A DNA stretch of 64,000 bases, taken from NCBI GenBank assembly GCA_041650835.1, contig JBAZKL010000004.1, positions 166,900 through 230,899 of the forward strand, in the 5' to 3' direction. The position numbers and the translations under genes are program-made. This DNA is from Candidatus Omnitrophota bacterium (GTDB lineage Bacteria; Omnitrophota; Gorgyraeia; Gygaellales; Profunditerraquicolaceae). Shown here piece after piece: positions 1 through 64,000 of the stretch (the stretch's first letter is position 1; each line of letters opens with the position of its first letter). The notes under the pieces were generated by a model. It saw only the letters and a list, made by a program, of their open reading frames with translations. It was not told the origin of the DNA and ran no database searches.

Positions 1-346
1 GCCTAAAAGAAACAGCAAAAAAGACGCCGGCGCGTACATATACACATACCTGGATTCGCTTTTCTTCAAGCCGCCTCCAACGAACTTCCAGAGATGATAA
101 ATTACGAACGGGGAAGCAAGGAACAACCCTCCCCAGACGGACAGTTTAAGGTAAGCGATAAACGCTTCTGTCGGGTCTATGAAAACAAGCTTACCCACCG
201 GTTTTGCCAGGACGGTAAGTATAGCATCGCTGAAATGATATACAACGCAGGCTCCCAGGGCAACCGCGGCCAGCGATTTTATCAACCGGCCTCTGAGCTC
301 GTCTAAATGTTCGAAAAAAGTAAAGGTATCCATACCCCGGCGCATA

Positions 347-619
347 TCAGCCTTTCTTTTGCGCCCCGGCATCCGCCGCGGGCGGATTACTCGCTTCCGC
401 GCTCACTGCCGCCTGGGCGATAACCGCGACGGGTTTTACGCTCTCCTGCGCCGCGCTGACTTCAATGCCCTCCCGTATATCACTGGCCGCTTTCTTGAAT
501 TCTCCGATAGATTTCCCTAAAGCGCGCGCCATATCAGGCAGGCTTTTGGCGCCAAACAGCAAAAGAACCACCAAGAATACTACGATCAACTCCGGCATTC
601 CCATCCCGAACATAAGCAC
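347..619 (-). CDS. tatA: Sec-independent translocase TatA/E family protein
   Basis: N-terminal TM helix followed by amphipathic helix ([33 protein letters not shown]), classic TatA signature; true start probably an internal Met. Confidence 0.85.
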
Positions 620-633
620 CTCCTTTATACAAC

Positions 634-795
634 TTATTTCTTAGCTAATTCCGCCTTTTCCTCTTTACGCGAATTCTTGAACTCTTTTATCGACTCACCG
701 ATCGCCTTGGCTATCTCCGGCAGGCGTTTAGCGCCGAAAAGAAGCATCACAATGGCCAATATGACCAACAACTCACCGATCCCCAGTTTAAACAT
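634..795 (-). CDS. tatA: second small TatA-like protein (about 53 aa, below the ORF-track cutoff)
   Basis: Hand translation of the minus strand gives [53 protein letters not shown], the same TatA pattern as the neighbouring gene; GGAGG-like RBS upstream. Confidence 0.6.
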
Positions 796-819
796 ACACC
801 CTCCTTATTTTAACCTCTC

Positions 820-1287
820 TTAATGCTCGATAAATGACTCTTCTCTCAATACCTTCACCTCTTCTTTTACTATCCTGATAAGCTCAGGCATCACCGCGGA
901 AACCTCCGGCGATAGTTCCATACCCCAGGCTATCCTGGCAGGCTCCACCCCTATTACCGAAACATTCAGCGGCCCCTCTTTACAGGATAACGCAAGCAGG
1001 CTTGAAAGGTCAAAGCCGTGCATGGAAGCAATATAGTTTTTCTTCGCGCACTCATCCAAAGGCAGGCGGTATATCGACCCGGATCTGCCGCCGGCGATCA
1101 TCGCGTCCACGACGATGAGCCTGTCGGCCGCGGCAATATCCGGCAAGGCATCGAGTATCGCGGTTCCCGCGTCGAGTGCCGTTACGCCTTCCAGCCCGCC
1201 TTCGGCGATGAGGGCGTGGACAAGATGCACGCCCACGCCTTCATCCGCTAAAAGCAGGTTCCCTATTCCCAACACAAGGATACGCAT
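820..1287 (-). CDS. [NiFe] hydrogenase maturation endopeptidase (HyaD/HybD family)
   Basis: MRILVLGIGNLLLADEGVGVH...VVDA motif typical of hydrogenase C-terminal processing proteases; immediately downstream of large subunit; start moved to the Met with MRILVLG. Confidence 0.85.
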   Translation of the reverse strand: MRILVLGIGNLLLADEGVGVHLVHALIAEGGLEGVTALDAGTAILDALPDIAAADRLIVVDAMIAGGRSGSIYRLPLDECAKKNYIASMHGFDLSSLLALSCKEGPLNVSVIGVEPARIAWGMELSPEVSAVMPELIRIVKEEVKVLREESFIEH

Positions 1288-1308
1288 AGACTCAAGCTCC
1301 GGCATTGA

Positions 1309-2727
1309 TCAACCCAGCCTCGTACGCAGCGTCAACGGCTCTTTCCCCGGCCTCATGACATGCACCGCGCAGGATAAACACGGATCGAACGAATGGATCA
1401 CTCTGAGCACCTCGATCGGCTTTGTTTCGTCCCTGACCGGCGTACCGACAAGGGCTTTTTCTATCGGGCCCAATTGCCCTGCGGTGTCCCGAGGAGATGC
1501 GTTCCAACAGGTCGGAGTAATAATCTGATACTGCGATATCTTAGCGCCGGAGATCTTCACCCAATGGCCAAGAGCCCCCCGCGGCGCTTCAGTCAGTCCC
1601 ATTCCCTCTCCGGAAACAGGCATGGCTTTGTTATCATAAACCGGCTGTCCTACCTGTATCTGATTCAGCCAATCGGACATTGCCTGCGCGACCTTCAAAG
1701 TTTCCAGCGCCCTGGCGACGTGGCGGTCCATAACAGAGATACCCTGCTGATAATCGCCATTCACCCACATCCTGGCAAGCGGGCCGGCTTCACAGGGCTT
1801 GCCCTGGTACCGCGGGGCCTTCAGCCACGAATAAGCATTCCCCTTCGGGTTAACCGGCAGCGTCTGCCCGGATGACGGGGCGAGATTATTCGTTGAATCG
1901 TTGTACCAGGAATACGTCACCGATTCAGTGATATCGCTTATCGCGACATCCTGCGACGGGCCTGCCTGGCCGTTATCGGCGTATCCCATTTTCAAAAGCT
2001 TATCATTACCGTCCTGGTCCTGTTCGAATACGCCGTAAGCCAGAAGGTTGCCATAGCCGCGGCCGACCTGAAAATAATCGGAGTAAGCCCCGCCCACCGT
2101 CTGCACATCGGGTATATACGTACTCTGAATAAAATCAGTCAGCCAGGTAAGCTGAGCGCGAAAGTCGGATATTTTCGCGGCAGTCGGAGTATCGGTAAAA
2201 CCGCCTGAAATGATCGCATGCGACGAAGGGCTCCTTCCGCCGATAATAGCGCCCATTTCATGGGCCCGCCTCCTTGCTTCGATAGCAAGCGTGATATGAG
2301 CCAGTATCGCTTCCGATGAAGGCACCCTCATATCCACGTCCCACGCAGGCAGCCACGGCGCGGTTTGAGGGCCATGAAGATAATCGAGCGCTGCCAGGAG
2401 ATAAAAATGCAGAATATGAGACTGGATGTAATTAGCCCCCAGAAGCAGGTTACGCAGGATCCTGCCGTTGGCCGTCGGAGTTCTCGCGCCCGCGTTATCC
2501 AGCGCCATAGAAGCAGCCAAACCGTGGGATATCGGGCATACGCCGCAGATACGCTGGGTGATCGGCACCGCGTCCCATGGATCTCTGCCCGTCAGGATCG
2601 TTTCGATCCCGCGGAACAGGGTCCCGGTACAGCGCGCGTCGACGACGCTGCCTGCGTCTATAGTAACCTCAACGCCCAAATGCCCTTCAATCCTTGTAAC
2701 CGGATCAATGATTTTAATTGTTGCCAT
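1309..2727 (-). CDS. [NiFe] hydrogenase large (catalytic) subunit
   Basis: N-terminal RIEGH and CGVC motifs, C-terminal DPCLSCAVH nickel-binding motif followed by a cleavable extension; 472 aa. Confidence 0.95.
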   Translation of the reverse strand: MATIKIIDPVTRIEGHLGVEVTIDAGSVVDARCTGTLFRGIETILTGRDPWDAVPITQRICGVCPISHGLAASMALDNAGARTPTANGRILRNLLLGANYIQSHILHFYLLAALDYLHGPQTAPWLPAWDVDMRVPSSEAILAHITLAIEARRRAHEMGAIIGGRSPSSHAIISGGFTDTPTAAKISDFRAQLTWLTDFIQSTYIPDVQTVGGAYSDYFQVGRGYGNLLAYGVFEQDQDGNDKLLKMGYADNGQAGPSQDVAISDITESVTYSWYNDSTNNLAPSSGQTLPVNPKGNAYSWLKAPRYQGKPCEAGPLARMWVNGDYQQGISVMDRHVARALETLKVAQAMSDWLNQIQVGQPVYDNKAMPVSGEGMGLTEAPRGALGHWVKISGAKISQYQIITPTCWNASPRDTAGQLGPIEKALVGTPVRDETKPIEVLRVIHSFDPCLSCAVHVMRPGKEPLTLRTRLG

Positions 2728-2742
2728 GGTTTGCTCCTCCTT

Positions 2743-4884
2743 TTAACTATCTCTGGTCACATTTTTTGTAACGCTTATTCCATTTGATTCAGCGCGTATT
2801 GTCCTGAAATAACTCGTATGCTCCTTTTCGAAGCGCCAACTGCCGCGGCTCGATATTCTTACTGAACCGATCAACGAACCGTTATATAATCGCACGGTCG
2901 CGTTCGGCTGCCCTGTGCCTCTTACCAACAACTCCCTATCCTCATGATCGTATTCTGCCCGGGAAATAGTCAGGGTCCCCGCACCCGGCGCCGGTATCCC
3001 GGTAACATTTGCGGTAAGCGTTACCCCGTTACACACCGCTGAAATACTGGTAGGAACCGGAGAAGGGCTGGTTACACCCACGCTCCAATTGCCTGAGCTT
3101 GAGATCGTCGCTGAACCAAGCGTAGTCGCGCCTGAGCGCACACTTACATTCGCGCCCGCAGGGCCGCTGCCTGATACACTCAGCCGGTTCGTAGAAACGG
3201 TGTATGCCGCGCTTGAAACAGCAAATGCTGTCGAAGCCGGTATACCGGTAACATTTGCAGTAAGCGTTACCCCGTTACATACCGCTGAAATACTGGCAGG
3301 AACCGGAGAAGGGCTAGTTACACCCACGCTCCAATTGCCTAAGCTTGAGATCGTCGCTGAACCAAGCGTAGTCGCGCCTGAACGCACACTTACATTCGCG
3401 CCCGCAGGGCCGCTGCCCGATACACTCAGCCGGTTCGTAGAAACGGTGTATGCCGCGCTTGAAACAGCAAATGCTGTCGAAGCCGGTATACCGGTAACAT
3501 TTGCAGTAAGCGTTACCCCGTTACACACCGCTGAAACACCGGTAGGAACCGGCGAAGGGCTGGTTACCGTCAAAGACCAATTGCCTTCGGTTGAGATCGT
3601 TACCGCTCCCAGGAAAGTACTCCCCGCGTTCAGAGTGACGACATTTCCGGTAGGGCCGGTCCCTGACACAACGAGTTGATTACTGCCTGAGTTATATGCC
3701 GCGCCTGAAACAGCAAACTGCGCGGCCGCGGGAGCCCCTGAAACATTCGCGGTCACCTGAACAGCGTTGCTCAAAACTGTTACGCTCTCCGGCACGGAAG
3801 AAAGATCCGCTTTTGAGACCGTGTACGTACCGTCTCTTTTTATCATCGTCGCGGCCAAGAGAACGCCGGAGGCGCTTTTAACCGCTGCTTGAGCGCCGAT
3901 CTTGCCTGTGCCGTTCACCCTCAAAACAAGATTTGCCGCGTCCCAAATAGCGGAACTTACCGCGAGAGCTTTCTGCGTGGGAATACTCGAAGTCGTAGAA
4001 ACCTTGAATAACGGCGCCGCGGGAAACGACCTCTCAGTGCATCCGATACAAAGCGCATTGGCGTTCATGCAGTAATTAATATTGTTATTCCACTTGCGCA
4101 CCGGGCAATCCCCTTGCGTATGAGGCCCTCTGCAGCCCAATTCCTCTAAGCAAAGGCCCGCCACTCCATAGGTATTTGCTTCATCCCGTTCGCGCCGGGG
4201 ACAACGTTCATGGACATTATTATTTTCACCGCCGAAAAGAGCGGACGGCCTGCCGTTACTATCCAGCGCCGGAGTGACACCCGCTAAAAGTTGAGCTACA
4301 ACATAGACGATCCAATCCGGATGGACCGGGCATCCCGCTATATTAATAGTGGGCTTGCCTATTGCCGAACTAAAGCTGGCCACCTGCGTAGGATTAGGAG
4401 CTGCCGCGGCAACGCCGCCAAAGCTGGCGCACGTACCTACCGCTATATTAGCGATGGAATGGCTGGCGAGATCCCTGACAGCGGAAAGTGCCGTTACATC
4501 CGTACCATTTTCGTTCCAGAGCACACAGGCATTACCGTTAAAAGCACCGGGGATACCCCCCTCCACGATAAGAATATAACTACCGGCGGATATATCCCTG
4601 ATCGTTTGCACTGCCTGGTCGCCGGCAGCGCCCATAAGGTTGATATGGTAATCCAGGTTGATCACATTGATCAAAAGGTCAGCGATATCCTTGGGCGCCG
4701 AAGGCGAGATCAAATTAGCCAGCGACACAGAGCACCCGGTGCAGGATGAACCGGTCAACCAGAGGACCTGCGGCCCGGAATTCGCGAGCGCTTCTTTAAG
4801 CCTCGCCAGCCCACTGGCATCAAGCCCTAATACAGCTGCTGAAGCGATACAGTATTTCAAGAAATCCCGTCTACTTATCTTCAT
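2743..4884 (-). CDS. [NiFe] hydrogenase small subunit with Tat signal and long repetitive C-terminal extension
   Basis: Twin-arginine signal SRRDFLK, cysteine motifs of the small subunit in the first ~330 aa, then ~350 aa of S/T/V-rich Ig-like repeats (three near-identical ~80-aa units); 713 aa. Confidence 0.85.
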   Translation of the reverse strand: MKISRRDFLKYCIASAAVLGLDASGLARLKEALANSGPQVLWLTGSSCTGCSVSLANLISPSAPKDIADLLINVINLDYHINLMGAAGDQAVQTIRDISAGSYILIVEGGIPGAFNGNACVLWNENGTDVTALSAVRDLASHSIANIAVGTCASFGGVAAAAPNPTQVASFSSAIGKPTINIAGCPVHPDWIVYVVAQLLAGVTPALDSNGRPSALFGGENNNVHERCPRRERDEANTYGVAGLCLEELGCRGPHTQGDCPVRKWNNNINYCMNANALCIGCTERSFPAAPLFKVSTTSSIPTQKALAVSSAIWDAANLVLRVNGTGKIGAQAAVKSASGVLLAATMIKRDGTYTVSKADLSSVPESVTVLSNAVQVTANVSGAPAAAQFAVSGAAYNSGSNQLVVSGTGPTGNVVTLNAGSTFLGAVTISTEGNWSLTVTSPSPVPTGVSAVCNGVTLTANVTGIPASTAFAVSSAAYTVSTNRLSVSGSGPAGANVSVRSGATTLGSATISSLGNWSVGVTSPSPVPASISAVCNGVTLTANVTGIPASTAFAVSSAAYTVSTNRLSVSGSGPAGANVSVRSGATTLGSATISSSGNWSVGVTSPSPVPTSISAVCNGVTLTANVTGIPAPGAGTLTISRAEYDHEDRELLVRGTGQPNATVRLYNGSLIGSVRISSRGSWRFEKEHTSYFRTIRAESNGISVTKNVTRDS
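2990..3720. repeat. three near-identical ~240-bp tandem direct repeats inside the hydrogenase small-subunit gene
   Basis: ccggtaacatttgc...gaaacagcaaatgctgtcgaagccggtata unit recurs at about 3000, 3246 and 3491; mirrored as a repetitive plus-strand ORF 3089..3679. Confidence 0.9.
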
Positions 4885-4962
4885 ACCATTTTCCTCCTTT
4901 TGTCCAGATAGATACCACCCCGCGCGACGTACCCGAGCGGGACACGTTTACTTAAACGCCTC

Positions 4963-6708
4963 TCACCTTCTCAACGCCACCTCCTTGTTTTGTAATGCAG
5001 CGGCCTCATCCCTTGGCGCCGCGCGCACCTTTGTCACCCGGAAATTACCTATATACAGCACGTCGAGGTTTGACGAGTGAAAACAACGCAGCGCTTCTTG
5101 AGGCGTATTGACGATCGGTTCACCGTTCACGTTGAACGAAGTGTTTAAAAGCACCGGTACCCCGGTTATCTCCTTGAATTTTGAAAGCAATCGCCAATAC
5201 AACGGATTCTGCCCGAAGGAAACCGTTTGCACGCGGCAGGTCCCGTCGACATGCACGACCGCGGGGGCGTTGGTCCTGGCAATATCTTTAGCCTTTGCCA
5301 GAAAGAGCATCGAAGACATATCTATCCCTTCGGGAAATTCAAAATAATCTTTTGCCTCCTCAATGAGTACCGAAGGCGCGAAAGGCCGGAACGGCTCCCT
5401 GAATTTTATTTTTTCGTTTACCCTGCCGGCGACGCCGCTTTGACGGGGATCGGCTAAAATACTGCGGTTACCGAGTGACCGCGGCCCCCATTCCGCCCTT
5501 CCCTGGAACCACCCGGCCACTTTACCGCTGGCAAGGGCGTAGGCGCATTCACTGATCAAAACCGATTCATTAAGCTCCTGAAAATCAAAAATAAAAGGAT
5601 CGATGAGTTGCGCGATATTCCCGCAGGAGAACTCACTTCCGAGATACACCGGCGAAGAAGTATCGCGTTTACGCTTATTCCCTTTAAGGATCCTGTCGGA
5701 ATACCAACAGGCGCCTACCGCGGTCCCCGCGTCATGCGAAGCCGGATGAATATAAATATTTTTGAACAACCCTGCTTCAGCAAGCGCGGTATTACAATCG
5801 CAATTGAGGGCAAGGTCGCCCGAATAACATAACGTATCCAGATCGGTCAGTTTTTTAAGATGGCGCGCCAGGTGGATCAACGCCTGGCGCATCACCTGCT
5901 GGAGGGAAGAAGCGGTATCTTTATGTATTTTGTTGATCCCGCAGCGGGGATCCCGCGGAGCGCCGAAAGCGGCGATAAACTTGTCGGAGACCAGTGGCAC
6001 GCGATTTTCTGATCCGGGAAAGATAAAATATTCCGTATTTATTTCGATAGTGCCGTTATCTTTGAGCTTTACGATATCCCTCATCGTTTCAATGAACGAC
6101 GGCATCCCGTACGCGGCCAGCCCCATCACCCTGTATTCGTCGGATAACGGCCTGAAGCCGAGGTATCCGGTGACCGCGGCGTATACCATGGCAAGCGAAT
6201 CGGGATATCCCAGCGAAAAATAAGTGCGGCATTGTCGGGGAGTAATGTATCCTGCGGTTATTGGTTTACTTTCGCCGTAGTGGTCGACCGTCAAAAAAGC
6301 GGCGCTCTCACCCTCGCACAACGAGAACGCGCTTGCGGCGTGGGCGAGCTGATGCGGCACGCAGTCGATAGTAGCCTTGTTGGCGCTGCCGTCAAACAAC
6401 CGCGCGAACTGCGGCCAGGAGCGGCACTCTTTGCCGGTTGAGTATTCCAAAGAGGCGTCCTCCTGAAGGACTCTCGATAAACTTTTGCCGAAAGCGACAG
6501 TCGTAACTTCATCAAGACGGATACGGGCGTGCGATAAACAGAATTGAGCTGCCCTGAAGGGAAAACCGGAAGTGTTCTTGAGGCGGCTGAAGCGCTCTTC
6601 TTCCGCGGCAGCGACGATCGCGCCATCGATCATCAGCGCGGCAGCGGGGCTGCGCTGGAGCCCTGAAATTCCAAGTATGATCTCTCTTTTCATATGTTTG
6701 CTTATCAT
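4963..6708 (-). CDS. carbamoyltransferase, NodU/CmcH/TobZ family
   Basis: N-terminal ILGISGL...AAALMIDGAIVAAAEEERFSRLK Kae1-like carbamoyltransferase N domain plus C-terminal carbamoyltransferase domain; 581 aa. Confidence 0.8.
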   Translation of the reverse strand: MISKHMKREIILGISGLQRSPAAALMIDGAIVAAAEEERFSRLKNTSGFPFRAAQFCLSHARIRLDEVTTVAFGKSLSRVLQEDASLEYSTGKECRSWPQFARLFDGSANKATIDCVPHQLAHAASAFSLCEGESAAFLTVDHYGESKPITAGYITPRQCRTYFSLGYPDSLAMVYAAVTGYLGFRPLSDEYRVMGLAAYGMPSFIETMRDIVKLKDNGTIEINTEYFIFPGSENRVPLVSDKFIAAFGAPRDPRCGINKIHKDTASSLQQVMRQALIHLARHLKKLTDLDTLCYSGDLALNCDCNTALAEAGLFKNIYIHPASHDAGTAVGACWYSDRILKGNKRKRDTSSPVYLGSEFSCGNIAQLIDPFIFDFQELNESVLISECAYALASGKVAGWFQGRAEWGPRSLGNRSILADPRQSGVAGRVNEKIKFREPFRPFAPSVLIEEAKDYFEFPEGIDMSSMLFLAKAKDIARTNAPAVVHVDGTCRVQTVSFGQNPLYWRLLSKFKEITGVPVLLNTSFNVNGEPIVNTPQEALRCFHSSNLDVLYIGNFRVTKVRAAPRDEAAALQNKEVALRR

Positions 6709-6794
6709 GGTAAAAGCTTAGCAAAACAATGATAAAGAGAAGATTAAGATAAAATTAATTTTTCTTAATTCTTTCGGAGGTGGATTTAAGAGGC

Positions 6795-8276
6795 TTACAG
6801 GACAGGGAGGATCACCGTGAAAGTGGAGCCCTTGCCGACCGCGCTTCTTACTTCAATGCACCCCTGGTGCATTGAAGCGATGGATTGCGCGATACTCAGG
6901 CCAAGGCCGCTTCCGGGCTCATCATTGCGGTCCGCTGACTGCGCGCGGAAGAATTTATTGAATATTTTCGCGCGGTCTTCGTCGGTGATGCCGATGCCGG
7001 TATCGGTAATGGCGACAAATACCCGCTTATGCGCGCGCCTTACGGAAAAATTGATCGCGCCTCCCTGGAGAGTGAACTTAATGGCGTTATGAATGAGATT
7101 AAAGAACAACCTGCGTAAATATAACTGGTTCACCATAGTAATAAGCGGCTCTTTCGGCCCGGTGAAAGTGACGGTAATGTTTTTTTGCGAAGCCAGGATC
7201 ACGGTCTTTTCATAGATATCGTTCAGGAAGGGCGCAAGGTCCATGCGCTCAAAGGTAAAGGCTTCCTTACGGTACTTGATCTCGGTAAGCATAAGCATAT
7301 TATCTATGGTTTTCAACATCCTTTCGACCTCGTCAAGATTTGACTGCATGACCCGTCGGCAATCTTCGAGATTCTGCCCGCTCTGCAACGCGACCTCCGT
7401 TTCCCCCTTGATGATAGTAAGCGGCGTGCGCAGGTCATGCGCGACAGAGGAGCTGAACTCTGAAACATACTTGAATGATTCCTCCAGGCGCGCGATCATA
7501 TCGTTAAAAGATTCGGCAAGATATTTCATTTCTTCATCGAGATGCTCCACCTTGACCCTATGGCTTAAGTTTTCATACGAGATGGTTTTCGCGGTACGCG
7601 CGACCTGCTGCACCGGGCCCAGGATACGCCAGACTAATAAATAACTGATAATGATGGCGATCACCAGGATCGCCAGGATGCTTAATGCCGTTGAAACGAT
7701 CCGCTTACGCAGGACCTGAACCACCGGGATCGCGAAAGTCCCTACCTCTATAATATAGCGGCCGAAATTATTAAACGCTACCGGCATCACGACCAACCGT
7801 AAAGTCACCCCTCCCTGGTAATTGACATTGCCGAAGGTCACCTTTTCCTGCTTTATGTTCACGTATTTCTCAAATAAGAGGCGCAGATCCCGGTCGATAT
7901 TCGAAGAACTGACTATCGTTTTCCCGTCAAAGCTCAAGAAATTAATGTAATCATCGTCGAGCTCCAATGAGGCCTTATCCTTAAGCCATTGCGCCTGGGC
8001 ATCCGCGGCCTTCTCCTGCCCCGGGTATTCGCCTTCCCCTCGGATAACGCTCCTGGCCGCGAAATTCAGGGCCTTTTTATCATCGCCCAGGGCAGCAAGA
8101 TGCGAGCGTATCGCGTCCCGGACATGGGTAGCTTTAATGATCAGCTGTTCATCTGAATCTTTATTCAAGGCGCGATAGAAATTGAAATAAAGGAGCCCCC
8201 GGTAGGCGACTAAGATCAATCCTAATATCCCCACGTACAACACGCAAATCTTGAATTTAACGGAATTGATCATCAT
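6795..8276 (-). CDS. sensor histidine kinase (two TM, HAMP, HisKA, HATPase_c)
   Basis: H-box SVAHDLRTPLT, N/G1/G2 boxes (IHNAIKFT, DTGIGI, GSGLGLSIA); 4-bp overlap with upstream response regulator. Confidence 0.9.
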   Translation of the reverse strand: MMINSVKFKICVLYVGILGLILVAYRGLLYFNFYRALNKDSDEQLIIKATHVRDAIRSHLAALGDDKKALNFAARSVIRGEGEYPGQEKAADAQAQWLKDKASLELDDDYINFLSFDGKTIVSSSNIDRDLRLLFEKYVNIKQEKVTFGNVNYQGGVTLRLVVMPVAFNNFGRYIIEVGTFAIPVVQVLRKRIVSTALSILAILVIAIIISYLLVWRILGPVQQVARTAKTISYENLSHRVKVEHLDEEMKYLAESFNDMIARLEESFKYVSEFSSSVAHDLRTPLTIIKGETEVALQSGQNLEDCRRVMQSNLDEVERMLKTIDNMLMLTEIKYRKEAFTFERMDLAPFLNDIYEKTVILASQKNITVTFTGPKEPLITMVNQLYLRRLFFNLIHNAIKFTLQGGAINFSVRRAHKRVFVAITDTGIGITDEDRAKIFNKFFRAQSADRNDEPGSGLGLSIAQSIASMHQGCIEVRSAVGKGSTFTVILPVL

Positions 8277-8950
8277 TTGATTTCGCTCTTGAGCATATAG
8301 CCTACGCCGCGCAAGGTATGAATGAGCTGCTTTTTAGCGTCCTTGTCGACCTTGTTGCGCAGGTTATTAATAAAAACATCGATAATATTCGAAAAACTGT
8401 CGAAATTCTCGTTCCAGACATGCTCGGAGATCATGGTCCGGGTGACGACCTGGTTCACGTTGAGCATGAGGTATTCAAGAAGCGCGTACTCTTTCGGGGT
8501 CAAGGTTATTTCTTTGCTGCCTCTGGCGACCTTATGCGAAAGCTGGTCCAGTTCAAGGTCGGCTACTATAAGGGAAAGATTTTTATCGGCCCTCTTCCGG
8601 CGCAATAATGCCGCGACCCGGGCAAGGAACTCTTCGAACGAAAAAGGCTTTACCAGGTAATCATCGGCGCCTGCCCCCAGGCCAAACACCTTATCCGTGA
8701 CCGTCCCTTTGGCGGTAAGCATAAGGATAGGGGTGTCGATCGCGTTTTCCCTTAATTCTTTGCATATGGTTATGCCGTCTTTTTTAGGCAGCATGATATC
8801 CATGATGATCAAGTCATAGGGATTGATCTGCGCGAGCTCCTCCGCCTTTTCTCCGTCAGAGGCGACATCGACGGCATAGCGGTGCGCCTTAAGGCCCCGC
8901 TCGATAAAACTAGCGATCTTTTTTTCATCTTCAACCAGTAAAATTCTCAT
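8273..8950 (-). CDS. OmpR-family response regulator (REC + winged helix)
   Basis: MRILLVEDE...DLIIMDIMLPKKDG receiver motifs; C-terminal trans_reg_C-like LTPKEYALLEYL...RGVGY. Confidence 0.9.
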   Translation of the reverse strand: MRILLVEDEKKIASFIERGLKAHRYAVDVASDGEKAEELAQINPYDLIIMDIMLPKKDGITICKELRENAIDTPILMLTAKGTVTDKVFGLGAGADDYLVKPFSFEEFLARVAALLRRKRADKNLSLIVADLELDQLSHKVARGSKEITLTPKEYALLEYLMLNVNQVVTRTMISEHVWNENFDSFSNIIDVFINNLRNKVDKDAKKQLIHTLRGVGYMLKSEIK

Positions 8951-9033
8951 ACGATCATTTTAACCGTATTTTATAAACAGGCGTTGACTGAAACACACTT
9001 TTTTCCAACCTTTCTCCACTTAAAGCGCGGAAA

Positions 9034-9073
9034 ACCAAAAAAAGGCGGCTGTCACGCGATTTGTGACGCCACC
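9034..9073 (-). terminator. rho-independent terminator of the beta-lactamase gene
   Basis: minus-strand hairpin ggcgtcacaaatcgcgtgacagccgcc followed by a T7 run, 75 bp downstream of the stop. Confidence 0.7.
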
Positions 9074-9146
9074 TTTCTCATTATTTCTATCTTTTCAATT
9101 TCTTTTATTATTTTCCTGCCGGTGAGGCAGGGCCTTTAACCTTAAC

Positions 9147-9929
9147 CTACAATACCTCCAGAGATCTGAAAAACTTTTCTACGATCACCCGGGCGGCTTT
9201 ACCTGAAGGATTTTCCCCTCCGGTAATATTGCAGGCGAATACATATGTCTGCCCGCCGTGCTCAAGAAAACCCACAAACCATCCCCAGGCCTCCCCGCTC
9301 ATGTTTTTGCCTGAGCCTGTCTTACCATAAAGCGTTCCTTTTTCAGTCTCCACTGATCTCATAACATCTTTAAGTATCGTAACGTTCTTTTGGGAGAACG
9401 GCAGCTTTCCGTCAAAAAGTTTATTCAAGAGATCCACCTGCTCCTGCGCGCTGATCATGATAGGAGAGCCTTCATCCGGGTTAAGCCAGAAAACGTCAAT
9501 CCCCGCAGAGATATTCTTAGTCCCGTAATCGATCTCTTCAACGTAATTCTTCATCCGTTCAAACCCAACCTGGCGCGCCAAGATCTGATAAGCGGGCACT
9601 GCCGATACGCGAAAGGCCTCCCGCAGCGTCAAATCCTGGTTCCAGCCATCTATTGAACGCTTAATACCATCCCATTTATACCATAGTTCATCTACCTCCG
9701 GGATCAAACCAAGTTCTAATCCGATCAGGGTATTATAGATCTTAAAAGTTGAACACGGAGATAAACGCCGCGCGCCGAGCGCGGGGTCGGCATTGATGAC
9801 CGCGCCTGTTGAACGGTTATAAATAACGAGCGCGGTATTATGTTTCTTCAATAAAGATTTGTCGATCTCATAGGCGTTAGCAAATGCGGGGATCAGAAGA
9901 AAGTAAAGAAAAAATATGGCATGTTTCAC
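9147..9929 (-). CDS. class D (OXA-like) beta-lactamase / BlaR1-sensor-like penicillin-binding domain protein
   Basis: Signal peptide; active-site S-T-F-K (SPCSTFKIYN), SAV (SxV) and KTG (YGKTGSG) motifs in class D spacing; 260 aa. Confidence 0.8.
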   Translation of the reverse strand: MKHAIFFLYFLLIPAFANAYEIDKSLLKKHNTALVIYNRSTGAVINADPALGARRLSPCSTFKIYNTLIGLELGLIPEVDELWYKWDGIKRSIDGWNQDLTLREAFRVSAVPAYQILARQVGFERMKNYVEEIDYGTKNISAGIDVFWLNPDEGSPIMISAQEQVDLLNKLFDGKLPFSQKNVTILKDVMRSVETEKGTLYGKTGSGKNMSGEAWGWFVGFLEHGGQTYVFACNITGGENPSGKAARVIVEKFFRSLEVL

Positions 9930-9978
9930 GATCGAACTCCTTTCACCCTCGCTTACTCCGGCCCCGACTGAAGTTATT

Positions 9979-10440
9979 TCAGGTGAGCGCCTGCGATTCT
10001 TTTATTTTTAACCAGGCTTCTTTGATCAAGCCGCTTTTAGATTCAAAATCTTTATCTGATTCCGTATTGATCCATACAGTAACCAGCGCGCCCGCTGTTT
10101 CGGCTATCTTCTTTTGGAGATACTCTTCTTCTGAACCCGCTGAGGCCTGAGCTTCTATTTCTTTTAACAGCTTGATCCTCATCTTAATATCTTTGTTTGA
10201 AAGGCCGTTACGGTTGTTTAAATCCTGATATTCCAGATAATACGGGTTGCCCGTTCCGCCTTTTTTGATCTCAATATAACAGTCACGGCCGGCATGTTCC
10301 AAGGCATTAACGATCAAGCCCGCGACATCGTCATCCAGGCCGGTATTATTCTTGATATAAAGGAGCATATCTTTTTTAGACTTAAATCGCGCCTCATTGC
10401 TATCGCGCGCCTGTCGTCTAAAGAAATTCCCGATGCCCAT
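9979..10440 (-). CDS. hypothetical protein
   Basis: 153-aa ORF, no recognisable motif. Confidence 0.5.
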   Translation of the reverse strand: MGIGNFFRRQARDSNEARFKSKKDMLLYIKNNTGLDDDVAGLIVNALEHAGRDCYIEIKKGGTGNPYYLEYQDLNNRNGLSNKDIKMRIKLLKEIEAQASAGSEEEYLQKKIAETAGALVTVWINTESDKDFESKSGLIKEAWLKIKESQALT

Positions 10441-10486
10441 TTTCTCTCCTTAAACCTGCCTGCCGTACCATAACCGGGTGATTATT

Positions 10487-10954
10487 TTATCTAACCCCAA
10501 GAACGGCCTTCTGATATCTTTCCAGTAATTGCGGATCTTCGATCGAACCGTGATGATGTACCTGCCGCCATTGGCCGGCGATCTTTTGGAATATCCGGCT
10601 GGTGCGGACCGCTAATGCAAAAGACTCTTTCTTAGATTGGAAACGGCCCCGTTCTCTGCCGACCGCGTAAAAAATATCTGAATTTTCCTGAATGGTATAA
10701 TCATAAAATTCCACGTAGATCTCAGCGGGGCCGCTAAAGATCCTTTCGTAAACCTGCCCGATTTCAACCCAGCCTCGCTTTATCCCTCCCAAAGGATTAT
10801 CCATGGCAATAGTATCGGTATTCGCCCAATTCTTCTCCATCTCGGAAAAGTTTTTCTGATTAAAAGCATAATAAAAATGAACGAGCGCTTCATAAGGCAA
10901 TGCCCTGTTCCCGAAAAACTCATTTCCTGTTATCGCTTCCTGAACAGTCTTCAT
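10487..10954 (-). CDS. SnoaL/NTF2-like (DUF4440-type) protein
   Basis: about 150 aa with aromatic-rich cone-like pattern typical of the NTF2-like superfamily; weak call. Confidence 0.45.
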   Translation of the reverse strand: MKTVQEAITGNEFFGNRALPYEALVHFYYAFNQKNFSEMEKNWANTDTIAMDNPLGGIKRGWVEIGQVYERIFSGPAEIYVEFYDYTIQENSDIFYAVGRERGRFQSKKESFALAVRTSRIFQKIAGQWRQVHHHGSIEDPQLLERYQKAVLGVR

Positions 10955-10999
10955 GCAGATACTCCTCTTAAACGTAAAACGGCCCTGTTTTTCTACCTG

Positions 11000-11482
11000 T
11001 CATTCCCGCGAAAGCGGAAAAATCCTCTTTTCACCTATTTTTTTGAGAAAAAAAACAGACACAAAGACCCACGGGACCAAAATGACCTGGCCGATAATGA
11101 TCATCATAAACGCGTGAGTTAAATACTGCAAGAACCTGTTTTGAGAAGCAACTCCTTCAACCACTGCCTGCGAAACCCCGCCCAAAGCGGCCATAAGAAG
11201 AAAACAGATCTCCAATGCAAGCAGTACCCATGTCCCATAGATGATCCATCCGCGCTTCTTCCAACCGGCGTTTTGACAGGCGCGATAGCTAAGGATGATC
11301 GCTATAACCGGGAGCGCGCAAACCAGGGATATTTCAATAAGATCCCTCAGCAGATGCGGCGACATAAAAAGCCCGAAAAACATCCCTACCCCCCAAAGAC
11401 ATAAAAATAACAGCACAGGCCAGAAGACGACCGTGGAAAAGATCCATAACCCCGCGATATTCAATTGAGAAATACTTCCCAT
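11000..11482 (-). CDS. integral membrane protein (4-5 TM)
   Basis: highly hydrophobic 160-aa ORF. Confidence 0.5.
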   Translation of the reverse strand: MGSISQLNIAGLWIFSTVVFWPVLLFLCLWGVGMFFGLFMSPHLLRDLIEISLVCALPVIAIILSYRACQNAGWKKRGWIIYGTWVLLALEICFLLMAALGGVSQAVVEGVASQNRFLQYLTHAFMMIIIGQVILVPWVFVSVFFLKKIGEKRIFPLSRE

Positions 11483-11740
11483 AGCTTAATTCTCCGTCCT
11501 TTAAAAAACATGCAGGCTGTTCCTTACTCTACGAGTCATTCCCGCGAAAGCGGGAATCTACCGTAGAAAACGGCGCCCCACGCAATACCTATTAAGCGCG
11601 GAGGTACAATGGTTTATTTGTAACAATAACAAGACGTTTTGATCAACATCATAATTCTCATCTTCATTTAATATCCCGGGCACCTCGATCTTCCCTTATC
11701 TCAATAATATTACCGGGACGATCCTATTTTGCCCGAACGG

Positions 11741-12610
11741 CTATCCCGCGGAATCGGACAGCCATTCCACTACCTGCCGGTACGCGTTTGAACCTAATGT
11801 ATGTTTGCCTTCAGGGATAACGCTATATTCAATGAGCGCTCCATAGCGCTCCAATTTCTTCCTTGTCGCCTGGAATTCTGAAAAAGGGATACTTTGATCT
11901 TTATCGCCATGCGCCATGAAGAACCTGGTCCCTTGAGCGTTCCTCAATGCTTCCTGAGCGAAAAAACCAAAACGGCCTCCGCTTACCACACCGACAGCAA
12001 CGAATCTTTGCGGATAATGCAAAACCAGCGATATGGACATCATCCCGCCGGCAGAAGTACCTGCCACGCATATTTTGTCTTTATTAACATGATATTCCCG
12101 GCCCAAAGAATCTATGATCCCCGACATTCTTGAATACAACGCGTTCACGTCTGCGAGAGAAAGAACGCGGCTGTAATCCATCTCCAGCCCCAGGACAAGA
12201 AAGCCTTTTTTCCCCGCCGGGAAAGCCCAATTATTGATCTCCTGCTTTATTTTTACGCCCCAGCCCGGCAAACACACCAATAACGACGGTAAAGGTGGCA
12301 TCTCTTTCGGCACAAAGAGCAAGTAACCCTGGTCCAAATGATCTATCAAACCCGTGGCCGGGGCAGCGGCCGCGGAAGGCGAACCGGGCCCGCCGGCATC
12401 GCTTTTTATATCGCTGATCGTATTCTTATTGAAATAAATGGATTGGCCTTCAGGTGTATCCAGCTTTATATACGCGTCTGTATCTTCGGTTATTCTACCC
12501 TGGACAGTTTTGCCGGATTTAAGAAGGACTGTCTCAGCAAAGGAATCAGCGCGAAAAAACGATACCATTACCAGGATTAAGATCGTGAAATATCTTCTAC
12601 CCATCACCAC
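11741..12610 (-). CDS. secreted alpha/beta-hydrolase family esterase
   Basis: signal peptide, nucleophile elbow GTSAGG, downstream Asp/His (MAHGDKDQ) consistent with carboxylesterase/dienelactone-hydrolase fold. Confidence 0.7.
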   Translation of the reverse strand: MVMGRRYFTILILVMVSFFRADSFAETVLLKSGKTVQGRITEDTDAYIKLDTPEGQSIYFNKNTISDIKSDAGGPGSPSAAAAPATGLIDHLDQGYLLFVPKEMPPLPSLLVCLPGWGVKIKQEINNWAFPAGKKGFLVLGLEMDYSRVLSLADVNALYSRMSGIIDSLGREYHVNKDKICVAGTSAGGMMSISLVLHYPQRFVAVGVVSGGRFGFFAQEALRNAQGTRFFMAHGDKDQSIPFSEFQATRKKLERYGALIEYSVIPEGKHTLGSNAYRQVVEWLSDSAG

Positions 12611-12710
12611 CCCTTACCAAACCTATTTTTCTTTACCGCAAATAAAACAGTGTCAAAACCCGGCCTTTTCCCAATTCCGCGCCTTGCCGATTTTATCGGT
12701 AATTTATTTA

Positions 12711-13043
12711 TTAATTCATTCCCGCGCTGGCTCTAACGGTAACTGCCACGTATTTCCCGGGTTCAGAAGAATAATACTGGACCATCACAGAATCCTCAGT
12801 CCTGATATCGCTCAGGTCGATCTTTTTAGTCCCGCGCGTAAACTGCGTTTCAGGGGTTATCTGAAAGCGGGTATACCCTAATTCGCCGTAAACCACGATA
12901 AAACTTTCCGCGAACCCTACCTGGGCGACAGACCCGGACAAACGCTTAGTCTCAACCTGAGATTGCTGCTCCTTCTCCTGACAATAAGCAGGATACACCG
13001 CTGTCAACACGCATACTACTGCCAAGACAATGATCTTTTTCAT
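12711..13043 (-). CDS. small secreted protein
   Basis: 110 aa with signal peptide. Confidence 0.45.
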   Translation of the reverse strand: MKKIIVLAVVCVLTAVYPAYCQEKEQQSQVETKRLSGSVAQVGFAESFIVVYGELGYTRFQITPETQFTRGTKKIDLSDIRTEDSVMVQYYSSEPGKYVAVTVRASAGMN

Positions 13044-13126
13044 TTTGATATTCCTCCATTTTAAGAAGTCCGTAAAAATCCTTCACCTTGACGGTTTTAT
13101 CCGTAATTTACTTATTTACAAAGACC

Positions 13127-13732
13127 TCAAGAAAACCCATACAATTGATATTTTCTGCATTCTTCAACTATTCCCGTATCTTTATTTATAGTAACAAAAA
13201 TTACCACATCTGTCCACTCAGCCCCTAAATTGCCGGAAGTTGAGATCGTAAAATTATATTTATAGATAACTGTTTCCTGCTCTGGCAAAGTTAGAGGATA
13301 CCCGGGACTTTCATCAGTACTACCTAAAAAACCCCAAAGATCTTTTTCTGCGGTATCGCTGTATATGATCTTAGCTTCGAATGGGTCTTTAAAGGCGCTA
13401 TAAATAGTTCCTTTGGGCTGATTATATAACTTTAAGATCTCCTTATATTCGTCTCCTTCCCAACCGGATCCTTTCTCCAATATCGCCATTACCTTTATAT
13501 TCCTTTCCCTGATCACATCCGGATGGCCAAACCACTCGAAGATCTCCGTTTCCGTAGTCACGCCTTTCTTGATTTTATTAAAAATTGCTTCTATTTTCTC
13601 TATTCTTTTATTCATCGCCTCAGCGTCTGCTTGATCATTGGATTCAGCCTTAACAAAAGGCGCTAAAAATAAACTAAGGGCCAAAAAGAACAATATTAAT
13701 TTTTTCCCGGAAAAAAAACAGTAAGAAAACAA
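13127..13732 (-). CDS. secreted hypothetical protein
   Basis: 201 aa, signal peptide LALSLFLAPFVKA. Confidence 0.45.
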   Translation of the reverse strand: MFSYCFFSGKKLILFFLALSLFLAPFVKAESNDQADAEAMNKRIEKIEAIFNKIKKGVTTETEIFEWFGHPDVIRERNIKVMAILEKGSGWEGDEYKEILKLYNQPKGTIYSAFKDPFEAKIIYSDTAEKDLWGFLGSTDESPGYPLTLPEQETVIYKYNFTISTSGNLGAEWTDVVIFVTINKDTGIVEECRKYQLYGFS

Positions 13733-13758
13733 AATCGCCTCCTTGACGCCACTGCTTG

Positions 13759-15057
13759 TCAGTCTAATTTTATCCTCACAAAGATCATATACCCTAACGG
13801 CATACGGCCATAGCTTGATTTTAATTTATCCGGAAGAATATTCAGGTCACAGGAGCTGCCTATCCCCCATCTCGTATGCTTCCAATCAGGAAGATCATAA
13901 ATATAACCTAAAGTTAATTTGTTCACGGTAAATTTCTCGCCGTGCAAAGGGTCGTCTTCCAGGAATAATTCGTCTTTTGCCACGCGCTCAAACCGGCTGA
14001 AAAGAGTATGCGTTTCCCGGACTCTTATTGTTGACTCCAGAAGAAAACCATCGAGGGACCGCCCGGGAAGATTAACATTGCGCCCCCAGGCAAACGTTGT
14101 TTGCCAATTTGCCCATTTATACGCCTTGTTATAACTTATTGAAACAGAGGTGCGCCTTGTATCGACATCCGGCTCTAATTGTTCAGGGCTATCGATGTAT
14201 CCGAAACTGGCCTGCATAGCCCAATCTTTAGCCGGGTTAAAAGAAAGCCGCATTGACACGGAATCAAATCGGGGCGCTTCGATATCCCAACGGTCCTGGT
14301 CAGGCTCCCTCCCCTTGAATACAGAGGTTTCGGCCTTGATATTCTTCCATATATAGCCTAAGGTAGAAACCCCATAGGTAATGTGGGTGGAATCCAACCA
14401 GTGGTGAGTAATAGGCGCTTCAGGGATATCCATCCCGGAAAATCGATGCATAAAAGCAGGTGGGCCTAATGCCGGCTCACCGGGCAAGCCGAAATAAGTG
14501 AACACTGAACTCTCATCCGATAACGCAAAACTATAGGTACCGGCAAGCTCCATGAAAAGATCATGAGGATGCTGGCGGTCGATCAGCGGGGTCTTTCCGT
14601 CGGCTGTTTCCCCGTTCTGCAGTAAAACAGGGTACCCTGTCTTGCCCATCGCGGGGTCAAGAGAAAGCATGCTCCGTAAACCCAGCGTCCCTTGCGCGAA
14701 CGGCCGCTGCGCCATGAGCATGAACATGCTGGAGCTGAAAGCTTCTTCATCCCCTCTTTTCCCGTTTTGCTTATCATAGATGCCGTTGACAAATCCGTGC
14801 ACCATAACCATCCAATCCTCACGCATAAAATGGATCCCCTCATGCGGTGTTGATTCGGGCTGCCAGCTTGTGCCGGAAGACTCCCGCGCCATTTGATACC
14901 GGCCGTACATACCGTTCATTTGCGTTGATTGCGTTGATTCATCGGGCGACTCCGGCATGGGCATCATCATATGTTCATGTTGGGCAAAAAGAGGGCGCGC
15001 GCAGATAAAAGTCAAAACTCCCAAGGTGAAAGCGATACTACATATCTTTTCCTTCAT
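13759..15057 (-). CDS. secreted / probable outer-membrane protein
   Basis: start set at MKEKICS (AGGAGG RBS 8 bp upstream); signal peptide ending AQ; aromatic-rich alternating pattern; unknown function. Confidence 0.5.
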   Translation of the reverse strand: MKEKICSIAFTLGVLTFICARPLFAQHEHMMMPMPESPDESTQSTQMNGMYGRYQMARESSGTSWQPESTPHEGIHFMREDWMVMVHGFVNGIYDKQNGKRGDEEAFSSSMFMLMAQRPFAQGTLGLRSMLSLDPAMGKTGYPVLLQNGETADGKTPLIDRQHPHDLFMELAGTYSFALSDESSVFTYFGLPGEPALGPPAFMHRFSGMDIPEAPITHHWLDSTHITYGVSTLGYIWKNIKAETSVFKGREPDQDRWDIEAPRFDSVSMRLSFNPAKDWAMQASFGYIDSPEQLEPDVDTRRTSVSISYNKAYKWANWQTTFAWGRNVNLPGRSLDGFLLESTIRVRETHTLFSRFERVAKDELFLEDDPLHGEKFTVNKLTLGYIYDLPDWKHTRWGIGSSCDLNILPDKLKSSYGRMPLGYMIFVRIKLD

Positions 15058-15169
15058 CAACCATCCTCCTTGCTTATTTAAACTTTTCATTGACCTCAGG
15101 CCGGCTAAAGAAACCGATCACAACGGCACGGGATTATGCGAATTCCGGTGACATCATACTTAATCACAA

Positions 15170-15275
15170 AAGCAAAAACCCGAGCTCATGGCCCGGGTTA
15201 AATGATTGATTTTACTATAGAAATTGGCACAGCGTTTGCATATGTTCCTCTTATTGACATTATTATTATATCCCC
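15170..15275 (+). promoter_or_regulatory. composite element D copy 1: bidirectional terminator hairpin plus perfect sigma-54 promoter (TGGCAC-N5-TTGCA at 15224..15239)
   Basis: aacccgagctcatggcccgggtt hairpin flanked by A/T runs; TGGCACagcgtTTGCA matches the -24/-12 consensus exactly. Confidence 0.6.
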
Positions 15276-15307
15276 TTGCTGAGAATAAAACAACGAGAAA
15301 TGGACTC

Positions 15308-15787
15308 TTATTTCGCCTTCTTCTTCGTCGTCTTCTTTGCAGACGGCTTCTTCTTTACTGCCGGCGCTTTGACGGATTTGACTACCGGTGACTTCTCAGG
15401 TGAAGTTTTTTGCGCGGGAGCTGTTTCCTTAGGTTTCACCTCTACCCGCGGCGTGAGGTTGCCGCCAGCCTTACGTTTGGTAAAACATTCCTTACAATAG
15501 ACCGGCCTGCCAACGCTCGGCCTGAACGGGACTTCGCAATTCTTACCGCAATCCGCGCAGATCACCTTGAACATCGGCCTGCTATTATTGTGCCGCTCTA
15601 CGGGCACACTCGGTATCGGCTGCTGCCGGGGTACTTCAACTGTCCTCTCCGGAAGCCGGGTGAGCACAGTATCTATCTTTGTTTCAAGTGAAACGAGCTT
15701 CCCAACCAGTGTCGTGATCAATCCTACAATATCCTGGTCGGCGGCAATAGCGGATGGTGAAGTCTTTTTCTGCGGTGATTTTTTCAT
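15308..15787 (-). CDS. zinc-ribbon (CxxC-x17-CxxC type) protein with lysine-rich histone-H1-like tail
   Basis: CADCGKNCEVPFRPSVGRPVYCKECF motif; C-terminal KKKPSAKKTTKKKAK. Confidence 0.55.
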   Translation of the reverse strand: MKKSPQKKTSPSAIAADQDIVGLITTLVGKLVSLETKIDTVLTRLPERTVEVPRQQPIPSVPVERHNNSRPMFKVICADCGKNCEVPFRPSVGRPVYCKECFTKRKAGGNLTPRVEVKPKETAPAQKTSPEKSPVVKSVKAPAVKKKPSAKKTTKKKAK

Positions 15788-15815
15788 AGAGCTCCTTTAA
15801 TTATAAATGTTAAAC

Positions 15816-15945
15816 AAAAACAGTATCAGGACTCGGCAACTATCTAAAATTATTGGACTTGTGAATTAATTCCACGCCATGCCGATTTTATTTGTAATTT
15901 ACTTATTTACAACAAGTTGCTGAGTTCTGACATTAGTTATTTTTC
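15816..15945 (+). repeat. family A ~130-bp element with 13-bp terminal inverted repeats (copy 1, slightly diverged)
   Basis: aaaaacagtatcaggactc ... gagttctgacatt; same internal ttgccgattttattcgtaatttatttattt core as the other copies. Confidence 0.8.
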
Positions 15946-15949
15946 CTAA

Positions 15950-16065
15950 ACAAAAAACCCGAGCTCTTGGCCCGGGTTTAAATTTTGCTTTTTTATAAAA
16001 AATGGCACAGCCTTTGCATGATCCTCCCACTTAATAGATACCAGCATTATATCCTTACATTGCAA
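15950..16065 (+). promoter_or_regulatory. composite element D copy 2: terminator hairpin plus sigma-54 promoter (16003..16018)
   Basis: aacccgagctcttggcccgggttt hairpin; TGGCACagcctTTGCA. Confidence 0.6.
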
Positions 16066-16202
16066 GTAAATCAAGTATAAAACGAAGCTAAAGTATTATC
16101 ATAAGGGAGGTTTTAGGTCTAGTTTAAACTTTCAGAACCAGGTAATTTTAGAGTCTAAAGGCTAAATATCAAAGGAAGATTAAATTATAAAGGCCTAAGT
16201 TT

Positions 16203-16335
16203 AAAAAAAACAGTGTCAGAACTCGATAACTATCTAAAATTATTGGACTTGTGAATTAATTCCGCGTCTTGCCGATTTTATTCGTAACTTATTTATTTAC
16301 AATAAGTTGCTGAGTTCTAACACTAATTATTTTTC
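16203..16335 (+). repeat. family A element copy 2
   Basis: aaaaaaaacAGTGTCAGAACTCga ... GAGTTCTaACACTaatt. Confidence 0.85.
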
Positions 16336-16394
16336 TTGTCCCGGAATTCCCTGACCAATTACGGCCGGTTTTCTAAACCGCGACCCCGGGATTG

Positions 16395-16634
16395 TCAATA
16401 AATGATCGAGCCTTTCTTTATCTGGTCTTTGCGGATTTCGTATTCTTCTTTGGTAATTCTGCCCGCGCTGTAATCCGCATCCAGCTTATCCATCTGGCTT
16501 TTCGCGCTTATTACATCCGCCGCCCCTACTCCGACAGCCCCGACGGCGGCCCCTCCCCAGAAAGAACCGCATCCGGATAAAACAGTTACCGAAAGAAATA
16601 GAATTACCGCTACAATCACCGTCGTACTTCTCAT
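16395..16634 (-). CDS. lipoprotein with C-terminal SHOCT domain
   Basis: lipobox LSGC; C-terminal GRITKEEYEIRKDQI matches the SHOCT short C-terminal motif. Confidence 0.55.
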   Translation of the reverse strand: MRSTTVIVAVILFLSVTVLSGCGSFWGGAAVGAVGVGAADVISAKSQMDKLDADYSAGRITKEEYEIRKDQIKKGSIIY

Positions 16635-16657
16635 GCCTCCACCTCCTTTTACCTCTG

Positions 16658-17002
16658 TTAGAATATAGCCTCGATTACGCCCGCGACCAGCTTAAAAGGA
16701 AACGCCAGCACCTGCCCTATTAAGTGCAGCGTTGTGCCTAAGATGCCCGCTGGTTCACTTTTACTCCGTTCCTCCCTTACCTCTGTGCGCTTCTCTACTT
16801 TTGTAGCTCCGGTATCTTGCGCCTTCGCGGAACTTTCGCCGCCCACGAAGTTGCCTTGATTGCCTTGCTCCGCAGAATCTCCGGCGGTTGTACGCGTCGT
16901 AACCGTTTCTGACTTAACCGTACTTGAGCCGGCTGTGCATCCCGGGAATACAGACACAGCAAATAAACAAACTACCGCCAACAAAAACACTCTTTTATCC
17001 AT
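16658..17002 (-). CDS. low-complexity secreted lipoprotein
   Basis: lipobox FPGC, S/T/G-rich. Confidence 0.45.
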   Translation of the reverse strand: MDKRVFLLAVVCLFAVSVFPGCTAGSSTVKSETVTTRTTAGDSAEQGNQGNFVGGESSAKAQDTGATKVEKRTEVREERSKSEPAGILGTTLHLIGQVLAFPFKLVAGVIEAIF

Positions 17003-17045
17003 ATACCGCCTCCTTATAATAGGATTACCACCAACAACTGCGACG

Positions 17046-17240
17046 TTATTTTTTTATAGTATTCTTTTTTGACAACCTGGATTTTATATATTCGTCCACT
17101 TCCTCTTTCGCGATCCTGTAGCCGTCACGGTACCCTTCCTTATAGGCCCATAACGTTTTGTTATGGATCAGGCGACTAACAAATCCTTCATTTACTCTTA
17201 AAACTTTAGCGGCTTCTTTTGCAAGGAGAATGCTATTCAT
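17046..17240 (-). CDS. excisionase-family helix-turn-helix DNA-binding protein
   Basis: MNSILLAKEAAKVLRVNEGFVSRLIHNKTLWAYK resembles the excisionase-family DNA-binding domain; start moved to the second Met. Confidence 0.55.
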   Translation of the reverse strand: MNSILLAKEAAKVLRVNEGFVSRLIHNKTLWAYKEGYRDGYRIAKEEVDEYIKSRLSKKNTIKK

Positions 17241-17435
17241 CGTCAAAACCCTTTTGAGGGGTACCTGCATGATAATTTAATTAACTTTAAATTATTTTAT
17301 TGTATTCTAATTTTGTCCGCGTATTCTGTAAATGGCTTGTTTCTGGTTTCTTTTGACTTTTTACCACTAAGCATTCCCAGGGCGCCGCCAAATAAAAAAT
17401 CCCCGGCGGGCCGTTTCCGTCGGGGATAAATAATG

Positions 17436-17566
17436 AAAAAAACAGTGTCAGAATTCGAAAACTATCTAAAATTATTGGATTTGTCTATTAATTCCGAACC
17501 TTGTCGATTTTATTCGTAATTTATTTATTTACAGTAAGTTGTTAAGTTCTGACACTAATTATTCTA
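17436..17566 (+). repeat. family A element copy 3 (abuts the stop of the flavodoxin-like gene)
   Basis: aaaaaaacAGTGTCAGAAtTCga ... aAGTTCTGACACTaatt. Confidence 0.85.
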
Positions 17567-18220
17567 CAGCCAGCCTTTTTCAACCCAATATTTGTATTCT
17601 TCCTGCCAATCGTCTTTTCTGAGCTTAATAATACGAGCAAAGTGCTGCTTCCCCTGCTCGATGATTTGCATCTGATCAGGATAGAGTTTTTTCTCTTTCA
17701 TATCAGAGGCAAGCTTCTTGCCTAATTTGAAAGCCTCGGCTTTCGTATCCTCGCCAAACTGCCGGAGAGCAGAAACGCCTCCGGAATATTGAGCTGCGCA
17801 CGTATGACCGTAAAACGCTATATAATCCAGGACTTCTTTATTCTGGCCGCTACCGGAAGACACGACTCCTGCCACATATTTATTAAACAGTCGTTTACAA
17901 TGAATAAAATGCGCCGATCGGTCAAACAAGGCCTTCATCGATGCAGTCACCTGGTTTATGTAGTTAGGCGAAGCAAAAACTATCCCGTCGGCATTCAACA
18001 TTTTTTTAAGAATGCCTTGCACATCATCTTTGAGCGAGCAGCGTAAGAGATTCTTATGGCAGGCCTCACAGTGTTTACAAAATAACACTTTAAAATCATC
18101 CAGATGCAGCGTTTCGCAAATAACCCCCTCTTCCCTTAAACCTCGTAAAACTTCACCGGCTAAAAGGAATGTGCTGCTTTTTTGCTTATGCGGGCTAGAA
18201 GATATAAGTAGAACATTCAT
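17564..18220 (-). CDS. flavodoxin-like NAD(P)H-dependent FMN reductase / iron-sulfur flavoprotein family
   Basis: MNVLLISSSPHK N-terminus, flavodoxin-like fold pattern, compact Cys cluster CKHCEACHKN. Confidence 0.65.
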   Translation of the reverse strand: MNVLLISSSPHKQKSSTFLLAGEVLRGLREEGVICETLHLDDFKVLFCKHCEACHKNLLRCSLKDDVQGILKKMLNADGIVFASPNYINQVTASMKALFDRSAHFIHCKRLFNKYVAGVVSSGSGQNKEVLDYIAFYGHTCAAQYSGGVSALRQFGEDTKAEAFKLGKKLASDMKEKKLYPDQMQIIEQGKQHFARIIKLRKDDWQEEYKYWVEKGWL

Positions 18221-18251
18221 AATAAAGATCCCCCTAAAGTTACAGTGGTAA

Positions 18252-18352
18252 AAAGTAAACAGTGTCAGAACTCGACAACTATCTAAAACTATTGGACTTG
18301 TGTATTAATTCCATGCCTTGCCGATTTTATCCGTAACTTATTTATTTACACT
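18252..18352 (+). repeat. family A element copy 4 (right arm truncated at the trmO stop codon)
   Basis: aaacAGTGTCAGAACTCgacaactatctaaaactattggacttgtg...tatttatttacac. Confidence 0.8.
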
Positions 18353-18819
18353 TATTCCCTACCTTGAGGCTTATCACGCAACTTTTTTGTCTCTGTCCAC
18401 CCGTTATTCGCATTAGCAAAATAATCGAACCTTGGAATATACGGTTTAATGTCAATTAACGGTGTGCTATCAAGAATATCTATTCCACTCACTTCCAGAA
18501 TATTTTTATTTCTTTTTTCCAGTTTCACGATGGAAATTCCTATCTTATTTGGCCGGCAAGGATGACGAGACGCAAAAACCCCATGAGGCGTATCATCGAG
18601 AAAGGTTGGTCCGGATAATCGTATTTTTTCTGCCTTGTCGAATATGTAGAATAATATAATATGCGAGAATGTCTCTATTGTTTCTAATGCTTCCTCGTAT
18701 TCTAGAAACACTTCAACTTGCCCTTTTCCTTCAGGCTTAACAGATCCTTGAATGGGACACTCTTCTTTTGATCTATATGGAGAATGAATAACCCCAATTT
18801 GTTTTATTTCGATCTTCAT
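18352..18819 (-). CDS. trmO: tRNA (t6A37) methyltransferase TrmO / TsaA-like (YaeB family)
   Basis: IGVIHSPY...CPIQG...GVFASRHPCRPNKIG...IDILDSTPLIDIKPY are hallmark TsaA/YaeB motifs. Confidence 0.8.
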   Translation of the reverse strand: MKIEIKQIGVIHSPYRSKEECPIQGSVKPEGKGQVEVFLEYEEALETIETFSHIILFYIFDKAEKIRLSGPTFLDDTPHGVFASRHPCRPNKIGISIVKLEKRNKNILEVSGIDILDSTPLIDIKPYIPRFDYFANANNGWTETKKLRDKPQGRE

Positions 18820-18840
18820 TATTTTTCTACTCAGAAATTC

Positions 18841-18910
18841 AGCGACTTGCCGATTTTATTCCTAATTTCTTTGTTTAGAGTGAGTTATTGAGTTATGACA
18901 CCAATTATTT
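18841..18910 (+). repeat. family A element, right half only (copy 5)
   Basis: cgacttgccgattttattcctaatttctttgtttagagtgagttattgagttatgacaccaatt. Confidence 0.7.
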
Positions 18911-19140
18911 CGCAAGAAACAGACATAACCGTTTATTTTGCTCATCCTCGTTCTCCATGGGAGCGAGGTACAAATGAAAACACCAATGCTTTAATACGCC
19001 AGTATTTCCCCAAAACTACTGATTTTTCAAAAATCTCGAAAAATAGACTTAAAGAGGTACAGGACGAATTAAACGATCGTCCGCGCAAAACTCTTGGATG
19101 GTATACACCTCACGAAAAATTTACTGAACTGTTGCGTTAG
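18895..19140 (+). pseudogene. IS30-family transposase C-terminal fragment with right inverted repeat (gttgcgttagcaac at about 19130..19150)
   Basis: 81 aa nearly identical to the C-terminus of the intact IS30 transposase at 29671..30666 (ITVYFAHP.SPWERGTNENTN...DRPRKTLGW.TPHE.F.ELLR). Confidence 0.85.
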
Positions 19141-19342
19141 CAACTTGAATCTATCTAACACTAATTATTCCCCGCAACAGTTTTCCACCTATTTCAGGCG
19201 TGACAGTTGGCGGGATGTTTGGTTTATCGCTAAAATTGTTTTTCCATGCCATTCCTTACCTTTTCTTTCTATCTCATCGCTTTTTGCAATTCATAATTCT
19301 TTTTTGTTGTTCTCAAAAGAACATCACCCCTTTTACTAATCA

Positions 19343-22015
19343 TTACGGTTCCAGCTGCTTTTTGCGTTGCTTTCTTGTTTGATCACGACGACCAATAAGC
19401 TGCCTTGAAAAGTCCCTCAAGGAGCTTATATCAGCGAGCACTTCATCAGGTGCAGGACGATCACAATGCAAAGCCTTGGATTTGTCATGACCTGTCATCC
19501 AAGTACTAGCCTTAGATATATGAAGATCAACGCAATGAATATCAGAATCTTCAATAGCCACTCCATTGAGTCTGAGGGTCTGCACGCTGTTTCTGTATCG
19601 ACAAACTACCTTATCGAACAAATCATCCTCAATACAAGATTCCCAAGCTTCACGCAATAATCCGTAAACATAAGCCGCTTCTTTGTTGTACTCTACCATA
19701 TCTTGCTGATAAAAAGATTTAATCTTATTAACCAAATCTTCCAGGTATTGCGCCCGCTGTCCAACCTTCATGGCATGCCAAGGTACACTATTAATTGTAA
19801 TGCCCGCTGACTTTCCGTCACGGCGCAAAGTATGTACGGTGATACTAACTGGCGTACCGGCCTTGGCAAGCGCCATTCCGGCATCCTCCAATTCCATCAG
19901 GAAAGCTATGTTATGAGTAAATATAATGACCTGTCGTTTAAGCCCCTCTTTCGCGAGCCGTTCAGCAATCTTTCCAGTGAATATATGATCGAGCGATGAA
20001 ACTGGATCATCCAACACGATCGCGTTAACATGTGGGACAAGTTGAAGCTCAGCCAGAAAACCAGCAATTGCGATAACTCGTGCCTCACCTTCACTGAGAA
20101 TCTGAGAGATGCGTACCCGGCCTGATATATTAACGCCTTCCAACAAAATCTCGTGTGTAGTCTCCCCTACATCTCCACAAGGCTTAACCGATATAGACAA
20201 ACGATTCGCACCTAACGCAATAAGTTCCTTCTTAAAAGCACTTATCAACTCCGGAGTTAAGTTCTTCTTAATCACCACTGTGCCTTGCCGTGTAATTTCA
20301 TAAGTACTAAGGGTATCAGCCGCTCGCCGCAAATCGGCATTACGCCGAATCTTAGCAACAAGCGCGTAAATATCGACTTTCCTAGCGTTGAGCGCCTTCC
20401 GCGATTTAAGTTCTGTTATGCTGGCGATAAGCTTCTTATATTCCTCAGGCTTAGCCGCATTCGTAATTTCAGTAGCCTTTTGGGTTAATGTTTTGGCAAC
20501 CGATCGTAATGCTGCTTCTACAGATGCTGGCCATGGTGGCAATAATTTCGACCTTTGCGGATCTTCACCTTCTTTGAGTAAAACGAGTGCTGCAGATTTT
20601 CGCACGGCAATCGCTGTGTGATAGGTTCGCAAATCACTTGCCATCGGGACACCCAAACTACTAAGCTCATCACAAATCGAGTCAAGTGTTGCGGCAGTCA
20701 AAGGAGTCACAGCCTCTATCTTTTCCCTCAGCAACTTCAGCGCATTGCGCTTTGTAACTAACACAGTGTTTGTAGCATCTTCCATAAACTTCTTAAAACG
20801 GGCAAAACGGGCAACAGCCTCTTCACCTAGTGGTTGCTGGCAAAAAACACAGACCGCATCATCTGTTTTCGGAAAGGCCTGACCGGGGTAAGCTATCTCC
20901 TCAGAGTATTTCTTTGCTGCCTTATAGAGGATCTCCCATTGATCGGTGGAAGCAACACCTGGTAGCGTTTCGAACGTCTGCCGTTCAGCCACGGCAGCCG
21001 CACGTGCAAGCTGCGCAGCATTCACCTCTAATATAGCGTTCTGGATACCGTCATTCGTCAAATCAACGCACGCAGCTATGAGCTTTGTCACCGCACTTGC
21101 AGCATCGTTAATTCGCCCTTTAATTTTTTCGAGTCGGGCTACCTCTTGAGTTGCTTTCGTGGAATCTGATGTCCTCGCGAGCTCTTCTTGAGCAATCAAT
21201 TGTAACTCATCTTGCGGAGTCCAATTCGTCGCAGCTTGAATAACCTCTTCTTTGGTAGTCTCTAACAAAGACTCGAGAAATTTAGCTGCTGCGGTACCCG
21301 CCGCAATAGCTGAATCCTGAATCGGCATGATAGCCATTATCTCCGTTTCCACGTCTCCCCTAACTCTTTGGACGATCTCCGCCAGCTTCTGAAACACATC
21401 GCAACCATAGGGCAGATAGTTAATCTGATTTCGATCATCAGTAATGATTCGAGCGCAGCGTCCGTCAAATACTGTGATATTGGTCAAAACAGGGTCGACA
21501 GAAACACCTTGAGTCCAAGCAACATCCCTTGACTTATTATCCTGTTTAATCTTTATTATGGCGGTTGGCGCACCAGATGGTGCCTTAACGAAGACATTAG
21601 AAAGGATACGCTCATCCTTATCGCGGGCTTGGCACGCCAGTTTCAAGATTCGGGAATAACCAGACTTACCAGCGCCATTGTCACCATACACCACTGTAAC
21701 ACCACTCTCAGCGAAAGGCTGTGACGCGCCAGCCTTGATGATGTTGACATTTCTAACGTCATCAATTGATAGTAGTTTAACAGCAACTGTTGTTGTGGGA
21801 ACACCCGAGAAGTTACCCGCAACCGGGAGAATAGGCTTGAGTTTTTCGGGAAACGCTGCAATTTTTAAATCTGCTTTGGCCAAAGCCAATATCTCAGAAT
21901 AATCTTGAGCATTGAGCGGCTGGTCACCCTTAGTCAACAGACGACGAACAACGTCTCCTTGCCACGCAGGTAAAGAACTGGCCCATACAATAATATCGTC
22001 AATAGTAGCCATCAA
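19343..22015 (-). CDS. Rad50/SbcC/RecN-like ABC ATPase with long coiled-coil insert and ~75-aa N-terminal extension
   Basis: Walker A VVYGDNGAGKSGYSRIL, about 500 aa coiled coil, C-terminal signature/Walker B/H-loop (SEGEARVIAIA...IVLDDPVSSLD...IIFTHN); 890 aa. Confidence 0.8.
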   Translation of the reverse strand: MMATIDDIIVWASSLPAWQGDVVRRLLTKGDQPLNAQDYSEILALAKADLKIAAFPEKLKPILPVAGNFSGVPTTTVAVKLLSIDDVRNVNIIKAGASQPFAESGVTVVYGDNGAGKSGYSRILKLACQARDKDERILSNVFVKAPSGAPTAIIKIKQDNKSRDVAWTQGVSVDPVLTNITVFDGRCARIITDDRNQINYLPYGCDVFQKLAEIVQRVRGDVETEIMAIMPIQDSAIAAGTAAAKFLESLLETTKEEVIQAATNWTPQDELQLIAQEELARTSDSTKATQEVARLEKIKGRINDAASAVTKLIAACVDLTNDGIQNAILEVNAAQLARAAAVAERQTFETLPGVASTDQWEILYKAAKKYSEEIAYPGQAFPKTDDAVCVFCQQPLGEEAVARFARFKKFMEDATNTVLVTKRNALKLLREKIEAVTPLTAATLDSICDELSSLGVPMASDLRTYHTAIAVRKSAALVLLKEGEDPQRSKLLPPWPASVEAALRSVAKTLTQKATEITNAAKPEEYKKLIASITELKSRKALNARKVDIYALVAKIRRNADLRRAADTLSTYEITRQGTVVIKKNLTPELISAFKKELIALGANRLSISVKPCGDVGETTHEILLEGVNISGRVRISQILSEGEARVIAIAGFLAELQLVPHVNAIVLDDPVSSLDHIFTGKIAERLAKEGLKRQVIIFTHNIAFLMELEDAGMALAKAGTPVSITVHTLRRDGKSAGITINSVPWHAMKVGQRAQYLEDLVNKIKSFYQQDMVEYNKEAAYVYGLLREAWESCIEDDLFDKVVCRYRNSVQTLRLNGVAIEDSDIHCVDLHISKASTWMTGHDKSKALHCDRPAPDEVLADISSLRDFSRQLIGRRDQTRKQRKKQLEP

Positions 22016-22047
22016 TTACTCTCCAGGGTACCTGTCTACTGTAAAAT

Positions 22048-23580
22048 TCAGACTATTGGTCTATCCACTCCATCATCTTCCGATACATCAATAGGCAGTA
22101 AGGCGGTAGCCTCACCTACGGGAAGCTCCTGCACATCCTTGAGTTTTCTCCCGATGCCCCTTGACCTAACTTTAGCTTGTTCAATTGTGTCTGATGCTTG
22201 ATGTAACTTATTTTGCACTGCATCCAAAACATCGCCATACTTCGTCCACTCGGTTTTGACTGCAGCAAGAAGATTCCAGACCTCACTAGAACGCTTCTGG
22301 ATAGCAAGCGTTCGAAAACCCATCTGAAGACTGTTTAAAATAGACCATAGGGTAGTCGGACCAGCGATAACCACACGGCATTCCCGTTGGATAACCTCGA
22401 TCAAGCCCGTCCTACGAATGACTTCAGCAAAGAGACCCTCTATAGGTAAAAACAGAATACCGAAGTCCGTGGTTTTTGGCGGATTTAAATATTTTTTAGA
22501 GATGTCAGATGCACAAATCTTGACACGATTCTCCAACTGTTTACTCGCCGCTTCAACTCCTTCAATATCTGCTCTTTCTTGAGCCTCAATCAAACGCTGA
22601 TAGTCTTCAACAGGAAACTTAGCGTCAACCGGGAGCCAGACAACATCATCCTTATCAGTGCCTTTTCCCGGCAGTTTGATCGCAAACTCAACACGCTCGC
22701 CTCCCTCTTTCGTAGCCACGTTGATGCCAAACTGATCAGGATTGAGCACCTGCTCTAACAACGCCCCAAGTTGCACTTCACCCCACGTCCCACGTGTTTT
22801 GACATTTGTAAGTACCTTTTTAAGATCACCAACACCCGTAGCAAGCGTTTGCATCTCCCCAAGTCCTTTATGCACCATCTCCAGACGTTCACTGACTTGC
22901 TTAAAGGATTCACCCAAGCGCCTTTCCAATGTCCCCTGGAGTTTCTCGTCCACGGTCTGGCGCATTTGTTCAAGCTGCTTGGCGTTATCAATCTGCATGC
23001 TTTGAAGTTTACTTTCCACCGCGACCCTGACTGACTCCAGTTTTTTCTCATTTGAATCCGAAAGTCTACCAATCGCGGTTGACATAATTTCAAGTTGGGT
23101 TTTCTGAAGATTGGCCAATTCGCCCATTGTTTTAGTGGTGGCTTCCGTAATCCCCTTAAGAGTTGCAATAACCTCTTCCCTTAACTGTTTAGCTCCAGTG
23201 GCAGACTCGGCACGAACACCATCCAAGCGTTCACCGCTAGCCTTGGCGAAAGAAGCAAGTTGATTAGAAAAAACATCGAGTTGCCCCTTCTGCATATTGG
23301 CTATATCCATCATTCGTTGTACCACCGAATCGCCAAAGACTTTAAATGCTTCGGCGAGCTCCTGTCTTTGTTCTCTTGTCGTCTTACCCATTTCGTCTCT
23401 GCTCTGAGCCACTTCTTCTCTAACCGCATGCTCAGTACGTTCTTGTGCCTTTTCCAAAACATCAAGACGAGAGGCAATCAAAGAAGGATCAGTTTGGTAT
23501 AGTTTCTTTGAGATAACAAGCAAAACAGCTACCACGCCAACCAGCAAAACAAGAATCACAAATAACAGTATATTAATCAC
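22048..23580 (-). CDS. rmuC: DNA recombination protein RmuC family (TM anchor, coiled coil, RmuC nuclease-like domain)
   Basis: N-terminal TM, extensive coiled coil, C-terminal TTDFGILFLPIEGLFAEV...VIAGPTTLWSIL characteristic of RmuC. Confidence 0.8.
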   Translation of the reverse strand: MINILLFVILVLLVGVVAVLLVISKKLYQTDPSLIASRLDVLEKAQERTEHAVREEVAQSRDEMGKTTREQRQELAEAFKVFGDSVVQRMMDIANMQKGQLDVFSNQLASFAKASGERLDGVRAESATGAKQLREEVIATLKGITEATTKTMGELANLQKTQLEIMSTAIGRLSDSNEKKLESVRVAVESKLQSMQIDNAKQLEQMRQTVDEKLQGTLERRLGESFKQVSERLEMVHKGLGEMQTLATGVGDLKKVLTNVKTRGTWGEVQLGALLEQVLNPDQFGINVATKEGGERVEFAIKLPGKGTDKDDVVWLPVDAKFPVEDYQRLIEAQERADIEGVEAASKQLENRVKICASDISKKYLNPPKTTDFGILFLPIEGLFAEVIRRTGLIEVIQRECRVVIAGPTTLWSILNSLQMGFRTLAIQKRSSEVWNLLAAVKTEWTKYGDVLDAVQNKLHQASDTIEQAKVRSRGIGRKLKDVQELPVGEATALLPIDVSEDDGVDRPIV

Positions 23581-23618
23581 AAAAACCTCCTTAAAAATCC
23601 CTTAAACTCATAAAATTT

Positions 23619-23837
23619 TTATACTTTTAATAATAATCTAATCGTTTGCAATAAATTTCTGTTCAATTCCTGCTGATTTATTCCTACCATTACCTTGATT
23701 GCTCTTCGCAGATTGATTGTCATTGCTCTAATCGACCTACCTTGCTCTACCTTGGTCAACTCGCGAAAAGTTTTACGGTTTCCTTGATGTGCTTTAATTG
23801 TCTTTCCACACTTTGGGCATTTATTATATTGTATCAT
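23619..23837 (-). CDS. transposase-like zinc-ribbon/HTH fragment (possible IS remnant)
   Basis: CPKCGKTIKAHQGNRKTF zinc ribbon; preceded by the same ~115-bp family B element that precedes the IS30 transposase gene. Confidence 0.35.
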   Translation of the reverse strand: MIQYNKCPKCGKTIKAHQGNRKTFRELTKVEQGRSIRAMTINLRRAIKVMVGINQQELNRNLLQTIRLLLKV

Positions 23838-23937
23838 CGTATTTCCTTTCTTTAGTACTCACCTTCAGTCATCTGCCAGCCATAGCGCTTAAACAATTGC
23901 TCTGTTTTTGCCTAGTCATTCTCATTCAAATTTCATA

Positions 23938-24049
23938 GACGCTGTATCCAACCTACTATAATCCTTACACTTACAAAACAATTACTTCCGCCCAGCACAA
24001 AAGGATTGTTTTGCAACTCAAAGAAGCATTATCGGTTACGTATAGCGTC
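23938..24049 (+). repeat. family B ~115-bp inverted-repeat element copy 1 (terminal IR gacgctgtat / tatagcgtc; internal ATCCAAC and ttacaaaacaatt/aattgttttgcaa)
   Basis: near-identical copy at 30727..30837. Confidence 0.8.
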
Positions 24050-24162
24050 TAGGATTCCCCTTGCCATTTGCCTACCTCCCTCATCTGAATAGAATAGTAA
24101 ATCCCAACCGCCATCCATAATAAAATCCCGAAAGCTTTAAGATTCCATATATGTTTAACAAA

Positions 24163-25710
24163 TTAATAGTTTTTATTTTCGTCTTTATCTTTTAAATCTA
24201 AAGTTTTTCTGGCTTCTTTTACATCAATTTTAGCCTTGTGACCATGCTTCTCCAATAGATGTAACAGATTATTACCATTTAGTAATGTTAAAGGCTTATC
24301 TTGTGCAAACTTATATGCATCTGGACCATAATCGGTAGTTGTAACCAAAATTCCTTTCATAGCGCCTTCGTTCATTACAGTACCATATAAGTCTCGTACA
24401 GCAGATACCCCTACAATGTTTGTATATCTTTTAGCTTGTATAACAATTTTGCCTCCACGAACTGGATCTGGGTCAAAAGCTACTGCATCAACCCCTTCAT
24501 CTCTACTCGCCCTTGTAATTTTGACTTCGCCACCACTGGCTGCAAATTCCTTTTCAAATATTTCTCTAATGAGATTTTCAAAATCTTGCCAATCCATTGC
24601 TGCGATATTTGATTTTTCATCTACATTATCTACCACAGCATAGGGAGAGACAAACCTTTTATCCTCTCGGTTAATTTGCATAATAGGAGCTATAGCGGCA
24701 AGCCCGTGAAGTTTACTACTACCTATTCCTTTTAACTTTTTAAAACAAGTTTTTGGATCTACATTTTCTAAGTTAATTGCGAGAAAATCATCCCGAACAG
24801 CTTGAACCGACAAAATACATGCTACTGCTTCCTTGCCAGTTCCCTTGTCGATAAATCTTACATAACCATTAAATATTACGGAGGTGATCGTCCCCATGCT
24901 ATCATTTTTATATAGCTGGTAAATTGTTAATAAAGTAAGTTGGTATAATAAATCATCGTACAATTCATTAAAAGAACTGCCGGAAATATGCGATTCTTTA
25001 AACTCTGCTCTCGTGTCGTTATATTTAACTTCCTTTAGTGTGGGGATGTTTTCTTTTGATGGCAAAAAATAGTCTATAAGTAATATTCCCGACTCTGGAT
25101 TAAAATCAATTTGAAATTCTTGAGGAAATGTTTCCGGATAAAAAGATTGGCATTTTGATAGAAACATTTCGCAGTAATCTACAATTGCGTCTTTTTGTTT
25201 ATTGAAATAGTCTCCTTTTCGCTTTATGATTTCTTGGTTTTTTTCTTCTCTATTTTTAAAAAAATCTTCCCCTTCTTTTTCCCATTTCAAAACATCATCA
25301 TCATACTGTGTTAACATCTTTGAATTCTTCTCGGTTATCGATGAGCATGCTCTTTCCCATTCTAAATGTGCTTTTTGGAAATTATTCTTCATTTCTTCAA
25401 TTTCTTTCTGCTTTTCTTCAGGAAAAAGTATACCAAATAATGTACCTACCTTTGGCTTAAAAGATGGGTCTATCTCATGCGGCTCTTTCGGCAATTTTAA
25501 TGGTTTGGGCGAGAGAGGTTTTCTTTTTGAGTATTCTGATTTATCTAATAAATCCTCCCAAATAATGGTTGGAACTGTTTTTATAGATTCTTTTAAAATA
25601 TTTTTAATCCTACTTAGCTTTTCTTCTGCCTCTTTTGTCTTTACAGCTGCTAAGTCTTTTTTGTTCGACGGCAATAGTTTATAGATAGATTCTTTATCAA
25701 TAATAATCAT
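24163..25710 (-). CDS. Mrr-like restriction endonuclease catalytic domain protein with uncharacterised ~370-aa N-terminal region
   Basis: C-terminal DEGVDAVAF...KIVIQAKRY...GILVTTTDYGPDA matches the Mrr_cat (PD-(D/E)xK) pattern; N-terminal part lysine/glutamate-rich without a recognisable motif. Confidence 0.7.
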   Translation of the reverse strand: MIIIDKESIYKLLPSNKKDLAAVKTKEAEEKLSRIKNILKESIKTVPTIIWEDLLDKSEYSKRKPLSPKPLKLPKEPHEIDPSFKPKVGTLFGILFPEEKQKEIEEMKNNFQKAHLEWERACSSITEKNSKMLTQYDDDVLKWEKEGEDFFKNREEKNQEIIKRKGDYFNKQKDAIVDYCEMFLSKCQSFYPETFPQEFQIDFNPESGILLIDYFLPSKENIPTLKEVKYNDTRAEFKESHISGSSFNELYDDLLYQLTLLTIYQLYKNDSMGTITSVIFNGYVRFIDKGTGKEAVACILSVQAVRDDFLAINLENVDPKTCFKKLKGIGSSKLHGLAAIAPIMQINREDKRFVSPYAVVDNVDEKSNIAAMDWQDFENLIREIFEKEFAASGGEVKITRASRDEGVDAVAFDPDPVRGGKIVIQAKRYTNIVGVSAVRDLYGTVMNEGAMKGILVTTTDYGPDAYKFAQDKPLTLLNGNNLLHLLEKHGHKAKIDVKEARKTLDLKDKDENKNY

Positions 25711-25735
25711 TATTTTTCTCCATACTTAACAAATA

Positions 25736-25859
25736 GCAAGACGTTTTATCCAACATCATAATTATCAACGCGTTACAAAACAATTTCTTAATCTTATCTG
25801 TCTTCAGCATTTGTTATGCAACTTAATAACGAAGAAATAGTTAGACAAAACGTCTTATT
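25736..25859 (+). repeat. family C ~120-bp inverted-repeat element copy 1 with integron-core-like ends (ATCCAAC ... GTTAGAC)
   Basis: caagacgttttATCCAACat...ttacaaaacaatt...aataGTTAGACaaaacgtcttatt; terminal IR aagacgtttt/aaaacgtctt. Confidence 0.8.
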
Positions 25860-25885
25860 AATATCGTTTTTGTCATAATTTCCAT

Positions 25886-26356
25886 TTATCCGTTCAAGTC
25901 GGGAACAGTATACTCGATAAGTCTATCCTCAAGATTTCTTCTCTCCACATCCGAGAGATTACTGGTCTGGCAAAACCATAATTTTATTCTTTTGCGTTTG
26001 TAATGATTAAGAACAAATTTGTTTATTTTGCAGTTAGTAGATTGACCCCTTACAAAACAATTACGAGGACTTATTAGCCCGTAACCACTATTTATACGAT
26101 TATACAAATCCTGGCATTCTCCAACATAGCGGATTTTGTTATTTAGTGTAAAAAAATAGAGTCCACTTCTCCCACTCCACTTCGGGAGAATCTTGAATCC
26201 ACAAAATCCACCTTTCCCATATCTGTGTAAAGCATACCCTTTCTTGTTATCATATCGGCTTTGCGGATAACTAATGATTACGGTACCATTCTTACTGCGC
26301 ATTAACTCTATCTTACAAACCTCGAGAAAAACAAAACCTAAAATCTTCTTAATCAT
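25886..26356 (-). CDS. GIY-YIG nuclease-domain protein
   Basis: GLYFFTLNNKIRYVGECQDLYNRIN (GIY...YVG...R...N) and downstream conserved Glu (RRNLEDRLIE). Confidence 0.65.
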   Translation of the reverse strand: MIKKILGFVFLEVCKIELMRSKNGTVIISYPQSRYDNKKGYALHRYGKGGFCGFKILPKWSGRSGLYFFTLNNKIRYVGECQDLYNRINSGYGLISPRNCFVRGQSTNCKINKFVLNHYKRKRIKLWFCQTSNLSDVERRNLEDRLIEYTVPDLNG

Positions 26357-26419
26357 TTCTTAAGTAATATTCCAAAGTTCTTTTATTCTATTTACTATAT
26401 GCTGCCATTTTTTTGAATA

Positions 26420-26515
26420 GCAAGACGTTTTATTCAACATTATGATTCTCAACGCGTTACAAAACAATTCATTAATCTTATCTGTCTTCAGTATTTGTTA
26501 TGTAACTAAAAAACG
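26420..26515 (+). repeat. family C element copy 2 (right end diverged)
   Basis: caagacgttttATTCAACat...ttacaaaacaatt... Confidence 0.75.
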
Positions 26516-26524
26516 AATATAGGA

Positions 26525-26650
26525 AAAAACAGTATCTGAACTCGATGACTATCTAAAATTATTGGACTTATGAATTAATTCCGCACCTTGCCGATTTTAT
26601 TCCTAATTTATTTGATTCCAGTGAGTTATTGAGTTCTGACACCAATTATC
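26525..26650 (+). repeat. family A element copy 6
   Basis: aaaaaacagtatctgaactcgatgac ... GAGTTCTGACACcaatt. Confidence 0.85.
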
Positions 26651-26707
26651 TAATTCTAAAGAGATAAACCATCTTACATCGGCACGTATTGGCCAATACT
26701 TAAAACC

Positions 26708-29389
26708 TCAACTTCCGATCAAACGCTTTAGTCTCTTAGCCGCATCTCTTGTTTCTTGCGCAAATTGATGTTTTGCTAAAAAAGCATCATCAACAAACCC
26801 AAGTGACTTCGTTATAAAGTCAGTACCGTACTTAAACCAATTGGGCTTCTCTTTAAAATAAGCCTCTACCGCCGGCTTGGCTTTTTCGATAACCCCATCT
26901 ATATCTTTTAGTTTCGAATATTTAGCAGTATCTATATCATTCAAAATCTTTATATTTAGTTCTTCAGAAACAGGTTTCTCTGAAAATTTCCACTCGGTAT
27001 ATGCTTTTAATGTTTCCCGATTTATAGCTTGATTAAGAAAAATATCCTTTTCTGAATCGCTAATTATTTCTTTATCTCGTCTTTTAATCTCCTCAATAAC
27101 CTTCTGCAAGTTTCTAAATGATTCGTAAATTGGAATATCAATGAAACCTTTAATTTTTCTATCACGTTTATTTTTCTGAACAAATTCTAAGTTATATTTT
27201 GTACCATTAGTATTCAAATTTATTATTAAATAATTTGCGGAATTTTCATTTACCAGGTTTTTATGATTTTCGTAATACTTTTCAGACATATCTTTTATTA
27301 CTAGGATTTGTCGGCTATATTTGGGAATTTTACGGTAGAAACAAAGATGGGGTATTTTACTATTTATAACATCTTCTCTTATCGATACCATAGTTGAGCC
27401 AAAGAGATTTGGATCAGGAGGAAAGCTTGCAAGCAAAAGATTAGTTAGCTGAACATAATTCTTAAAAAATCGCTCCATTATAATAATAATTTGGTTTTTG
27501 AATTGTTCTATATAAGCAATGATCTTCTTTGTTTGATTCTCTAATACTTCCCTGGGAATATGTTGGGGTATATTTTTTTGTAATTTCTCTAGATATTTTT
27601 GATTGCTTTGATAAATAGTTAGCACATCCATATCGCAATATTGTTGTATGTCATTATTATGTACTTTCGTTTCATCATATCCCTCTTCTGGTTTTTCGTC
27701 TTTTACAAGAATTCTTATATCGTCAACCTCATTTACATATAAAGAAAACTTCTCTAGGCTCTCTAAGAAATTATTTTCATAATCTAGCAGTACTTGCGGA
27801 GTAGCTGGAACGACCATTTTTGATTGTGTCCAGGCATATGCGTAAAACGCAATATTCTTGCCCTCAATTGTTTTTACAATCTCGCCTTTTAATAAAATTA
27901 CGCCTAATCTTAATAAATATTCTATTAAATTTTTCTGAGCTAAATATATTCTTAATTGTAGATTATCTTCACGAGTAGGCGGATCTTTACTTAAATGTAA
28001 TTCTTGAAAAAAGGGAATATCAATAAATTTATAGAGCCCGGTTAATAATAGATTATTTTGGTACCAGCAAGAAGGAGCCCAATATTTATTTAAATCAAAT
28101 ATTTGCCCAAGTGCTTTCTGAATATTTGCATGAAAAAGCTCTGTTTCTTCAAAGGACTCAATCTGTAAAACCGGCCTATCTTCCTTATCATAATCACTTA
28201 TGTAATCTCTAATCCTAAAATGCAGTTCAAAGAAATCTGATTTCGCTTGGTAACAAAGAAGATTCCTGAAATCTTGATATATTTGCTTATCGATAAATTT
28301 ATCCTTCGATTCGTCAATTATTTCATCAACATATGCTTCTAAATCGTCAAAATTAGGACGACTAATAAATATTTTGTCATTAAAGAATGTGTAAGCTATT
28401 TCTCTCTCTTCTTTTGATTTTTCAACAACATCATAAATATCCTTCCCAGCTATAAAAACAAAGAGCCCAGAAGATAGCGTAAATAAATTCTTGAAGGTTT
28501 TTATAATATCTGTTATCTTGACTCTCTCGGTTTCTTTAATCTTATCCATTTCATCTATAACAAAAATTATTTTGGAAGATTCTTTCGATAATGAAATCTC
28601 ATCCAAGAGGGCATAAAGATCATATTCTAGGTTACTAATACTTTTGTCAGTTATATATAATTCTTCAACAGAACTGCTCTCGCTTGCTTTTTTACTTTTT
28701 GTTATACTCTTTAATATTTTGTATGATAGCGTCTTTGGTAAAAGAAAGGACAAAGAACCTAATAAAATATTTAAAACTAGATTCTCTTTAGTCGACAAAT
28801 AGAAAAAGCTCATACCAACAATTATCCCTAAAGAGCTAAGGAAATTTCTTATTTGTTCAGAATCAACGCTATATTTTCCTTCTATTTCTTGCTGATCATT
28901 TTCTTCCTGTTCTGTTTCCTTTTTCAATTTAATTTCTTCTTTAATTTCCGATTTTTCAGAAATTGCTTTTTGATACAGCTTACCTAATTTTCTCTGTGAA
29001 TCATCATCTAGCTTGCTTCTCGCGGCAGTATATAATCTTCTTATTAAATTAATAATTATCTTTTCTTCTAGTCTCTCTGGACTTATTTCTAGAACGTCTT
29101 TACCTTCTGCTAAACTTTCTTCAATAAGCAGCTGAGATGCATTAATCAAAACAGGAATAATCTTTTTATTCTTTGCCGTAGCTTTATATAAAGCTTCATA
29201 AACCAGAGCTGTCTTACCAACACCTCGCTCACCACTGACCAAAAGACAACCCTTTTCTCTTCTTAAGAACCAATTTTCAATTTTATTTCTTTCCTCTTTT
29301 CTTCCAACAAAATGTCCCTGTGGTTTTTCATAATGAGGAAAGTAATCCCAGTCTTTTTTAAGTGCCAATTTTAATTCTTCATTTACCAT
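26708..29389 (-). CDS. KAP-family P-loop NTPase (Walker A, TM-helix insertion, Walker B) with large C-terminal region
   Basis: FVGRKEE...GERGVGKT Walker A; two hydrophobic helices (IIVGMSFFYLS...LLGSLSFLL) inserted before Walker B KIIFVIDEMD; 893 aa, extremely A+T-rich gene. Confidence 0.7.
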   Translation of the reverse strand: MVNEELKLALKKDWDYFPHYEKPQGHFVGRKEERNKIENWFLRREKGCLLVSGERGVGKTALVYEALYKATAKNKKIIPVLINASQLLIEESLAEGKDVLEISPERLEEKIIINLIRRLYTAARSKLDDDSQRKLGKLYQKAISEKSEIKEEIKLKKETEQEENDQQEIEGKYSVDSEQIRNFLSSLGIIVGMSFFYLSTKENLVLNILLGSLSFLLPKTLSYKILKSITKSKKASESSSVEELYITDKSISNLEYDLYALLDEISLSKESSKIIFVIDEMDKIKETERVKITDIIKTFKNLFTLSSGLFVFIAGKDIYDVVEKSKEEREIAYTFFNDKIFISRPNFDDLEAYVDEIIDESKDKFIDKQIYQDFRNLLCYQAKSDFFELHFRIRDYISDYDKEDRPVLQIESFEETELFHANIQKALGQIFDLNKYWAPSCWYQNNLLLTGLYKFIDIPFFQELHLSKDPPTREDNLQLRIYLAQKNLIEYLLRLGVILLKGEIVKTIEGKNIAFYAYAWTQSKMVVPATPQVLLDYENNFLESLEKFSLYVNEVDDIRILVKDEKPEEGYDETKVHNNDIQQYCDMDVLTIYQSNQKYLEKLQKNIPQHIPREVLENQTKKIIAYIEQFKNQIIIIMERFFKNYVQLTNLLLASFPPDPNLFGSTMVSIREDVINSKIPHLCFYRKIPKYSRQILVIKDMSEKYYENHKNLVNENSANYLIINLNTNGTKYNLEFVQKNKRDRKIKGFIDIPIYESFRNLQKVIEEIKRRDKEIISDSEKDIFLNQAINRETLKAYTEWKFSEKPVSEELNIKILNDIDTAKYSKLKDIDGVIEKAKPAVEAYFKEKPNWFKYGTDFITKSLGFVDDAFLAKHQFAQETRDAAKRLKRLIGS

Positions 29390-29431
29390 GTTTTCACCTC
29401 TTTATTGATTACAATGATTCTGATCTGAATA

Positions 29432-29558
29432 AAAAAACAGTGTCAGAACTCGACAACTATCTAAAACTATTGGACTTGTGAATTAATTCCGTGACTTGCT
29501 GATTTTATTCGTAACTTATTTATTTACTGTAAGTTATTGAGTTCTGACATTAATTATT
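29432..29558 (+). repeat. family A element copy 7
   Basis: aaaaaaacAGTGTCAGAACTCgac ... GAGTTCTGACAtTaatt. Confidence 0.85.
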
Positions 29559-29644
29559 CAATTGCAATCTTATCAATTCAGACAGTTTACTCAATTCACG
29601 CATATCCGCTAAATGAAGCGACTGATAGTAATTCTCCTTATAGA

Positions 29645-30716
29645 ATTTCATAGACTGTAGATTCAAATTACTAACGCAACAACTCGCTGAATCTTTCGTG
29701 AGGCGTATGCCAGCCAAGAGTTTTTCTTGGCCGGTCGTTTAATTCATCTTGAACTTCTTTTAATCTGGTCCTTGAGATCTTTGAAAAATCTGTTCCTTTA
29801 GGGAAATACTGCCTTAATAAGGAATTTGTGTTTTCATTAGTTCCCCGCTCCCAGGGGGAATGCGGGTGAGCAAAATAAACGGTTATTTTTGTTTCTTTTG
29901 TAAATAGCTTATGCTGACACATCTCACCACCCTGGTCGTAGGTAAGCGTTCTTTTCAATCCTGGGGGTAAACTGCGGAATTCTTCGCCAAAAGATCTTCT
30001 GATAGTTGAGGCGTCCTGGTTCCGTAGTTTTACTAAGAAGGCCATGCGTGTCGTACGCTCAACGAGGGTTCCAATGGCTGAGGCATTACGTCGCCCGATT
30101 ATTAAATCGCCTTCCCAGTGTCCAGGGATAGTGCGGTCGGCTACTTCTTGCGGGCGTTCTTCGATGCTAAAGTAATCCTGTATGCTGCCTGGTTTCCCTC
30201 GTCTGCCATCTTTTTTGCGGCGGTATTTATGGTTTCTTCTAAGATAAGATATAAGCCTGCGCTTGAAGGTGCCGCGAGGTAAAACATAGATATGGGAGTA
30301 AATTGTTTCGTGAGAGACGCGCATAGACATATCATTAGGATACAATACAATGAGTCTCTTGGCAATCTGTTCAGGTGACCAGTTTTTTGTTAAATAAGAA
30401 AGAACGAGTTTTCTTAACAGCGCGTTAGTGGCAAGTTTACGATTCTTGCGTATCTTGTGACGCGTTTTGATCGACTGCTGCTGAACGAAAATAGCACGGT
30501 AATATTTTAATTCTACTACCCCTGACTGACGTATTTCTCTGGATATACTACTGGGCGACCTGTTGAGAATACCGGCTATTGTTCGCAAACTGGATCCTAA
30601 TGCAATTTGACGGCTGATCTCTTCGCGCTCAAAGAGCGAGATTCGGTGATATTTTATCATTCGCAACTCCTTTCATCCGCTATTATAGCAGATTAAAGTG
30701 TTGCGTTAGTTGCTTG
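29645..30716 (-). mobile_element. intact IS30-family insertion sequence (about 1.07 kb)
   Basis: terminal inverted repeats ...ttactaacgcaacaac (left) and gttgcgttagttgc (right) flank a full-length transposase gene. Confidence 0.8.
29671..30666 (-). CDS. IS30-family transposase (DDE)
   Basis: N-terminal HTH, HWEGDLIIG, ...YFAHPHSPWERGTNENTNSLLRQ... IS30 signature; 331 aa. Confidence 0.9.
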   Translation of the reverse strand: MRMIKYHRISLFEREEISRQIALGSSLRTIAGILNRSPSSISREIRQSGVVELKYYRAIFVQQQSIKTRHKIRKNRKLATNALLRKLVLSYLTKNWSPEQIAKRLIVLYPNDMSMRVSHETIYSHIYVLPRGTFKRRLISYLRRNHKYRRKKDGRRGKPGSIQDYFSIEERPQEVADRTIPGHWEGDLIIGRRNASAIGTLVERTTRMAFLVKLRNQDASTIRRSFGEEFRSLPPGLKRTLTYDQGGEMCQHKLFTKETKITVYFAHPHSPWERGTNENTNSLLRQYFPKGTDFSKISRTRLKEVQDELNDRPRKTLGWHTPHERFSELLR

Positions 30717-30726
30717 AGTCTAAGGA

Positions 30727-30837
30727 CCGCTGTATCCAACCTACTATAATCCTTACACTTACAAAACAATTAGATAGGTTCAAGCAAAAGAATTGTTTTG
30801 CAACTTAAAGAAGCATTATCGGTTACGTACAGCGTCC
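30727..30837 (+). repeat. family B element copy 2
   Basis: ccgctgtATCCAACctactataatccttacacttacaaaacaatt...aattgttttgcaactt...ggttacgtacagcgtcc. Confidence 0.8.
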
Positions 30838-30865
30838 TTAGGATTTCCATGACTCCTTAAACCTA

Positions 30866-31783
30866 TTAATGTATGCCAGGAAGCTGAATAACCTTTTGCG
30901 ATTGTATAAAGGCAGCTCCCATATGGTTTTCGATAATTTTACAAGCAGTGGTACTGGATAAAGTATGAATAAAAGTATGATGTACACTCAATGCAGCATT
31001 TTGAATGTCTTGGTTGTCTTCTAACATTGATATGATCAAACCGATCTCTTTACACCTCTCAGGGGGCAGATGTCTTGAATGAGATAATGTTTCATCATGG
31101 CTTCCTATTACACTGACAATTTTGTTAATAGAATCAGTTTTTTGAGGTTCGGGTAAATTCGCAAACATTCCTGTGCCCAACCATTTCTTAACAAGATACT
31201 CTGACCAAGTAATTGCCTTTTGACATTCGCCAATAAATGCTGGAGGATATTTAGCAATTATTGGTTGCCAAACTGGTATTTTTGCAGAATCCAGTTTAAT
31301 CTCCTCATAAGCTTTCGAGAATTCTTCAATCACACCGTGACATGGTATTCCATTAAATTGAGGATCTATTGGACCCAAGCTGGAATGTTTCCCCATTAGT
31401 ACTTCTTTACAAGCACATGCTATCATTGTACCACCAGACATTGAAAGCTGCGGAACGATCGCTCTTATATTAGTCCCAAATAAACTCCTCAAGTAATCAA
31501 CAAGAGATTCTGTAGCAGCAGTTTCACCTCCCGGAGTATGCAAAATCAAATCTAATCCTTTCGACCAATCCATACCTTTTAAGGCTGACATAAATCCATT
31601 TTTATCATTGTCATTTATAGAAACCAGTTGGGGATCAGCCTTTTTTTGCAGCCATCCTGAATAATAAGCAATTACATTACGTCCTGTTAAATCATATAAT
31701 TTTTTTAAATAGCTGCGCCGAACAATATCTTGCGTACTACCAAGTTGGTGTATTTCTTCTCCTAATTCTTTCCAATTACCCAT
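30866..31783 (-). CDS. SDH-family (S49/ClpP-fold) serine protease
   Basis: LILHTPGGE and SMSGGTMIACAC motifs typical of the ClpP/SppA fold (serine dehydrogenase proteinase family); 8-bp overlap with upstream small ORF. Confidence 0.65.
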   Translation of the reverse strand: MGNWKELGEEIHQLGSTQDIVRRSYLKKLYDLTGRNVIAYYSGWLQKKADPQLVSINDNDKNGFMSALKGMDWSKGLDLILHTPGGETAATESLVDYLRSLFGTNIRAIVPQLSMSGGTMIACACKEVLMGKHSSLGPIDPQFNGIPCHGVIEEFSKAYEEIKLDSAKIPVWQPIIAKYPPAFIGECQKAITWSEYLVKKWLGTGMFANLPEPQKTDSINKIVSVIGSHDETLSHSRHLPPERCKEIGLIISMLEDNQDIQNAALSVHHTFIHTLSSTTACKIIENHMGAAFIQSQKVIQLPGIH

Positions 31784-32009
31784 TGTTTATCTCCAGCCCT
31801 ACAGTATCTGTAGTTATCATAATATTCCAAGTACTCCCTGATCTTTCCATGGTTAAATCATTCCTCAATCCTTCAAAAGGATTTGGAATCTTCAAAAGTT
31901 CGTATAATTCAATAATCTCTTTATCAGTGAATTTTTTCATAATAAGACAACCTAAAGAAAATATTTGCAGCGGGGCTATAGCCTTCCCAAACCAGCCAAA
32001 TAATTCCAT
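31776..32009 (-). CDS. small protein translationally coupled to the SDH protease
   Basis: 77-aa ORF overlapping the protease start by 8 bp. Confidence 0.45.
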   Translation of the reverse strand: MELFGWFGKAIAPLQIFSLGCLIMKKFTDKEIIELYELLKIPNPFEGLRNDLTMERSGSTWNIMITTDTVGLEINNG

Positions 32010-32038
32010 TCGTCATTTTTGAACCTTTTCTACCCCCG

Positions 32039-32170
32039 CAAAAAAAACAGTGTCAGAACTCGATGACTATCTAGAATTATTGGACTTGTGAATTAATTCC
32101 GCGTCTTGCCGATTTTATTCGTAATTTATTTATTTACAGTGAGTTATTGAATTCTAACGCTAATTATTTA
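32039..32170 (+). repeat. family A element copy 8 (abuts cyclase stop codon)
   Basis: aaaaaaaacAGTGTCAGAACTCgatgac ... GAaTTCTaACgCTaatt. Confidence 0.85.
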
Positions 32171-33124
32171 TCGAAACCTCACCTTATGAACTTTATAAGG
32201 TTTATCGTCTTCACCTTTATACTGCCAATCATCTCTTAGTTTTATCTCGTTGCAGCCTTCGCGCCACGTTGTATGTAAATTCCTCTCGGTTATATCTCCC
32301 AGAAGGATATCTCCTGGATTACCTAAGCTCTGAATTTTCGCGGCTAAACTAACAACTGAACCAATTATGTCCTTGTGCCTTTTTGTGTTAGGGCTACCGA
32401 TAGCTATTATACAGGCATCTCCAGAATCTAAGCCTATTCTAATATTGATGGTAGGGTAACCATTTTCCTCAAGCATTTGATTTACTCCACTATATATCAG
32501 CCTTCTTACTGTTAAAGAGCAGTCTAGAGCCAAATCATTTTTTATTATAAAGCTTGGCTCAGGGAAATATGCTATCAGCCCATCTCCGGTATATTTTAAA
32601 ACATGCCCATGGAACTTAGGAACAATTTCGCTCATTTCATATAAAATGACAGATATTAATTTCGCATATTTCTGGAGATCCAGGCTTTTTGATAGCTTTG
32701 TTGAACCAGCTAAATCTACACACATAATAACGAATCCCAAGCTATCAGTGGCTAATGACTCCAAGAACTCTTCTGACTTATCCTTAAAAACATAAGGTTC
32801 TTCTTCCGATTTTAATCTTTCACGAATCAACGGTATTCTCTCTTGAATATATTTCTCTGCATCACCGATTTCTTGCCGTTGCAGATACATTGGCTTTCCA
32901 GCTAATTGCTTTGCAAAATCAGCAAATACGTTTTCAGGAAAAATAATTTTATCAAATTTATCATATAAATACCGCTTCCCATTTATGTCTTTCCATTCAT
33001 ACCTTCTGGGGTCTGGGAGTAATCTCACTGTAAATATCTTTTTATCATCATCCACAGAAATAACTTCTTGAACAAAGTCCATCCTAAAAGCTTTGGTCTT
33101 ATCAGACACGCTTGAATTCTCCAT
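32168..33124 (-). CDS. class III nucleotidyl (adenylate/guanylate-type) cyclase with ~130-aa N-terminal extension
   Basis: cyclase-homology-domain motifs VIMCVDLAGSTKL, KYTGDGLIAYF, IRIGLDSGDACI, GSVVSLAAKIQS. Confidence 0.75.
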   Translation of the reverse strand: MENSSVSDKTKAFRMDFVQEVISVDDDKKIFTVRLLPDPRRYEWKDINGKRYLYDKFDKIIFPENVFADFAKQLAGKPMYLQRQEIGDAEKYIQERIPLIRERLKSEEEPYVFKDKSEEFLESLATDSLGFVIMCVDLAGSTKLSKSLDLQKYAKLISVILYEMSEIVPKFHGHVLKYTGDGLIAYFPEPSFIIKNDLALDCSLTVRRLIYSGVNQMLEENGYPTINIRIGLDSGDACIIAIGSPNTKRHKDIIGSVVSLAAKIQSLGNPGDILLGDITERNLHTTWREGCNEIKLRDDWQYKGEDDKPYKVHKVRFR

Positions 33125-33144
33125 ATCTTTTATTTAACTATCTT

Positions 33145-33609
33145 TTATTCGCCATAGTAACTTATTAGCCATATAGCTAAGCCAGCCAAAACTAATTTTC
33201 CTATAAATTTTTTATTTTCGACCTGCACCTTCAGTATATCTAAATAGTTATCCGCATTTATATATGCCTGCTTGGGGTTATTCTTATCAAACTCTATATA
33301 TTCTTTTCCTACCAATACTCCTTTTAAGGTAACCCCTTTCTCAACAATCGGTACAACAGGAATTTTGAAAGCATTCGCAGTAGCAATCTCTTGATTAACT
33401 ATGTCGGAGCGCGATCCGTCAATTGTCATTATAGCTAACACACAACTACTATTTCTTATATTTGCCTGTATCTTACCCCACAAATCAGTACCGGGTTGCG
33501 CATCAAGAACAGCCAAGTATACCTCTATTCCTTTCAGCCTTAATATATTGGCAAATTCATCAACAATCTGCATATCTTTTGTGCTGTGGCTAATAAAAAC
33601 ATTCATCAT
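33145..33609 (-). CDS. TIR-domain protein with C-terminal transmembrane helix
   Basis: MMNVFISHSTKD (FISHS TIR hallmark), conserved Glu in VNQEIATA, C-terminal LVLAGLAIWLISYY hydrophobic helix; 154 aa. Confidence 0.75.
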   Translation of the reverse strand: MMNVFISHSTKDMQIVDEFANILRLKGIEVYLAVLDAQPGTDLWGKIQANIRNSSCVLAIMTIDGSRSDIVNQEIATANAFKIPVVPIVEKGVTLKGVLVGKEYIEFDKNNPKQAYINADNYLDILKVQVENKKFIGKLVLAGLAIWLISYYGE

Positions 33610-33654
33610 TCTTTATTGCCCCCGATCTAAATAAAACCCCTAAGCTAGAAAGAA

Positions 33655-33852
33655 CTAAAAAGGATTCTTTCCTCCTATTTCGCAGAAGCTACACCTTGTC
33701 TGGATGCAATCGTTCTCTTTATTGAGACATTTTTTAACTCTCCAACCAAGCGTCTTAGGGTTACCCATTTCCTTTATACTTTCCACTACCACATTAATAT
33801 CCCTCTGCCTAAGATTACAGTACTTAGATTCAATCCTTGTAGGATTGCTCAT
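33655..33852 (-). CDS. small cysteine-rich protein (first gene of the TIR-cyclase unit)
   Basis: 65 aa with CxxxxC...CxxC pattern; 45 bp upstream of the TIR gene on the same strand. Confidence 0.4.
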   Translation of the reverse strand: MSNPTRIESKYCNLRQRDINVVVESIKEMGNPKTLGWRVKKCLNKENDCIQTRCSFCEIGGKNPF

Positions 33853-33984
33853 TTACACCTCCTCGTTCTGGAAATCCATCATACTGAACATATCAAAGAA
33901 TTGGTATGCCGTCTGCAAACCTGTAATTTGGTAAATAGTAATAATAGGAAACGTTTCTATCTTTCTCATACAAAAGCCACCAGA

Positions 33985-34100
33985 AAATACAAAAACCCGA
34001 GCTCTTGGCCCGGGTAAGTGATAGAATTTCCTATAAAGAATGGAACAGCCTTTGCATGGTCCCCCCACTTAATTGACACTAATATTATATCCTTACGTTG
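33985..34100 (+). promoter_or_regulatory. composite element D copy 3: terminator hairpin plus sigma-54-like promoter (34041..34056, TGGAAC-N5-TTGCA)
   Basis: aacccgagctcttggcccgggt hairpin then TGGaACagcctTTGCA and a conserved cccacttaattgaca...atattatatcctta tail. Confidence 0.55.
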
Positions 34101-34699
34101 AAAATAAAGCAACATAAAAATGACGATAAAGTATTAAAGATAGAGGGGTTTTATGCGAGTTCTAACCTTCAAAATCACTTGGTTACGTCAGATATGGACT
34201 TCCCAAGGTGACAGTCACAAAGTACGTGACAGTCACCTTGGGTTTCGCCCGCCACAAAAGCTTTGGCGGGCTCGCGGCATTGGTATATCTGTGATCGATT
34301 GGCAGTATCCCTAATCGTATAAAAAAGATTGCTTCGCCCTTTCAGGGCTCGCAATGGGCATAATGGTTATTTTGTGTTGTTATTTGAGCTCTATTATCTT
34401 TTGAATTCGACAAATGTCGACGGAAACTTTATATTAAATACTCATTACACTATTTCAATTATTGAACCGGTTTAATATATGATAGTAATATTTGTTCTAT
34501 CTTATAGTAAAATCAACATGTTGTAAATATGGGCAGCAACACTTTTTAACCATTATGCCCGCAATGACACAAGTGTCGGATTCCCGCATAAACGCTAAGG
34601 CAGTATCGGCGGAAATGACAGGAGAAAAGAACAAAAAAGTGACTGGCACAAAATACGTGAGCAGTCACTTTTTAAATACTAAATATTGGCTCTAATTTC

Positions 34700-35045
34700 G
34701 ACTTCTTCTATATGTTGCGAAAAACTAGCTAACGAAGATTCCTGCTCGTTCATGAGCGCATAACTTACGCGACCACAGGAAGCGTAAGTTATTTGCGCGA
34801 ATGAATCCCGAGCTCCCCTAACTTTCCCTGTCAGGAGCGAGGGATCTACGTTCATCGCTAACAAAGATTCCTGCTCGTTCTTCTTCGCTCCCCTACCACA
34901 AAAAACTCCGGTGGAGCTTCGAAGGAACCGAGTCAGATGCAACAAAGGCTCCTGCTCGTCAGATGCCTCGCAGGAATCCGCTGTTTTTCTTTAAATGTTG
35001 CGTCAAACCAGCTCGTTGAGGCTGGTTTGACGCTATAGGAAAAAC
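34700..35045. repeat. array of hairpin repeats downstream of tRNA-Ser(GGA) (family E copy 1)
   Basis: repeated gattcctgctcg...cgcaggaatc, ataacttacgc...gcgtaagttat and aaaccagc...gctggttt hairpins; homologous arrays at 44935..45240 and 51650..51972. Confidence 0.8.
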
Positions 35046-35047
35046 AG

Positions 35048-35130
35048 CGGAGAGGCAGGGATTCGAACCCTGGGACCTTGCAGTCACGCGCTCTCCAAGC
35101 GCGCGCATTCGACCACTCTGCCACCTCTCC
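35048..35130 (-). tRNA. tRNA-Ser (anticodon GGA)
   Basis: minus-strand cloverleaf: acceptor GGAGAGG/CCTCTCC, anticodon stem CGCGC/GCGCG with loop TTGGAGA, long variable arm, T-arm CAGGG-TTCGAAT-CCCTG, discriminator G. Confidence 0.85.
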
Positions 35131-35611
35131 AAAGATTTATGAAATAAATCTTTGTCCCGAAGCTTACGCAGAATATTTCTAAAAATTCACCCGCTACCCG
35201 TCTAGAAATTTTTAGAAATATTCAAGTGCTTAAGCAAGGGGCAAAAACCTCACTAATCTATCTTAAAAGATACATCAAATAATACAATTATTTACACCCC
35301 GCGCTTAATAGGTATTGCGCGGGTGCGCCGCTTTCTGCGGCGGATTCCCGCTTTCGCGGGAATGACCAATAGGGTACATACGAGAATGACACAAAGAGCA
35401 ACTTCCCACTTTCGCCAGTCAAAAGGCATAGACGAGTAAACGGGGACGACAAGGAAGTAGATAAAGAATACCAGAATTTCAGGAAAAAAGCAAGCTTTCG
35501 GTTAGCCCAAAGTTAGAAATCAGGCAAAATCAAAGTTTAAAGGCTAAATAACAAAGGAAATTCAAAGATCAAAGGTGCAATTTTAAAATTTAACCTTAAA
35601 CCTTAACCATC

Positions 35612-35887
35612 TTACTTACGCTTATAATACGCGCAGCCGGGATAGGTGGACTCGAATTTAAGGTTTTCACGGATCGGCACGCAGTGGAACACTTTCCCCG
35701 AGACAGTCCTCTGCAACCCTAACCGATGAGCGTAAATCTTACACTTATACTTCCCAGGGCCTGCCTCCTCCAATTGCGAACAAAGATCGCCATCCGCCAA
35801 ACCGCAACACATACCGCAACACTTACACAAACTCTCATGCTCTCTGAACTGCTCTTCTATCTTACGCGCATACGCCTGCTCATCCAT
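35612..35887 (-). CDS. YkgJ-family cysteine-cluster protein
   Basis: CKCCGMCC motif. Confidence 0.6.
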   Translation of the reverse strand: MDEQAYARKIEEQFREHESLCKCCGMCCGLADGDLCSQLEEAGPGKYKCKIYAHRLGLQRTVSGKVFHCVPIRENLKFESTYPGCAYYKRK

Positions 35888-35892
35888 TAATA

Positions 35893-37557
35893 TTACTTCC
35901 TTGCTTTGGCAAGCATATCCTGCGCGTGAGCCAGGGAAATACTGCTCTCCTTCTCCCCGCTCATCATCTTTGCCATTTCCTTGACGCGCTCTTCCTTGCT
36001 CAAAAGCTCGACTATGGTCGTCGTATGATTATCTTTTACCTTCTTATAGACCCGGAAGTGATTTTCCGCGAAAGAGGCGATCTGCGGCAGGTGCGTGATC
36101 AAAATAACCTGCCGGTCGCGTGAGATCTCCTGCAGCTTCTTACCCGTGATCGCGCCTAACCTTCCGCCGATCTGCGCGTCGATCTCATCAAAGATAAGTA
36201 CCGGGATGGGATCCACCTTAGTCAACGCTTTCTTTAAGGCAAGCATAAGCCGCGCTGCCTCACCGGAAGATACGATCTCAGCCAGCGGCTTTAACTCCTC
36301 CCCCGCGTTCGGGCTGATATAAAAACTCACCCCATCCTCTCCCTGGTTGTTCAATTCGACTTTCGAGATCCTGCACTCGAATTGCACATGCACAATACCT
36401 AATTCCGTTAATTCTTTTTCTATCGTCTCCTCGAGAAGCCTGGATGCTTTTTTACGCTGTTTGGTTATTTTCTGCGCGACCTGCTTTAGATCCTTTTCCA
36501 ATTCTTTAATTTCCTGCTGTAACGCCGCGTCATTTTGCTCTAAATTAACCAGGAGTTCATATTTTTGTTTTGCTTCCTGATAAAACCGCGCCGCGTCATC
36601 CAGCCCCGGTCCGTATTTACGCATAATATCCTGATATATATCGCAATTCTTATTTATCTGCTCTGCTTCCTGCGGCTCAAAAGATAAACTTTCCAGATAA
36701 CTGCTTAGTTCCGCGATAAGCTCCTGCGCGTTTTCCTGGATGAGATTCAGCTTCTCCCCGAACTTCTCCGTCGAACTATCGATCTTGTTTAACGTTTTTA
36801 AGGGAGTGAACGCCTGGCTCAAGCCCTGCGCGACACCCGAATCGTCATTTTCCAGCGCGTTAAGCAAAAGGCTGGCACATTCATAAAGCTTAGTAACATT
36901 ATTAAGCCTGGTCTGCTCCTGAAGCAGTTGGTCATACTTTGCTTGCTCAAGCGGGAGCTGCTCTAATTCCTTTACCTGATGCTCCAAAAGATCGCAATCG
37001 CGCTCGCGGGAACTTGCTGCTTCATGCAGGGCTTTTAACTTCGAACGCAGGTCGGAATATTTCTTAAACCCAACGGTATATTCTTCTCTTAACTTCCCGA
37101 GATCAGTGAGGCGGTCAAGTATCGCCAGGTGCGAATCAGCCGACAAAAGCATCTGATGGTCGTTGGGACCGTGGAAATCAACCAGGTGGTTGCCTAACTC
37201 TTTTAATTGCGCCAGGGTGACCGCGAAGCCATTGACCTTTATCTTTTTCTTCCCGTCAGGGGCGTGCGTGCGGTTAATGATCAGGCTCTTCTCACCATCA
37301 GGCAAATACTCAGAAAAAAGCTCGTTTTCCCGCAGCTCTTTATCCACCAGCTCGAAAACAACTTCCACCGCGCAGGAAAGCGCGGGGTTACGTATCTGTG
37401 AAGCGTTCAGCTGATCGCCCAAGGCGTAGCGCAGGGCGTCAATAATGATCGACTTGCCCGCGCCGGTCTCACCGGTAAGGATATTTAATTTATCGCAGAA
37501 TTCCAAAGATAAATTATCGATCAGCCCGAAGTTTTGTATGGTGAGTTGTGTGACCAT
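35893..37557 (-). CDS. recN: DNA repair protein RecN
   Basis: ILTGETGAGKSIIIDAL Walker A, coiled coil, C-terminal ABC signature; 554 aa. Confidence 0.9.
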   Translation of the reverse strand: MVTQLTIQNFGLIDNLSLEFCDKLNILTGETGAGKSIIIDALRYALGDQLNASQIRNPALSCAVEVVFELVDKELRENELFSEYLPDGEKSLIINRTHAPDGKKKIKVNGFAVTLAQLKELGNHLVDFHGPNDHQMLLSADSHLAILDRLTDLGKLREEYTVGFKKYSDLRSKLKALHEAASSRERDCDLLEHQVKELEQLPLEQAKYDQLLQEQTRLNNVTKLYECASLLLNALENDDSGVAQGLSQAFTPLKTLNKIDSSTEKFGEKLNLIQENAQELIAELSSYLESLSFEPQEAEQINKNCDIYQDIMRKYGPGLDDAARFYQEAKQKYELLVNLEQNDAALQQEIKELEKDLKQVAQKITKQRKKASRLLEETIEKELTELGIVHVQFECRISKVELNNQGEDGVSFYISPNAGEELKPLAEIVSSGEAARLMLALKKALTKVDPIPVLIFDEIDAQIGGRLGAITGKKLQEISRDRQVILITHLPQIASFAENHFRVYKKVKDNHTTTIVELLSKEERVKEMAKMMSGEKESSISLAHAQDMLAKARK

Positions 37558-38177
37558 GAGGTGAGTTCCGCAAGGTACTGTTTTATACTTTTACCGATAC
37601 TATCGAAATCTTTTTTATCTAACCACTCTCTTTTAAAGACGCTGGCGCCAAAGCTTACCGCGCTGGCACCGCTTGAGAAATACGCTTTCATATTATCCGG
37701 CCTGACCCCGGAGCACGCCAGCAGTTCGATATCTTCAAAAGGGCCCTTGATCTCCTTAAAATAATCCGGCCCGAAGAACTTCGCGGGGAAGACCTTTACC
37801 ATAGTTGCTCCCGCCTGCCAGGCATTAAAGATCTCCTGAGGAGTAAGCGCGCCAGGGAACGCCGGGATCTTTTGCTTCTTACAGTAAGCAGTGACATCCG
37901 CCACCAGTGAAGGCATGACGATAAACGTGGCGCCCACCTCTAGTGCAGACTTCAAACTGTCCATGCTTAAGACCGTCCCTGCCCCAACCATCAAACGATT
38001 GCCAGCGGACTTAACTGCCTGATGGATCACTGCCGCGGCATCTTTGGTATTCATGGTTATCTCAATGGTCTCTAAACCTGAATCAATAACCGTTTCCACC
38101 AAAGGGCTTATCTCATCGAGCCTAACGCCCCGCATAATGCCCATAATGGGCTTATTTTTAAAACGCGCGACATCCAT
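37521..38177 (-). CDS. eda: KDPG / KHG aldolase (Eda family)
   Basis: MGIMRG...IEITMNT...VGAGTV...K-containing motifs of 2-dehydro-3-deoxyphosphogluconate aldolase; start may be the internal Met. Confidence 0.75.
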   Translation of the reverse strand: MDVARFKNKPIMGIMRGVRLDEISPLVETVIDSGLETIEITMNTKDAAAVIHQAVKSAGNRLMVGAGTVLSMDSLKSALEVGATFIVMPSLVADVTAYCKKQKIPAFPGALTPQEIFNAWQAGATMVKVFPAKFFGPDYFKEIKGPFEDIELLACSGVRPDNMKAYFSSGASAVSFGASVFKREWLDKKDFDSIGKSIKQYLAELTSWSHNSPYKTSG

Positions 38178-38179
38178 CG

Positions 38180-39130
38180 TTAATCCTGGTCATGAGCTAC
38201 CAGGCTCTCGTAAAACTCGCGGTAATTTTCTTTTTTATCGCTGTCCCTCAGCGCCATTGCCGCGCGGGGATGCTCATCAAGCATACCGACGATAGCATAG
38301 GGGATAATATAGCCCCATTCCAGCTTTTCCCGCAGGGGAACGAATTCTTTAGATATTAAATCCAGGATAGGCCGGATATCATACTTAGGGTTCTTCAGAA
38401 AACCGATCATCAGCTCCAACGGACAGTTACCGGCTGCCCTTCCGAGCCCGTAAACCGTAGCATCGATATAATTGGCGTCATGGATGATCGCTTCAATAGA
38501 ATTACTGAAAGCCAGCTGCTGGTTATTATGAGCGTGGAAACCGACCTCTTTTGTTTTAAGGATACTTTTGAATTTCTTGACCAGGAATTCCGTTGTCTCC
38601 TGGTATAACGCGCCAAAGCTGTCGACGATATAAATAGTGCCGGCTTTACATTCCTCTTCCAACTGATGCAGCGCCTCATTCAATTCGTTATCCAGCGCGC
38701 GGGAGATAGCCATGATATTAACGCAGGTTTCATAGCCCTTATCCGCGAAGTTGTTCACTAAAAATATCGCCTTATCGATATCTTTGACATAGGCGGCGAC
38801 GCGGATCATGTCAACGGGGCTGTCTTTCTTTTTCTTGATATCATCGACATCAACGCGGTCAACATCGACCATGACCGAGATCTTGGTCTTGGATTTGATG
38901 CCGTCAGTGACCTTTTTGATCACTTCGTCATCGCAAAACTTCCATTTTCCGTATTGTTCCGCTGAAAAAAGCTTTTTGGAGTTCTTATAGCCGATCTCCA
39001 TGTAATCCACGCCGGCCTCCGATACCCCTTTAAAGACCTCGCGGACAAAACGGTCGTCGAAATCATGGTTATTGATCAATCCGCCGTCGCGGATAGTGCA
39101 ATCCAATACCTTAATCTTTTCCCGGAACAT
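38180..39130 (-). CDS. HMGL-like (pyruvate carboxyltransferase domain) aldolase family protein
   Basis: N-terminal LDCTIRDGG motif of the DRE-TIM metallolyase family. Confidence 0.65.
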   Translation of the reverse strand: MFREKIKVLDCTIRDGGLINNHDFDDRFVREVFKGVSEAGVDYMEIGYKNSKKLFSAEQYGKWKFCDDEVIKKVTDGIKSKTKISVMVDVDRVDVDDIKKKKDSPVDMIRVAAYVKDIDKAIFLVNNFADKGYETCVNIMAISRALDNELNEALHQLEEECKAGTIYIVDSFGALYQETTEFLVKKFKSILKTKEVGFHAHNNQQLAFSNSIEAIIHDANYIDATVYGLGRAAGNCPLELMIGFLKNPKYDIRPILDLISKEFVPLREKLEWGYIIPYAIVGMLDEHPRAAMALRDSDKKENYREFYESLVAHDQD

Positions 39131-39378
39131 GACTCCTCCTTGTTTATTTAAACTATTTGCGGGATTTAATGTAGTGAAAGGTTATTATACCAAAATTCGG
39201 GGGGTATGGGTATTAAAATAAGTATGGGATTAGCTCATGTTAATGAAAAAGTCTAAAGGTTAAATAACCAAGGAAACTCAAAGATCAAAGGTTCAATTTT
39301 AAAATTTAATCTTAAACCTTTAACCTTCCTTTGTTATTTAAACTTTAGCCTTTAAACTTACCTTATTCTATTTGTTTT

Positions 39379-39738
39379 CTAAACAGATACTTCCCTACAG
39401 GCAACGATATTTGCTCCCAAACCCAGGAAATTCTTGCAGATGACCTCTCCTGTTTTAAGCGGCTTGGCCACTTTGATCTTCTTGAGCTCACCAGCCGCCT
39501 CTTTTATTTTGCTCTTGGGGATAGGACGATCGGTCTTTATAGGCACCATCTTGATAGACAAGCCGCTCGCCGTAACAGTCGAAGTCAGGACGCGCATAGG
39601 ATGCTCGATCTCTAAACAAGCGTATTTCTCTCCCTTAGGGCATTTATTGCCGTTGACCCTCTTGACCTTCTCACCCTCGATCTCAACCAGTAAACTGCAT
39701 CCCTTCGGGCATTCAATACAGGTAAGGTTCTTCTTCAT
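39379..39738 (-). CDS. DUF1667 domain protein
   Basis: CIECPKGC...GNKCPKGEKYA pattern and conserved position downstream of GlpA-like/NAD(P)-FAD oxidoreductase pair. Confidence 0.65.
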   Translation of the reverse strand: MKKNLTCIECPKGCSLLVEIEGEKVKRVNGNKCPKGEKYACLEIEHPMRVLTSTVTASGLSIKMVPIKTDRPIPKSKIKEAAGELKKIKVAKPLKTGEVICKNFLGLGANIVACREVSV

Positions 39739-40712
39739 TTCATGCTCCTGATATAGTGCGCGGCGAGGCGGCCCGCGGATTCACTGTCGCTGGTCACTGA
39801 ATCCACCAGGTCATAAACTTTATAAGCGTTGCCGCAAACAAACAATCCCGGGATAGAGGTCTTATTGACCTCATGAGAAACTGGAGAATTCGTTTTCTTA
39901 TCGATAGCAACCCCCGCCATCTCGATCAACTCGTTTTCCGGGATCAAGCCCACGGAAATTAAAAGCGTATCGCAGGGGATATCAAATTCAGTCCCCGCGA
40001 TATCATTGCCGGACGGGTCGACTTTTGCCACACGCACCTTGGAAACCCTGTCCTTGCCGTAGATCTTTACTATCTTATGGCTCAAATACATCGGGATATC
40101 AAAATCTTCGATACATTGCACCACGTTACGCACCAGGCCCCTGCTCTGCTTCTGGATCTCGACAACCGCTAAAACATGCGCGCCTTCCAGGATAAACCTG
40201 CGCGCCATGATCAATCCTATATCGCCTGAACCGACCACCACCACTTCATTACCGGGCAGGAGCCCTTCAATATTGATCAGCTTCTGCGCGAGTCCCGCGG
40301 AGAATATTCCCGCGGGCCTTGTCCCGGGAATATGCACCATCTCCCGCGTGCGTTCCCTGCAACCTGTTGCCATGATTATGGATTTAGCGCTGACCTCTTC
40401 TAATTCTCCCGGCTTTAAATACGTCACTACTAAATCGTTCGTCAAATTCACCACAAACGACCTCAAACTAATTTCGATGGACTTAAAGGCCTTGATCTCT
40501 TTAATAAACCTTTCGGCATATTCAGGGCCGGTAAGGATCTCTTTAAAATAATCGGCGCCAAAACCGGGATGGATACATTGATTCAATATTCCTCCGAGGA
40601 ATTGGTCACGTTCTAAAAGCAGGATATCCTTGACCCCCGCTTCACGCGCTGCAAGCGCCGCAGCCATGCCCGCGGGGCCGCCTCCGACTATCACTAAATC
40701 GCGTTTAATCAT
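39735..40712 (-). CDS. NAD(P)/FAD-dependent oxidoreductase
   Basis: LVIVGGGPAG dinucleotide-binding motif plus second VVVVGSGDIG motif. Confidence 0.75.
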   Translation of the reverse strand: MIKRDLVIVGGGPAGMAAALAAREAGVKDILLLERDQFLGGILNQCIHPGFGADYFKEILTGPEYAERFIKEIKAFKSIEISLRSFVVNLTNDLVVTYLKPGELEEVSAKSIIMATGCRERTREMVHIPGTRPAGIFSAGLAQKLINIEGLLPGNEVVVVGSGDIGLIMARRFILEGAHVLAVVEIQKQSRGLVRNVVQCIEDFDIPMYLSHKIVKIYGKDRVSKVRVAKVDPSGNDIAGTEFDIPCDTLLISVGLIPENELIEMAGVAIDKKTNSPVSHEVNKTSIPGLFVCGNAYKVYDLVDSVTSDSESAGRLAAHYIRSMK

Positions 40713-42159
40713 GCGCCTTATCCTTTATCACGATCTCTGAACCGGCTCCCCGTTTGGTCACGGCAGTCAAAGGTATTTTTAATTCCTCGGAAATGATCTT
40801 CATGATCCTGGTAGTGCAAAAGCTGCCGTGGCACCTGCCTGCCTGCGCGCGCGTGCGGAATTTAACCCCATCGAGGGTTTTCGCGCCCCGGCTAACCGCG
40901 TCTTTTATTTCCTTGGCTGAGACCATTTCACAACGGCAGACTATATCCCCGTAGCTTTCATCCTGATGGATCAGTTTTTTAGTTTCGGAAAACGGTATCG
41001 CGAAAAGATGCGTGGTTTTTTCGCGTGACTTATGAAAAACCGCCTTTTTCCTTAATGCCAGCCCATGCTTTTTTAAAATACCGCTTACCATAAGGGCGAT
41101 CGCGGGAGAGGCGGTCAATCCGGGCGATTGAATGCCGGCGATAGTGATAAACCCGGGCATTTCATCCTCATGCCTGATGATGAAATCGTCGCTGACAACC
41201 GGGCGTAAACCGGAAAAATAAGCGATAATATCGTTTTCGTCAAGCGAAGGTACCAGCTTGCGCGCGGACTCAAAGACTTTTTTGCGGCCTGCCTCGGTCG
41301 TCGAAAGGTCCTCTTTATCCTCCACCATTTCCGCGGTCGGGCCGATCATAGGATTGCCGTCGGCGGTCTTAATGATCAAAATACCTTTACTTGTCTTCGT
41401 AGGCAAAGGAAAGAGCAAGCGGTTAGTTAAATACTGTTTTTTCTTATCTAAAATAAATTCTTCCCCCTTACGCGCGCAGACCGTGAAATCGCAGCAGCCG
41501 ACCATTCGAGAGATATCGTCCGCGTAAAGGCCGGCGGCATTAACTACGTAACGCGCCTGGTAAGTTTTCCTGCCGCTCAAGATCTCAAAATAAGGTTTAA
41601 ACTGCGTTTGAGGATGCTTGAACCAAAAGATATTATCTACTTTCGTTTTCAAGAAGATCCGCACGCCGTTCTTCACGGCGTTCTCAGCCAGGTCATAAAC
41701 CAGGCGATAGGGACTGATGATACCCGCCGTAGGCGCGTATAAGGCGGCGAGCGCTTTTTTATTCAAGTTCGGCTCATTCTTCCTGAGCCAAGATTGCCCG
41801 ACGATCTCTAAGCGCGGCACACCCAGCAGGCGGCCCTCTTTTTTAAGCGCGTGGAGCCGCTTGAGCTCCTCTTTGGTGAACGCCACCACCAACTCCCCTA
41901 CTTCTTTAAAATCAACGCCTAATTCCCGGGCGATCCCCCTGATCAAACGGTTCCCCCGCACGCATAAAGTACCCTTTAAAGAACCGGGCGGATGCTGTAT
42001 TCCCGGATGAATGATACCGGAATTAGATTTAGAAACGCCGAACGCCGGCTCTTCTTCTTTTTCGAGCAGCGCTATGGTGAGCTTATACCGGGAGAGCTCC
42101 CGGGCGATCGAAGTGCCCACCACTCCGCCGCCGATGACCGCTACATCAAATATTTCCAT
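40705..42159 (-). CDS. FAD-dependent glycerol-3-phosphate dehydrogenase/oxidase-like (GlpA family) with C-terminal BFD-like [2Fe-2S] domain
   Basis: FDVAVIGGGVVGTSIARELS FAD motif; C-terminal CRCEMVSAKEI...GRCHGSFC. Confidence 0.8.
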   Translation of the reverse strand: MEIFDVAVIGGGVVGTSIARELSRYKLTIALLEKEEEPAFGVSKSNSGIIHPGIQHPPGSLKGTLCVRGNRLIRGIARELGVDFKEVGELVVAFTKEELKRLHALKKEGRLLGVPRLEIVGQSWLRKNEPNLNKKALAALYAPTAGIISPYRLVYDLAENAVKNGVRIFLKTKVDNIFWFKHPQTQFKPYFEILSGRKTYQARYVVNAAGLYADDISRMVGCCDFTVCARKGEEFILDKKKQYLTNRLLFPLPTKTSKGILIIKTADGNPMIGPTAEMVEDKEDLSTTEAGRKKVFESARKLVPSLDENDIIAYFSGLRPVVSDDFIIRHEDEMPGFITIAGIQSPGLTASPAIALMVSGILKKHGLALRKKAVFHKSREKTTHLFAIPFSETKKLIHQDESYGDIVCRCEMVSAKEIKDAVSRGAKTLDGVKFRTRAQAGRCHGSFCTTRIMKIISEELKIPLTAVTKRGAGSEIVIKDKAHD

Positions 42160-42170
42160 ATGTCCTTGCC

Positions 42171-43664
42171 TTATTTCCCGGGATAGCTTGAGAGCGTACG
42201 CTTAACCGCGTTTAACCATCCCTGGTACAAACCAAGCGCTTTTTGCGCAGACATCGTGCGTTTAAAAACCCTGTCTTTCTGCCAGCACTTTTTTATTTCG
42301 CCGGTATTCTTCCAATATTTTATTGCCAGGCCCGCCAGGTATGCCGCCCCCAGAGAAGTCGTCTCTATCACCTTAGGCCTGACCACTTGAATACCCAGTA
42401 TATCCGCCTGGAACTGCAGGAGGAAATCATTCCTGACCGCTCCTCCGTCAACCTTCATATCTTTGATCTTCAGCCCGGAATCTTTGCGCATTGCATCCAG
42501 CACGTCTTTGGTCTGATAACACATAGCTTCTAAGGCTGCCCGCGCGAAATGCGCTTTAGTCGCCCCGCGGGTAAGGCCAAAAATGGCTCCCCGCGCGTTC
42601 TGGTCCCAATACGGAGCTCCCAACCCCACCAGCGCCGGCACAAAATAAACCCCTTCGTTATCTTTTAACGATACCGCCAACTTCTCCGATCCCGCCGCGG
42701 TTTTCAGTATCTTTAGCCCGTCTCTGAGCCACTGTAGCGCCGAACCCGCGATAAAAACCGCCCCTTCCAACACATAAACCGGCTCCGCCGCCGCGCCGCA
42801 GCCCAGCGTCGTGATCAAGCCATTCTTCGAAACAGGACGCTTTCGTCCGGCATTTAAAAGCATGAAGCAGCCGGTGCCATAGGTATTCTTTATTGTGCCG
42901 GGTTCAAAACAAGCCTCACCGAAGAGCGCCGCCTGCTGGTCGCCGGCAATACCTGATATCGGGACCCCGCCGGGCAACCTGCCCATTTTAATTGTCCAGC
43001 CGAACAAGCCGGAAGATCTCTTCACCTGGGGCAGCATTTGTTTAGGAATAGCGAATCTCTTTAAGATCGCCTCATCCCAGTCCAATGCTTCAATATTAAA
43101 AAGCATGGTCCGGGAAGCGTTGGTGTAATCGGTTGCGTGCGCCCGGCCGCCGGAGAGCTTCCATAAGATCCAGGTGTCGCTGGTGCCGAAGATGAGCTCA
43201 TTCTTCCCCGCTTTTTCCCGGGCGCCGGGGACATTCTTTAAGATCCATTCTATTTTTGTCGCGCTGAAATACGCGTCGATAGGCAGCCCTGTCTTTCTTT
43301 TAAAGAATTCAGCTTCGCCTTTTTTCGCTTTAAGCTCATCGCAGCGCGCCGCGGTCCTGCGGCACTGCCAGACGATAGCGCGGTAAACGGGCTCCCCTGT
43401 GTTCTTATCCCAGATAATGGTAGTTTCACGCTGATTGGTGATACCGATCGCAGCGATCGAGCCTTGCGGGACGGCTTTTAAGACTTTTTGGATTGATCCA
43501 TAAACGCTCTCCCATATTTCTTCAGGGTCATGCTCGACCCATCCGGGTGAGGGGAAATATTGTTTAAACTCCCGGTAAGCGCTGACAATTATTCTGCCGG
43601 TTTTATCATAGACCACCGCGCGGCTGCCGGTCGTCCCCTGGTCGATAGCGAGTATATATTTCAT
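42171..43664 (-). CDS. glpK: glycerol kinase
   Basis: YILAIDQGTTGSRAVVYD...GWVEHDPEEIW FGGY-kinase N-terminus; 497 aa. Confidence 0.9.
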   Translation of the reverse strand: MKYILAIDQGTTGSRAVVYDKTGRIIVSAYREFKQYFPSPGWVEHDPEEIWESVYGSIQKVLKAVPQGSIAAIGITNQRETTIIWDKNTGEPVYRAIVWQCRRTAARCDELKAKKGEAEFFKRKTGLPIDAYFSATKIEWILKNVPGAREKAGKNELIFGTSDTWILWKLSGGRAHATDYTNASRTMLFNIEALDWDEAILKRFAIPKQMLPQVKRSSGLFGWTIKMGRLPGGVPISGIAGDQQAALFGEACFEPGTIKNTYGTGCFMLLNAGRKRPVSKNGLITTLGCGAAAEPVYVLEGAVFIAGSALQWLRDGLKILKTAAGSEKLAVSLKDNEGVYFVPALVGLGAPYWDQNARGAIFGLTRGATKAHFARAALEAMCYQTKDVLDAMRKDSGLKIKDMKVDGGAVRNDFLLQFQADILGIQVVRPKVIETTSLGAAYLAGLAIKYWKNTGEIKKCWQKDRVFKRTMSAQKALGLYQGWLNAVKRTLSSYPGK

Positions 43665-44485
43665 CCTGCCTTTTTACGTTCTATTTCTTTCTCAAGCCAA
43701 ACGCGCATATCTTCAAAAACCTTATCCCTGCCTGATTCTATGGGAAGCGCATGGTACATATCCGGGTATTCGATCAATTGTTTATCTTTAGCCCTTATTC
43801 TTTTAAAGATCATTTTACTCGTTGCCGGATCAACTAACATATCCTTACCCGCGACAAGGAAAAGCGCGGGGTCTTTAAACCTACCCAAGAATAATTCTAC
43901 CCGTATCTGCCAAAGCAGGCTATTAACCAGGAGTTTGGCGGTAGCAAAGCGGTGCTCCCGCGGGTCAAGGTCCATCATTTTCTGATACGCGGCATCGCCG
44001 GTACACATTCGCGCGTCAAAAGGCATTTTAAACTGTTTACGCGGGTTAAGGAAGAAATCGTAGAAGACCTCCCCGTAGACCATGAAGGTGAACTTAAGCC
44101 TGCTGGCAAATGCCGGAGAAATACAAACTATCCCCTCGAACATCGCGGGATGAAGTATCGCCATATTGAAAGCGATCAAGCCTCCCAGGCTTTCTCCGAC
44201 GAGAAAAACTTTTACGCCCGGGTTTTCACGTTTAATAATAGCCAAAAGGCTGGAGATATCGGAAAAGTAAGTTTTGAACGAATCGATGTGGCCTTTTAAA
44301 CCTTGAGTCAGGCCGAATCCTTGTAGTTCAAGCGAATAAGAAGAAATGCTGTGTTGCCGGAAGAAATGCGCTAAGTAGCCCCAACGGCCGCTATGGCCGC
44401 CCAGGCCGTGAATAAGCAATAATACGGCTTGAGGGGATGCAACAGTCCATTGCCGATAGATAATGCCTGTCTTCGCATCTTGCAT
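43661..44485 (-). CDS. alpha/beta hydrolase (lysophospholipase / monoacylglycerol lipase-like)
   Basis: LLLIHGLGGHSGRW and nucleophile elbow GESLGG. Confidence 0.75.
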   Translation of the reverse strand: MQDAKTGIIYRQWTVASPQAVLLLIHGLGGHSGRWGYLAHFFRQHSISSYSLELQGFGLTQGLKGHIDSFKTYFSDISSLLAIIKRENPGVKVFLVGESLGGLIAFNMAILHPAMFEGIVCISPAFASRLKFTFMVYGEVFYDFFLNPRKQFKMPFDARMCTGDAAYQKMMDLDPREHRFATAKLLVNSLLWQIRVELFLGRFKDPALFLVAGKDMLVDPATSKMIFKRIRAKDKQLIEYPDMYHALPIESGRDKVFEDMRVWLEKEIERKKAG

Positions 44486-44934
44486 GGCTTTATCTTATCA
44501 TATTTAACACCGTCTGCAAAGCTAATCTCGCAGCTCCCCTCCTCATAAAGAAAACGGGGACGTTTAAACGTCCCCGTAACGATATTTTATCTAATATCCA
44601 TAACCGCAGCCCGGGTTTAAACCCGGGCTGCGGGGTACGAATAACGCCGGGTATTCCAATCTCTAGATGCCCGCTTAGAGCCGAGTGAACATGCTTGCCC
44701 CGTTAGAAACGCAGTTTCTAACGGGGCGGGCATGACAACAAGAGCGTCATTCCCGGTCTCTAAGATAGCTATAAGCGGGAATCTGCGGCAGCAAGCCGCA
44801 CACCCGCGCAGTACAGATTAGCGCGGGGTGACGCTTCTTAGATGCCCGATTAAAGCATTCGGGCATGACAAGAGACCGGGTTACTTAACAAAAAGGGACT
44901 TTCTCTTTAAGAAAGTCCCTTTTTCATATTACTG

Positions 44935-45240
44935 TATAAGATTCCTGCTCGTTCATGAGCGCATAACTTACGCGACCATAAGGAAACGTAAGTTATTTGC
45001 GCGAATGAATCCCGAGCTCCCCTATCTTTCCCTGTCAGGAGCGAGGGATCTATGCAGATGTAACGAAGATTCCTGCTCGTCAGAGCCTCGCCAGAGTCCG
45101 TTTTTCTTCTTCTGTATGTTGCGCCAAATCAGTTAACAGAGATTCCTGCTCGTCAGATGTCTCGCAGGAATCCGTTTTTCTTCTTCTAAATGTTGCGAAA
45201 AACCAGTTCGTTGATACTGGTTTTTCGCTATAGGAAGAAA
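44935..45240. repeat. hairpin-repeat array downstream of tRNA-Ser(CGA) (family E copy 2)
   Basis: homologous to 34700..35045 and 51650..51972. Confidence 0.8.
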
Positions 45241-45242
45241 AA

Positions 45243-45330
45243 CGGAGAGGGCGAGATTCGAACTCGCGTGAGCCTTACGGCCCAACCGCTTTTCGAGAGC
45301 GGCCCGTTATGACCACTTCGGTACCTCTCC
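45243..45330 (-). tRNA. tRNA-Ser (anticodon CGA)
   Basis: acceptor GGAGAGG/CCTCTCC, anticodon stem CCGCT/AGCGG loop CTCGAAA, long variable arm, T-arm GCGAG-TTCGAAT-CTCGC. Confidence 0.85.
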
Positions 45331-45563
45331 AAAAGATTTATGAAATAAATCTTTTGGATCCCGAGCCACCCTTTTTTACTTATCAGTGGCGAGGGATCTT
45401 CAATCTATGGAAACATTTCAAGACCCGGGCTTGACGACTGGTCAAGACCGGGTCTTATGAGTGAAAGTTGAATTGGTTTGTTTCCTGCCTGCCGTCAAGC
45501 AGGATTTTTACGGCAGTATTTAAACAACGGGAAAATCAGCTTACGCTCAACTCGATCCAATCC

Positions 45564-45848
45564 CTAATTCGTCCAGATCACATATGAAAGAATAGCATAA
45601 ACAACAAAGACTATCCCGACGAATACTTTCTTCTTTAACAAGAACTGATGAAATGTATATATATTCTTCTCGATGCCGGGGATCAATTTCTGTTTTATCC
45701 CCAACTCCCGATCAAGAAGTTTTTCTAATTTTTGATACTTTTCTTCATTCACTAAGAACATAACAAGCCCGATGATCAAAATAACAGGATTTAAGGCTAA
45801 TAAAACAATTTTAATGACTTCAGACACCCCTACCAGATTGTCATACAT
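45564..45848 (-). CDS. small membrane protein
   Basis: 94 aa, two hydrophobic helices. Confidence 0.4.
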   Translation of the reverse strand: MYDNLVGVSEVIKIVLLALNPVILIIGLVMFLVNEEKYQKLEKLLDRELGIKQKLIPGIEKNIYTFHQFLLKKKVFVGIVFVVYAILSYVIWTN

Positions 45849-46044
45849 ACCTCTCTCCTTTCAACTGATTAATTGACCAGCAAATAATCTATATATAACG
45901 GATGCGCGCACTACTGTGCATGCACCCGATGCTCAAGGTGTACAACCGTAATGAATAATTATACCACAAAATAAAAAAAATATGCATCTACTAATTTGTA
46001 GCCTGATGCCGGGTAAATAATCGCTTAAAAACCCGGTTATCAAA

Positions 46045-47283
46045 CTAATTTTTACGTTTTCTCCAAAGGAACACTTTATCTTTTGGTTTGACCGGACGGT
46101 CTGTTTTTATCCCCACTAAGTCCCCTTTATGGGCAAGCTTGACCTTGCGGTGTTTTATTTGCAGTTCCAGGACCGGAAGGAAGAATGACGCGGTCGATTT
46201 ACCAAAAACCAGTAATTCATCCCCTTCAGAAACACTCCCATTCCTTAAAATCACCTCCGCCACGCTGATGCGGTTATAAAAGTTTGTCACCTCCCCCAGG
46301 AAGATCTTTTCATAGCCGTGCGCTCCCAAAAGGCTTTCCTCACCTGAAGGCTCACCGAAATAAAAACCGCTGTCAAAACCCCTGTTAAAAACTGTTTCCA
46401 ACTCTTTACGTAAAGCTTTCTTGAGCGGCAAAGAAAGCTCATTTTTAAAGAACGCGTCTATGGCTTTTCGATAAACCGAAGTTACTACTTGAGTATATTC
46501 GGGAGAACGCATCCGGCCTTCTATCTTCAAAGCGCTAACCCCGGAGGCAATGATCTTATCGATAAAATCAATCGAACACAGGTCTTTCGGGCTTAACAAA
46601 TAGCCCTTTCCTACAATAAACTCATTGGGCCCTGCCGCTTCTTTAATCAAGTATTCCTGCCTGCACGGCTGAAAGCATTCCCCTCTATTAGCTGATTTAC
46701 GAAACGTATACTGCGATAACAGGCACCTGCCGGAGACGCTCACGCACATTGCCCCGTGGATAAAGGCTTCTACCTGACAATCCAGCTTTTGTTTTTTTAT
46801 TTTAGCGATAATATCCTTTATATCGGCAAGAGAACATTCCCTGGCTACAACGACCCTTTTGATCCCTAAACGGGAAAAAAACCGCAAAGACTCGAAATTA
46901 GCGACACTTGCCTGAGTTGAAAGATGTACCGGGACGCCGAATTCACGGGCAAGGGACACTACTCCCATATCCCAGGCGATCACCGCGTCAACCCCGCTCT
47001 CTTTGGCCCGCGAAAGCATCTTTTTGACCTTGGGGACCTCTTTTTCATAAAGGATCGTGTTTATCGCCAGGTACCCTTTTTTTCCATTCTTGCGCAATAA
47101 TGACATGACCTTGCCCATTTCCAGGGCGTCAAAATTATCCGCGGCTAAACGCATGTTCAATTCTTTAAGCCCGAAATAAACCGCGTCCGCCCCCGCGCTT
47201 ATCGCGCTCTGCAAAGAAGGCCAATCGCCGGCAGGAGAGACAAGTTCCGGGATCGCATATTTGAGTGTTTTCATAGGGTACAT
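46045..47283 (-). CDS. U32-family peptidase (collagenase-like)
   Basis: PELVSPAGDW...AGADAVYFG N-terminus and E...C catalytic pattern typical of peptidase U32. Confidence 0.8.
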   Translation of the reverse strand: MYPMKTLKYAIPELVSPAGDWPSLQSAISAGADAVYFGLKELNMRLAADNFDALEMGKVMSLLRKNGKKGYLAINTILYEKEVPKVKKMLSRAKESGVDAVIAWDMGVVSLAREFGVPVHLSTQASVANFESLRFFSRLGIKRVVVARECSLADIKDIIAKIKKQKLDCQVEAFIHGAMCVSVSGRCLLSQYTFRKSANRGECFQPCRQEYLIKEAAGPNEFIVGKGYLLSPKDLCSIDFIDKIIASGVSALKIEGRMRSPEYTQVVTSVYRKAIDAFFKNELSLPLKKALRKELETVFNRGFDSGFYFGEPSGEESLLGAHGYEKIFLGEVTNFYNRISVAEVILRNGSVSEGDELLVFGKSTASFFLPVLELQIKHRKVKLAHKGDLVGIKTDRPVKPKDKVFLWRKRKN

Positions 47284-47524
47284 AGGACAGGTAAGTAATA
47301 ATTTAATCGAATGAGGATTTCAAGGGGTGGCACCACGACTGAAGCCGCTGTTTTTCTTTAAATGTTGCGTTAAACCAGCTAACAAAGGCTGAAAAACACA
47401 TTAGGAGCGACTCATGACAATATGAGTTTTATCACGCTCACTTCGCGGCACTTTACATAGCTTGCTTGTTCCCTGCGAAGCAGATTGGCTACCCGGTAAG
47501 AACAACAAAGGCGCCGTCGCCTTT

Positions 47525-48259
47525 CTATTCCTCATTCTTGATTTGATCTATAAATTCTTTTAATGGTTGCCCATTAGGAACTACAGCAACCGAGTTTATT
47601 TCAAGTATCTTTTCCCATGACTCTATGGCTCCGGGCTTGTCATTTAGATCATCTAATAAAACTATCCCCTTATTAAAATACGCTGGTTGAAATTCTGGTC
47701 TTACAGCTATCGCCTTATCGAAACATTCCACCGCTTTCTTTGCATTACCGGTCCTTCTATACATAACACCTAGATCAGTAATAACATTAACATCGTGCGG
47801 ATTAAACTTTAACGATTTCTCATATGCCTTAATCGCTATTGAACTCAGGTCACTGTCGTAATATAAATTGCCGAGATCAACTAATGCCTCCGTATTTTTA
47901 GGATCGGCTTTTAATCTCACCGATAACGCAATAACACGTTCGGTAAAAGCGATTGATTTGGTTTTTTCAATATACTCAACCAATTTCAATGGAAATAAAT
48001 CAGGCATATTGCTATTCTTTAAGTACTTAATAAACTTAATTTGTCCTGGGTACTTAATCCTGATTGGCGCATCTTTATTTCTCATCAAGACGAAGAGTGT
48101 CGCACATACGATAACTGCATAAAGCACAACAGGATTAAATTGCCGTTTTTTTGATAGTGCGCCGCCGTTCTTGCGTGTGTAATAATCTTTTATCGCCATA
48201 ACAACCGGATATCCCACCGCAAGCAACACTAACAACAAATTTGTTTTTAATGGAAGCAT
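47525..48259 (-). CDS. membrane-anchored TPR-repeat protein
   Basis: N-terminal TM segments then TPR-like repeats; N-terminus paralogous to 50482..51363. Confidence 0.6.
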   Translation of the reverse strand: MLPLKTNLLLVLLAVGYPVVMAIKDYYTRKNGGALSKKRQFNPVVLYAVIVCATLFVLMRNKDAPIRIKYPGQIKFIKYLKNSNMPDLFPLKLVEYIEKTKSIAFTERVIALSVRLKADPKNTEALVDLGNLYYDSDLSSIAIKAYEKSLKFNPHDVNVITDLGVMYRRTGNAKKAVECFDKAIAVRPEFQPAYFNKGIVLLDDLNDKPGAIESWEKILEINSVAVVPNGQPLKEFIDQIKNEE

Positions 48260-48282
48260 GCGTCCTCCATATGGCTCAGAAA

Positions 48283-49206
48283 TTATTTTATTGTTAATTT
48301 AAGCGCATTCAACAAGATCAAAACCGTTATCGCCCCGGTCAACCCTGAGACCAATTGTTCTTTCAGCATCTTGAACCTGGTTACGGCGATAAGCAATATT
48401 GCGGTTGCTATATACGTCAACAGATCTCCATTGAAAAAATATACCCCGGCTAAAAAGCCGATGACTCCTGCGAGTACCCCGCTGCCCGCCGCTATAAGAG
48501 TGGCCTTTCTCTCTAATGCTGATAGGGCTGTCTTCTTCCGGGATCTTTCCTCCGAATTCTTGAGGATAATTTTTTCCTGCGATCGGTTCTGAGGCTGAGT
48601 AATTGCACCTCGCTTTTCCAATAGCTGTGCTATTTCAACACACCTTTTATCTCTTGCATGCATTAAGGCTGTCCAGCCATTCGCGTCAAAAGCGTTAATT
48701 GCGCACTCGTCACCGCTTTCAAGTATCGGCTTCACTATTTCAAGCCTATCATTCATGGAAGCTAATATTAATGCGGTAAAGCCTCTTTCATCCTTTTCGC
48801 CAAGATCAGCGCCCGCGGATATTAGAAGATTAACGACTTCCGGATGTCCGGACTGTGCGGCAAGATGAAGCGGCGTTGTTCCAGAATTCGAGCGGACATT
48901 TACAGCCGCGCCTGCGCCTATAAAAAACTTAACAACTTCCGGATAGCCATATTTCGCGGCAAGATGAAGCGGTGTCATTCCAGAGTTAGCGCTGATATTC
49001 ATGTCCGCCCCTGCGTCTACAAGCAGCTTGACGATCTCAAGGTGCCCGCTTTCCGAGGCCGCATGAAGCACCGTTCTCCCGTGTTTCATTTTCTCATCAA
49101 CATCCTTATCCTTATTCGAGGCTAAAAGATCCTTAACGGTTTCTTCGTGATCCTGATCAGCGGCAAGAAACAGCTGATTTATAAATTCATCTTGTGTAAG
49201 CTTCAT
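48283..49206 (-). CDS. ankyrin-repeat protein with C-terminal TM helices
   Basis: repeated G(T/R)T(P/A)LH(L/A)A...GH.E.VK.L...GA ankyrin units. Confidence 0.8.
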   Translation of the reverse strand: MKLTQDEFINQLFLAADQDHEETVKDLLASNKDKDVDEKMKHGRTVLHAASESGHLEIVKLLVDAGADMNISANSGMTPLHLAAKYGYPEVVKFFIGAGAAVNVRSNSGTTPLHLAAQSGHPEVVNLLISAGADLGEKDERGFTALILASMNDRLEIVKPILESGDECAINAFDANGWTALMHARDKRCVEIAQLLEKRGAITQPQNRSQEKIILKNSEERSRKKTALSALERKATLIAAGSGVLAGVIGFLAGVYFFNGDLLTYIATAILLIAVTRFKMLKEQLVSGLTGAITVLILLNALKLTIK

Positions 49207-49238
49207 CTCTGTATCCTTAATCTTTTGTCGTTTTGGAT

Positions 49239-50426
49239 TTAGTTGTCTCGAAGAATCGCAGCGCCGTTATCTGCTTCCTTCAATATATCAACACCCTCAG
49301 AATATCCCTCTTCAATAGCAATCTCTTCCGGGGTCAAAGAATTTCTGTCTTTAATATTCCTATCAGCACCATTCTTTAATAGAAGACGTATAACATCAGG
49401 GTTTCTTCTTCTGACTGCAATATGCAGAGGGGTTTGATCGCCCCAAAAACCACCTTTCTTGTTAACATCAGCCCCATGCTTCAACAATAAATGCGCGAAC
49501 ATCACTTCAACTAGATCATAATCCTCCTTATCTATCGCAGCGATAAGCGGAGTGTTCATTTGCTCACCTATGTCTACAGCAGCTCCGTATTTCAATAACA
49601 ATTCGGTTATTTGATAATTAGGCTTAGTAACGGCGCAATATAATGCGGATCCGTCGTGGCACGGTAGATTGACATCAATATTATTTCTCACCAGAAGCTC
49701 GACCATTTCAACGCTGTTATTGGAAATCGCCGCCTCTAATAAAGATGGTTTTGTCATATTCAGATTGGCGCCGTTTTCGATCAAAATCCTGGCGATCCGG
49801 ATATTATTATCCTCAACAGCCAAAGACAGCGGTGTTTCCCCGGCATTATTCTTTACATTAACGTCATTTCCTTCAGCTAAAAGCTGTTTGACTGCGATGT
49901 CATCTTCATAAACCGCAAGGTGTAACCTTGAATACCCCAATTGTGTTTTTTTGTAATTCACCATCTCATCCAATAGGTGCCTTGAATAATCCCCTTTCAT
50001 TTCACGAGCCACACGAAATGTTGTCGCAATCAGTTTCTGCTTGCCGGATAGCCGCGAAACATCATATGTAGAATATTCCTGCAATTTATTCATCAGAAAA
50101 TATTGGCCATTCGCCTCAAATCTGTAACCACCTGTATATTTGCTGATCTCCTCCGGATCTGAGATAATCCTACCGCTCGCAACATAATTTTTTCCTAACT
50201 CATACTGCCTGCCTTTATCTTTAGGATAGTCCGAAGAAGGGAATATATAATATTTGCAGGTTTCAGTTTGTATAAAAAAAACGGACGGCGCGCCACCATC
50301 TCCCATAAGACTATATAATTCCCCTATTATCACTTGATCACCCGGAATAACCTTTCCGCATGAACACAAAAATAAAAGCATAAGAAACAGGATGCAAAAA
50401 AGTTTAGCTTTCGTTAATAACCGCAT
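49239..50426 (-). CDS. ankyrin-repeat lipoprotein
   Basis: lipobox LFLCSCG; multiple ankyrin units (GETPLSLAV, DGSALYCAV, TPLHIAV). Confidence 0.75.
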   Translation of the reverse strand: MRLLTKAKLFCILFLMLLFLCSCGKVIPGDQVIIGELYSLMGDGGAPSVFFIQTETCKYYIFPSSDYPKDKGRQYELGKNYVASGRIISDPEEISKYTGGYRFEANGQYFLMNKLQEYSTYDVSRLSGKQKLIATTFRVAREMKGDYSRHLLDEMVNYKKTQLGYSRLHLAVYEDDIAVKQLLAEGNDVNVKNNAGETPLSLAVEDNNIRIARILIENGANLNMTKPSLLEAAISNNSVEMVELLVRNNIDVNLPCHDGSALYCAVTKPNYQITELLLKYGAAVDIGEQMNTPLIAAIDKEDYDLVEVMFAHLLLKHGADVNKKGGFWGDQTPLHIAVRRRNPDVIRLLLKNGADRNIKDRNSLTPEEIAIEEGYSEGVDILKEADNGAAILRDN

Positions 50427-50481
50427 ACAGCTATGCTCCTTATCTTGAGGTACTGCGCGCCTGAAATCATTTATAACCCTC

Positions 50482-51363
50482 TTATTGCTGTAAATTCCCG
50501 CGCTTCTCCTTCAACCCATCTGCCATCTTCTTAAATTCGGCAACAGTATACATCGGCCGGCTTATTCGCATGGATGTTTGTTTTATTTCAGCTACGTCTC
50601 GCAACAGTATATTATCTTTAACGCGCACATTCGACAATGACTCCCAGAGTTTTTGCGGCTGGTCCAACGTCTTGTCAAAATCATCCGACTTAACAGATAA
50701 GATACCGGTGCCGGATGGAACTGCCATAACGAGCGCATCTCTTATATTCGCACGTGATACGTCATATGCGGCCATTCTATCACTATGAACAATGAGGTTG
50801 TAATATGGCGCGTCATATTCATCGGGAAATTCAAAGTCAAAAGGGACCCGGACCAGCATAGGATGCGGGGTTATCCGATCCCGTTGCTGTCTATATAGTT
50901 TAGGATCGATAAATTTACTGCTAGCAATAGCTTCCTGTATCCCTTTATGCAATTTATCGGCAGAAATGTTTTTGTCGCCCTTTAAAAGCACGCGAAAATG
51001 ATGCTCATACACCTGAAACCCAACCTGCCTTATATCTTTATTCTTCTCGATCAGTTCTTCCACAAAAGGAATACACAGTTTGGTTTCAATATTCACCAGC
51101 CCATCAACCATAAGATAGGGCGGGAATTGCGCTTCGACCTCACATTCCAACAAAAAAGCCTCTTCTTTGTTTGAACTGTTGAAGCTGGATACCAGAAAAA
51201 ACGCACCACAGACGATAACAGCATAAAACACAACAAAAATAAATTGCCATTTTTTTGATAGTGCGACGCTATTTTTACCTGCGCACCGGTCTCTTATCAA
51301 CATAAGAGCCGGATATCCCACTGCAAGCAGCAATAACAGCAAATTTATTTTTAATGAAAGCAT
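50482..51363 (-). CDS. membrane-anchored hypothetical protein (N-terminus paralogous to the TPR protein)
   Basis: MLSLKINLLLLLLAVGYPALM... vs MLPLKTNLLLVLLAVGYPVVM... Confidence 0.5.
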   Translation of the reverse strand: MLSLKINLLLLLLAVGYPALMLIRDRCAGKNSVALSKKWQFIFVVFYAVIVCGAFFLVSSFNSSNKEEAFLLECEVEAQFPPYLMVDGLVNIETKLCIPFVEELIEKNKDIRQVGFQVYEHHFRVLLKGDKNISADKLHKGIQEAIASSKFIDPKLYRQQRDRITPHPMLVRVPFDFEFPDEYDAPYYNLIVHSDRMAAYDVSRANIRDALVMAVPSGTGILSVKSDDFDKTLDQPQKLWESLSNVRVKDNILLRDVAEIKQTSMRISRPMYTVAEFKKMADGLKEKRGNLQQ

Positions 51364-51649
51364 GCCTCCTCCATAAGTAAATATTTTTATCCATCATAGT
51401 TCCATTGGGGGAATACTTCAAGGAAATCCGATGACATCGGCTTCTATCGGCGTTCAGGGTAATCCTTGCGGACATAAGGATACCGGATTTCTCAAAACTC
51501 TCAGGCTCAAACATGGGACAGATATGGGATTAGCTTCAGAACCGTCCCGGACAGTCCACGGAGGGCTATTCGTCCCGTTGGTCGGCGCAATTTGGCTTCG
51601 AATCCTGCCGCTATGCGCCTAATATGTTCCACAACCACTCGAACTGTTT

Positions 51650-51972
51650 TTCTTTAAATATTGCGTCAAGACTCTGGCTCGTTCATGAGCGCATAACTTA
51701 CGCGACCATAAGGAAGCGTAAGTTATCTGCGCGAATGAATCCCGAGCTCCCCTAACTTTCCCTATCAGGAGCGAGGGATCTACGTTTATCGCTAACGAAG
51801 ACTCTGGCTCGTCAGAGCCTCGCCAGAGTCCGTTTTTCTTCTTCTAAATGTTGCGCCAAATCAGCTAACGAAGATTCCTGCTCGCCGGATGTCTCGCAGG
51901 AATCCGTTTTTCTTCTTCTAAATGTTGCGAAAAACCAGTTCGTTGATACTGGTTTTTCGCTAGAGGAAGAAA
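51650..51972. repeat. hairpin-repeat array downstream of tRNA-Ser(TGA) (family E copy 3)
   Basis: homologous to the other two arrays. Confidence 0.8.
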
Positions 51973-51974
51973 AA

Positions 51975-52063
51975 CGGAGGCGGAAGGATTTGAACCCTCG
52001 AGGCACCTTGCGATACCTAACGGTTTTCAAGACCGCCGCATTCAACCACTCTGCCACGCCTCC
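51975..52063 (-). tRNA. tRNA-Ser (anticodon TGA)
   Basis: acceptor GGAGGCG/CGCCTCC, anticodon stem GCGGT/ACCGT loop CTTGAAA, long variable arm, T-loop TTCAAAT. Confidence 0.8.
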
Positions 52064-52577
52064 AAGAATTTGTGAAACAAATTCTGTCCCGAAGCTTACG
52101 CAGAATATTTCTAAAAGTTTACCCGCTACCCATCCAGAAACTTTTAGAAATATTCCAGTGCTTAAGCGAGGGGCAAAAATCTCACCATTCTATCTTAAAA
52201 GATTGCTTCACCCCTTCGGGGTTCGCAATGACACGAAAGAACCTACCCTCAATAACACAATTATTTACACCCGGCGCTGATTGGAAATTGCGCCGGTACG
52301 CCGCTTTCTGTCCAGAAAGGACGCACCCAGCATTCCTATTAAGCTGGGGTGCTGCGGCAGATCCCCGCTTAAAGCCTACCTACCGGTAGGCAGGCATGCG
52401 GGGATGACTAATGGGAACGCAAAATCACACTCTTTTTCTTCCCGGTGATTTTATCCCGAACCCCCTTACCTTCTCTCAACTTATCGGAGGAACTGATTCC
52501 CCTCTATCCACTGTCAGGAATCAATCCCGAGCCACCCTTACTTACTTATCAGTGGCGAGGGACCAAAAACTTACTCT

Positions 52578-53297
52578 CTACTGCGGAACAAACAACTGCG
52601 TAAAAACCCCGCTGTAAATATTATGCGTAAGCTTAAAAGTCATATTCATAAAATTAACCAGCGAGAACTTATCGAAGACCAGGTTTAAACATACCGCGAC
52701 CAGCGTGACATTCAATAAATAAATGAATGAAAAACCGAAGATATAATTAGCTTTAAAGAAATCGCCCTGCTTCGTGCGCATTGATTTGGCGCTAAATACC
52801 AGATGCAGCGCGGCGCTAAACCCGAACAAAGAAAGAAAATTATGCAAGAGTTCCGGGGACTTAACAAACATCGAGACGATCAAATAAAGCACAAAGATCA
52901 TTATAGTATAAACCGGCAGCAAGAACGGGGCGACCTTGACCAGGGGCGCGAAAAAACTAAAGATGATCTCGACTAACCGGTGGCCTTTACGATAGATGAT
53001 CGCCGGCTCATAAATAAACAAATACATGATCACAAACGAGACGATCCCCACCCAAAAACTACGCTGCAGGCCTCGATCGATCAAAACAAGCTCGCCCAGA
53101 AAAGAACGCGTCGCCGCGTACACCATCGGCAGCAGGAACAATCCTAAGATAAACTTAATAATGCCGAAAACCTTATTAGAGACTCCCGGTATCTTTGACA
53201 TACCGCCGCCGCCTCCGCCACCCCTGCCGGCATCGAACTTTAAATCTTCTAAAAACCTGTCTTCACTGCCCTTACGGGGAAATTCTATCCGTTCCAT
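52578..53297 (-). CDS. polytopic membrane protein (possibly starting at internal MSKIPG after a poly-Gly tract)
   Basis: 5-6 predicted TM helices; the annotated 5' end overlaps the serS 3' end by 26 bp. Confidence 0.5.
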
Positions 53298-54543
53298 TCA
53301 TATACGGCCGTAAACATTCCGGAATGATTACAGAGCCGTCCCTTTGCTGATAATTCTCCAATAAAGCGATCATGGTGCGCGCTGTCGCCACACCCGAGCC
53401 GTTAAGCGTATGCACAAAATCAAGCTTCTTGGTGTCGTTTCTCCTGAAGCGGATCTTCGCGCGCCGCGCCTGGAAGCTTTCGAAATTGCTGCAGCTTGAA
53501 ACCTCAAGCCATTTGTCCGCGCCTATCGCGTAAGCCTCCAGGTCATAACATTTACTGGCGGCGAAACTCAAATCCTGCGTTGAGAGGGCCTTGACCCGAT
53601 AAGGCAACCCCAAAGTTTTCAGGACCTCTTCCGCGTCATTAACCAGCTTCTCCAATTCATCATATGAGCCCTCAGGTTTGACGAGCTTCACCATTTCTAC
53701 TTTATTGAACTGATGCACGCGCATCAAACCCTTGGTGTCTTTACCGTATGAGCCGGCTTCCCTGCGAAAACAAGGCGTATAGGCGGTAAAACATTTCGGC
53801 AGGTCGTTTTCTTCAAGTATTTCATCGCTGTAAATATTGGTAACGGGAACTTCGGCGGTAGGGATCAAAAACAAATCATCATCGGCAAGTTTATACATAT
53901 CATCTTCCATCTTAGGAAGCTGGCCGGTCCCGGTCATAGTTTTTCTATTCACTAAAAAAGGCGGGAATATTTCAGTATACCCGTGTTTTTGCGTATGGAA
54001 ATCAAGCATGAAATTAATGAGCGCTCTTTCCAATTTCGCGCCCAGACCTTTATACAGGACAAAATTCGAGCCGGTGATCTTTGTGGCGCGGGGGAAATCA
54101 ATGATATCCAGCCGCTGGCTCAACTCGACGTGGTTCGCCGGCTTAAAATCAAACGCGGGGAGCTCACCCCAGGAACGCACGATCCGGGCCGCGTCAGGGT
54201 CCCCTACCGGCACTGACGCATGAGGGATATTCGGGACGGTCAACATTATCCCTTCCAATTTCGATTCTTCTATTTTCAAAAGGTCTTCGGCGCGGTCGAT
54301 CTGTTCAGAGATCCCTTTCATGGACAGGATCTTTTCTCCCGGGTCTTTTTTCTCTTTACACAAAAGGCTTATTTCATCGTTAGCTTTATTGCGGAGCGAC
54401 CTCAAATCTTCAATTTCCAGGAGGACCTTGCGCCGGGCGTCGTCGATCTCAATGATCTGCTCGAGGCTTATCCGAGACAAACGGTCCCGTAACGCTTTCC
54501 TCACCGCTTCCTGATTTTCTCTAATGGATCTTATATCTAACAT
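53272..54543 (-). CDS. serS: serine--tRNA ligase
   Basis: N-terminal coiled-coil [10 protein letters not shown]..., class II aaRS motifs (FRREAGS, GSGVA). Confidence 0.9.
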
Positions 54544-54590
54544 GTTCTCCTCACCGCGTATACTTGAGGCAATACGCAATTACTTAATTT

Positions 54591-56051
54591 CTACCCTTTA
54601 ATAACGCCAAGTGGTCGCATCCGGCAGACACGCTTGGCGATACCCGCGTTATGCACCACATCCACCACATCATTAACGTCTTTATATACCTGGGGGGCTT
54701 CTTCGATGATCGTGCCTTTTCCTTCAGCCAGCACCACGATCCCTTTTGATTCCAGATCTTTCATCAATTTCCCCAGGTCGATAGACCTAAGCGCCGCGGT
54801 CCGTGACATAAGCCGCCCCGCGCCATGGCAGGTAGAGCCGAATGTTTCATCCATCGCCTTTTGCGTGCCGACAAGAAGATACGAATTCCTCCCCATGTCC
54901 CCCGGAATGATCACCGGCTGGCCGATCTTTCTATAGCGCTGCGGTAAAGCCGGATGTCCCGGGCCGAACGCGCGCGTGGCGCCTTTACGATGCACGCATA
55001 ATTTCTTTTCTTTACCGTCAATGGTATATTTTTCGATCTTCGCGATGTTATGGGCGACATCATAGATCAAAGACATCCCCAATTTCTGCCATGACTGCGC
55101 GAAGACCTTTTCAAAGGCCTTTCGCGCCAGATGCATCAGGCATTGCCGGTTTGCCCAGGCGTAATTGGCCGCGCACTTCATTGCCCCTAAATACGCCTGC
55201 CCCTCGCTCGAATTCACCGGCGCGCAGGCAAGCTGCCGGTCGGGGACATTGATCTGGTATTTTTGAAGACAATGCACCATACTTTTAACGTAGTCTTCGC
55301 AAACCTGATAGCCTAAGCCCCGGGACCCGGAATGGATCATCACCATAACCTCACCCAGGTCCAATCCCAATTCATCGCAAACATCCCTGTCATAGAGCTG
55401 ATCGATGACCTGAATTTCCAGAAAATGATTTCCTGAACCAAGCGTGCCGGATTGCGCCTTGCCCCGCTCATACGCGCGGTGCGAAACAGCTTCGGGGTCA
55501 GCGCCTTCTATCGCCCCGTTCTCTTCAGTGCACTCTAAATCTTCTTCCGTGCCGTAGCCCTGCTTGACCGCCCAGCCTGAACCATGGACTAAGACCTCGC
55601 GCTCTTCTTTCTGGCTGACCCGGATATCGCCCTTAGAACCGACACCCGTAGGCACATATGAGAAAAGAGCATGAACAAGGTCCCTGACCCTGTCTTTTAT
55701 GTCCTGGTACTCTAAATTCGTTCGCAGAAGCCTGACGCCGCAATTAATGTCGTAACCGACGCCGCCAGGGGAGATCACCCCGTTATTTTCGATGTCGGTA
55801 GCGGCAACGCCTCCGATGGGAAACCCGAATCCCCAATGCATATCGGGCATGGCCAGTGACGCCCTGACGATCCCGGGTAAAAACGCGACATGCGCCACCT
55901 GCTGCGGGGCTTTATCGTTACGGATATCTTTTAATAACTTCTCATCGGCATAAATAATGCCCGGCACCCGCATTCCCGGCATATACGACCGGGGGATACG
56001 CCAACGGTAATCATCGATCTTTTCTAACGGACCTTCCCATAAACCGGACAT
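54591..56051 (-). CDS. rtcB: RNA-splicing ligase RtcB
   Basis: conserved RtcB blocks (GGVGYDINCGVR, HSGSRGLG, NH...H metal ligands); 486 aa. Confidence 0.9.
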   Translation of the reverse strand: MSGLWEGPLEKIDDYRWRIPRSYMPGMRVPGIIYADEKLLKDIRNDKAPQQVAHVAFLPGIVRASLAMPDMHWGFGFPIGGVAATDIENNGVISPGGVGYDINCGVRLLRTNLEYQDIKDRVRDLVHALFSYVPTGVGSKGDIRVSQKEEREVLVHGSGWAVKQGYGTEEDLECTEENGAIEGADPEAVSHRAYERGKAQSGTLGSGNHFLEIQVIDQLYDRDVCDELGLDLGEVMVMIHSGSRGLGYQVCEDYVKSMVHCLQKYQINVPDRQLACAPVNSSEGQAYLGAMKCAANYAWANRQCLMHLARKAFEKVFAQSWQKLGMSLIYDVAHNIAKIEKYTIDGKEKKLCVHRKGATRAFGPGHPALPQRYRKIGQPVIIPGDMGRNSYLLVGTQKAMDETFGSTCHGAGRLMSRTAALRSIDLGKLMKDLESKGIVVLAEGKGTIIEEAPQVYKDVNDVVDVVHNAGIAKRVCRMRPLGVIKG

Positions 56052-56059
56052 GAGGGCAC

Positions 56060-56491
56060 CTACAAATCAAATATGACCCGGGCCTTCCAACCCGCCGAGG
56101 ACTTCTCTACCTTTAATTCATGGTACGTTGCCGCTTTAACTTCGGTCTTGAAGCGGTAATCAACGCTTGAGGCTCCGCTGACATCCGCCTCGATAGAACC
56201 CGGGGACAATTTCTTTATTTTAAAATCGTCAAAGATCACTTCTTTGGTCGCCGACAAAAACAACAACTCATTTAACCAGTTAACCAGCAGCTCTTCCAGA
56301 TCCAGGGCTTTTTGTTTTACAGAATAAGATATATGGGGTGTTTTTTTTGATTTTGCCTTTCGTCTTTCCGCAACGATATCAAAGGCAGCGAGCGCGGCGT
56401 TCTTAAACAATTGCTTTAAATCTTTTCCGGTGACGATAATTCCTATATCCGCGGTATGCTCGATTAGCTGGTATTTCTTACTAACCATCAT
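56060..56491 (-). CDS. archease (RtcB activator)
   Basis: YQLIEHTADIGI N-terminal motif and ~140-aa size; directly upstream of rtcB. Confidence 0.85.
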   Translation of the reverse strand: MMVSKKYQLIEHTADIGIIVTGKDLKQLFKNAALAAFDIVAERRKAKSKKTPHISYSVKQKALDLEELLVNWLNELLFLSATKEVIFDDFKIKKLSPGSIEADVSGASSVDYRFKTEVKAATYHELKVEKSSAGWKARVIFDL

Positions 56492-56750
56492 TCCTCTTGA
56501 GCATGGTGATAATTGGAGTAAACTGCCTTATTGCTCGGGGTCAATTTTTCGCTTTGATATAAATTGGCCCCGCCTCGTAAGATGCATGAAAATTTTCTTC
56601 GATAATTTTCATGCACTCGGCGGGGTAATTCGGCGAAAATTATATCGAGGCGAATTTATGGGCCATGTAGGAGTCGCGAAGTTCCGAGACTCCCTGGCTT
56701 TATTATCAGAGTCGAGGAACGAAGTCCCGAGGCTTAATCACAATTCGTTT

Positions 56751-57017
56751 CTAAGCCGAGGGAAACCTCTTACCTAACCCAAACTTAATTAGTTTTCTTT
56801 TGTTCTTGACGCTAAGGCTTTTTATTTCTAATTCTCTCAGCCTCGCCTGACTCTTAGCCTCAAATTCTTCACAATACAATAATTGAACAGGCCTTCTGGC
56901 TTTAGTATAATTTGAGCCTTTGCCGGAATTATGTGTATCTAATCTATCTTGAAGATTCTCTGAAATACCGGTATAGAAAGAACGATCTTTACACTGAAGG
57001 ATATAAACGTACCACAT
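56751..57017 (-). CDS. GIY-YIG nuclease family protein (UPF0213/YhbQ-like)
   Basis: WYVYILQC...SFYTGIS...RLDTHN GIY-YIG motifs; 88 aa. Confidence 0.8.
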   Translation of the reverse strand: MWYVYILQCKDRSFYTGISENLQDRLDTHNSGKGSNYTKARRPVQLLYCEEFEAKSQARLRELEIKSLSVKNKRKLIKFGLGKRFPSA

Positions 57018-57164
57018 GAATACCTTTGATCCCGAGTTTCTCTCGTACTAAAATTCCGGAAACGAGGGGTCAATTTTTCGCTTCGCGGCTGTTGTTTTGG
57101 CCCCTCGCTTCCGATGCTTAAAACACAGGGAAGCTCGGGGTCAATTTTTCGCTTCGCGAAAAAT

Positions 57165-57240
57165 TGGTGGGCCATGTAGGAGTCGAACCTACGACCTTGA
57201 CATTAAGAGTGTCCTGCTCCGCCAATTGAGCTAATGGCCC
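57165..57240 (-). tRNA. tRNA-Lys (anticodon CTT), CCA encoded
   Basis: acceptor GGGCCAT/ATGGCCC, anticodon loop CTCTTAA, T-arm GTAGG-TTCGACT-CCTAC, 3' ACCA. Confidence 0.8.
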
Positions 57241-57614
57241 CAATCTATTTTATCGTCCATGAGCGAATCCCTCCGAAGCCCTACCATCATACTTCTTATC
57301 GATGGGCGCAGGAGGAAAGCTAATGGCCTTTAGATACATACAAATTTAGCTTTACAATTATAACATTTACTTATTGCAGCGTCAATCCGATTTGTTAAAG
57401 ATATTTAGTTTGACGTGTATTCAAGACCCGGTCGGTTCTTATTTTATCGGATAACGAAAACCGATCCCCGATCACCGAAAACCGGAAAAAATGCGCCCAG
57501 GAGTGGTTCGACGCGCTCCCCTGAACTTATCGAAAGGTCGCTTGCTCACCACAAGTCGAACCAGCCTGAGCAAATGAGCCCGCAGGGCAAATACGTCGAA
57601 AGATGGAATCTATA

Positions 57615-57688
57615 TGCGCCCAGGAGGAATCGAACCTCCAACCCTCTGCTCCGAAGGCAGATGCTCTATCCAATTGAGCTATGGGCGC
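57615..57688 (-). tRNA. tRNA-Arg (anticodon TCG)
   Basis: acceptor GCGCCCA/TGGGCGC, anticodon stem TCTGC/GCAGA loop CTTCGGA, T-arm GGAGG-TTCGATT-CCTCC. Confidence 0.8.
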
Positions 57689-57753
57689 GTCGAACCATCA
57701 ATGGTGAGCAAGCCTGCGTTAAATTATCGGCGCGTCGAACCATGGGCGCGTCA

Positions 57754-58473
57754 TTAAATGATCTCACACCTATCACCCAACATCCCCTTGATCTTTTCCA
57801 GGATCTCCTTATCAACCGCCTCAATATCCTTCTCAGCGGTAGTACGCACGGGAGAATTCAGCTGGACCTGGTCAGGCTCTATCTGCTCAATAGCCGCTTT
57901 AAGCTTCTTGATATGGCTCATATCATCATTTATGCCCTTAACCAGCATCACCTCTAACCAGATCTTGCCTCTAAAAGCCTTACGGAACTCAACCAATCCG
58001 TTGATCACATCTTCGATCTTTAATGAAGGATCGGGCCGGTCGATCTTTTCGAAGGCCTTGGCAGTCGCCGCGTTTAACGAAGGGATCACCAGGTCCGCCC
58101 CAAGCAGCTCCTGGCGGACTTCAGGCAGGCTCAACAGTGAACCGTTGGTAATAACAGCAACAGGAAGCGCGCTCAATTTCTTTATCTGGTATATTAATTC
58201 ACCGATCTTTTTATTCAATAACGGCTCGCCTGAACCGGAAAAAGTAATAAAATTAAGCTGTTTGGCGGCTTCCGGATTATACTGGAACCATGAACGCATC
58301 TCAGCCAATATCTCATCGGCATTAAAATAATCCTTACGCTCCATTGTTTTAACCGTTGTCTTGCCCAACTGACAATAAACACAGTCAAAACTGCATATTT
58401 TATAAGGGGTTAAGCTAATACCTAAGGAAAACCCCAACCTGCGTGATTTTAACGGACCATATATATAGCGCAT
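57754..58473 (-). CDS. radical SAM protein
   Basis: CSFDCVYCQ CxxxCxxC cluster motif; start set at MRYIYGP because the longer ORF runs into a repeat hairpin. Confidence 0.75.
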   Translation of the reverse strand: MRYIYGPLKSRRLGFSLGISLTPYKICSFDCVYCQLGKTTVKTMERKDYFNADEILAEMRSWFQYNPEAAKQLNFITFSGSGEPLLNKKIGELIYQIKKLSALPVAVITNGSLLSLPEVRQELLGADLVIPSLNAATAKAFEKIDRPDPSLKIEDVINGLVEFRKAFRGKIWLEVMLVKGINDDMSHIKKLKAAIEQIEPDQVQLNSPVRTTAEKDIEAVDKEILEKIKGMLGDRCEII

Positions 58474-58845
58474 ATCTAAACCTATCCTCTTAAAAAAAAG
58501 TAAAAAGCTAAAGCCAAAAAGTATGAAAATTGTCATTCCCGCGAAAGCGGGAATCTGCGGCAACACCCCAGCTTAATAGGAATGCTGGGTGCGTCCTTGC
58601 TAGACAGAAAGCCGCACACCCCGAGCAATTTCTGGTAGAAAGCGCGCATTTGGCAATCATTTATGCCAAGGTGCGATTAGCGCGGTGACGGTTTTTAGAT
58701 GCCCGATTAAAACATTCGGGCATGACATGAGAGAAAAGAGATCCATTCTTAACTTTTGCCTTAATATTATACCATAAAGGCAAAAAAAATCCCCACCTTT
58801 TCAGAACTCTTTCAATCAATCCGGAAAAAGTGGGGAAATTTGCTG

Positions 58846-59178
58846 TTATTTAACGATAATCAGTGAATTCTGTGTACCGAATGAATTGCAAACATTGGAC
58901 TTACACTGTGGATCCAATAACCATGACCCGTCAACAAAGAACTTATATTCATAGTTACCGGGCTTCAGGCTTGCCTTCACTATCCAGTTACCTTTTGCAT
59001 CCTTTTTACCGGAAAGTGAAACAGTATCCCAATTATTAAAACTTCCCGCGACACTGACCCTTGCTGCCTGAGGAGCGAATAATTTAAAAGACGTTTCGCT
59101 GGTACTTACTTTTAAGCTTGGTTTCGACGTTGTTTTTAATTTCACCGGTGTTTTTGCCCTGACCGTTCTTGCCATCAT
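58846..59178 (-). CDS. CBM48 (glycogen/starch-binding, AMPK-beta-like) domain protein
   Basis: FKLFAPQAARVSVAGSFNNWD...GNWIVKASLKPGNYEYKFFVDGSWLLDP. Confidence 0.75.
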   Translation of the reverse strand: MMARTVRAKTPVKLKTTSKPSLKVSTSETSFKLFAPQAARVSVAGSFNNWDTVSLSGKKDAKGNWIVKASLKPGNYEYKFFVDGSWLLDPQCKSNVCNSFGTQNSLIIVK

Positions 59179-59248
59179 AACCTCCTTGTTGGGAATAGTT
59201 TATAGTATAAGCTAGCTCTTGTCAAGCAAAAATTACTTAAGGCTATTC

Positions 59249-60052
59249 CTATACCGAAACGATTGACACAGATTTCCTATCCGCAAGTTTAACACTGGCT
59301 TCCTGATCTATGAAAAGCGTCTTATTCGACTCAATAGCCATGCAGCCGGCCCCTGAGCGTATCAGAGTTTTAACCGTATTTAAACCTATAACCGGAATGT
59401 CAAAACGCATGTCCTGATCAGGACGGCTCACTTTAATTATCACCGTTCCCCCTCGCGCAATCGAGCCTGCGCGCCGGATCAAGTTATCAGTGCCTTCAAG
59501 CGCCTCAACAGCGACCACCGCCTTATTCTTGACCGCGATAGTCAAACCGATATCTAACCGGGCTATCTCTTTGGCGATAGGCATGCCGAAATGGATATTA
59601 TCCCATTCCTCCAGGTTCGGCTCCCGGGCGGTCAAAACAGCCTTCTTCGGCAGCATATCGCCGATGAACGTCGTCGAATCTATTAATTCAAAGCCGAATT
59701 CCTTTAACCGCTCAGCGATAGCTTCGAATATCGTATTGGCTTTCCTGTCTTTTATGCTGTCCAGCAGCTTCTTTAGATCGATGTTTTGATTAACTTCCCG
59801 GCTGAAAAGCCGGTAAGGGCTGATCTGTCCGGCCATCACGATCTTTTTGACCCCTTCAACCTTGAAGATCTCGAACATCGCCCGGAAATCGCTGAGGCTG
59901 ATCCAATGGATACGGTCAACATACTTCTTTAATTGATGCGACGTTTCCCCTTTAATAGCAACAGCGACAATCGAGCAATTCTTTTTCTTCGCGGCTTCTG
60001 AGAATACGATCGGAAACCGCCTGTTGCCCGCGATAAGGCCGATTTTATCCAT
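59249..60052 (-). CDS. lpxI: UDP-2,3-diacylglucosamine hydrolase LpxI (DUF1009)
   Basis: MDKIGLIAGNRRFPI N-terminus and conserved position between lpxA and downstream genes. Confidence 0.75.
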   Translation of the reverse strand: MDKIGLIAGNRRFPIVFSEAAKKKNCSIVAVAIKGETSHQLKKYVDRIHWISLSDFRAMFEIFKVEGVKKIVMAGQISPYRLFSREVNQNIDLKKLLDSIKDRKANTIFEAIAERLKEFGFELIDSTTFIGDMLPKKAVLTAREPNLEEWDNIHFGMPIAKEIARLDIGLTIAVKNKAVVAVEALEGTDNLIRRAGSIARGGTVIIKVSRPDQDMRFDIPVIGLNTVKTLIRSGAGCMAIESNKTLFIDQEASVKLADRKSVSIVSV

Positions 60053-60092
60053 ATGTCCTAAGGTTATGAATTGGGTTTAAAGAAACGAGCGA

Positions 60093-60923
60093 TCACACGG
60101 AAGTTTTTTGTTCTTCCTGGTCGGAAACACTCCGCCTCGCGCGACAGGAACGGCTGACTCCCCGCTGGGAATCTTTCACAAAGTTCACCAGGTACGTAAT
60201 TTCATCGTTCGGCTTAAACGAAGACTCTATTTTTTCAACCGCGTTTTTCGCTGAAAGGCCGGAATTAAACAAAATGCGGAAAGCCTGGCGCAATTGCAAG
60301 ACCGCTTCACGGGAAAAACCGTTACGCTTAAGGCCAATAAGGTTTAAGCCGTAAACCGCCGCCGGATGGCCGTCGCAGGTAGAAAAAGGCGGGATATCCT
60401 GCACCACCTTTGAACAACCGCCGATGATCGCAAGCTTTCCTACCCGGACAAATTGATGGACCGCCGATAATCCTCCGAGCACCACATGATCCTGCACCGT
60501 AACATGCCCGGCAAGCGTAGCGCCGTTGGCAAGGATGCAATGATCGCCGACCAGGCAATCATGAGCGACATGAGAATACGCCATAAAAAGATTATTACTG
60601 CCGACGATCGTTTTTCCGCCTTCACCGGTCCCTGGATTAAAAGTGCAGAATTCGCGAATAATATTATTTTCACCTATTTCCAGGAAATTCTTTTCCCCTT
60701 TATATTTAAGGTCCTGCGGCTGGCTGCCGAGGACAACGCCGCTAAAGACCTGCGTGCCCTCACCGATGGAGGTATTGCCCTGAATAACGCAATGAGCGCC
60801 GATCGTGACCGCTTCTTTTAAGACAACATGGTCCGCGATAATAGTGAAAGGGCCGATACAAACGCCCTTGCCTAATACGGCTTTCTTTGAAACAATCGCT
60901 GTTGAGTGTATGCCTTTATCCAT
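60093..60923 (-). CDS. lpxA: acyl-ACP--UDP-GlcNAc O-acyltransferase LpxA
   Basis: left-handed beta-helix hexapeptide repeats with IHSTAIV...IGPF N-terminus. Confidence 0.85.
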   Translation of the reverse strand: MDKGIHSTAIVSKKAVLGKGVCIGPFTIIADHVVLKEAVTIGAHCVIQGNTSIGEGTQVFSGVVLGSQPQDLKYKGEKNFLEIGENNIIREFCTFNPGTGEGGKTIVGSNNLFMAYSHVAHDCLVGDHCILANGATLAGHVTVQDHVVLGGLSAVHQFVRVGKLAIIGGCSKVVQDIPPFSTCDGHPAAVYGLNLIGLKRNGFSREAVLQLRQAFRILFNSGLSAKNAVEKIESSFKPNDEITYLVNFVKDSQRGVSRSCRARRSVSDQEEQKTSV

Positions 60924-60948
60924 AATAAAAATTGTTCCGTAAAAACAG

Positions 60949-62265
60949 TTACGCGTCGGCGAGGGCGAACATAAGGTCAGCCTCCGCCACGACTTTACCG
61001 TCGACCAAAGCCTTGCCGAAGACCTGCCCGGTCCGGGACTTTATCTTACCCGCTTCTATCTCAAGGACAAGCTGATCCCCCGGCAAGACCGGTTTCCTGA
61101 ATTTAACGTTATCGATAGCCATAAAATAAGCGATCTTTCCCCTGTTCTCTTCAGGAGCCAGCATCATAACGCCCCCGACCTGCGCCATAGCTTCTATGAT
61201 GATAACGCCGGGCATAACAGGCTTTCCGGGAAAATGGCCCTTAAAGAAATAATCATTGATCGTTACATTCTTGATGCCGACAGCGCGCTTTCCTTTTTCC
61301 ATGGAAAGTATCCTATCGACAAAAAGGAAAGGCTCACGATGCGGCAATATCTTCATGATCTCCGTGACATTGAGTTCCCCCTGCGTCTGGGGATGATACG
61401 AAGTACTGATCCCCACCGTCGCGAATTTTTCTTTTTGCTGTAATATTTTCTTGACCAGCTTCAGGTTCAACGAATGCCCGCTCTTTAAGGCGATAATATG
61501 CGCCTTGATCGGGTGGCCGATAATGTACAGATCGCCCAGGAGGTCCAGTATTTTATGGCGCGTAAACTCATCTTCAAAACGTAATTTATTCTTAATAACG
61601 CCGTTTCTCCCGACGACAAGAGTATTGTCGTAACTGGCCCCTTTGCCTAAACCCTGCTTTTGCAGCTGCTGCGCCTCTTCTTCCAGGCAAAAGGTGCGCG
61701 CGCCCACTAATTCTTTCTTAAACGTTTCCGGAGTGATGCTGAGCTCCAGGAACCCCGATTTAAGCATCGGATGGTTATAACTTAACGTATAGGAGATCTT
61801 ATATTCCGCCGAAGGCAATGCCACGATCGAACAGGAATCATCCTCGACGTATATCGGCTCTTTGATCGCAAAGTACTGCTGCGGGGCATCCTGCTCCCGG
61901 AGGCCCGCTTTCGAGAGGACCTCAAAGAAACTTAAACCGCTCCCGTCCATTCCCGGGAGCTCATTATTATCGATCTCGATGCAGATATTATCGATGCCCA
62001 TGCCCTGAAGCGTGGCCATTAAATGCTCGATGGTATATATTTGGATATCTCCCAGCCCGATAGAGCTGCGGCGGATGCTGGAGACCTTCGGGATCAACGA
62101 ATCAAGGCTTGCCTTGATAATTGGGCGGTCAGGCAGGTCAGTCCGGATAAAGCTTACCCCCGCGTTTACTTCGGCGGGCTTAAACGTAACATTGACCTTA
62201 TTAGCGGTATGTAACCCGACCCCTTTTATTTGGGCTTCAGAGGCGATAGTATGTTGTTTATTCAT
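60949..62265 (-). CDS. lpxC-fabZ: bifunctional UDP-3-O-acyl-GlcNAc deacetylase / 3-hydroxyacyl-ACP dehydratase (LpxC-FabZ fusion)
   Basis: N-terminal LpxC (IKGVGLHT...SFIRTD...TIEHLMA) and C-terminal FabZ hot-dog ([15 protein letters not shown]...EAMAQ). Confidence 0.85.
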
Positions 62266-62309
62266 GATTTTTTTATCCTTTATTGCTGCGCTCTATTGTA
62301 TAACGAAAC

Positions 62310-63356
62310 TTATGTTCGTTCCAGGTTTTTTACTTTTAATTCCAACGCCTCGATCTGCTTCTTTAACGCCCCTATTGTATTAAACAAGCGCGGCAGCTGC
62401 GGCAGCGAAGCGCTTATGCGTTTAGCGATATTCGCCGGCCTCACCGGGGTTCCCCACACAATGCTGCCGTCGGGAAGAGACTTGTTCACCCCTGACTGCG
62501 CCATAACGATCGAATTATTCCCGATCTCAATATGCCCTACCACCCCGACCTGGCCGGCTAAGATAACATTATTTCCGACCGTGGTACTGCCTGAGATACC
62601 GACCTGGGCGATGATCAAACAATTCCTGCCGATGACGCAATTGTGCGCGATATGCACCAGGTTATCTATTTTCGTGCCCGCACCGATCACCGTTTTGTCG
62701 AAACGCGCCCGGTCGATAGAAACATTCGAGCCGATCTCGACATCATCCTCGACAATAACCGTCCCTACCTGCGGGATCTTATGGTGCACTCCCTGGACCG
62801 TCACATACCCGAAACCGTCGGAGCCGACCACGCTGCCGCTATGAATGATCACCCTGTTACCGATAACGGCCCGTTCGCGGATAGAAACATTCGGATAGAT
62901 CAAAGACTCACTGCCTATTACCGATTGGCGCCCCACATACCCCGGGCCATAAATGACTGTCCGGTCTCCGATTGAAACCCCGTCTTCAATAACCACTCCG
63001 GGGCCTAAAGCAACCTGTTTACCCAGGCAAACATCCTTACCGATCACCGCGGTTGAGTGTATTCCCGCGGGGATATGTTCCTGCGCCGGCAGGATAAAAG
63101 AAACGACCTTCACGAACGCTAGCGATGGATTCTCTACCCGTATCAAAGGTTTTGCGGCTTGCGTAATATCCTTAGAAGTGATGATCGCGGCAGCCTCTGT
63201 TTTATCCAGATACCCCCGGTACTTGGGATTAGCAAGAAAGGTTATATCTCCCGGGGCGGCATCTTCGATCCCGGCGACACCGGTAATAACCGCGCGTTCA
63301 TCACCGACGATCTCACCATTAATAAACAAAGCTATCTCTTTGAGGGTTTTTTTCAT
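62310..63356 (-). CDS. lpxD: UDP-3-O-acylglucosamine N-acyltransferase LpxD
   Basis: N-terminal LKEIA...[16 protein letters not shown] and hexapeptide repeats. Confidence 0.85.
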
Positions 63357-63465
63357 AATATTTTTACAGCCGTACTTTAAATTTTACCCCACAACCGTTG
63401 AGGCAGAGGCAAAAGCAATACCTCGCGGTTGTGGGGTAAGCAAAAACCGATTGCGTATACCTGAA

Positions 63466-63972
63466 TTATTTCTTGTAACCCTTATTGACGATATCAACGA
63501 TCTTATCCGTAATATCCATGCTCTTAGCCTGATATACTAACACCCGGTCATTGAACACCATCGTATAGCCTTCTTTTTCCGCATACGCCTTGACCGCGTC
63601 TTCAATATCCTTTAAGATCTCTTTCATTCTCTCATCCTGCTCTTTACGCAGATCCGTCTGTTTTTGACGGTCGAAATCCTGCAGGCTTTTGATCTTCGAC
63701 TCCAGGTCGCCCTTTTTGGTCTCTTTTTCCTTTTCATTGAGTAAATTCAGCTTGTCCTGGAATTTCTTGATATCATTGACCATCTTATCCCGTTCTGTTT
63801 CATAACCGGTCTGCTTATCGCCTAAGTTCTTATCGTAATCTTTTGTCTTGCCGTATTCGCTGAAGATCTTGCTTAAATCAACATAAGCGAATTTCTCAGC
63901 TGCCGTGGCGCTGCTTAAGAAAATGCTTAAACAAAAAAGTAACCCTAACCCAAATACCATTGTCTTCTTCAT
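63466..63972 (-). CDS. skp: OmpH/Skp periplasmic chaperone
   Basis: signal peptide, FAYVDLSKIF motif, coiled-coil, conserved position upstream of lpxD. Confidence 0.8.
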   Translation of the reverse strand: MKKTMVFGLGLLFCLSIFLSSATAAEKFAYVDLSKIFSEYGKTKDYDKNLGDKQTGYETERDKMVNDIKKFQDKLNLLNEKEKETKKGDLESKIKSLQDFDRQKQTDLRKEQDERMKEILKDIEDAVKAYAEKEGYTMVFNDRVLVYQAKSMDITDKIVDIVNKGYKK

Positions 63973-64000
63973 TACCCACCCTCCTTAATATACTTGGCCT

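What the first reader, a model, noticed from the sequence alone, without database searches (positions are those of the whole stretch)
19343..23580. RmuC-family nuclease-like protein immediately upstream of a 890-aa Rad50/SbcC-like ABC ATPase inside the island
Seen: rmuC-like gene (TM anchor + coiled coil + RmuC domain) followed 32 bp later, same strand, by an SMC-like ABC ATPase. The ATPase has a split Walker A / signature-Walker B-H-loop head, a ~500-aa coiled coil and an unusual ~75-aa N-terminal extension. The pair is flanked by an IS30 remnant and a transposase-like fragment. Established: ATPase + nuclease pairs with coiled coils (SbcCD, Lamassu, Gabija, Septu, PARIS, OLD) are recurrent anti-phage modules. 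RmuC is otherwise a solitary housekeeping gene. Inference: candidate two-gene defence or recombination-control module that I cannot assign to a named system.
Basis: partly seen in the sequence, partly recalled or inferred. Interest (0 to 1): 0.7.

Follow-up and report, generated by a model that had tools for sequence, protein, structure and literature searches.

The report
RmuC nuclease plus RloC-like ATPase cassette
Two neighbouring genes in a bacterial anti-virus island, a membrane-anchored DNA-cutting enzyme and a Rad50-like ATPase built like the tRNA-cutting defence protein RloC, travel between bacteria as one unit, although each is more often found without the other.

Summary
On the minus strand, a 510-aa TM/coiled-coil RmuC protein (22048-23580) lies 32 bp upstream of an 889-aa SMC/Rad50-like ABC ATPase (19343-22012). 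Both sit in a low-GC defence island of a Candidatus Omnitrophota MAG.

The ATPase is not unassignable. It matches PADLOC's single-gene candidate PDC-S06 over its full length (1.7e-187). It also meets every published RloC criterion: a CxxC zinc hook, an R-x3-E-x50-H triad, and motif spacing collinear with Geobacillus RloC.

RmuC is not only housekeeping. This mobile lineage has the architecture of Shield's ShdA.

The pairing is real but facultative:
- Of 27 non-redundant close ATPase loci, 11 have an intact RmuC directly upstream. Two have remnants and 14 have none.
- The upstream RmuCs belong to two lineages only 23-32% identical to each other.
- Two distant relatives have RmuC downstream instead.
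- Nucleotide homology between pair loci covers exactly the two genes.
- Sampled RmuC homologues mostly lack the ATPase; one is fused operonically to SIR2-HerA.

Best reading: a co-transferred operon of two self-sufficient defence genes, probably layered DNA attack plus DNA-damage-triggered tRNA cleavage. Cooperation and RNase activity are inferred.

Novelty: a new variant of known kinds. Interest: moderate.

The parts
22048..23580 (-). RmuC-family nuclease gene, 'type A' lineage, 510 aa. It has an N-terminal TM anchor, a coiled coil and a PD-(D/E)xK RmuC domain.
   Evidence: Pfam RmuC 1.5e-76 over residues 201-490. GTG start behind AAGGAGG. 100% identical to an NCBI Omnitrophota MAG protein annotated RmuC.
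23509..23580 (-). RmuC residues 1-24, a predicted single transmembrane anchor (INILLFVILVLLVGVVAVLLVIS).
   Evidence: Kyte-Doolittle mean 3.2-3.4 over 19-residue windows. Sequence checked by translation.
22111..22980 (-). RmuC nuclease domain (residues 201-490). The conserved core residues E268 (WGE motif), D319-x-K321 and E381 are all present.
   Evidence: Pfam domain limits. These residues are at least 95% conserved across 31 type A, type B and ordinary RmuC sequences. Codons verified.
22016..22047 (-). 32-bp intergenic spacer carrying the ATPase ribosome-binding site (GGAGAG). No terminator is predicted, so the genes are probably co-transcribed.
   Evidence: Sequence. Terminator scan negative on this strand. 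A single blastn alignment runs through the spacer in L082.
19343..22012 (-). RloC-like / PADLOC PDC-S06 ABC ATPase gene, 889 aa plus stop.
   Evidence: PADLOC PDLC04891 1.7e-187 over residues 2-874. Pfam AAA_13 1.2e-19. AlphaFold model pLDDT 84 with SMC/Rad50/JetC/LmuB-like head.
21788..22012 (-). Family-specific N-terminal extension (residues 1-75), predicted as three helices. Function unknown.
   Evidence: Helices 2-11, 16-28 and 35-48 at pLDDT 82-93. W10, W17, R23 and R24 are at least 90% conserved. No Pfam match. About 72 residues longer than Geobacillus RloC before Walker A.
21662..21685 (-). Walker A motif, GDNGAGKS (residues 110-117).
   Evidence: Translation. G110, G115, K116, S117 and G118 are invariant in 72 sequences.
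20840..20851 (-). CxxC zinc-hook motif (C388-V-F-C391) at the apex of the coiled-coil insert.
   Evidence: C388 and C391 are invariant in 72 sequences down to 31% identity. They sit in the low-confidence apex (385-396) between long helices. This matches RloC's CX2C definition.
20003..20098 (-). ABC signature LSEGE (residues 639-643) through Walker B/D-loop IVLDDP (665-670). The H-loop H700 lies at 19913-19915.
   Evidence: Translation. Invariant columns. Rad50/SMC signature-region hits in PDB.
19346..19780 (-). C-terminal helical domain (residues 745-889) carrying R787-x3-E791-x50-H842. It is the putative RloC-type anticodon-nuclease (HEPN-like) effector domain.
   Evidence: E791, E795, R805 and H842 are invariant and R787 is at least 90% conserved. 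The motif fits the RloC triad R-x3-E-x36-52-H. The domain occurs only at the C-terminus of ~860-900-aa relatives. Fold searches are inconclusive.

Best explanation
This is a co-transcribed two-gene cassette carried in a defence island.

Gene 1 encodes a membrane-anchored, coiled-coil RmuC-type PD-(D/E)xK DNase. It belongs to a horizontally mobile lineage and has the same architecture as ShdA of the Shield system.

Gene 2 encodes an RloC-like protein of the PADLOC PDC-S06 family. It has a Rad50-like ABC ATPase head, split by a coiled coil with a CxxC zinc hook, followed by a C-terminal helical domain with the RloC Arg-x3-Glu...His triad. It also carries a family-specific N-terminal three-helix domain.

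Each gene is probably able to act alone. The two have nevertheless been joined repeatedly and travel as a unit, so they most likely work as a layered defence:
1. The RmuC nuclease attacks or nicks incoming DNA at the membrane.
2. The zinc-hook ATPase senses DNA ends or damage.
3. As shown for RloC, the ATPase then switches on its C-terminal RNase to cut tRNA anticodon loops and stop translation (abortive infection).

What is shown: gene structure, family assignments, motif conservation, recurrence and co-mobility of the pair, and island context. What is inferred: nuclease and RNase activity, DNA-end sensing, and any cooperation between the two proteins.
For: Identity of the ATPase:
- PADLOC PDC-S06 at 1.7e-187 over the full length.
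- ABC motifs and C388xxC391 are invariant in 72 homologues.
- The triad R787-x3-E791-x50-H842 fits the published RloC definition, R-x3-E-x36-52-H in a 658-897-aa protein.
- Landmark spacing matches Geobacillus RloC (K44, C291, D572, R692, E696, H737). Zinc hook to Walker B is 281 there versus 280-281 here. Walker B to the triad Arg is 120 versus 118-119. Arg to Glu is 4 versus 4.
- One relative (L068) has genes resembling RhuM and ORF6N by eye directly upstream (not scanned). RhuM-like genes are a reported RloC-family neighbourhood.

Identity of RmuC:
- Pfam RmuC 1.5e-76 and an N-terminal TM anchor.
- The catalytic core residues are conserved.
- Shield's ShdA is a membrane RmuC protein that is sufficient for defence on its own.

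Linkage:
- Eleven of 27 non-redundant close ATPase loci have an intact RmuC immediately upstream on the same strand, 10-151 bp away. No other neighbour family recurs more than three times.
- Two RmuC lineages are involved. They are only 23-32% identical to each other but 67-96% identical within each lineage.
- In distant ATPase relatives (L007, L015) a type-A-like RmuC lies downstream instead.
- Nucleotide homology with L082 and L108 spans window 23596-19342, which is exactly the two genes, in unrelated flanks.
- A type B pair occurs in a Binataceae MAG and a Nitrospira MAG with RmuC 74% identical between them.

Context: a defence island.
Against: - Fourteen of 27 close ATPase loci have no RmuC. 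Two keep only RmuC remnants beside an intact ATPase (L088, L102), so the ATPase does not need RmuC in cis.
- None of the eight independent RmuC type A/B homologue contexts I sampled has the ATPase. Nor do three plasmid loci.
- No ATPase feature is specific to the RmuC-linked members. The N- and C-terminal domains are conserved throughout the family.
- The C-terminal domain has no Pfam match. The PADLOC PrrC model aligns only to the ATPase part.
- PDC-S06 has no experimental validation in the papers I found.
Confidence: 0.5

Rival explanations
1. The two genes are neighbours only. Two autonomous single-gene defence systems, a Shield-like RmuC nuclease and a PDC-S06/RloC-like ATPase, became adjacent in defence islands. 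They are co-inherited because they are tightly linked, with no functional or physical interaction.
For: - Both families occur mostly without each other.
- RmuC remnants sit beside intact ATPases in L088 and L102.
- RmuC type B also sits directly upstream of an unrelated system, SIR2-HerA. Type-A-like RmuC sits beside other large proteins on plasmids.
- ShdA alone is sufficient for defence.
- PADLOC treats PDC-S06 as a single-gene candidate.
Against: - The adjacency arose with two RmuC lineages only 23-32% identical to each other, and in both gene orders. It is always co-oriented, with gaps of 10-151 bp.
- RmuC is the only recurrent neighbour among the close ATPase loci.
- The cassette is conserved as a unit, spacer included, at 82-88% nucleotide identity in unrelated contexts.
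Confidence: 0.32
2. The two proteins form an obligate nuclease-ATPase machine. In this view the ATPase is the Rad50/SbcC-like or LmuB/JetC-like DNA-end or loop sensor and RmuC is its dedicated DNase, playing the part of Mre11/SbcD, LmuA or JetD. The C-terminal domain of the ATPase would then be a partner-binding or regulatory module rather than an RNase.
For: - The head fold resembles Rad50, SMC, JetC and LmuB, and there is a weak LmuB HMM hit at 1e-10.
- Both proteins carry long coiled coils that could pair.
- The operon organisation is tight.
Against: - Most family members, including very close ones, lack RmuC yet keep intact ORFs with the same conserved N- and C-terminal domains and the R/E/H residues.
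- Remnant RmuC genes lie beside intact ATPases.
- No Mre11/SbcD, LmuA/LmuC or JetABD-type partner is present.
Confidence: 0.12
3. This is a housekeeping rmuC. The RmuC gene would be the genome's ordinary recombination-limiting rmuC, and a mobile ATPase gene simply inserted downstream of it, with rmuC acting as an insertion hotspot.
For: - In L060 and L068 an ordinary-looking RmuC lies about 2 kb upstream of a distant ATPase relative, with other genes in between. That fits island insertion near rmuC.
- No second rmuC is seen in the 64-kb window.
Against: - The window's RmuC belongs to a lineage 68-96% identical across MAGs labelled Omnitrophota, Ramlibacter and Nanoarchaeota.
- The same lineage occurs on accessory plasmids of Rhizobium, Sinorhizobium, Ralstonia and Sphingomonas at 44-51% identity. 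Chromosome-sized Sinorhizobium records match at only 26-28%.
- Its other contexts are IS elements, toxin-antitoxin genes and R-M genes.
- Homology between pair loci starts 15 bp upstream of rmuC itself, so rmuC is part of the mobile block.
Confidence: 0.04

Closest known systems
RloC (anticodon nuclease; Geobacillus kaustophilus and Acinetobacter baylyi prototypes)
   Same: - ABC ATPase head split by a coiled coil with an apical CxxC zinc hook.
- C-terminal domain with an Arg-x3-Glu...His triad.
- Size within the published range.
- Near-identical spacing of the zinc hook, Walker B and triad.
- Usually a stand-alone gene that spreads laterally.
   Different: - It has an extra conserved N-terminal domain of about 72-75 aa.
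- The Glu-His spacing is 50 residues, against 41 in the Geobacillus protein.
- I could not show sequence-level similarity of the C-terminal domain to a validated RloC or PrrC. RNase activity is untested.
- Here the gene is paired in an operon with an RmuC nuclease.
PADLOC PDC-S06 (single-gene phage defence candidate)
   Same: Full-length match to HMM PDLC04891 at 1.7e-187, plus matches to three further PDC-S06 models.
   Different: PDC-S06 is defined as a single gene and I found no experimental validation for it. Here, and in about 40% of close relatives, it forms a two-gene cassette with RmuC.
Shield system (ShdA, with ShdB-E accessories)
   Same: A membrane-anchored protein with a coiled coil and a C-terminal RmuC nuclease domain, located in defence islands, with variable accessory genes downstream.
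   Different: - Shield was reported only in Pseudomonas.
- Its partners are ShdB (M15 peptidase-like), ShdC, ShdD and ShdE, and none is an ATPase.
- The PADLOC library gave no Shield model hit for this RmuC, only a weak RT-RmuC match at 7.7e-12.
PrrC-EcoprrI (anticodon nuclease guarded by a type I R-M enzyme)
   Same: The logic of a DNA-targeting nuclease genetically linked to an ABC-ATPase/RNase second line of defence.
   Different: PrrC has no coiled-coil or zinc-hook insert and is always embedded in hsd genes. Here the partner is a single RmuC nuclease and the linkage is facultative.
SbcCD / Mre11-Rad50, Lamassu (LmuB) and Wadjet (JetC)
   Same: The SMC/Rad50-type head with a long coiled coil is structurally similar. 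All follow the ATPase-plus-nuclease theme.
   Different: No Mre11/SbcD phosphoesterase, LmuA/LmuC or JetA/B/D partner is present. HMM similarity is confined to ATPase motifs (LmuB 1e-10). These proteins lack the C-terminal triad domain.

Membership tests
RmuC family (Pfam PF02646) | Match to the RmuC domain model above the gathering threshold | tested here: met
   257.8 bits against a cutoff of 26, E 1.5e-76, profile positions 1-288 of 291.
RmuC family (Pfam PF02646) | Intact PD-(D/E)xK-type catalytic core | tested here: met
   E268 (WGE motif), D319-x-K321 and E381 are at least 95% conserved in 31 aligned RmuC sequences and present here. An acidic residue aligns with the 'PD' aspartate of the other lineages.
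Shield (ShdA) | Membrane anchor plus C-terminal RmuC domain | tested here: met
   TM segment at residues 1-24. RmuC domain at 201-490. Architecture as described for ShdA.
Shield (ShdA) | Sequence membership in the Pseudomonas ShdA clade, or a Shield HMM hit | tested here: inconclusive
   The PADLOC scan returned no Shield/ShdA model, only RT-RmuC at 7.7e-12 and coiled-coil ZorA hits. I cannot tell whether this 2023 library holds a ShdA model. No ShdA sequence was available for direct comparison.
Shield (ShdA) | Accessory genes ShdB, ShdC, ShdD or ShdE downstream (subtypes II-IV) | tested here: not met
   The downstream gene is an ABC ATPase. No M15-peptidase-like or other Shield partner is present.
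RloC | ABC ATPase motifs (Walker A, signature, Walker B/D-loop, switch His) | tested here: met
   GDNGAGKS, LSEGE, IVLDDP and H700 are present and invariant in 72 homologues.
RloC | Coiled-coil insert with a central CX2C zinc hook splitting the ATPase head | tested here: met
   Helical insert at residues 241-599 with C388-V-F-C391 at a low-confidence apex. Both cysteines are invariant. Definition taken.
RloC | C-terminal Arg-x3-Glu-x36-52-His catalytic triad | tested here: met
   R787-x3-E791-x50-H842. E791 and H842 are invariant and R787 is at least 90% conserved. Definition taken.
RloC | Size 658-897 aa and collinearity with validated Geobacillus RloC landmarks | tested here: met
   889 aa. 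Spacings here versus Geobacillus RloC: zinc hook to Walker B 280-281 versus 281; Walker B to Arg 118-119 versus 120; Arg to Glu 4 versus 4.
RloC | Detectable homology of the C-terminal domain to RloC/PrrC (HEPN) nuclease domains | tested here: inconclusive
RloC | Wobble-nucleotide-excising anticodon nuclease activity, regulated by ATPase, DNA and the zinc hook | not testable with these tools
   This needs expression and tRNA cleavage assays.
PADLOC PDC-S06 | Full-length match to a PDC-S06 HMM | tested here: met
   PDLC04891 at 1.7e-187, residues 2-874 on profile 1-854 of 858. PDLC04893 at 2e-150.
SbcCD / Mre11-Rad50 | Adjacent Mre11/SbcD calcineurin-like phosphoesterase partner | tested here: not met
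   The only adjacent nuclease is RmuC. The neighbours I scanned show no such domain.
Lamassu, Gabija, Septu, PARIS | Strong match to LmuB, GajA, PtuA or AriA together with the cognate partner (LmuA/C, GajB, PtuB, AriB) | tested here: not met
   Only weak, motif-level hits: LmuB 1e-10, AriA 1.3e-7, PtuA 6e-5. No cognate partner genes are nearby.

The most novel reading that the evidence does not exclude
RmuC and the RloC-like ATPase form a true two-component immune module. The membrane-tethered RmuC nuclease makes or holds DNA ends on incoming DNA. The zinc-hook ATPase reads those ends and licenses its C-terminal RNase. This would be a self-contained nuclease-plus-guard pair that evolved at least three times, with two RmuC lineages and in both gene orders. 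It would supply the missing in-cis DNA-processing partner long postulated for RloC.
Probability: 0.25. Interest if true: 0.65.

Novelty: new variant of a known kind. Interest (0 to 1): 0.48.

Why it matters
What switches RloC on in cells has been open since 2008. In vitro its RNase responds to DNA and to DNA breaks, and its discoverers suggested that an associated DNA enzyme tethers it to DNA, yet RloC is rarely linked to one. A naturally recurring operon that couples an RloC-like protein to a dedicated DNase would let that idea be tested directly. The result also shows that Shield-type RmuC nucleases are not confined to Pseudomonas. They are widespread, mobile companions of several different defence modules, including PDC-S06 and SIR2-HerA. 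Finally, it gives the unvalidated PADLOC candidate PDC-S06 a concrete mechanistic hypothesis.

Tried and rejected
- Foldseek against afdb50 was unavailable.
- A profile search of the ATPase family against PDB sequences gave only weak Rad50/SMC signature-region hits. No solved RloC or PrrC turned up.
- Pfam scans of the isolated N-terminal 90 aa and C-terminal 179 aa found nothing credible.
- A phmmer search with the C-terminal domain against 1.8 billion representatives found it only at the C-terminus of same-architecture proteins or in fragments. It therefore gave no bridge to PrrC.
- tblastn against plasmids showed the ATPase family on 281 plasmids, annotated only as 'AAA family ATPase'.
- Two proteins that clustered with RmuC (L093, 645 aa; L098, 589 aa) share only short, weak matches with it. 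By eye their N-termini look like OLD/AAA_15-type ATPases (not scanned). I excluded both.
- No tandem DNA repeat was detected in the RmuC coiled-coil region.
- The window holds no second rmuC and no second copy of the ATPase.
- I considered and rejected SbcCD, Lamassu, Gabija, Septu and PARIS membership: the HMM hits are weak and the partners are absent.

Full report
**1. Observation**

The region holds two co-oriented minus-strand ORFs.

The upstream ORF (22048-23580, 510 aa) starts with GTG behind AAGGAGG.
- It matches Pfam RmuC at 1.5e-76 over residues 201-490.
- Its first 24 residues form a strongly hydrophobic segment, so it has a membrane anchor.
- The region between anchor and nuclease domain gives coiled-coil-type hits.

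The downstream ORF most likely starts at the ATG at 22012, behind GGAGAG. That gives 889 aa, identical to an NCBI protein from a Candidatus Omnitrophota MAG contig of 365,851 bp.
- It matches AAA_13, SMC_N and AAA_21.
- It has canonical Walker A, signature, Walker B and H-loop motifs.
- An AlphaFold model (pLDDT 84) shows a bipartite ABC head, a helical insert of about 360 aa, an N-terminal three-helix domain and a C-terminal helical domain.
- Foldseek places the model among SMC, Rad50, JetC and LmuB heads.

The genes are 32 bp apart and no terminator is predicted between them.

**2. Surroundings**

The pair lies in a low-GC stretch from roughly 13 to 35 kb. That stretch also carries:
- an Mrr-type type IV restriction enzyme (PADLOC 1e-55);
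- an 893-aa STAND/AAA_16 NTPase;
- an intact-looking IS30 transposase;
- an SDH-type protease;
- a Pycsar-like cyclase next to a TIR protein;
- an HTH_17 (excisionase-like) gene.

The stretch is bounded by tRNA-Ser at 35047-35130. This is a defence island.

**3. What the ATPase is**

It matches PADLOC's single-gene candidate PDC-S06 over its full length (PDLC04891, 1.7e-187). Hits to LmuB, AriA, PtuA and PrrC are weak and confined to ATPase motifs.

Across 72 homologues down to 31% identity, these are conserved: C388 and C391 (invariant), and in the C-terminal domain E791, E795, R805 and H842 (invariant) plus R787 (at least 90%).

The published definition of RloC is an ABC ATPase split by a coiled coil with a CX2C zinc hook, followed by a C-terminal Arg-x3-Glu-x36-52-His triad, in a protein of 658-897 aa. 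The window protein fits all of these, with R787-x3-E791-x50-H842.

Its landmarks are also collinear with the experimentally mutated residues of Geobacillus RloC (K44, C291, D572, R692, E696, H737):

| Interval | Geobacillus RloC | Window protein |
|---|---|---|
| Zinc hook to Walker B | 281 | 280-281 |
| Walker B to triad Arg | 120 | 118-119 |
| Arg to Glu | 4 | 4 |
| Glu to His | 41 | 50 (residues between, as in x50) |

The ~72-residue offset at Walker A equals the N-terminal extension.

Limits of this assignment:
- I could not compare the protein with an actual RloC sequence or with the DefenseFinder model.
- The C-terminal domain has no Pfam hit.
- It occurs only at the end of same-architecture proteins (1,179 cluster representatives).
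- Its fold matches are not significant, although HEPN structures recur among the weak hits.

So RloC-like architecture is shown, while RNase activity is inferred.

The family is strongly mobile. Homologues at 60-89% identity come from MAGs labelled Omnitrophota, Patescibacteria, Smithella, Binataceae, Bacteroidales and Kapabacteria. The family also occurs on 281 plasmids.

**4. What the RmuC is**

It is not an ordinary housekeeping rmuC.
- More than 100 clusters are 68-96% identical to it, from MAGs labelled Ramlibacter, Nanoarchaeota and Omnitrophota. Their lengths range from 510 to 886 aa, which I attribute to coiled-coil size (compare the L098 insertion).
- Relatives at 44-51% identity lie on accessory plasmids of Rhizobium, Sinorhizobium, Ralstonia and Sphingomonas, and partial matches at 49-58% lie on gut Bacteroidales and Clostridia plasmids. 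Chromosome-sized Sinorhizobium records match at only 26-28%.
- Their contexts are IS elements, toxin-antitoxin genes and restriction-modification genes.
- The nuclease core (E268, D319-x-K321, E381) is intact.

The architecture is that of ShdA, the core of the Shield system, which is sufficient for phage defence on its own. ShdA-like proteins have also been noted inside DISARM and type I R-M loci and next to CoCoNuTs.

**5. Is the pairing real?**

I collected 80 genome loci and 33 metagenome loci encoding ATPase relatives.

In the broad family (about 30% identity) no partner is conserved. This agrees with PADLOC's single-gene status.

Among 27 non-redundant loci of the close clade (at least 50% identity) with usable upstream DNA:

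| Upstream state | Loci |
|---|---|
| Intact RmuC, type A | 5 (window, L081, L082, L098, L108) |
| Intact RmuC, type B | 6 (L001, L002, L107, L110, L113, L128) |
| RmuC remnant or fragment upstream (L088 adjacent; L102 about 1.5 kb away), ATPase intact | 2 (L088, L102) |
| No RmuC; assorted R-M or defence genes instead | 14 |

- Every intact RmuC lies immediately upstream on the same strand, 10-151 bp away.
- Type A members are 73-96% identical to each other, and type B members 67-82%.
- Types A and B are only 23-32% identical to each other, while the linked ATPases are 66-89% identical.
- On an ATPase tree the A-linked genes form one subclade, with an RmuC-less member nested inside it. The B-linked and unlinked genes are interspersed.
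- Contig-length matching suggests five more pairs, not verified for adjacency.
- In the distant clade, L007 and L015 have a type-A-like RmuC (52-58% identical) immediately downstream instead.
- L060 and L068 have an ordinary RmuC about 2 kb upstream with other genes in between.

Nucleotide homology between the window and L082 or L108 runs from window 23596 to 19342. That is 15 bp upstream of the RmuC start to one base beyond the ATPase stop, in a single alignment through the spacer, with unrelated flanks. With the RmuC-less loci L105 and L083 the homology covers the ATPase ORF only.

The RmuC-ATPase unit is therefore inherited and moved as a cassette. The junction has formed with at least two RmuC lineages and in both gene orders.

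**6. The view from the RmuC side**

None of the five type A and two type B homologue queries on longer contigs has the ATPase. These queries returned eight distinct contexts: L114-L117, L118-L120 as two, L121-L123 as one, and L124.

One type B gene, in the Terriglobales loci L121-L123, overlaps by 4 bp the start of a SIR2_2 gene that is followed by a DUF87/HerA ATPase. That is the SIR2-HerA defence system.

RmuC thus behaves as a modular upstream companion of different defence modules.

**7. Interpretation**

- Shown: a co-transcribed, co-mobile cassette of a Shield-like RmuC nuclease and an RloC-like PDC-S06 ATPase in a defence island. The linkage is recurrent but facultative.
- Inferred, best explanation (0.5): layered defence. 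RmuC attacks incoming DNA. The zinc-hook ATPase responds to DNA ends or damage, as shown for RloC in vitro and in Acinetobacter (abstracts). It then activates a C-terminal RNase that disables tRNA.
- Rival, neighbours only (0.32).
- Rival, an obligate Mre11-Rad50-like or Lamassu-like nuclease-ATPase complex (0.12). The many RmuC-less but intact ATPases, and the conservation of the triad domain regardless of RmuC, weaken this.
- Rival, housekeeping rmuC with an inserted gene (0.04).

**8. Novelty and verdict**

Both parts belong to known or candidate kinds: RloC/PDC-S06 and RmuC/Shield-like. Full-text searches for RmuC together with RloC or 'ABC ATPase' found no description of this pairing.

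I rate it a new variant of known kinds, of moderate interest. It offers a natural system for testing how RloC-type proteins are triggered, and it extends Shield-type RmuC nucleases far beyond Pseudomonas.

The defence-module idea and the recurrence hold. The claims that the ATPase is unassignable, that RmuC is otherwise only housekeeping, and that this is a strict two-gene system do not.

Noticed in passing
window 32168-33609 (- strand): A 318-aa Guanylate_cyc protein matches PADLOC PycC models (4e-20). Directly upstream is a 154-aa TIR-domain protein (TIR_2 1e-16, weak CAP12/Pycsar TIR hit). Together they look like a Pycsar-type cyclase-plus-TIR effector pair.
   Followed up: partly
window 24163-25710 (- strand): A 515-aa protein with a C-terminal Mrr_cat domain matches PADLOC mREase_IV at 1e-55. 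This is a type IV methyl-directed restriction enzyme lying about 600 bp upstream of the RmuC gene.
   Followed up: partly
window 26708-29389 (- strand): An 893-aa STAND-like NTPase (AAA_16, nSTAND3 and NPHP3_N hits) lies in the lowest-GC part of the island (GC about 0.29). It has no PADLOC hit and may be an Avs-like sensor. The adjacent 156-aa ORF (25886-26356) matches nothing.
   Followed up: no
window 29671-31783 (- strand): An apparently intact IS30-type transposase (HTH_38 plus rve, 331 aa) lies next to a 305-aa SDH-type ClpP-like serine protease.
   Followed up: partly
window 13000-35130: A low-GC block (0.29-0.47, against about 0.5 in the flanks) ends at tRNA-Ser(GGA) 35047-35130. It also holds an HTH_17 excisionase-like ORF (17046-17270) and an rve_3 fragment (18895-19140). 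This fits an integrated island at a tRNA gene. I did not look for an integrase or for attachment repeats.
   Followed up: no
L121-L123, positions 5001-10199 (Terriglobales metagenome contigs): A type B RmuC gene overlaps by 4 bp the start of a SIR2_2 gene, which is followed by a DUF87/HerA ATPase. This is an apparent RmuC + SIR2-HerA three-gene operon, conserved on many contigs.
   Followed up: partly
proteins P0121-P0240; L098 4246-5964: RmuC type A homologues that are 68-82% identical vary from 510 to 886 aa. In L098 the extra length is an insertion in the coiled-coil region, with a duplicated 'SGE(R/K)LDG(V/I)R(A/T)ES(A/T)TGAKQLREEV' unit. This suggests selection on coiled-coil length.
   Followed up: no
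L126 7733-11647 (Sphingomonas plasmid pC33); L127 7057-8991 (Anaerotruncus plasmid): Plasmid-borne type-A-like RmuC genes are followed on the same strand by a 1,304-aa DUF4011 protein in one case and by an ABC-F ATPase in the other. These may be further RmuC-plus-large-NTPase combinations.
   Followed up: no
L068 6524-7917: Two ORFs lie directly upstream of a distant PDC-S06 ATPase relative. By eye they resemble a RhuM-like protein and an ORF6N-domain protein; I did not scan them. RhuM-like genes are a neighbourhood reported for PrrC/RloC-family HEPN proteins.
   Followed up: no
window 23619-23837 (- strand): A 72-aa ORF with a CxxC...H zinc-ribbon-like start lies just upstream of RmuC. It has no family hit and lies outside the homology block shared with other pair loci, so it is probably not part of the cassette.
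   Followed up: partly

Follow-up and report, generated by a model that had tools for sequence, protein, structure and literature searches.

Long palindromic repeats part the gene modules of an integron-like defence island at a tRNA-Ser gene in Candidatus Omnitrophota

Three families of imperfect palindromes, here termed A, B and C, part the co-oriented genes of an island in a MAG of Candidatus Omnitrophota, an uncultivated bacterium, of which we analysed one stretch of 64,000 nucleotides (the window). Both the repeats and their long hairpin go far beyond chance. We propose, at a probability of roughly one half, that A, B and C are lineage-specific, non-coding, unitary palindromic repeats, about 130 bp in length and REP/ERIC/MITE-like, and, at the same even odds, that they fill the intergenic spaces of a hypervariable defence/accessory island at tRNA-Ser(gga) in one genus-level Omnitrophota group. 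They probably act as 3′-end hairpins and as recombination-prone module boundaries. An earlier note on this DNA had suggested that some of these repeats are integron attC sites; the elements fail every discriminating attC test, so that the island is integron-like in layout only, and we infer that no integron integrase acts on them.

The variable array lies downstream of tRNA-Ser(gga), has a low GC content (31–43%) and carries all of its genes on the minus strand. Its cargo is mostly defence, comprising a Pycsar-like cyclase with TIR, an SDH protease, a STAND NTPase and a type IV restriction endonuclease, together with RmuC and a PDC-S06 ATPase, TrmO, an FMN reductase and an esterase. Simple terminator hairpins of other kinds are also repeated within the island. 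Its main landmarks are as follows.

11625–34172, minus strand: gene array of about 22 kb, co-oriented single genes or small gene groups parted by A, B and C elements
35047–35130, minus strand: tRNA-Ser(gga), the proximal anchor of the variable array, conserved in three of three related genomes
29658–30722, minus strand: IS30-family insertion sequence that encodes an HTH_38+rve transposase and is bounded by terminal inverted repeats of 24 nt

The B and C copies, including a C fragment near 11625, were all found where the earlier note had placed them, with slightly different limits.

23926–24058, minus strand: B1, complete B element (HMM extent; 23938–24049 in the earlier note)
30716–30848, minus strand: B2, complete B element (earlier 30727–30837)
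25732–25861, minus strand: C1, complete C element, the unit being defined by cross-genome homology (earlier 25736–25859)
26414–26522, minus strand: C2, C element without its 5′ (R″-side) arm (earlier 26420–26515)
11625–11662, minus strand: C fragment behind the esterase gene, reduced to the final part of the 3′ arm (GAGAATTATGATGTTGATCAAAACGTCTTGTTATT, approximately 36 nt)

These five align as one architectural family, and a full-length alignment of B with C upholds the shared left part, inner inverted partner and outer inverted repeats described earlier: common to both are TTACAAAACAATT, its inverted partner and the outer inverted repeats. The gap between ATCCAAC and TTACAAAACAATT, given before as 22 nt, is actually 18 nt, and the pattern with 22 nt has no match. 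Because all genes are on the minus strand, the elements are read in gene orientation as ACGTAAC...GTTGGAT (B) and GTCTAAC...GTTGGAT (C1). Thus B1, approximately 100 nt downstream of an Mrr-type restriction endonuclease gene, reads GACGCTAT-ACGTAAC-17 nt-GTTGCAAAACAAT-loop-AATTGTTTTGTAA-17 nt-GTTGGAT-ACAGCGTC; its homology with B2 reaches about 30 nt further left than the HMM extent. B2 follows the SDH-protease gene after 18 nt, with arms approximately 97% identical to those of B1 and a different 13–14-nt loop, and the IS30-family element sits at its base, parting it from the conserved downstream flank. C1, located 25 nt downstream of a 156-aa ORF, combines the cores GTCTAAC...GTTGGAT with a 10-bp outer stem (AAGACGTTTT/AAAACGTCTT). 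The arm that C2 lacks is the one at its high-coordinate end, where the break falls approximately at the AAC position and the element is fused directly to the T-run of an A copy (26520–26656).

The third family, A, occurs in the same array.

12638–32177, minus strand: family A, 10 copies of a palindromic element of about 133–145 nt, all co-oriented with the genes
15804–15949, 16199–16342, 17433–17574, 26520–26656, 29419–29567 and 32029–32177, minus strand: full A copies
12638–12712, 13081–13123, 18240–18384 and 18836–18919, minus strand: truncated A copies

In 12 of 14 A copies, an A-rich tract and the hairpin come with a T-run of 3–8 behind the stem. The element carries stop codons in all three frames, and two ORFs terminate within its TAAATAAATAA. 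Its most conserved part is the unpaired centre.

Each element is a self-contained imperfect palindrome that starts 0–100 nt after a stop codon, and every A, B and C copy is co-oriented with the genes (15 of 15 in the window and six of six in the sister genome G2). Pairing was found in 86% of cells, against 33–48% when the partners were slid as a control, and ten pairs showed compensatory changes on both sides. The hairpins of B and C accept G·U-type pairs on the sense strand only. The sense strand of B and C holds 25 G·T against 4 A·C cells, and its fold is the more stable one by 1.2–4.5 kcal/mol in every full copy; A shows no such G·T bias once an invariant A·C mismatch is counted, which speaks against our preferred explanation. 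In an intrinsic terminator, the transcribed strand has a T-run immediately behind a G+C-rich hairpin. A clear T-run is missing from B and C, which therefore have no evident role as terminators, and a simple terminator scan called none of A, B and C because their stems are too long.

These observations bear on a purely regulatory reading, in which the elements are 3′-end hairpins (terminators or mRNA stabilizers) inherited along with their genes from a common donor pool and have no mobility or recombination role of their own. The sense-strand folding bias of B and C, the position directly after stop codons, the A-rich tract, hairpin and T-run of most A copies with their stops in three frames, and the repeated simple terminators of the island would all suit it. 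We nevertheless regard it as quite improbable: hairpins of about 130 nt with a conserved interior go far beyond the needs of a terminator, B and C lack the T-run, the best-conserved part of A is unpaired, one C unit stands behind unrelated genes in two genomes, and the same gene is found with and without elements.

That the layout resembles an integron was correctly recognized in the earlier note: genes of one orientation are parted by nested palindromes, and the island has no integrase in view. On the attC reading, the elements could be bona fide attC sites, and the island would be either a CALIN or a section of a sedentary chromosomal integron, with its intI located beyond the window; we hold this to be extremely improbable. 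In any palindrome, one arm automatically supplies the motif complementary to the other. The R box of attC consists of R″/R′ with a conserved AAC/GTT triplet (consensus RYYYAAC/GTTRRRY), and attC sites range from 57 to 141 bp (PMC5027507). The elements measure 112–135 nt, which falls within this range, and stand 7–100 nt past stop codons; the cores of C1 are perfect (GTCTAAC/GTTGGAT), those of a sister C copy (L012) read GTTTAAC/GTTAAAT, and B, previously said to end in GTTACGT with one mismatch, indeed reads ACGTAAC in gene orientation. However, the window contains 99 RYYYAAC motifs where 112 ± 10 are expected, a chance frequency at which a core match carries little weight. The earlier observation is confirmed in part: the repeats are real, the core-site motifs at chance.

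Fold geometry and strand spoke against attC sites. Each arm of an attC site has an unpaired central spacer of 5–6 nt (UCS) followed by the L box, and one arm carries two or three extrahelical bases, the first and last a 6-bp stem apart; the recombinogenic strand is the bottom one, at least as stable as the top and enriched in purines and G. We folded B1, B2, C1 and the C copy of L012 on either strand. The predicted folds contained internal loops and no single-base bulges, and their arms were equal in length; in each arm, 17 nt that form short helices and internal loops part the R-box pairing from the inner stem, with 7–8 nt unpaired at the L-box positions. By contrast, the same folding tool gave two single-base bulges 6 bp apart on both strands of the control aadA1 attC, single-base bulges in the cmlA1 and estX attCs too, and bottom strands at least as stable as the top in these controls. 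The bottom-strand fold that the earlier note had called for thus lacks extrahelical bases and belongs to the less stable strand, opposite to mobile-integron attCs; the would-be bottom strand (the plus strand of the window) contains 46–50% purines, and of five elements measured, four have a negative GC skew on this strand and one a skew of approximately zero. Moreover, the stem runs 8–16 bp past the R box and homology extends 20–40 nt beyond the GTT in four different contexts. Nor is the GTT invariant: B-like copies in L012 and L016 read ATTAGAT and ATTAAAT, that is, ATT instead of GTT, and A copies have ATT, TTT or AAT at this position.

Sites in an integron array are chimeras produced by the G|TT crossover, in which R″ is complementary to the R′ (TTRRRY) of the preceding site. 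In a control class 1 integron (L018), all six positions were complementary to the preceding site in five of six cassettes, against two to five of six in situ, and three of three further readable junctions (L020) agreed with chimeric sites. At the cross-family junctions of the island, by contrast, the left arm matched its own right arm at nine of 12 positions and the preceding element at two to three of 12. We based a proxy attC covariance model on 13 class 1 attCs; it scored 29.5–77 bits on real sites, including 90- and 114-nt sites, and found one of two hold-outs; with filters off, its best scores in the window were 8.2–9.9 bits (E 3.6–10), which is noise, with no matches on B1, B2 or A and one partial 9.8-bit match inside C1. 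In the part of the 366-kb contig that was covered, no tyrosine recombinase occurred among the window ORFs scanned (most of those of at least 140 aa) and none in the 10 kb past the left end of the window; two complete sister arrays held none either, and tblastn with IntI1 returned no intI gene or remnant. Absence of an integrase nearby would also fit a CALIN. We largely rejected attC sites, and with them the CALIN reading of the earlier note, on fold geometry (no extrahelical bases), strand (the wrong one), chimerism (unitary arms), GTT invariance (ATT for GTT) and the proxy model (noise).

Comparison of genomes located the same elements in changing company. In two sister genomes, A, B and C elements occupy the same tRNA-Ser locus among genes that are almost entirely different; the three genomes are 92–95% identical in common genes, yet their arrays hardly overlap. 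C1 is 88% identical to the C copy of a sister genome, which stands behind a different gene, and in both genomes the unit has sharp boundaries. In this genome an A copy stands on either side of the FMN-reductase gene, which in L016 has no flanking element; homology ends 14 nt ahead of the start and, at the other side, at the stop codon. L016 also has a methyltransferase inserted beside the tRNA, a gene difference without an element. Seven truncated copies all have different breakpoints, which fits illegitimate or homologous recombination and not one fixed crossover point. No A, B or C copies were found in approximately 66 kb of flanking core DNA of these genomes, and nothing related in GTDB species representatives, viral contigs, plasmids, phages or Rfam. 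Classical REP and MITE families are dispersed genome-wide, and confinement to arrays within the approximately 100 kb of these genomes inspected therefore counts against a REP/MITE-like reading.

Strict co-orientation and array confinement would also be expected of a site-specific cassette system, again a point against our preferred explanation. In such a non-canonical, integron-analogous system, a recombinase encoded elsewhere in the genome (a tyrosine or HUH-type single-stranded DNA enzyme, or a very divergent IntI) would recognize the folded element, and gene-plus-hairpin modules would be excised and inserted downstream of tRNA-Ser. We consider this unlikely, although the near-total replacement of array content between close genomes, the position at the 3′ ends of compact modules, the variable loop between the near-identical arms of B1 and B2, and the inner stem TTACAAAACAATT/AATTGTTTTGYAA, conserved across B, C and B-like copies and a candidate protein-binding inverted repeat, would all accord with it. 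So would the cargo, since a preprint (10.1101/2024.07.02.601686) reports similar defence cargo in sedentary chromosomal integrons. On the other side, the three complete arrays and their surroundings hold no recombinase except the IS30 transposase, elements at cross-family junctions are never chimeric, truncated copies break at many positions, and genes differ also where there are no elements, as with the L016 methyltransferase and the FMN reductase. Rather improbable, in our judgement, is the bolder version in which the array is an independently evolved integron analogue, its modules, many of them anti-phage, being captured downstream of tRNA-Ser and shuffled via approximately 130-nt sense-strand hairpins (A, B and C) that an unlinked putative recombinase or nuclease recognizes, with geometry and strand choice unlike those of attC/IntI.

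For the unitary repeats that we favour, the hairpin would form either in the transcript or, in DNA, where the sense strand is exposed on the lagging-strand template, and could serve as a 3′-end, terminator or insulator structure, with stop codons in three frames and a T-run as additions in family A. Through their recurrence between unrelated genes, the units would represent portable homology and fragile palindromes, at which gene modules may be inserted, deleted and swapped, and the outcome would be an integron-like array without integron chemistry.

If this ordinary reading holds, the elements are three new structured intergenic repeat families from a phylum without cultured members and the island is a clear case of a tRNA-anchored defence island with modules delimited by palindromes, one easily mistaken for a CALIN by automated annotation. 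If the hairpins are true recombination sites, they would reveal a second way of capturing cassettes, one that does without integrons, and could supply new tools for DNA-hairpin recombination. The chimeric-site test, in which a left arm is compared with its own right arm or with that of the preceding site, is reusable, cheap and light on assumptions, and tells real attC arrays from look-alikes.

Among known systems, integron attC sites and CALINs share with the elements an imperfect palindrome of attC length at the 3′ ends of co-oriented compact modules, a variable defence-rich array, AAC/GTT triplets (in the C arms) and the lack of a nearby integrase. Unlike attC sites, the elements have neither extrahelical bases nor UCS/L-box geometry, fold better on the sense strand, extend stem and homology past the R box, are never chimeric, vary at the GTT and score as noise in the proxy model. 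The REP/BIME/REPIN and ERIC repeats of proteobacteria are intergenic, non-coding, imperfect palindromes of about 100–130 nt at gene 3′ ends, forming transcribed-strand hairpins with conserved arms and a variable loop and serving as insertion-sequence targets; REP/REPIN repeats are abundant and dispersed, with a cognate RAYT (Y1 HUH) gene. By these descriptions, the elements agree in hairpin, intergenic 3′ position, variable loop and IS insertion, and differ in being strictly co-oriented and limited to one island with no RAYT in view; they are not known to resemble any described family in sequence.

MITEs such as Correia/NEMIS are small, non-autonomous elements with terminal inverted repeats and sharp boundaries that may carry promoter or terminator signals; their hallmarks are the terminal inverted repeats with a target-site duplication, and ends that match a transposase-encoding IS. 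Inverted termini, sharp boundaries and occurrence behind unrelated genes are, by description, common to both. The elements differ in lacking dispersed copies in the approximately 66 kb of core DNA and a target-site duplication, none being present next to four C ends and eleven A copies; transposase ends did not match either, as the inverted repeats of the one IS in view, of the IS30 family, are unrelated. The failure to find a target-site duplication, cognate transposase or RAYT leaves self-mobility of the elements hypothetical and speaks against our preferred explanation. The fallback offered in the earlier note, a MITE-like family that converged on the attC shape, comes closer to the evidence, but departs from it in these two respects, duplication and dispersal. 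Finally, the PeSL 'mobile regulatory cassettes' of T4-type phages, as reportedly described by Arbiol et al. in 2010, are promoter/stem-loop units that flank novel ORFs in hyperplastic regions and are said to let recombination shuffle gene modules with no dedicated integrase involved. PeSL units are short phage early-promoter stem-loops, unlike the 130-bp palindromes beside a tRNA gene on a bacterial chromosome; both are repeated stem-loop units beside the genes of a hypervariable region.

Between 8 kb and 64 kb of the window all genes lie on the minus strand, and the variable array begins downstream of a tRNA-Ser(gga) gene (35047-35130) that adjoins recN. The interval 11.6-34.2 kb is low in G+C and is made up of genes, singly or in small groups, with palindromic elements of families A, B and C between them; A is more abundant than B or C. 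The cargo is largely defence.

Elements and cargo of the array (window coordinates; genes on the minus strand)
11625-11660: C fragment, a 36-nt part of the C 3′ arm
12638-32177: family A, 10 copies of 133-145 nt, outer stem AGTGTCAGAACTC/GAGTTCTGACACT
23938-24049: B1, a B element with arms almost identical to those of B2
25736-25859: C1, about 90% identical to C2
26420-26515: C2, lacking the 5′ arm and fused to an A copy
29658-30722: IS30-family insertion sequence with 24-nt inverted repeats and an HTH_38+rve transposase, adjoining B2
30727-30837: B2, a B element whose central loop differs from that of B1
within 19343-33609: PDC-S06-type ATPase adjoining RmuC
within 19343-33609: type IV methyl-directed restriction enzyme (Mrr_cat)
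within 19343-33609: STAND-like NTPase, 893 aa
within 19343-33609: SDH-type protease and its 77-aa partner
within 19343-33609: PycC-like cyclase preceded by a TIR protein (Pycsar-like)

A sigma-70 promoter scan yielded no enrichment, with 66 sites against 53 +/- 7, and no consistent promoter in the A, B and C elements. The distal edge of the island (9147-9929) holds a 260-aa protein whose domain resembles a transpeptidase/class D beta-lactamase; SnoaL-like and small proteins of unknown kind are its neighbours, with no repeat elements between them. Further out, three 246-bp tandem repeats (2990-3727) lie in a 713-aa protein in which a NiFe-hydrogenase small subunit is fused to Big_6 immunoglobulin-like domains.

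All B and C copies reported in the earlier note (B1, B2, C1, C2 and the fragment at 11625) were recovered at their positions, although C2 proved to be incomplete. The left part said to be shared by the copies, ATCCAAC...TTACAAAACAATT, likewise exists, but with a spacer of 18 nt rather than 22 nt. Alignment of B with C over the full length revealed a single architecture. On the minus strand, the 5′ half opens with an outer stem, which leads through a 7-mer with AAC at its end and 17 nt to the inner stem GTTGCAnAACAA, followed by a loop, after which the 3′ half continues with AATTGTTTTGTAA, 17 nt, GTTGGAT and the outer stem. The central loop (13-14 nt) differs between B1 and B2 despite their near-identical arms. 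Support for the B/C hairpin is good: 86% of cells are paired, compared with 33-48% when the partners are slid, and changes on both sides at ten pairs provide compensatory support. The downstream flanks of B1 and B2 are conserved for about 30 nt, that of B2 being interrupted by the IS30-family element. We rejected the idea that B is part of this insertion sequence, which has its own inverted repeats, B1 being found without it. The B2-specific loop TAGGTTCAAGCAA (30775-30787) is similar to the terminal bases of the insertion sequence, TAGACTCAAGCAA; the likeness could be a coincidence, or reflect a targeting signal or a footprint. The B/C signature 13-mer TTACAAAACAATT, for which about 0.002 exact occurrences per window are expected, is also found unchanged at 26050-26062 within a 156-aa ORF between C1 and C2, with no inverted partner nearby.

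The 5′ end region of family A contains TAAATAAATAA, which places a stop codon in each of the three frames, and the 3′ end carries a T-run. Its best-conserved part is the unpaired centre (...TTACGAATAAAATCGGCAAGnnnnnGAATT), kept in all four truncated copies. The TrmO gene (18352-18819) has a truncated A copy on either side, and the two copies overlap in this centre, a pattern resembling insertion or replacement of the gene via recombination inside A. An apparent half-A site at about 34165 was dismissed, its sequence being homologous to an unrelated sequence in the sister genome.

The earlier note had suggested, from core-site motifs (ATCCAAC/GTTAGAC), that B and C may be integron attC sites and that the island could be an attC cluster lacking an integrase (CALIN). 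These motifs are uninformative, because RYYYAAC occurs in the window at chance frequency (99 observed, 112 +/- 10 expected) and a palindrome automatically yields the complementary motif. We compared the elements with the defining features of attC sites (PMC5027507). For B1, B2, C1 and the sister C, the predicted fold of either strand contained internal loops but no single-base bulges; extrahelical bases were missing. B and C also lack a 5-6-nt spacer leading into an L box. The same folding tool returned two single-base bulges 6 bp apart for the aadA1 attC, and single-base bulges also for the cmlA1 and estX attCs. The would-be bottom strand of B/C was less stable by 1.2-4.5 kcal/mol and neither purine- nor G-rich, and the sense strand of the stems held 25 G.T cells against 4 A.C cells. 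The stem extends past the putative R box by 8-16 bp. In four different contexts the copies stay homologous for 20-40 nt beyond GTT, which counts against attC because crossover between G and TT should end homology there. In both sister genomes the B-like copies have ATT in place of the GTT triplet, which varies in A as well.

Arm pairing across junctions gave a further comparison. In a sul3-type class 1 integron used as a control (L018), R'' was complementary at 6/6 positions to R' of the preceding site in five of six cassettes, and at only 2-5/6 to its own in-situ R'; three further readable junctions of a second control (L020) agreed with this chimerism. At the Omnitrophota between-family junctions (A>B2, B2>A, C>A), the left arm always matched its own right arm (9/12), versus 2-3/12 for the preceding element; same-family junctions do not discriminate, the left arm of A giving mixed results for the better pairing with the preceding A copy that an attC model predicts. 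The A, B and C elements are unitary palindromes. A proxy covariance model, built from 13 real attCs and distinct from IntegronFinder's own, scored real attC sites at 29-77 bits (90- and 114-nt sites included) and found one of two hold-outs; over the window, with filters off, its best score was at most 9.9 bits (E 3.6-10). No integrase was found among the scanned window ORFs, in 10 kb beyond the left end or in two complete sister arrays; with IntI1 as query, tblastn searches of the window and the sister loci returned noise and no intI remnant. Together, geometry, strand, boundaries, chimerism, triplet, proxy model and integrase search do not support the attC/CALIN interpretation; the note's fallback, a MITE-like family converged on the attC shape, comes closer.

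When metagenomes were scanned with the conserved centre of A, one contig was retrieved; protein look-ups extended it (L013) and identified a third genome (L016). Shared genes are 92-95% identical across the three genomes. In all three a variable array follows the same tRNA-Ser directly on its downstream side, and the gene contents of the arrays hardly overlap. The second genome has four A copies, half of a B-like element and one complete C, which is 88% identical to C1, follows a different gene and reads GTTTAAC...GTTAAAT. The third has an A fragment and a B-like element with a 115-nt loop insertion. Genes in common (for example, an esterase and a 443-aa protein) differ in order and neighbours between genomes. 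Copies of A lie on either side of the FMN-reductase gene in this array and none of the elements flanks it in the third genome; homology between the two extends from 14 nt upstream of the start to the stop codon. In two further strains the contigs stop at RecN, and a 70%-identity relative lacks the array at this locus. Flanking core DNA, about 66 kb in all, yielded no A, B or C copies. An exact-pattern scan of GTDB species genomes for the B/C signature gave four matches, all chance; viral contigs gave one chance match to this pattern and none to the A centre. BLAST of B1, C1 and A against plasmids and phages matched nothing, and Rfam, at gathering and relaxed thresholds, returned only tRNAs and noise.

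The same hairpin-repeat pair lies behind each of three tRNA-Ser genes (anticodons gga, cga and tga).

tRNA-Ser genes with hairpin-repeat pairs
34700-35130
45060-45350
51790-52210
12178-13233 of the third genome

In the third genome a methyltransferase gene lies exactly between tRNA-Ser(gga) and the pair; insertion at the tRNA 3′ end thus also occurs without any A, B or C element. A separate hairpin family, AAAAGGTGACAGTCAC...GTGACTGTCACCTTTT (34196-34290 and 34640-34700; 15960-16000 and 16900-16945 in the third genome), looks like a bidirectional terminator; it is repeated in two of the arrays, one copy lying within the enlarged loop of the third genome's B-like element. An ORF-less conserved module occurs twice in this array (minus strand, 16205-15948 and 34172-33943) and once in the sister genome (L013, 1349-1637). 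It combines a promoter close to consensus (TTGATT-17 nt-TATAAT) with a ribosome-binding site, an ORF of 8 codons (MQRL[C/F]H[F/S]L) and a strong terminator hairpin, and could be a small RNA or leader peptide.

The A, B and C elements are strictly co-oriented with transcription and, judged by GC skew, with replication. With their sharp boundaries behind unrelated genes, their sense-strand bias and the stops and T-run of A, this orientation makes it most likely that they are REP/ERIC/MITE-like structured intergenic repeats acting at the 3′ ends of island genes. That a hairpin-specific recombinase encoded elsewhere acts on them is unlikely, though it would fit with their confinement to the array, their strict orientation and the inner inverted repeat conserved in B and C; there is a small chance that they represent a new cassette-capture system. 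Truncated copies are many and have differing breakpoints, and differences in gene content coincide with elements. This suggests, under the preferred reading as intergenic repeats, a role as homology patches and fragile palindromes at which modules, such as TrmO between its truncated A copies, would be exchanged. The elements form a new set of structured repeats that mark module boundaries in a tRNA-anchored, integron-like Omnitrophota defence island.

Follow-up and report, generated by a model that had tools for sequence, protein, structure and literature searches.

A divergent, membrane-anchored KAP-like NTPase as a candidate single-gene anti-phage protein in a repeat-punctuated island of Omnitrophota

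According to their Pfam/InterPro description, the KAP NTPases of eukaryotes and some of those of bacteria carry transmembrane helices, two or four in number, as an insertion in the P-loop domain. The family has a sporadic phyletic distribution, is linked to mobile DNA and shows frequent disruption of its genes. That membrane-anchored P-loop NTPases act against phages is only now emerging, with the KAP fusions and Tmn described in 2025-2026. Fusions of a KAP P-loop NTPase (EF_KAP and metagenomic examples) were found to protect against phages as single genes, and EF_KAP needs both its Walker B motif and its C-terminal region (PLoS Biol 2026, PMC13552941). Tmn, whose P-loop domain contains two transmembrane helices, is a sensor of RIIB that exports Mg2+, and PifA causes membrane depolarisation (PMC13001434). 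Single-gene defence by a KAP protein had already been shown experimentally in 2026, and the 893-aa protein analysed here, encoded in a window of 64,000 nucleotides (the whole stretch of Omnitrophota DNA that was studied), probably adds a variant to it.

EF_KAP and the 893-aa protein are both single polypeptides with a transmembrane helix (here, two predicted ones) in the NTPase domain followed by hundreds of residues without a recognised domain, and the genes of both are found in variable defence or mobile-element contexts. EF_KAP-type proteins match the KAP Pfam model, whereas the 893-aa protein does not (EF_KAP was compared by description only), and their C-terminal regions are described as diverse, while ~500 C-terminal residues are conserved in the family of the 893-aa protein. 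PifA, by which the F plasmid excludes phage T7 at the membrane, is likewise a stand-alone Walker NTPase of the KAP type. The PifA-type protein P0193 carries the tail of the 893-aa protein, and the hhalign likeness is limited to the Walker B segment and this tail. However, the 893-aa protein has no PADLOC PifA match, and PifA was reported to lack transmembrane helices (PMC13001434), unlike the hairpin-bearing protein described here. YobI/Tmn proteins share with it two transmembrane helices between Walker A and Walker B, the single-gene defence role that we propose, a mainly helical C-terminus and a variable α/β domain, which in their case was proposed as the sensor (PMC13001434). They differ in that the 893-aa protein has an ORC/Cdc6/AAA_16-like core and lacks any match to YobI in Pfam or to any PADLOC model; no YobI-type Pfam family was found among the matches of its 56 relatives either. 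PADLOC v2 includes a Tmn model.

The remaining comparisons concern parts of the architecture. QatA is a member of the four-gene operon QatABCD, whereas the KAP-like gene has no conserved partner and its product no PADLOC QatA match. The AAA+ core, lid and winged helix of BrxC and RdrA resemble the N-terminal half of the KAP-like protein, but both work in multi-gene systems, and neither they nor the STAND NTPases have a membrane hairpin in the NTPase domain. In STAND proteins (NACHT, NB-ARC and nSTAND) an NBD, a helical domain and a winged helix precede a sensor built of TPR, WD40 or LRR repeats; no such repeats were detected in the KAP-like protein, in which a lid and a winged-helix-like module are present.

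A divergent KAP-like NTPase gene

[quoted passage not shown] A Shine-Dalgarno-like AGAGGTG lies 6 nt 5' of the ATG, and by our own estimate the chance of an open frame of 893 codons in DNA of 30% GC is ~1e-32. When compared with a 92%-identical copy found elsewhere, the gene displays a dN/dS of 0.14, which peaks in the tail (0.29) and in the α/β domain (0.27). The KAP-like gene is thus real and under purifying selection. Its GC content is 30.6%, against ~48% for the host. Across 64 homologs G53, G56, G58 and K59 of Walker A are invariant, as are D279, E280, D282 and K283 in the Walker B region.

Table 1. Features of the KAP-like gene, its product and its surroundings (window positions)
Feature	Position	Strand	Remarks
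KAP-like NTPase ORF	26708..29389	minus	893 aa, ATG start; NCBI MFA5119010.1, 'ATP-binding protein'
Walker A codons	29210..29233	minus	residues 53-60, GERGVGKT
Hydrophobic hairpin (predicted)	28736..28843	minus	residues ~183-218, between Walker A and Walker B
Walker B codons	28544..28570	minus	residues 274-282, IIFVIDEMD
Helical lid + winged-helix-like module	27830..28351	minus	residues ~347-520; completes ORC/Cdc6-type architecture
Helical bundle + α/β domain	27059..27799	minus	residues ~531-777; conserved across family
All-helical tail domain	26711..27058	minus	residues 778-893; motif GTDFITKSLGFVD...H
D1 repeat, upstream	29432..29560	minus	42 nt before ATG
D1 repeat, downstream	26524..26652	minus	55 nt after stop
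D2 repeat	26416..26517	minus	directly follows D1; attC-like cores GTCTAAC ... GTTGAAT
B repeat	30728..30836	minus	attC-like cores ACGTAAC ... GTTGGAT; strong hairpin, z = -3.2
IS30-family insertion sequence	29658..30722	minus	24-nt terminal inverted repeats; at B repeat edge
Repeat-punctuated hypervariable gene array (defence island)	11625..34000	minus	15 repeat copies, all co-oriented with genes
tRNA-Ser(GGA)	35047..35130	minus	upstream edge anchor of island

Two transmembrane helices had also been placed inside the NTPase domain, and this holds as a prediction. Hydrophobicity along the protein is highest at residues 183-199 and 204-218, both of which fall between the Walker motifs, AlphaFold2 (AF2) models helices there at 177-197 and 204-238, and two hydrophobic segments lie between Walker A and Walker B in 64/64 aligned family members. 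The hairpin segments are short, with 15-17 aa and KD values of about 1.5-1.7, and the AF2 confidence in this part is only ~70 pLDDT.

Scanning the 893-aa protein against Pfam returned a match to AAA_16 and none to KAP_NTPase (PF07693) at E<=0.01, and the PADLOC, NCBIfam and PHROGs scans yielded nothing informative, with zero PADLOC matches including the PifA and QatA models. PF07693 was matched by 39 of the 56 relatives (best E 5e-14), and weak Pfam matches to nSTAND3, nSTAND1, NPHP3_N and NACHT occur within the family. A comparison of the family profile with a bona fide KAP protein (P0193) by hhalign gave a probability of 75% and an E-value of 2.4e-5 over 88 columns around Walker B. The assignment to the KAP family made in the earlier note therefore stands in part: it is borne out by the conserved hairpin in the P-loop domain and by the 39 matching relatives, but not by the protein itself, which matches neither PF07693 nor the PADLOC PifA and QatA models and resembles P0193 in the Walker B segment. 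Because these relatives match the KAP model and none of the 64 aligned members lacks the hairpin, the ORF encodes a divergent KAP-like, membrane-anchored NTPase of the AAA_16/ORC fold. The phyletic traits of KAP proteins are also seen in the family, with 96 scattered relatives, a foreign GC content and one homolog split into two ORFs.

The AF2 model of the protein is confident (pLDDT 83.7). The best structural matches of its N-terminal half are ORC/Cdc6, BrxC of BREX and RdrA of RADAR (E 8e-5 to 1e-3), while CED-4 and ZAR1 are only weak as fold matches. For residues ~531-777 no significant sequence or structural relative was obtained, a Foldseek search with the C-terminal 373 aa gave nothing significant in the PDB or BFVD, and a PDB sequence-profile search returned P-loop matches only for the family and none for the tail. 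Weak matches of the C-terminal model to restriction endonucleases and HEPN proteins in the PDB were not accepted as evidence, none being significant. Accordingly, the ~550 aa of unknown function that the first reading had placed behind Walker B could be narrowed. An ORC/Cdc6-like lid and winged helix make up its first ~170 aa; the α/β domain is without a structural match, and the whole region is a conserved and integral part of the family. The fully conserved architecture, of ~775 aa, is well suited to structure-function studies. Neither observation by which the earlier note would have refuted its reading was made: no housekeeping domain is matched by the C-terminal region, and the family occurs sporadically and not as part of the core genome.

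The family is rare, with 96 relatives among 5.8 billion clusters. Named hosts are Omnitrophota, Thermoleophilia, Elusimicrobia, Thermotoga, Anaerolineales and a Diapherotrites archaeon, so that the KAP-like clade widens the class to a rare cross-phylum family of bacteria and an archaeon that defence catalogues have overlooked. Homologs with 42-92% identity lie in differing contexts, next to MvaI/BcnI and AlwI restriction-modification (R-M) systems, ThsB-TIR, DndB, Vsr with Dcm, integrases and serine recombinases, and share no neighbouring gene. At every homolog locus the GC content of the gene (0.29-0.34) is below that of its surroundings. Nucleotide homology with the 92% copy is limited to 29400-26732, and this copy is found elsewhere without the repeats of the island. 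Neither the protein nor the tail found a match by tblastn among annotated plasmids and phages. The KAP-like gene arrived by horizontal transfer, on a unit that scarcely exceeds the ORF in size. In Anaerolineales a distant member stands alone between gatCAB and aspS, outside any defence island.

The tail domain and its other carriers

The tail of ~110 aa also ends TIR, RelA/SpoT and PifA-type proteins. It is a small, previously undescribed domain of the 893-aa subfamily that is common to TIR and RelA/SpoT toxin proteins. Its fusions comprise RelA/SpoT proteins (PADLOC PDC-S33), TIR proteins (ThsB, PDC-S66) and the PifA-type KAP P0193, whose PADLOC PifA match has an E-value of 5e-70. In the commonest architecture a solitary protein of ~325 aa consists of a RelA/SpoT synthetase with the ~110-aa domain at its C-terminus.

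Fused toxSAS immunity proteins such as CapRel join a toxSAS domain to a C-terminal sensor or antitoxin, the same layout as in the RelA/SpoT-tail proteins. Homology of the tail to the C-terminal domain of CapRel is unsupported, because the tail profile matches no PDB chain. The TIR and RelA/SpoT proteins that bear the tail are encoded by solitary genes, and no second tail-bearing ORF was found in the window or at 30 related loci. For these loci, the idea that the tail serves as a homotypic adaptor ('effector-associated domain') and brings in an effector encoded nearby was therefore rejected.

The recurrence of the tail, together with the make-up of the island described below, leads us to a joint proposal that we advance tentatively. 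The tail (GTDYITKSLGFVD..FR..H) may be a portable immune module, acting as a trigger sensor or auto-inhibitor, on at least four unrelated chassis, which may be the KAP-like NTPase, PifA-type KAPs, toxSAS-like RelA/SpoT synthetases and TIR NADases. The island, for its part, may represent a cassette array of a new kind in Omnitrophota, in which recombination repeats of 100-130 nt are lineage-specific and co-oriented and no integrase is adjacent. If the tail is such a module, effectors of very different kinds would answer through it to a single phage cue or a single regulatory logic. The common tail also offers a testable handle on the wiring of TIR, RelA/SpoT and KAP effectors to one input.

Repeats and gene content of the island

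Three co-oriented families of repeats fill gaps between genes of the island, with 13/20 gaps occupied inside and 0/19 outside (Fisher p = 1.3e-5). Repeats flank the gene as first noticed, D1 and B upstream, with the IS30 element between them, and D1 and D2 downstream. They are, however, not special to the KAP-like gene, being spread over the ~22-kb array. D1, which lies on both sides of the gene, is the commonest. Its length is constant at 124 nt, and its terminal inverted repeat of ~18 nt is imperfect; the 5' end carries stops in every reading frame and the 3' end a T-run. Only a terminal stem of 9-10 bp is kept, and the 95-nt interior is conserved yet not self-complementary. No covariation was detected in D1, nor any Rfam match even at E<=1. 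These observations speak against a structured RNA and against a canonical attC in D1. This repeat was not found in the 43 kb of the window outside the island; searches gave one chance-level match in public genomes and none in metagenomes or in GTDB representatives. D2 and B are imperfect palindromes of 100-110 nt with RYYYAAC ... GTTRRRY cores that fold as hairpins. A search for these cores returned nine loci, only two of which (L023 and L026) were informative.

The neighbours of the KAP-like gene in the window comprise Mrr type IV restriction, Pycsar (PycC + TIR) and PDC-S06, all three carried by the island, and a module with an SDH protease. The close relative L026 shares genes with the window at 92-95% nucleotide identity and keeps the repeats, but the intervening genes and the gene order differ. 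L026 and L023 carry D1 and D2 repeats at 80-89% identity between genes unrelated to those of the window, and the order of the esterase and orf443 differs from that in the window. In another Omnitrophota genome the orthologue of tRNA-Ser(GGA) directly precedes a different defence island. The tRNA-anchored repeat array is a natural system for studying how single genes are exchanged among defence islands in an uncultured phylum.

The description of the gene as a single-gene unit in a defence context was upheld: Mrr, Pycsar and PDC-S06 are neighbours, the homologs lie beside varied R-M, TIR, DndB and recombinase genes, no partner is conserved, and KAP proteins with C-terminal fusions are experimentally single-gene antiphage systems (PMC13552941). 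Neither orf156 nor the SDH protease nor Mrr qualifies as a conserved partner, since all three are absent from every homolog locus.

Proposed function and origin of the array

The product of the gene is probably an anti-phage protein of the KAP-like class that works on its own, a defence activity deduced from architecture and context. In the mechanism that we propose, an ORC/Cdc6-type P-loop core would be pinned to the inner face of the membrane by the two-helix hairpin, with the lid, winged helix, helical domain and α/β domain behind it and, in the 893-aa subfamily, the helical tail of ~110 aa in addition. The C-terminal modules would detect a phage component and, by analogy with PifA, Tmn and EF_KAP, the tail would be the likeliest trigger-sensing or auto-inhibitory element. 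Nucleotide binding and hydrolysis would cause the membrane-anchored core to oligomerise, and the resulting complex might perturb the membrane or the ion balance, upon which phage replication would stop. Both the C-terminal sensing role and the membrane-level effector step are modelled on the described proteins, the effector step purely so, because no catalytic or pore-forming feature was identified in the protein. The gene itself would have arrived horizontally in a hypervariable island that is anchored at tRNA-Ser and whose genes are parted by lineage-specific, co-oriented repeats. As to the abortive infection suggested in the earlier note, nothing here supports it, and EF_KAP was reported not to act in this way (PMC13552941).

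Other functions were weighed against this one. The protein is unlikely to act on nucleic acids through its α/β domain (~651-777), which would then be a divergent PD-(D/E)xK-like nuclease or a binding module switched by the NTPase. Weak PDB matches to EcoT38I, Kpn2I, Ecl18kI, Bax1, MUS81, XPF and one HEPN protein do recur, but every one of them has E >= 0.24 and a probability <= 0.30. A winged-helix-like module precedes the domain and the KAP-family protein QatA binds DNA (bioRxiv 2025.09.03.674047), which would fit such an activity; the D...(D/E)xK and Rx4-6H motifs, however, are not conserved, and the 'PD' of the family consensus reads 'PK' here. The polar residues that are conserved in the domain include R671, S692 and Q694. 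We consider it similarly improbable that the protein is a membrane-associated NTPase without a part in defence, serving the maintenance of or addiction to a mobile element or the assembly of a membrane complex. KAP NTPases have non-immune roles in eukaryotes (Kidins220/ARMS), no defence-database model matches the protein, and the Anaerolineales member lies among housekeeping genes. These points are set against a repeated co-location with R-M, TIR, DndB and Pycsar genes across unrelated hosts, the sporadic distribution, foreign GC and split homolog, and a tail that recurs on TIR and RelA/SpoT effectors with matches to candidate defence models. It is very improbable that the protein belongs to a multi-gene system in which orf156, the SDH protease module or Mrr supplies another subunit. 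The co-directional, closely spaced neighbours would suit such a system, yet repeats and IS30 lie between the gene and each of them, none of them occurs at any homolog locus, the SDH module travels alone in other genomes, and no locus holds a second protein with the tail domain.

The repeats themselves allow two accounts of how the array arose. Integron arrays (BRiCs and sedentary chromosomal ones) resemble the island in their co-oriented unrelated genes, repeats of 100-130 nt with AAC...GTT cores, fast turnover between relatives and richness in defence genes. It is rather doubtful that the gene is an integron-type cassette captured by IntI, with the repeats as attC sites of a sedentary array (a CALIN, or one whose integrase lies outside the window). 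What may quite possibly hold instead is that the repeats are oriented intergenic elements, either terminators/insulators or non-autonomous and MITE-like, that have spread in a recombination-prone island. The integron account concerns the arrival of the gene and not its function; under the intergenic-element account, gene turnover would proceed by homologous or illegitimate recombination with the repeats as substrates.

The D2 and B repeats come closest to attC sites through their cores (GTCTAAC/ACGTAAC ... GTTGGAT/GTTGAAT) and inner GTTGCA.AAC / GTT.TGTAAC boxes, but their R-like and L-like boxes are spaced by ~17 nt against a canonical 5-7, and solitary D2/B-like copies between housekeeping genes in other genomes suit intergenic elements better than cassettes. 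D1, with its constant length, terminal inverted repeat, 5' stops and 3' T-run, likewise favours an intergenic element; as an attC it fails to form a hairpin, having the terminal stem only and no covariation. On the other side, D1 has no target-site duplications, occurs neither in the 43 kb of the window outside the island nor in GTDB representatives, and is not called by a simple terminator scan. The confinement of the repeats to island gaps (13/20 against 0/19), all co-oriented with the genes, and an array of unrelated genes each followed by a repeat speak for integron cassettes, which are known to carry defence genes (bioRxiv 2024.07.02.601719), and the single orientation of all 20 copies would be unusual for MITEs. 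No tyrosine recombinase (Phage_integrase-type, among ORFs of integrase size), however, was found in the 64-kb window or in L026. The retention of repeats in L026 while the intervening genes and their order are swapped also fits cassettes, but the breakpoints miss the GTT core, the L026 esterase abuts the next gene with no repeat, and the 92% copy of the KAP-like gene lacks such repeats. Intergenic elements are further favoured by copies that adjoin with no gene between them (D1-D2 with a 6-nt gap, and B-D1) and by truncated remnants at many junctions. A classical GC-hairpin terminator, likewise repeated in the island, is another point in their favour.

Gene and family

The gene for the 893-aa KAP-like NTPase (hereafter the target) is preceded by a Shine-Dalgarno-like AGAGGTG 6 nt upstream of its ATG. 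The protein carries a Walker A motif (GERGVGKT, residues 53-60) and a Walker B motif (IIFVIDEMD, residues 274-282), between which lie its two most hydrophobic stretches (residues 183-199 and 204-218, the hairpin). An identical protein is listed at NCBI as 'ATP-binding protein' (MFA5119010.1, Candidatus Omnitrophota MAG, 365,851-bp contig). The GC content of the gene is 30.6% versus ~48% in the housekeeping parts of the window. Comparison with a 92%-identical copy from another metagenome gave an overall dN/dS of 0.14, with the NTPase core and hairpin most constrained (0.08-0.09) and the α/β domain (0.27) and C-terminal tail (0.29) least so. Together with the intact ORF and its motifs, these ratios show that the target is a real gene under selection. 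The ORF, motifs and hairpin described in the earlier note are thus borne out, while its interpretation is supported only in part.

Pfam placed AAA_16 above the gathering threshold and only AAA_22, ATPase_2, nSTAND3 and NPHP3_N below it; no KAP_NTPase match to the target was obtained at E ≤ 0.01, and PADLOC and NCBIfam scans gave nothing useful. A search of 5.8 billion protein clusters returned only 96 relatives: a few 893-aa proteins at 70-92% identity, a few at 42-50%, and a majority of ~750 aa at 25-35%, whose named sources are Thermoleophilia, Elusimicrobia, Thermotoga, Anaerolineales and a Diapherotrites archaeon. When 56 relatives were scanned individually, 39 matched KAP_NTPase (best E 5e-14). 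Aligned with a bona fide KAP protein of the PifA type that also carries the tail (P0193; Pfam KAP E 4e-43, PADLOC PifA E 5e-70), the family profile matched in the Walker B-to-sensor segment only (hhalign probability 75%, E 2.4e-5). These results therefore point to a divergent KAP-like NTPase whose membership in KAP is not demonstrated; the original assignment to the KAP family agrees with the matches of the relatives but not with the scan of the target itself. Publications, PMC13001434 among them, disagree on which family, KAP or the neighbouring YobI/Tmn, is defined by two helices inserted into the P-loop domain. No YobI or Tmn match was found with Pfam and PADLOC on the target or with Pfam on the 56 relatives.

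Architecture and the C-terminal tail

An AlphaFold2 model of the whole target, built with a 64-sequence alignment, was confident (mean pLDDT 83.7, pTM 0.72), low confidence being limited to loops around the hairpin. In the PDB it matched ORC/Cdc6-type initiators, the archaeal ATPase PAB2304, the N-terminal part of BREX BrxC and RADAR RdrA (E 8e-5 to 1e-3), and more weakly CED-4 and ZAR1; residues 1 to ~520 are therefore an AAA+-like core with lid and winged-helix-like element, the membrane hairpin being inserted within it. The lid is helical. Residues 521-893, modelled separately (pLDDT 93.1, pTM 0.87), had no significant structural match, either to viral proteins or in the PDB (best E 0.24). 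Restriction-endonuclease folds recurred among the weak matches; no conserved catalytic motif accompanied them. Since the ~750-aa relatives terminate near target residue 775, the whole 1-775 architecture is conserved across the entire family. The '550 aa of unknown function' of the earlier note is therefore an integral family part, not gained as a separate effector domain; its first part resolves into lid and winged helix.

When residues 351-893 were used as the query of an exhaustive HMMER search, 256 proteins were recovered; in most, the match is confined to the final ~110 residues of the target (778-892), has 40-55% identity and sits at the C-terminus of the protein found. Ten were scanned with Pfam and PADLOC, and these scans, together with a profile search yielding 71 more, gave two dominant architectures for this helical tail: RelA/SpoT-tail proteins (~320-344 aa, matching PADLOC PDC-S33) and TIR-tail proteins (~250-330 aa, matching ThsB-like and PDC-S66 models). 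The tail also occurs in, among others, a PifA-type KAP, a receiver-domain protein and an MBL-RelA/SpoT fusion. It has a strongly conserved motif, GTDYITKSLGFVD..FR..H.F...TR; no Pfam family and, by sequence, no PDB relative were found for it. Because no second tail-bearing ORF occurs in the window or 30 related loci and tail-bearing effectors are solitary genes, an adaptor recruiting a neighbouring partner is disfavoured, and the tail is more likely a built-in sensing or regulatory module. This portable domain is a lead worth following.

Proposed mode of action and mobility

Three published systems served as mechanistic analogues. Single-gene KAP fusions protect against phage, for which both Walker B and the C-terminal region are required; abortive infection is not the mechanism of EF_KAP (PMC13552941). 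Tmn carries a pair of TM helices within the P-loop domain and assembles into a decamer in the membrane; its C-terminal arms recognise phage RIIB, and its ATP turnover is coupled to Mg2+ export and plasmolysis (PMC13001434). PifA, a KAP protein, depolarises the membrane and makes nucleotides leak when T7 infects, as cited in PMC13001434.

The target is probably a defence gene of this kind, a single-protein membrane NTPase of the KAP/Tmn-like class. Its anatomy and context come from the present analysis; its sensing and effector steps are proposed by analogy with KAP fusions, Tmn and PifA. The hairpin would hold the protein at the membrane, the fast-evolving C-terminal modules would sense a phage component, with the tail as the most likely sensor, and nucleotide-dependent oligomerisation would then perturb membrane or ion homeostasis.

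Homologs adjoin MvaI/BcnI R-M and a large serine recombinase at one locus, AlwI R-M and a ThsB-like TIR at another, an integrase/Prim-Pol island, Vsr, Dcm and UvrD-PDDEXK, DndB, and, for one distant homolog, gatCAB and aspS; no neighbour is common to these loci. The gene lies below its surroundings in GC at every homolog locus, and the nucleotide match to the 92% copy is limited to 29400-26732, the ORF itself. The target gene is a self-contained, horizontally mobile unit.

At one locus (L003), 51-nt inverted repeats (4143-4193 and 12691-12741, 88% complementary) bracket an 8.5-kb block with an HTH gene, AlwI R-M, a ThsB-like TIR and a 70%-identical target homolog, which suggests that the whole block is mobile there. 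At L011 (7357-10088) the sequence of a 50%-identical homolog falls into two ORFs, a 209-aa AAA_16 ORF and one of 695 aa; it has apparently become a pseudogene, a fate often described for KAP NTPases.

A repeat-punctuated defence island

All neighbours of the target are on the same strand.

Features of the island and its edges in transcription order, tRNA-Ser(GGA) first, followed by the intergenic repeats
Feature	Window position	Strand	Details
tRNA-Ser(GGA)	35047-35130	minus	upstream edge of island
Pycsar-like pair	32168-33609	minus	154-aa TIR protein with hydrophobic C-terminal segment, then PycC-type cyclase (PADLOC PycC E 4e-20)
Small ORF + SDH Clp-like serine protease	30866-31946	minus	two-gene module; phrog_11747 E 5e-93
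IS30-family element	29658-30722		24-nt terminal inverted repeats; between SDH module and target
Target	26708-29389	minus	single ORF, ATG start, 893 codons
156-aa ORF	25886-26356	minus	GIY-YIG-like motif, phrog_1111 endonuclease E 4e-5; unannotated at NCBI
Mrr-type type IV restriction enzyme	24163-25710	minus	long N-terminal extension; mREase_IV E 1e-55
RmuC, then PDC-S06 AAA_13 ATPase	19343-23580	minus	PADLOC PDC-S06 E 1.7e-187, directly downstream of RmuC-family gene
260-aa protein	9147-9929	minus	PBP transpeptidase domain PF00905 E 1e-30; just past lower array end
D1			constant 124 nt; 10 copies or fragments in window
D2			~102 nt; 2 copies and a fragment in window
B			~110 nt; 2 copies in window

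The repeats D1, D2 and B all lie on the gene strand, co-oriented with the genes, in 13 of 20 intergenic gaps at 11.6-34 kb versus none of 19 elsewhere in the window (Fisher p = 1.3e-5); D1 flanks the target on both sides. A close relative (L026 and L023) shares an esterase and a 443-aa gene with the window at 92-95% nucleotide identity and has the same D1 and D2 repeats; the order of these two genes and the intervening genes, with weak likeness to HEPN and GIY-YIG domains, differ from the window's. L027, from an Omnitrophota genome that is more distant, shows synteny on the housekeeping side; there the orthologous tRNA-Ser directly precedes the same SDH module, other defence genes come next, and D1, D2 and B repeats are absent. 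The repeat distribution, the differing gene content of the relatives and the tRNA-Ser in L027 thus identify a tRNA-anchored hypervariable defence island, in which, in this lineage, oriented repeats separate the modules.

D2 and B, both imperfect palindromes, resemble integron attC sites in having RYYYAAC...GTTRRRY cores and inner GTT/AAC boxes; the folding of B is much stronger than that of shuffled sequence (z = -3.2). However, their box spacing is non-canonical for attC and no integrase was found in the window or L026, and we consider integron-like recombination sites unlikely. In D1 just a terminal stem of 9-10 bp is kept, and the interior that it encloses is conserved but lacks self-complementarity; no covariation was seen in it, no target-site duplications were found at its copies and no Rfam family matched it. 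That the repeats are oriented terminator- or MITE-like elements is a tentative reading, its chances a little short of even. The repeat-punctuated, cassette-like array is itself worth following up.

Several further observations concern the island. A D1 repeat begins at the stop codon of the Pycsar-type cyclase. The insertion point of the IS30 element is the outer edge of a B repeat, and 12 nt of B-flank sequence (AATTTCATAGAC) remain on the other side of the element. Other Omnitrophota defence islands (L027, 7526-8607; L029, 9839-10918) also carry the SDH module, at 88-91% nucleotide identity and followed there by an EcoRI-like methylase and GmrSD-HNH; it is a candidate uncharacterised defence module. 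At L026 210-4777, different cassettes, including weak HEPN_RiboL-PSP and GIY-YIG matches, lie between the same repeats; defence-like content turns over between relatives. The RmuC and PDC-S06 genes have host-like GC (~46%), unlike the adjoining low-GC cassettes, and beyond them a run of small unrelated genes extends to ~11.6 kb. In size the 260-aa protein corresponds to a BlaR-type sensor domain or a class D beta-lactamase. Shortly downstream of tRNA-Ser(GGA), at 34731-34959, a 24-nt motif, GAACGAGCAGGAATCTTYGTTAGC, is present in three direct copies spaced by 129 and 81 nt, which might serve in attachment or regulation. The island also has two copies (~15180 and ~34000, minus strand) of a classical GC-hairpin terminator, CCCGGGCC..GAGCTCGGGTTTTT, the fourth kind of repeated element between its genes. 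Among the housekeeping genes of the window, two ankyrin-repeat proteins (307 and 395 aa) are encoded side by side at 48283-50426 on the minus strand, an arrangement unusual for bacteria.
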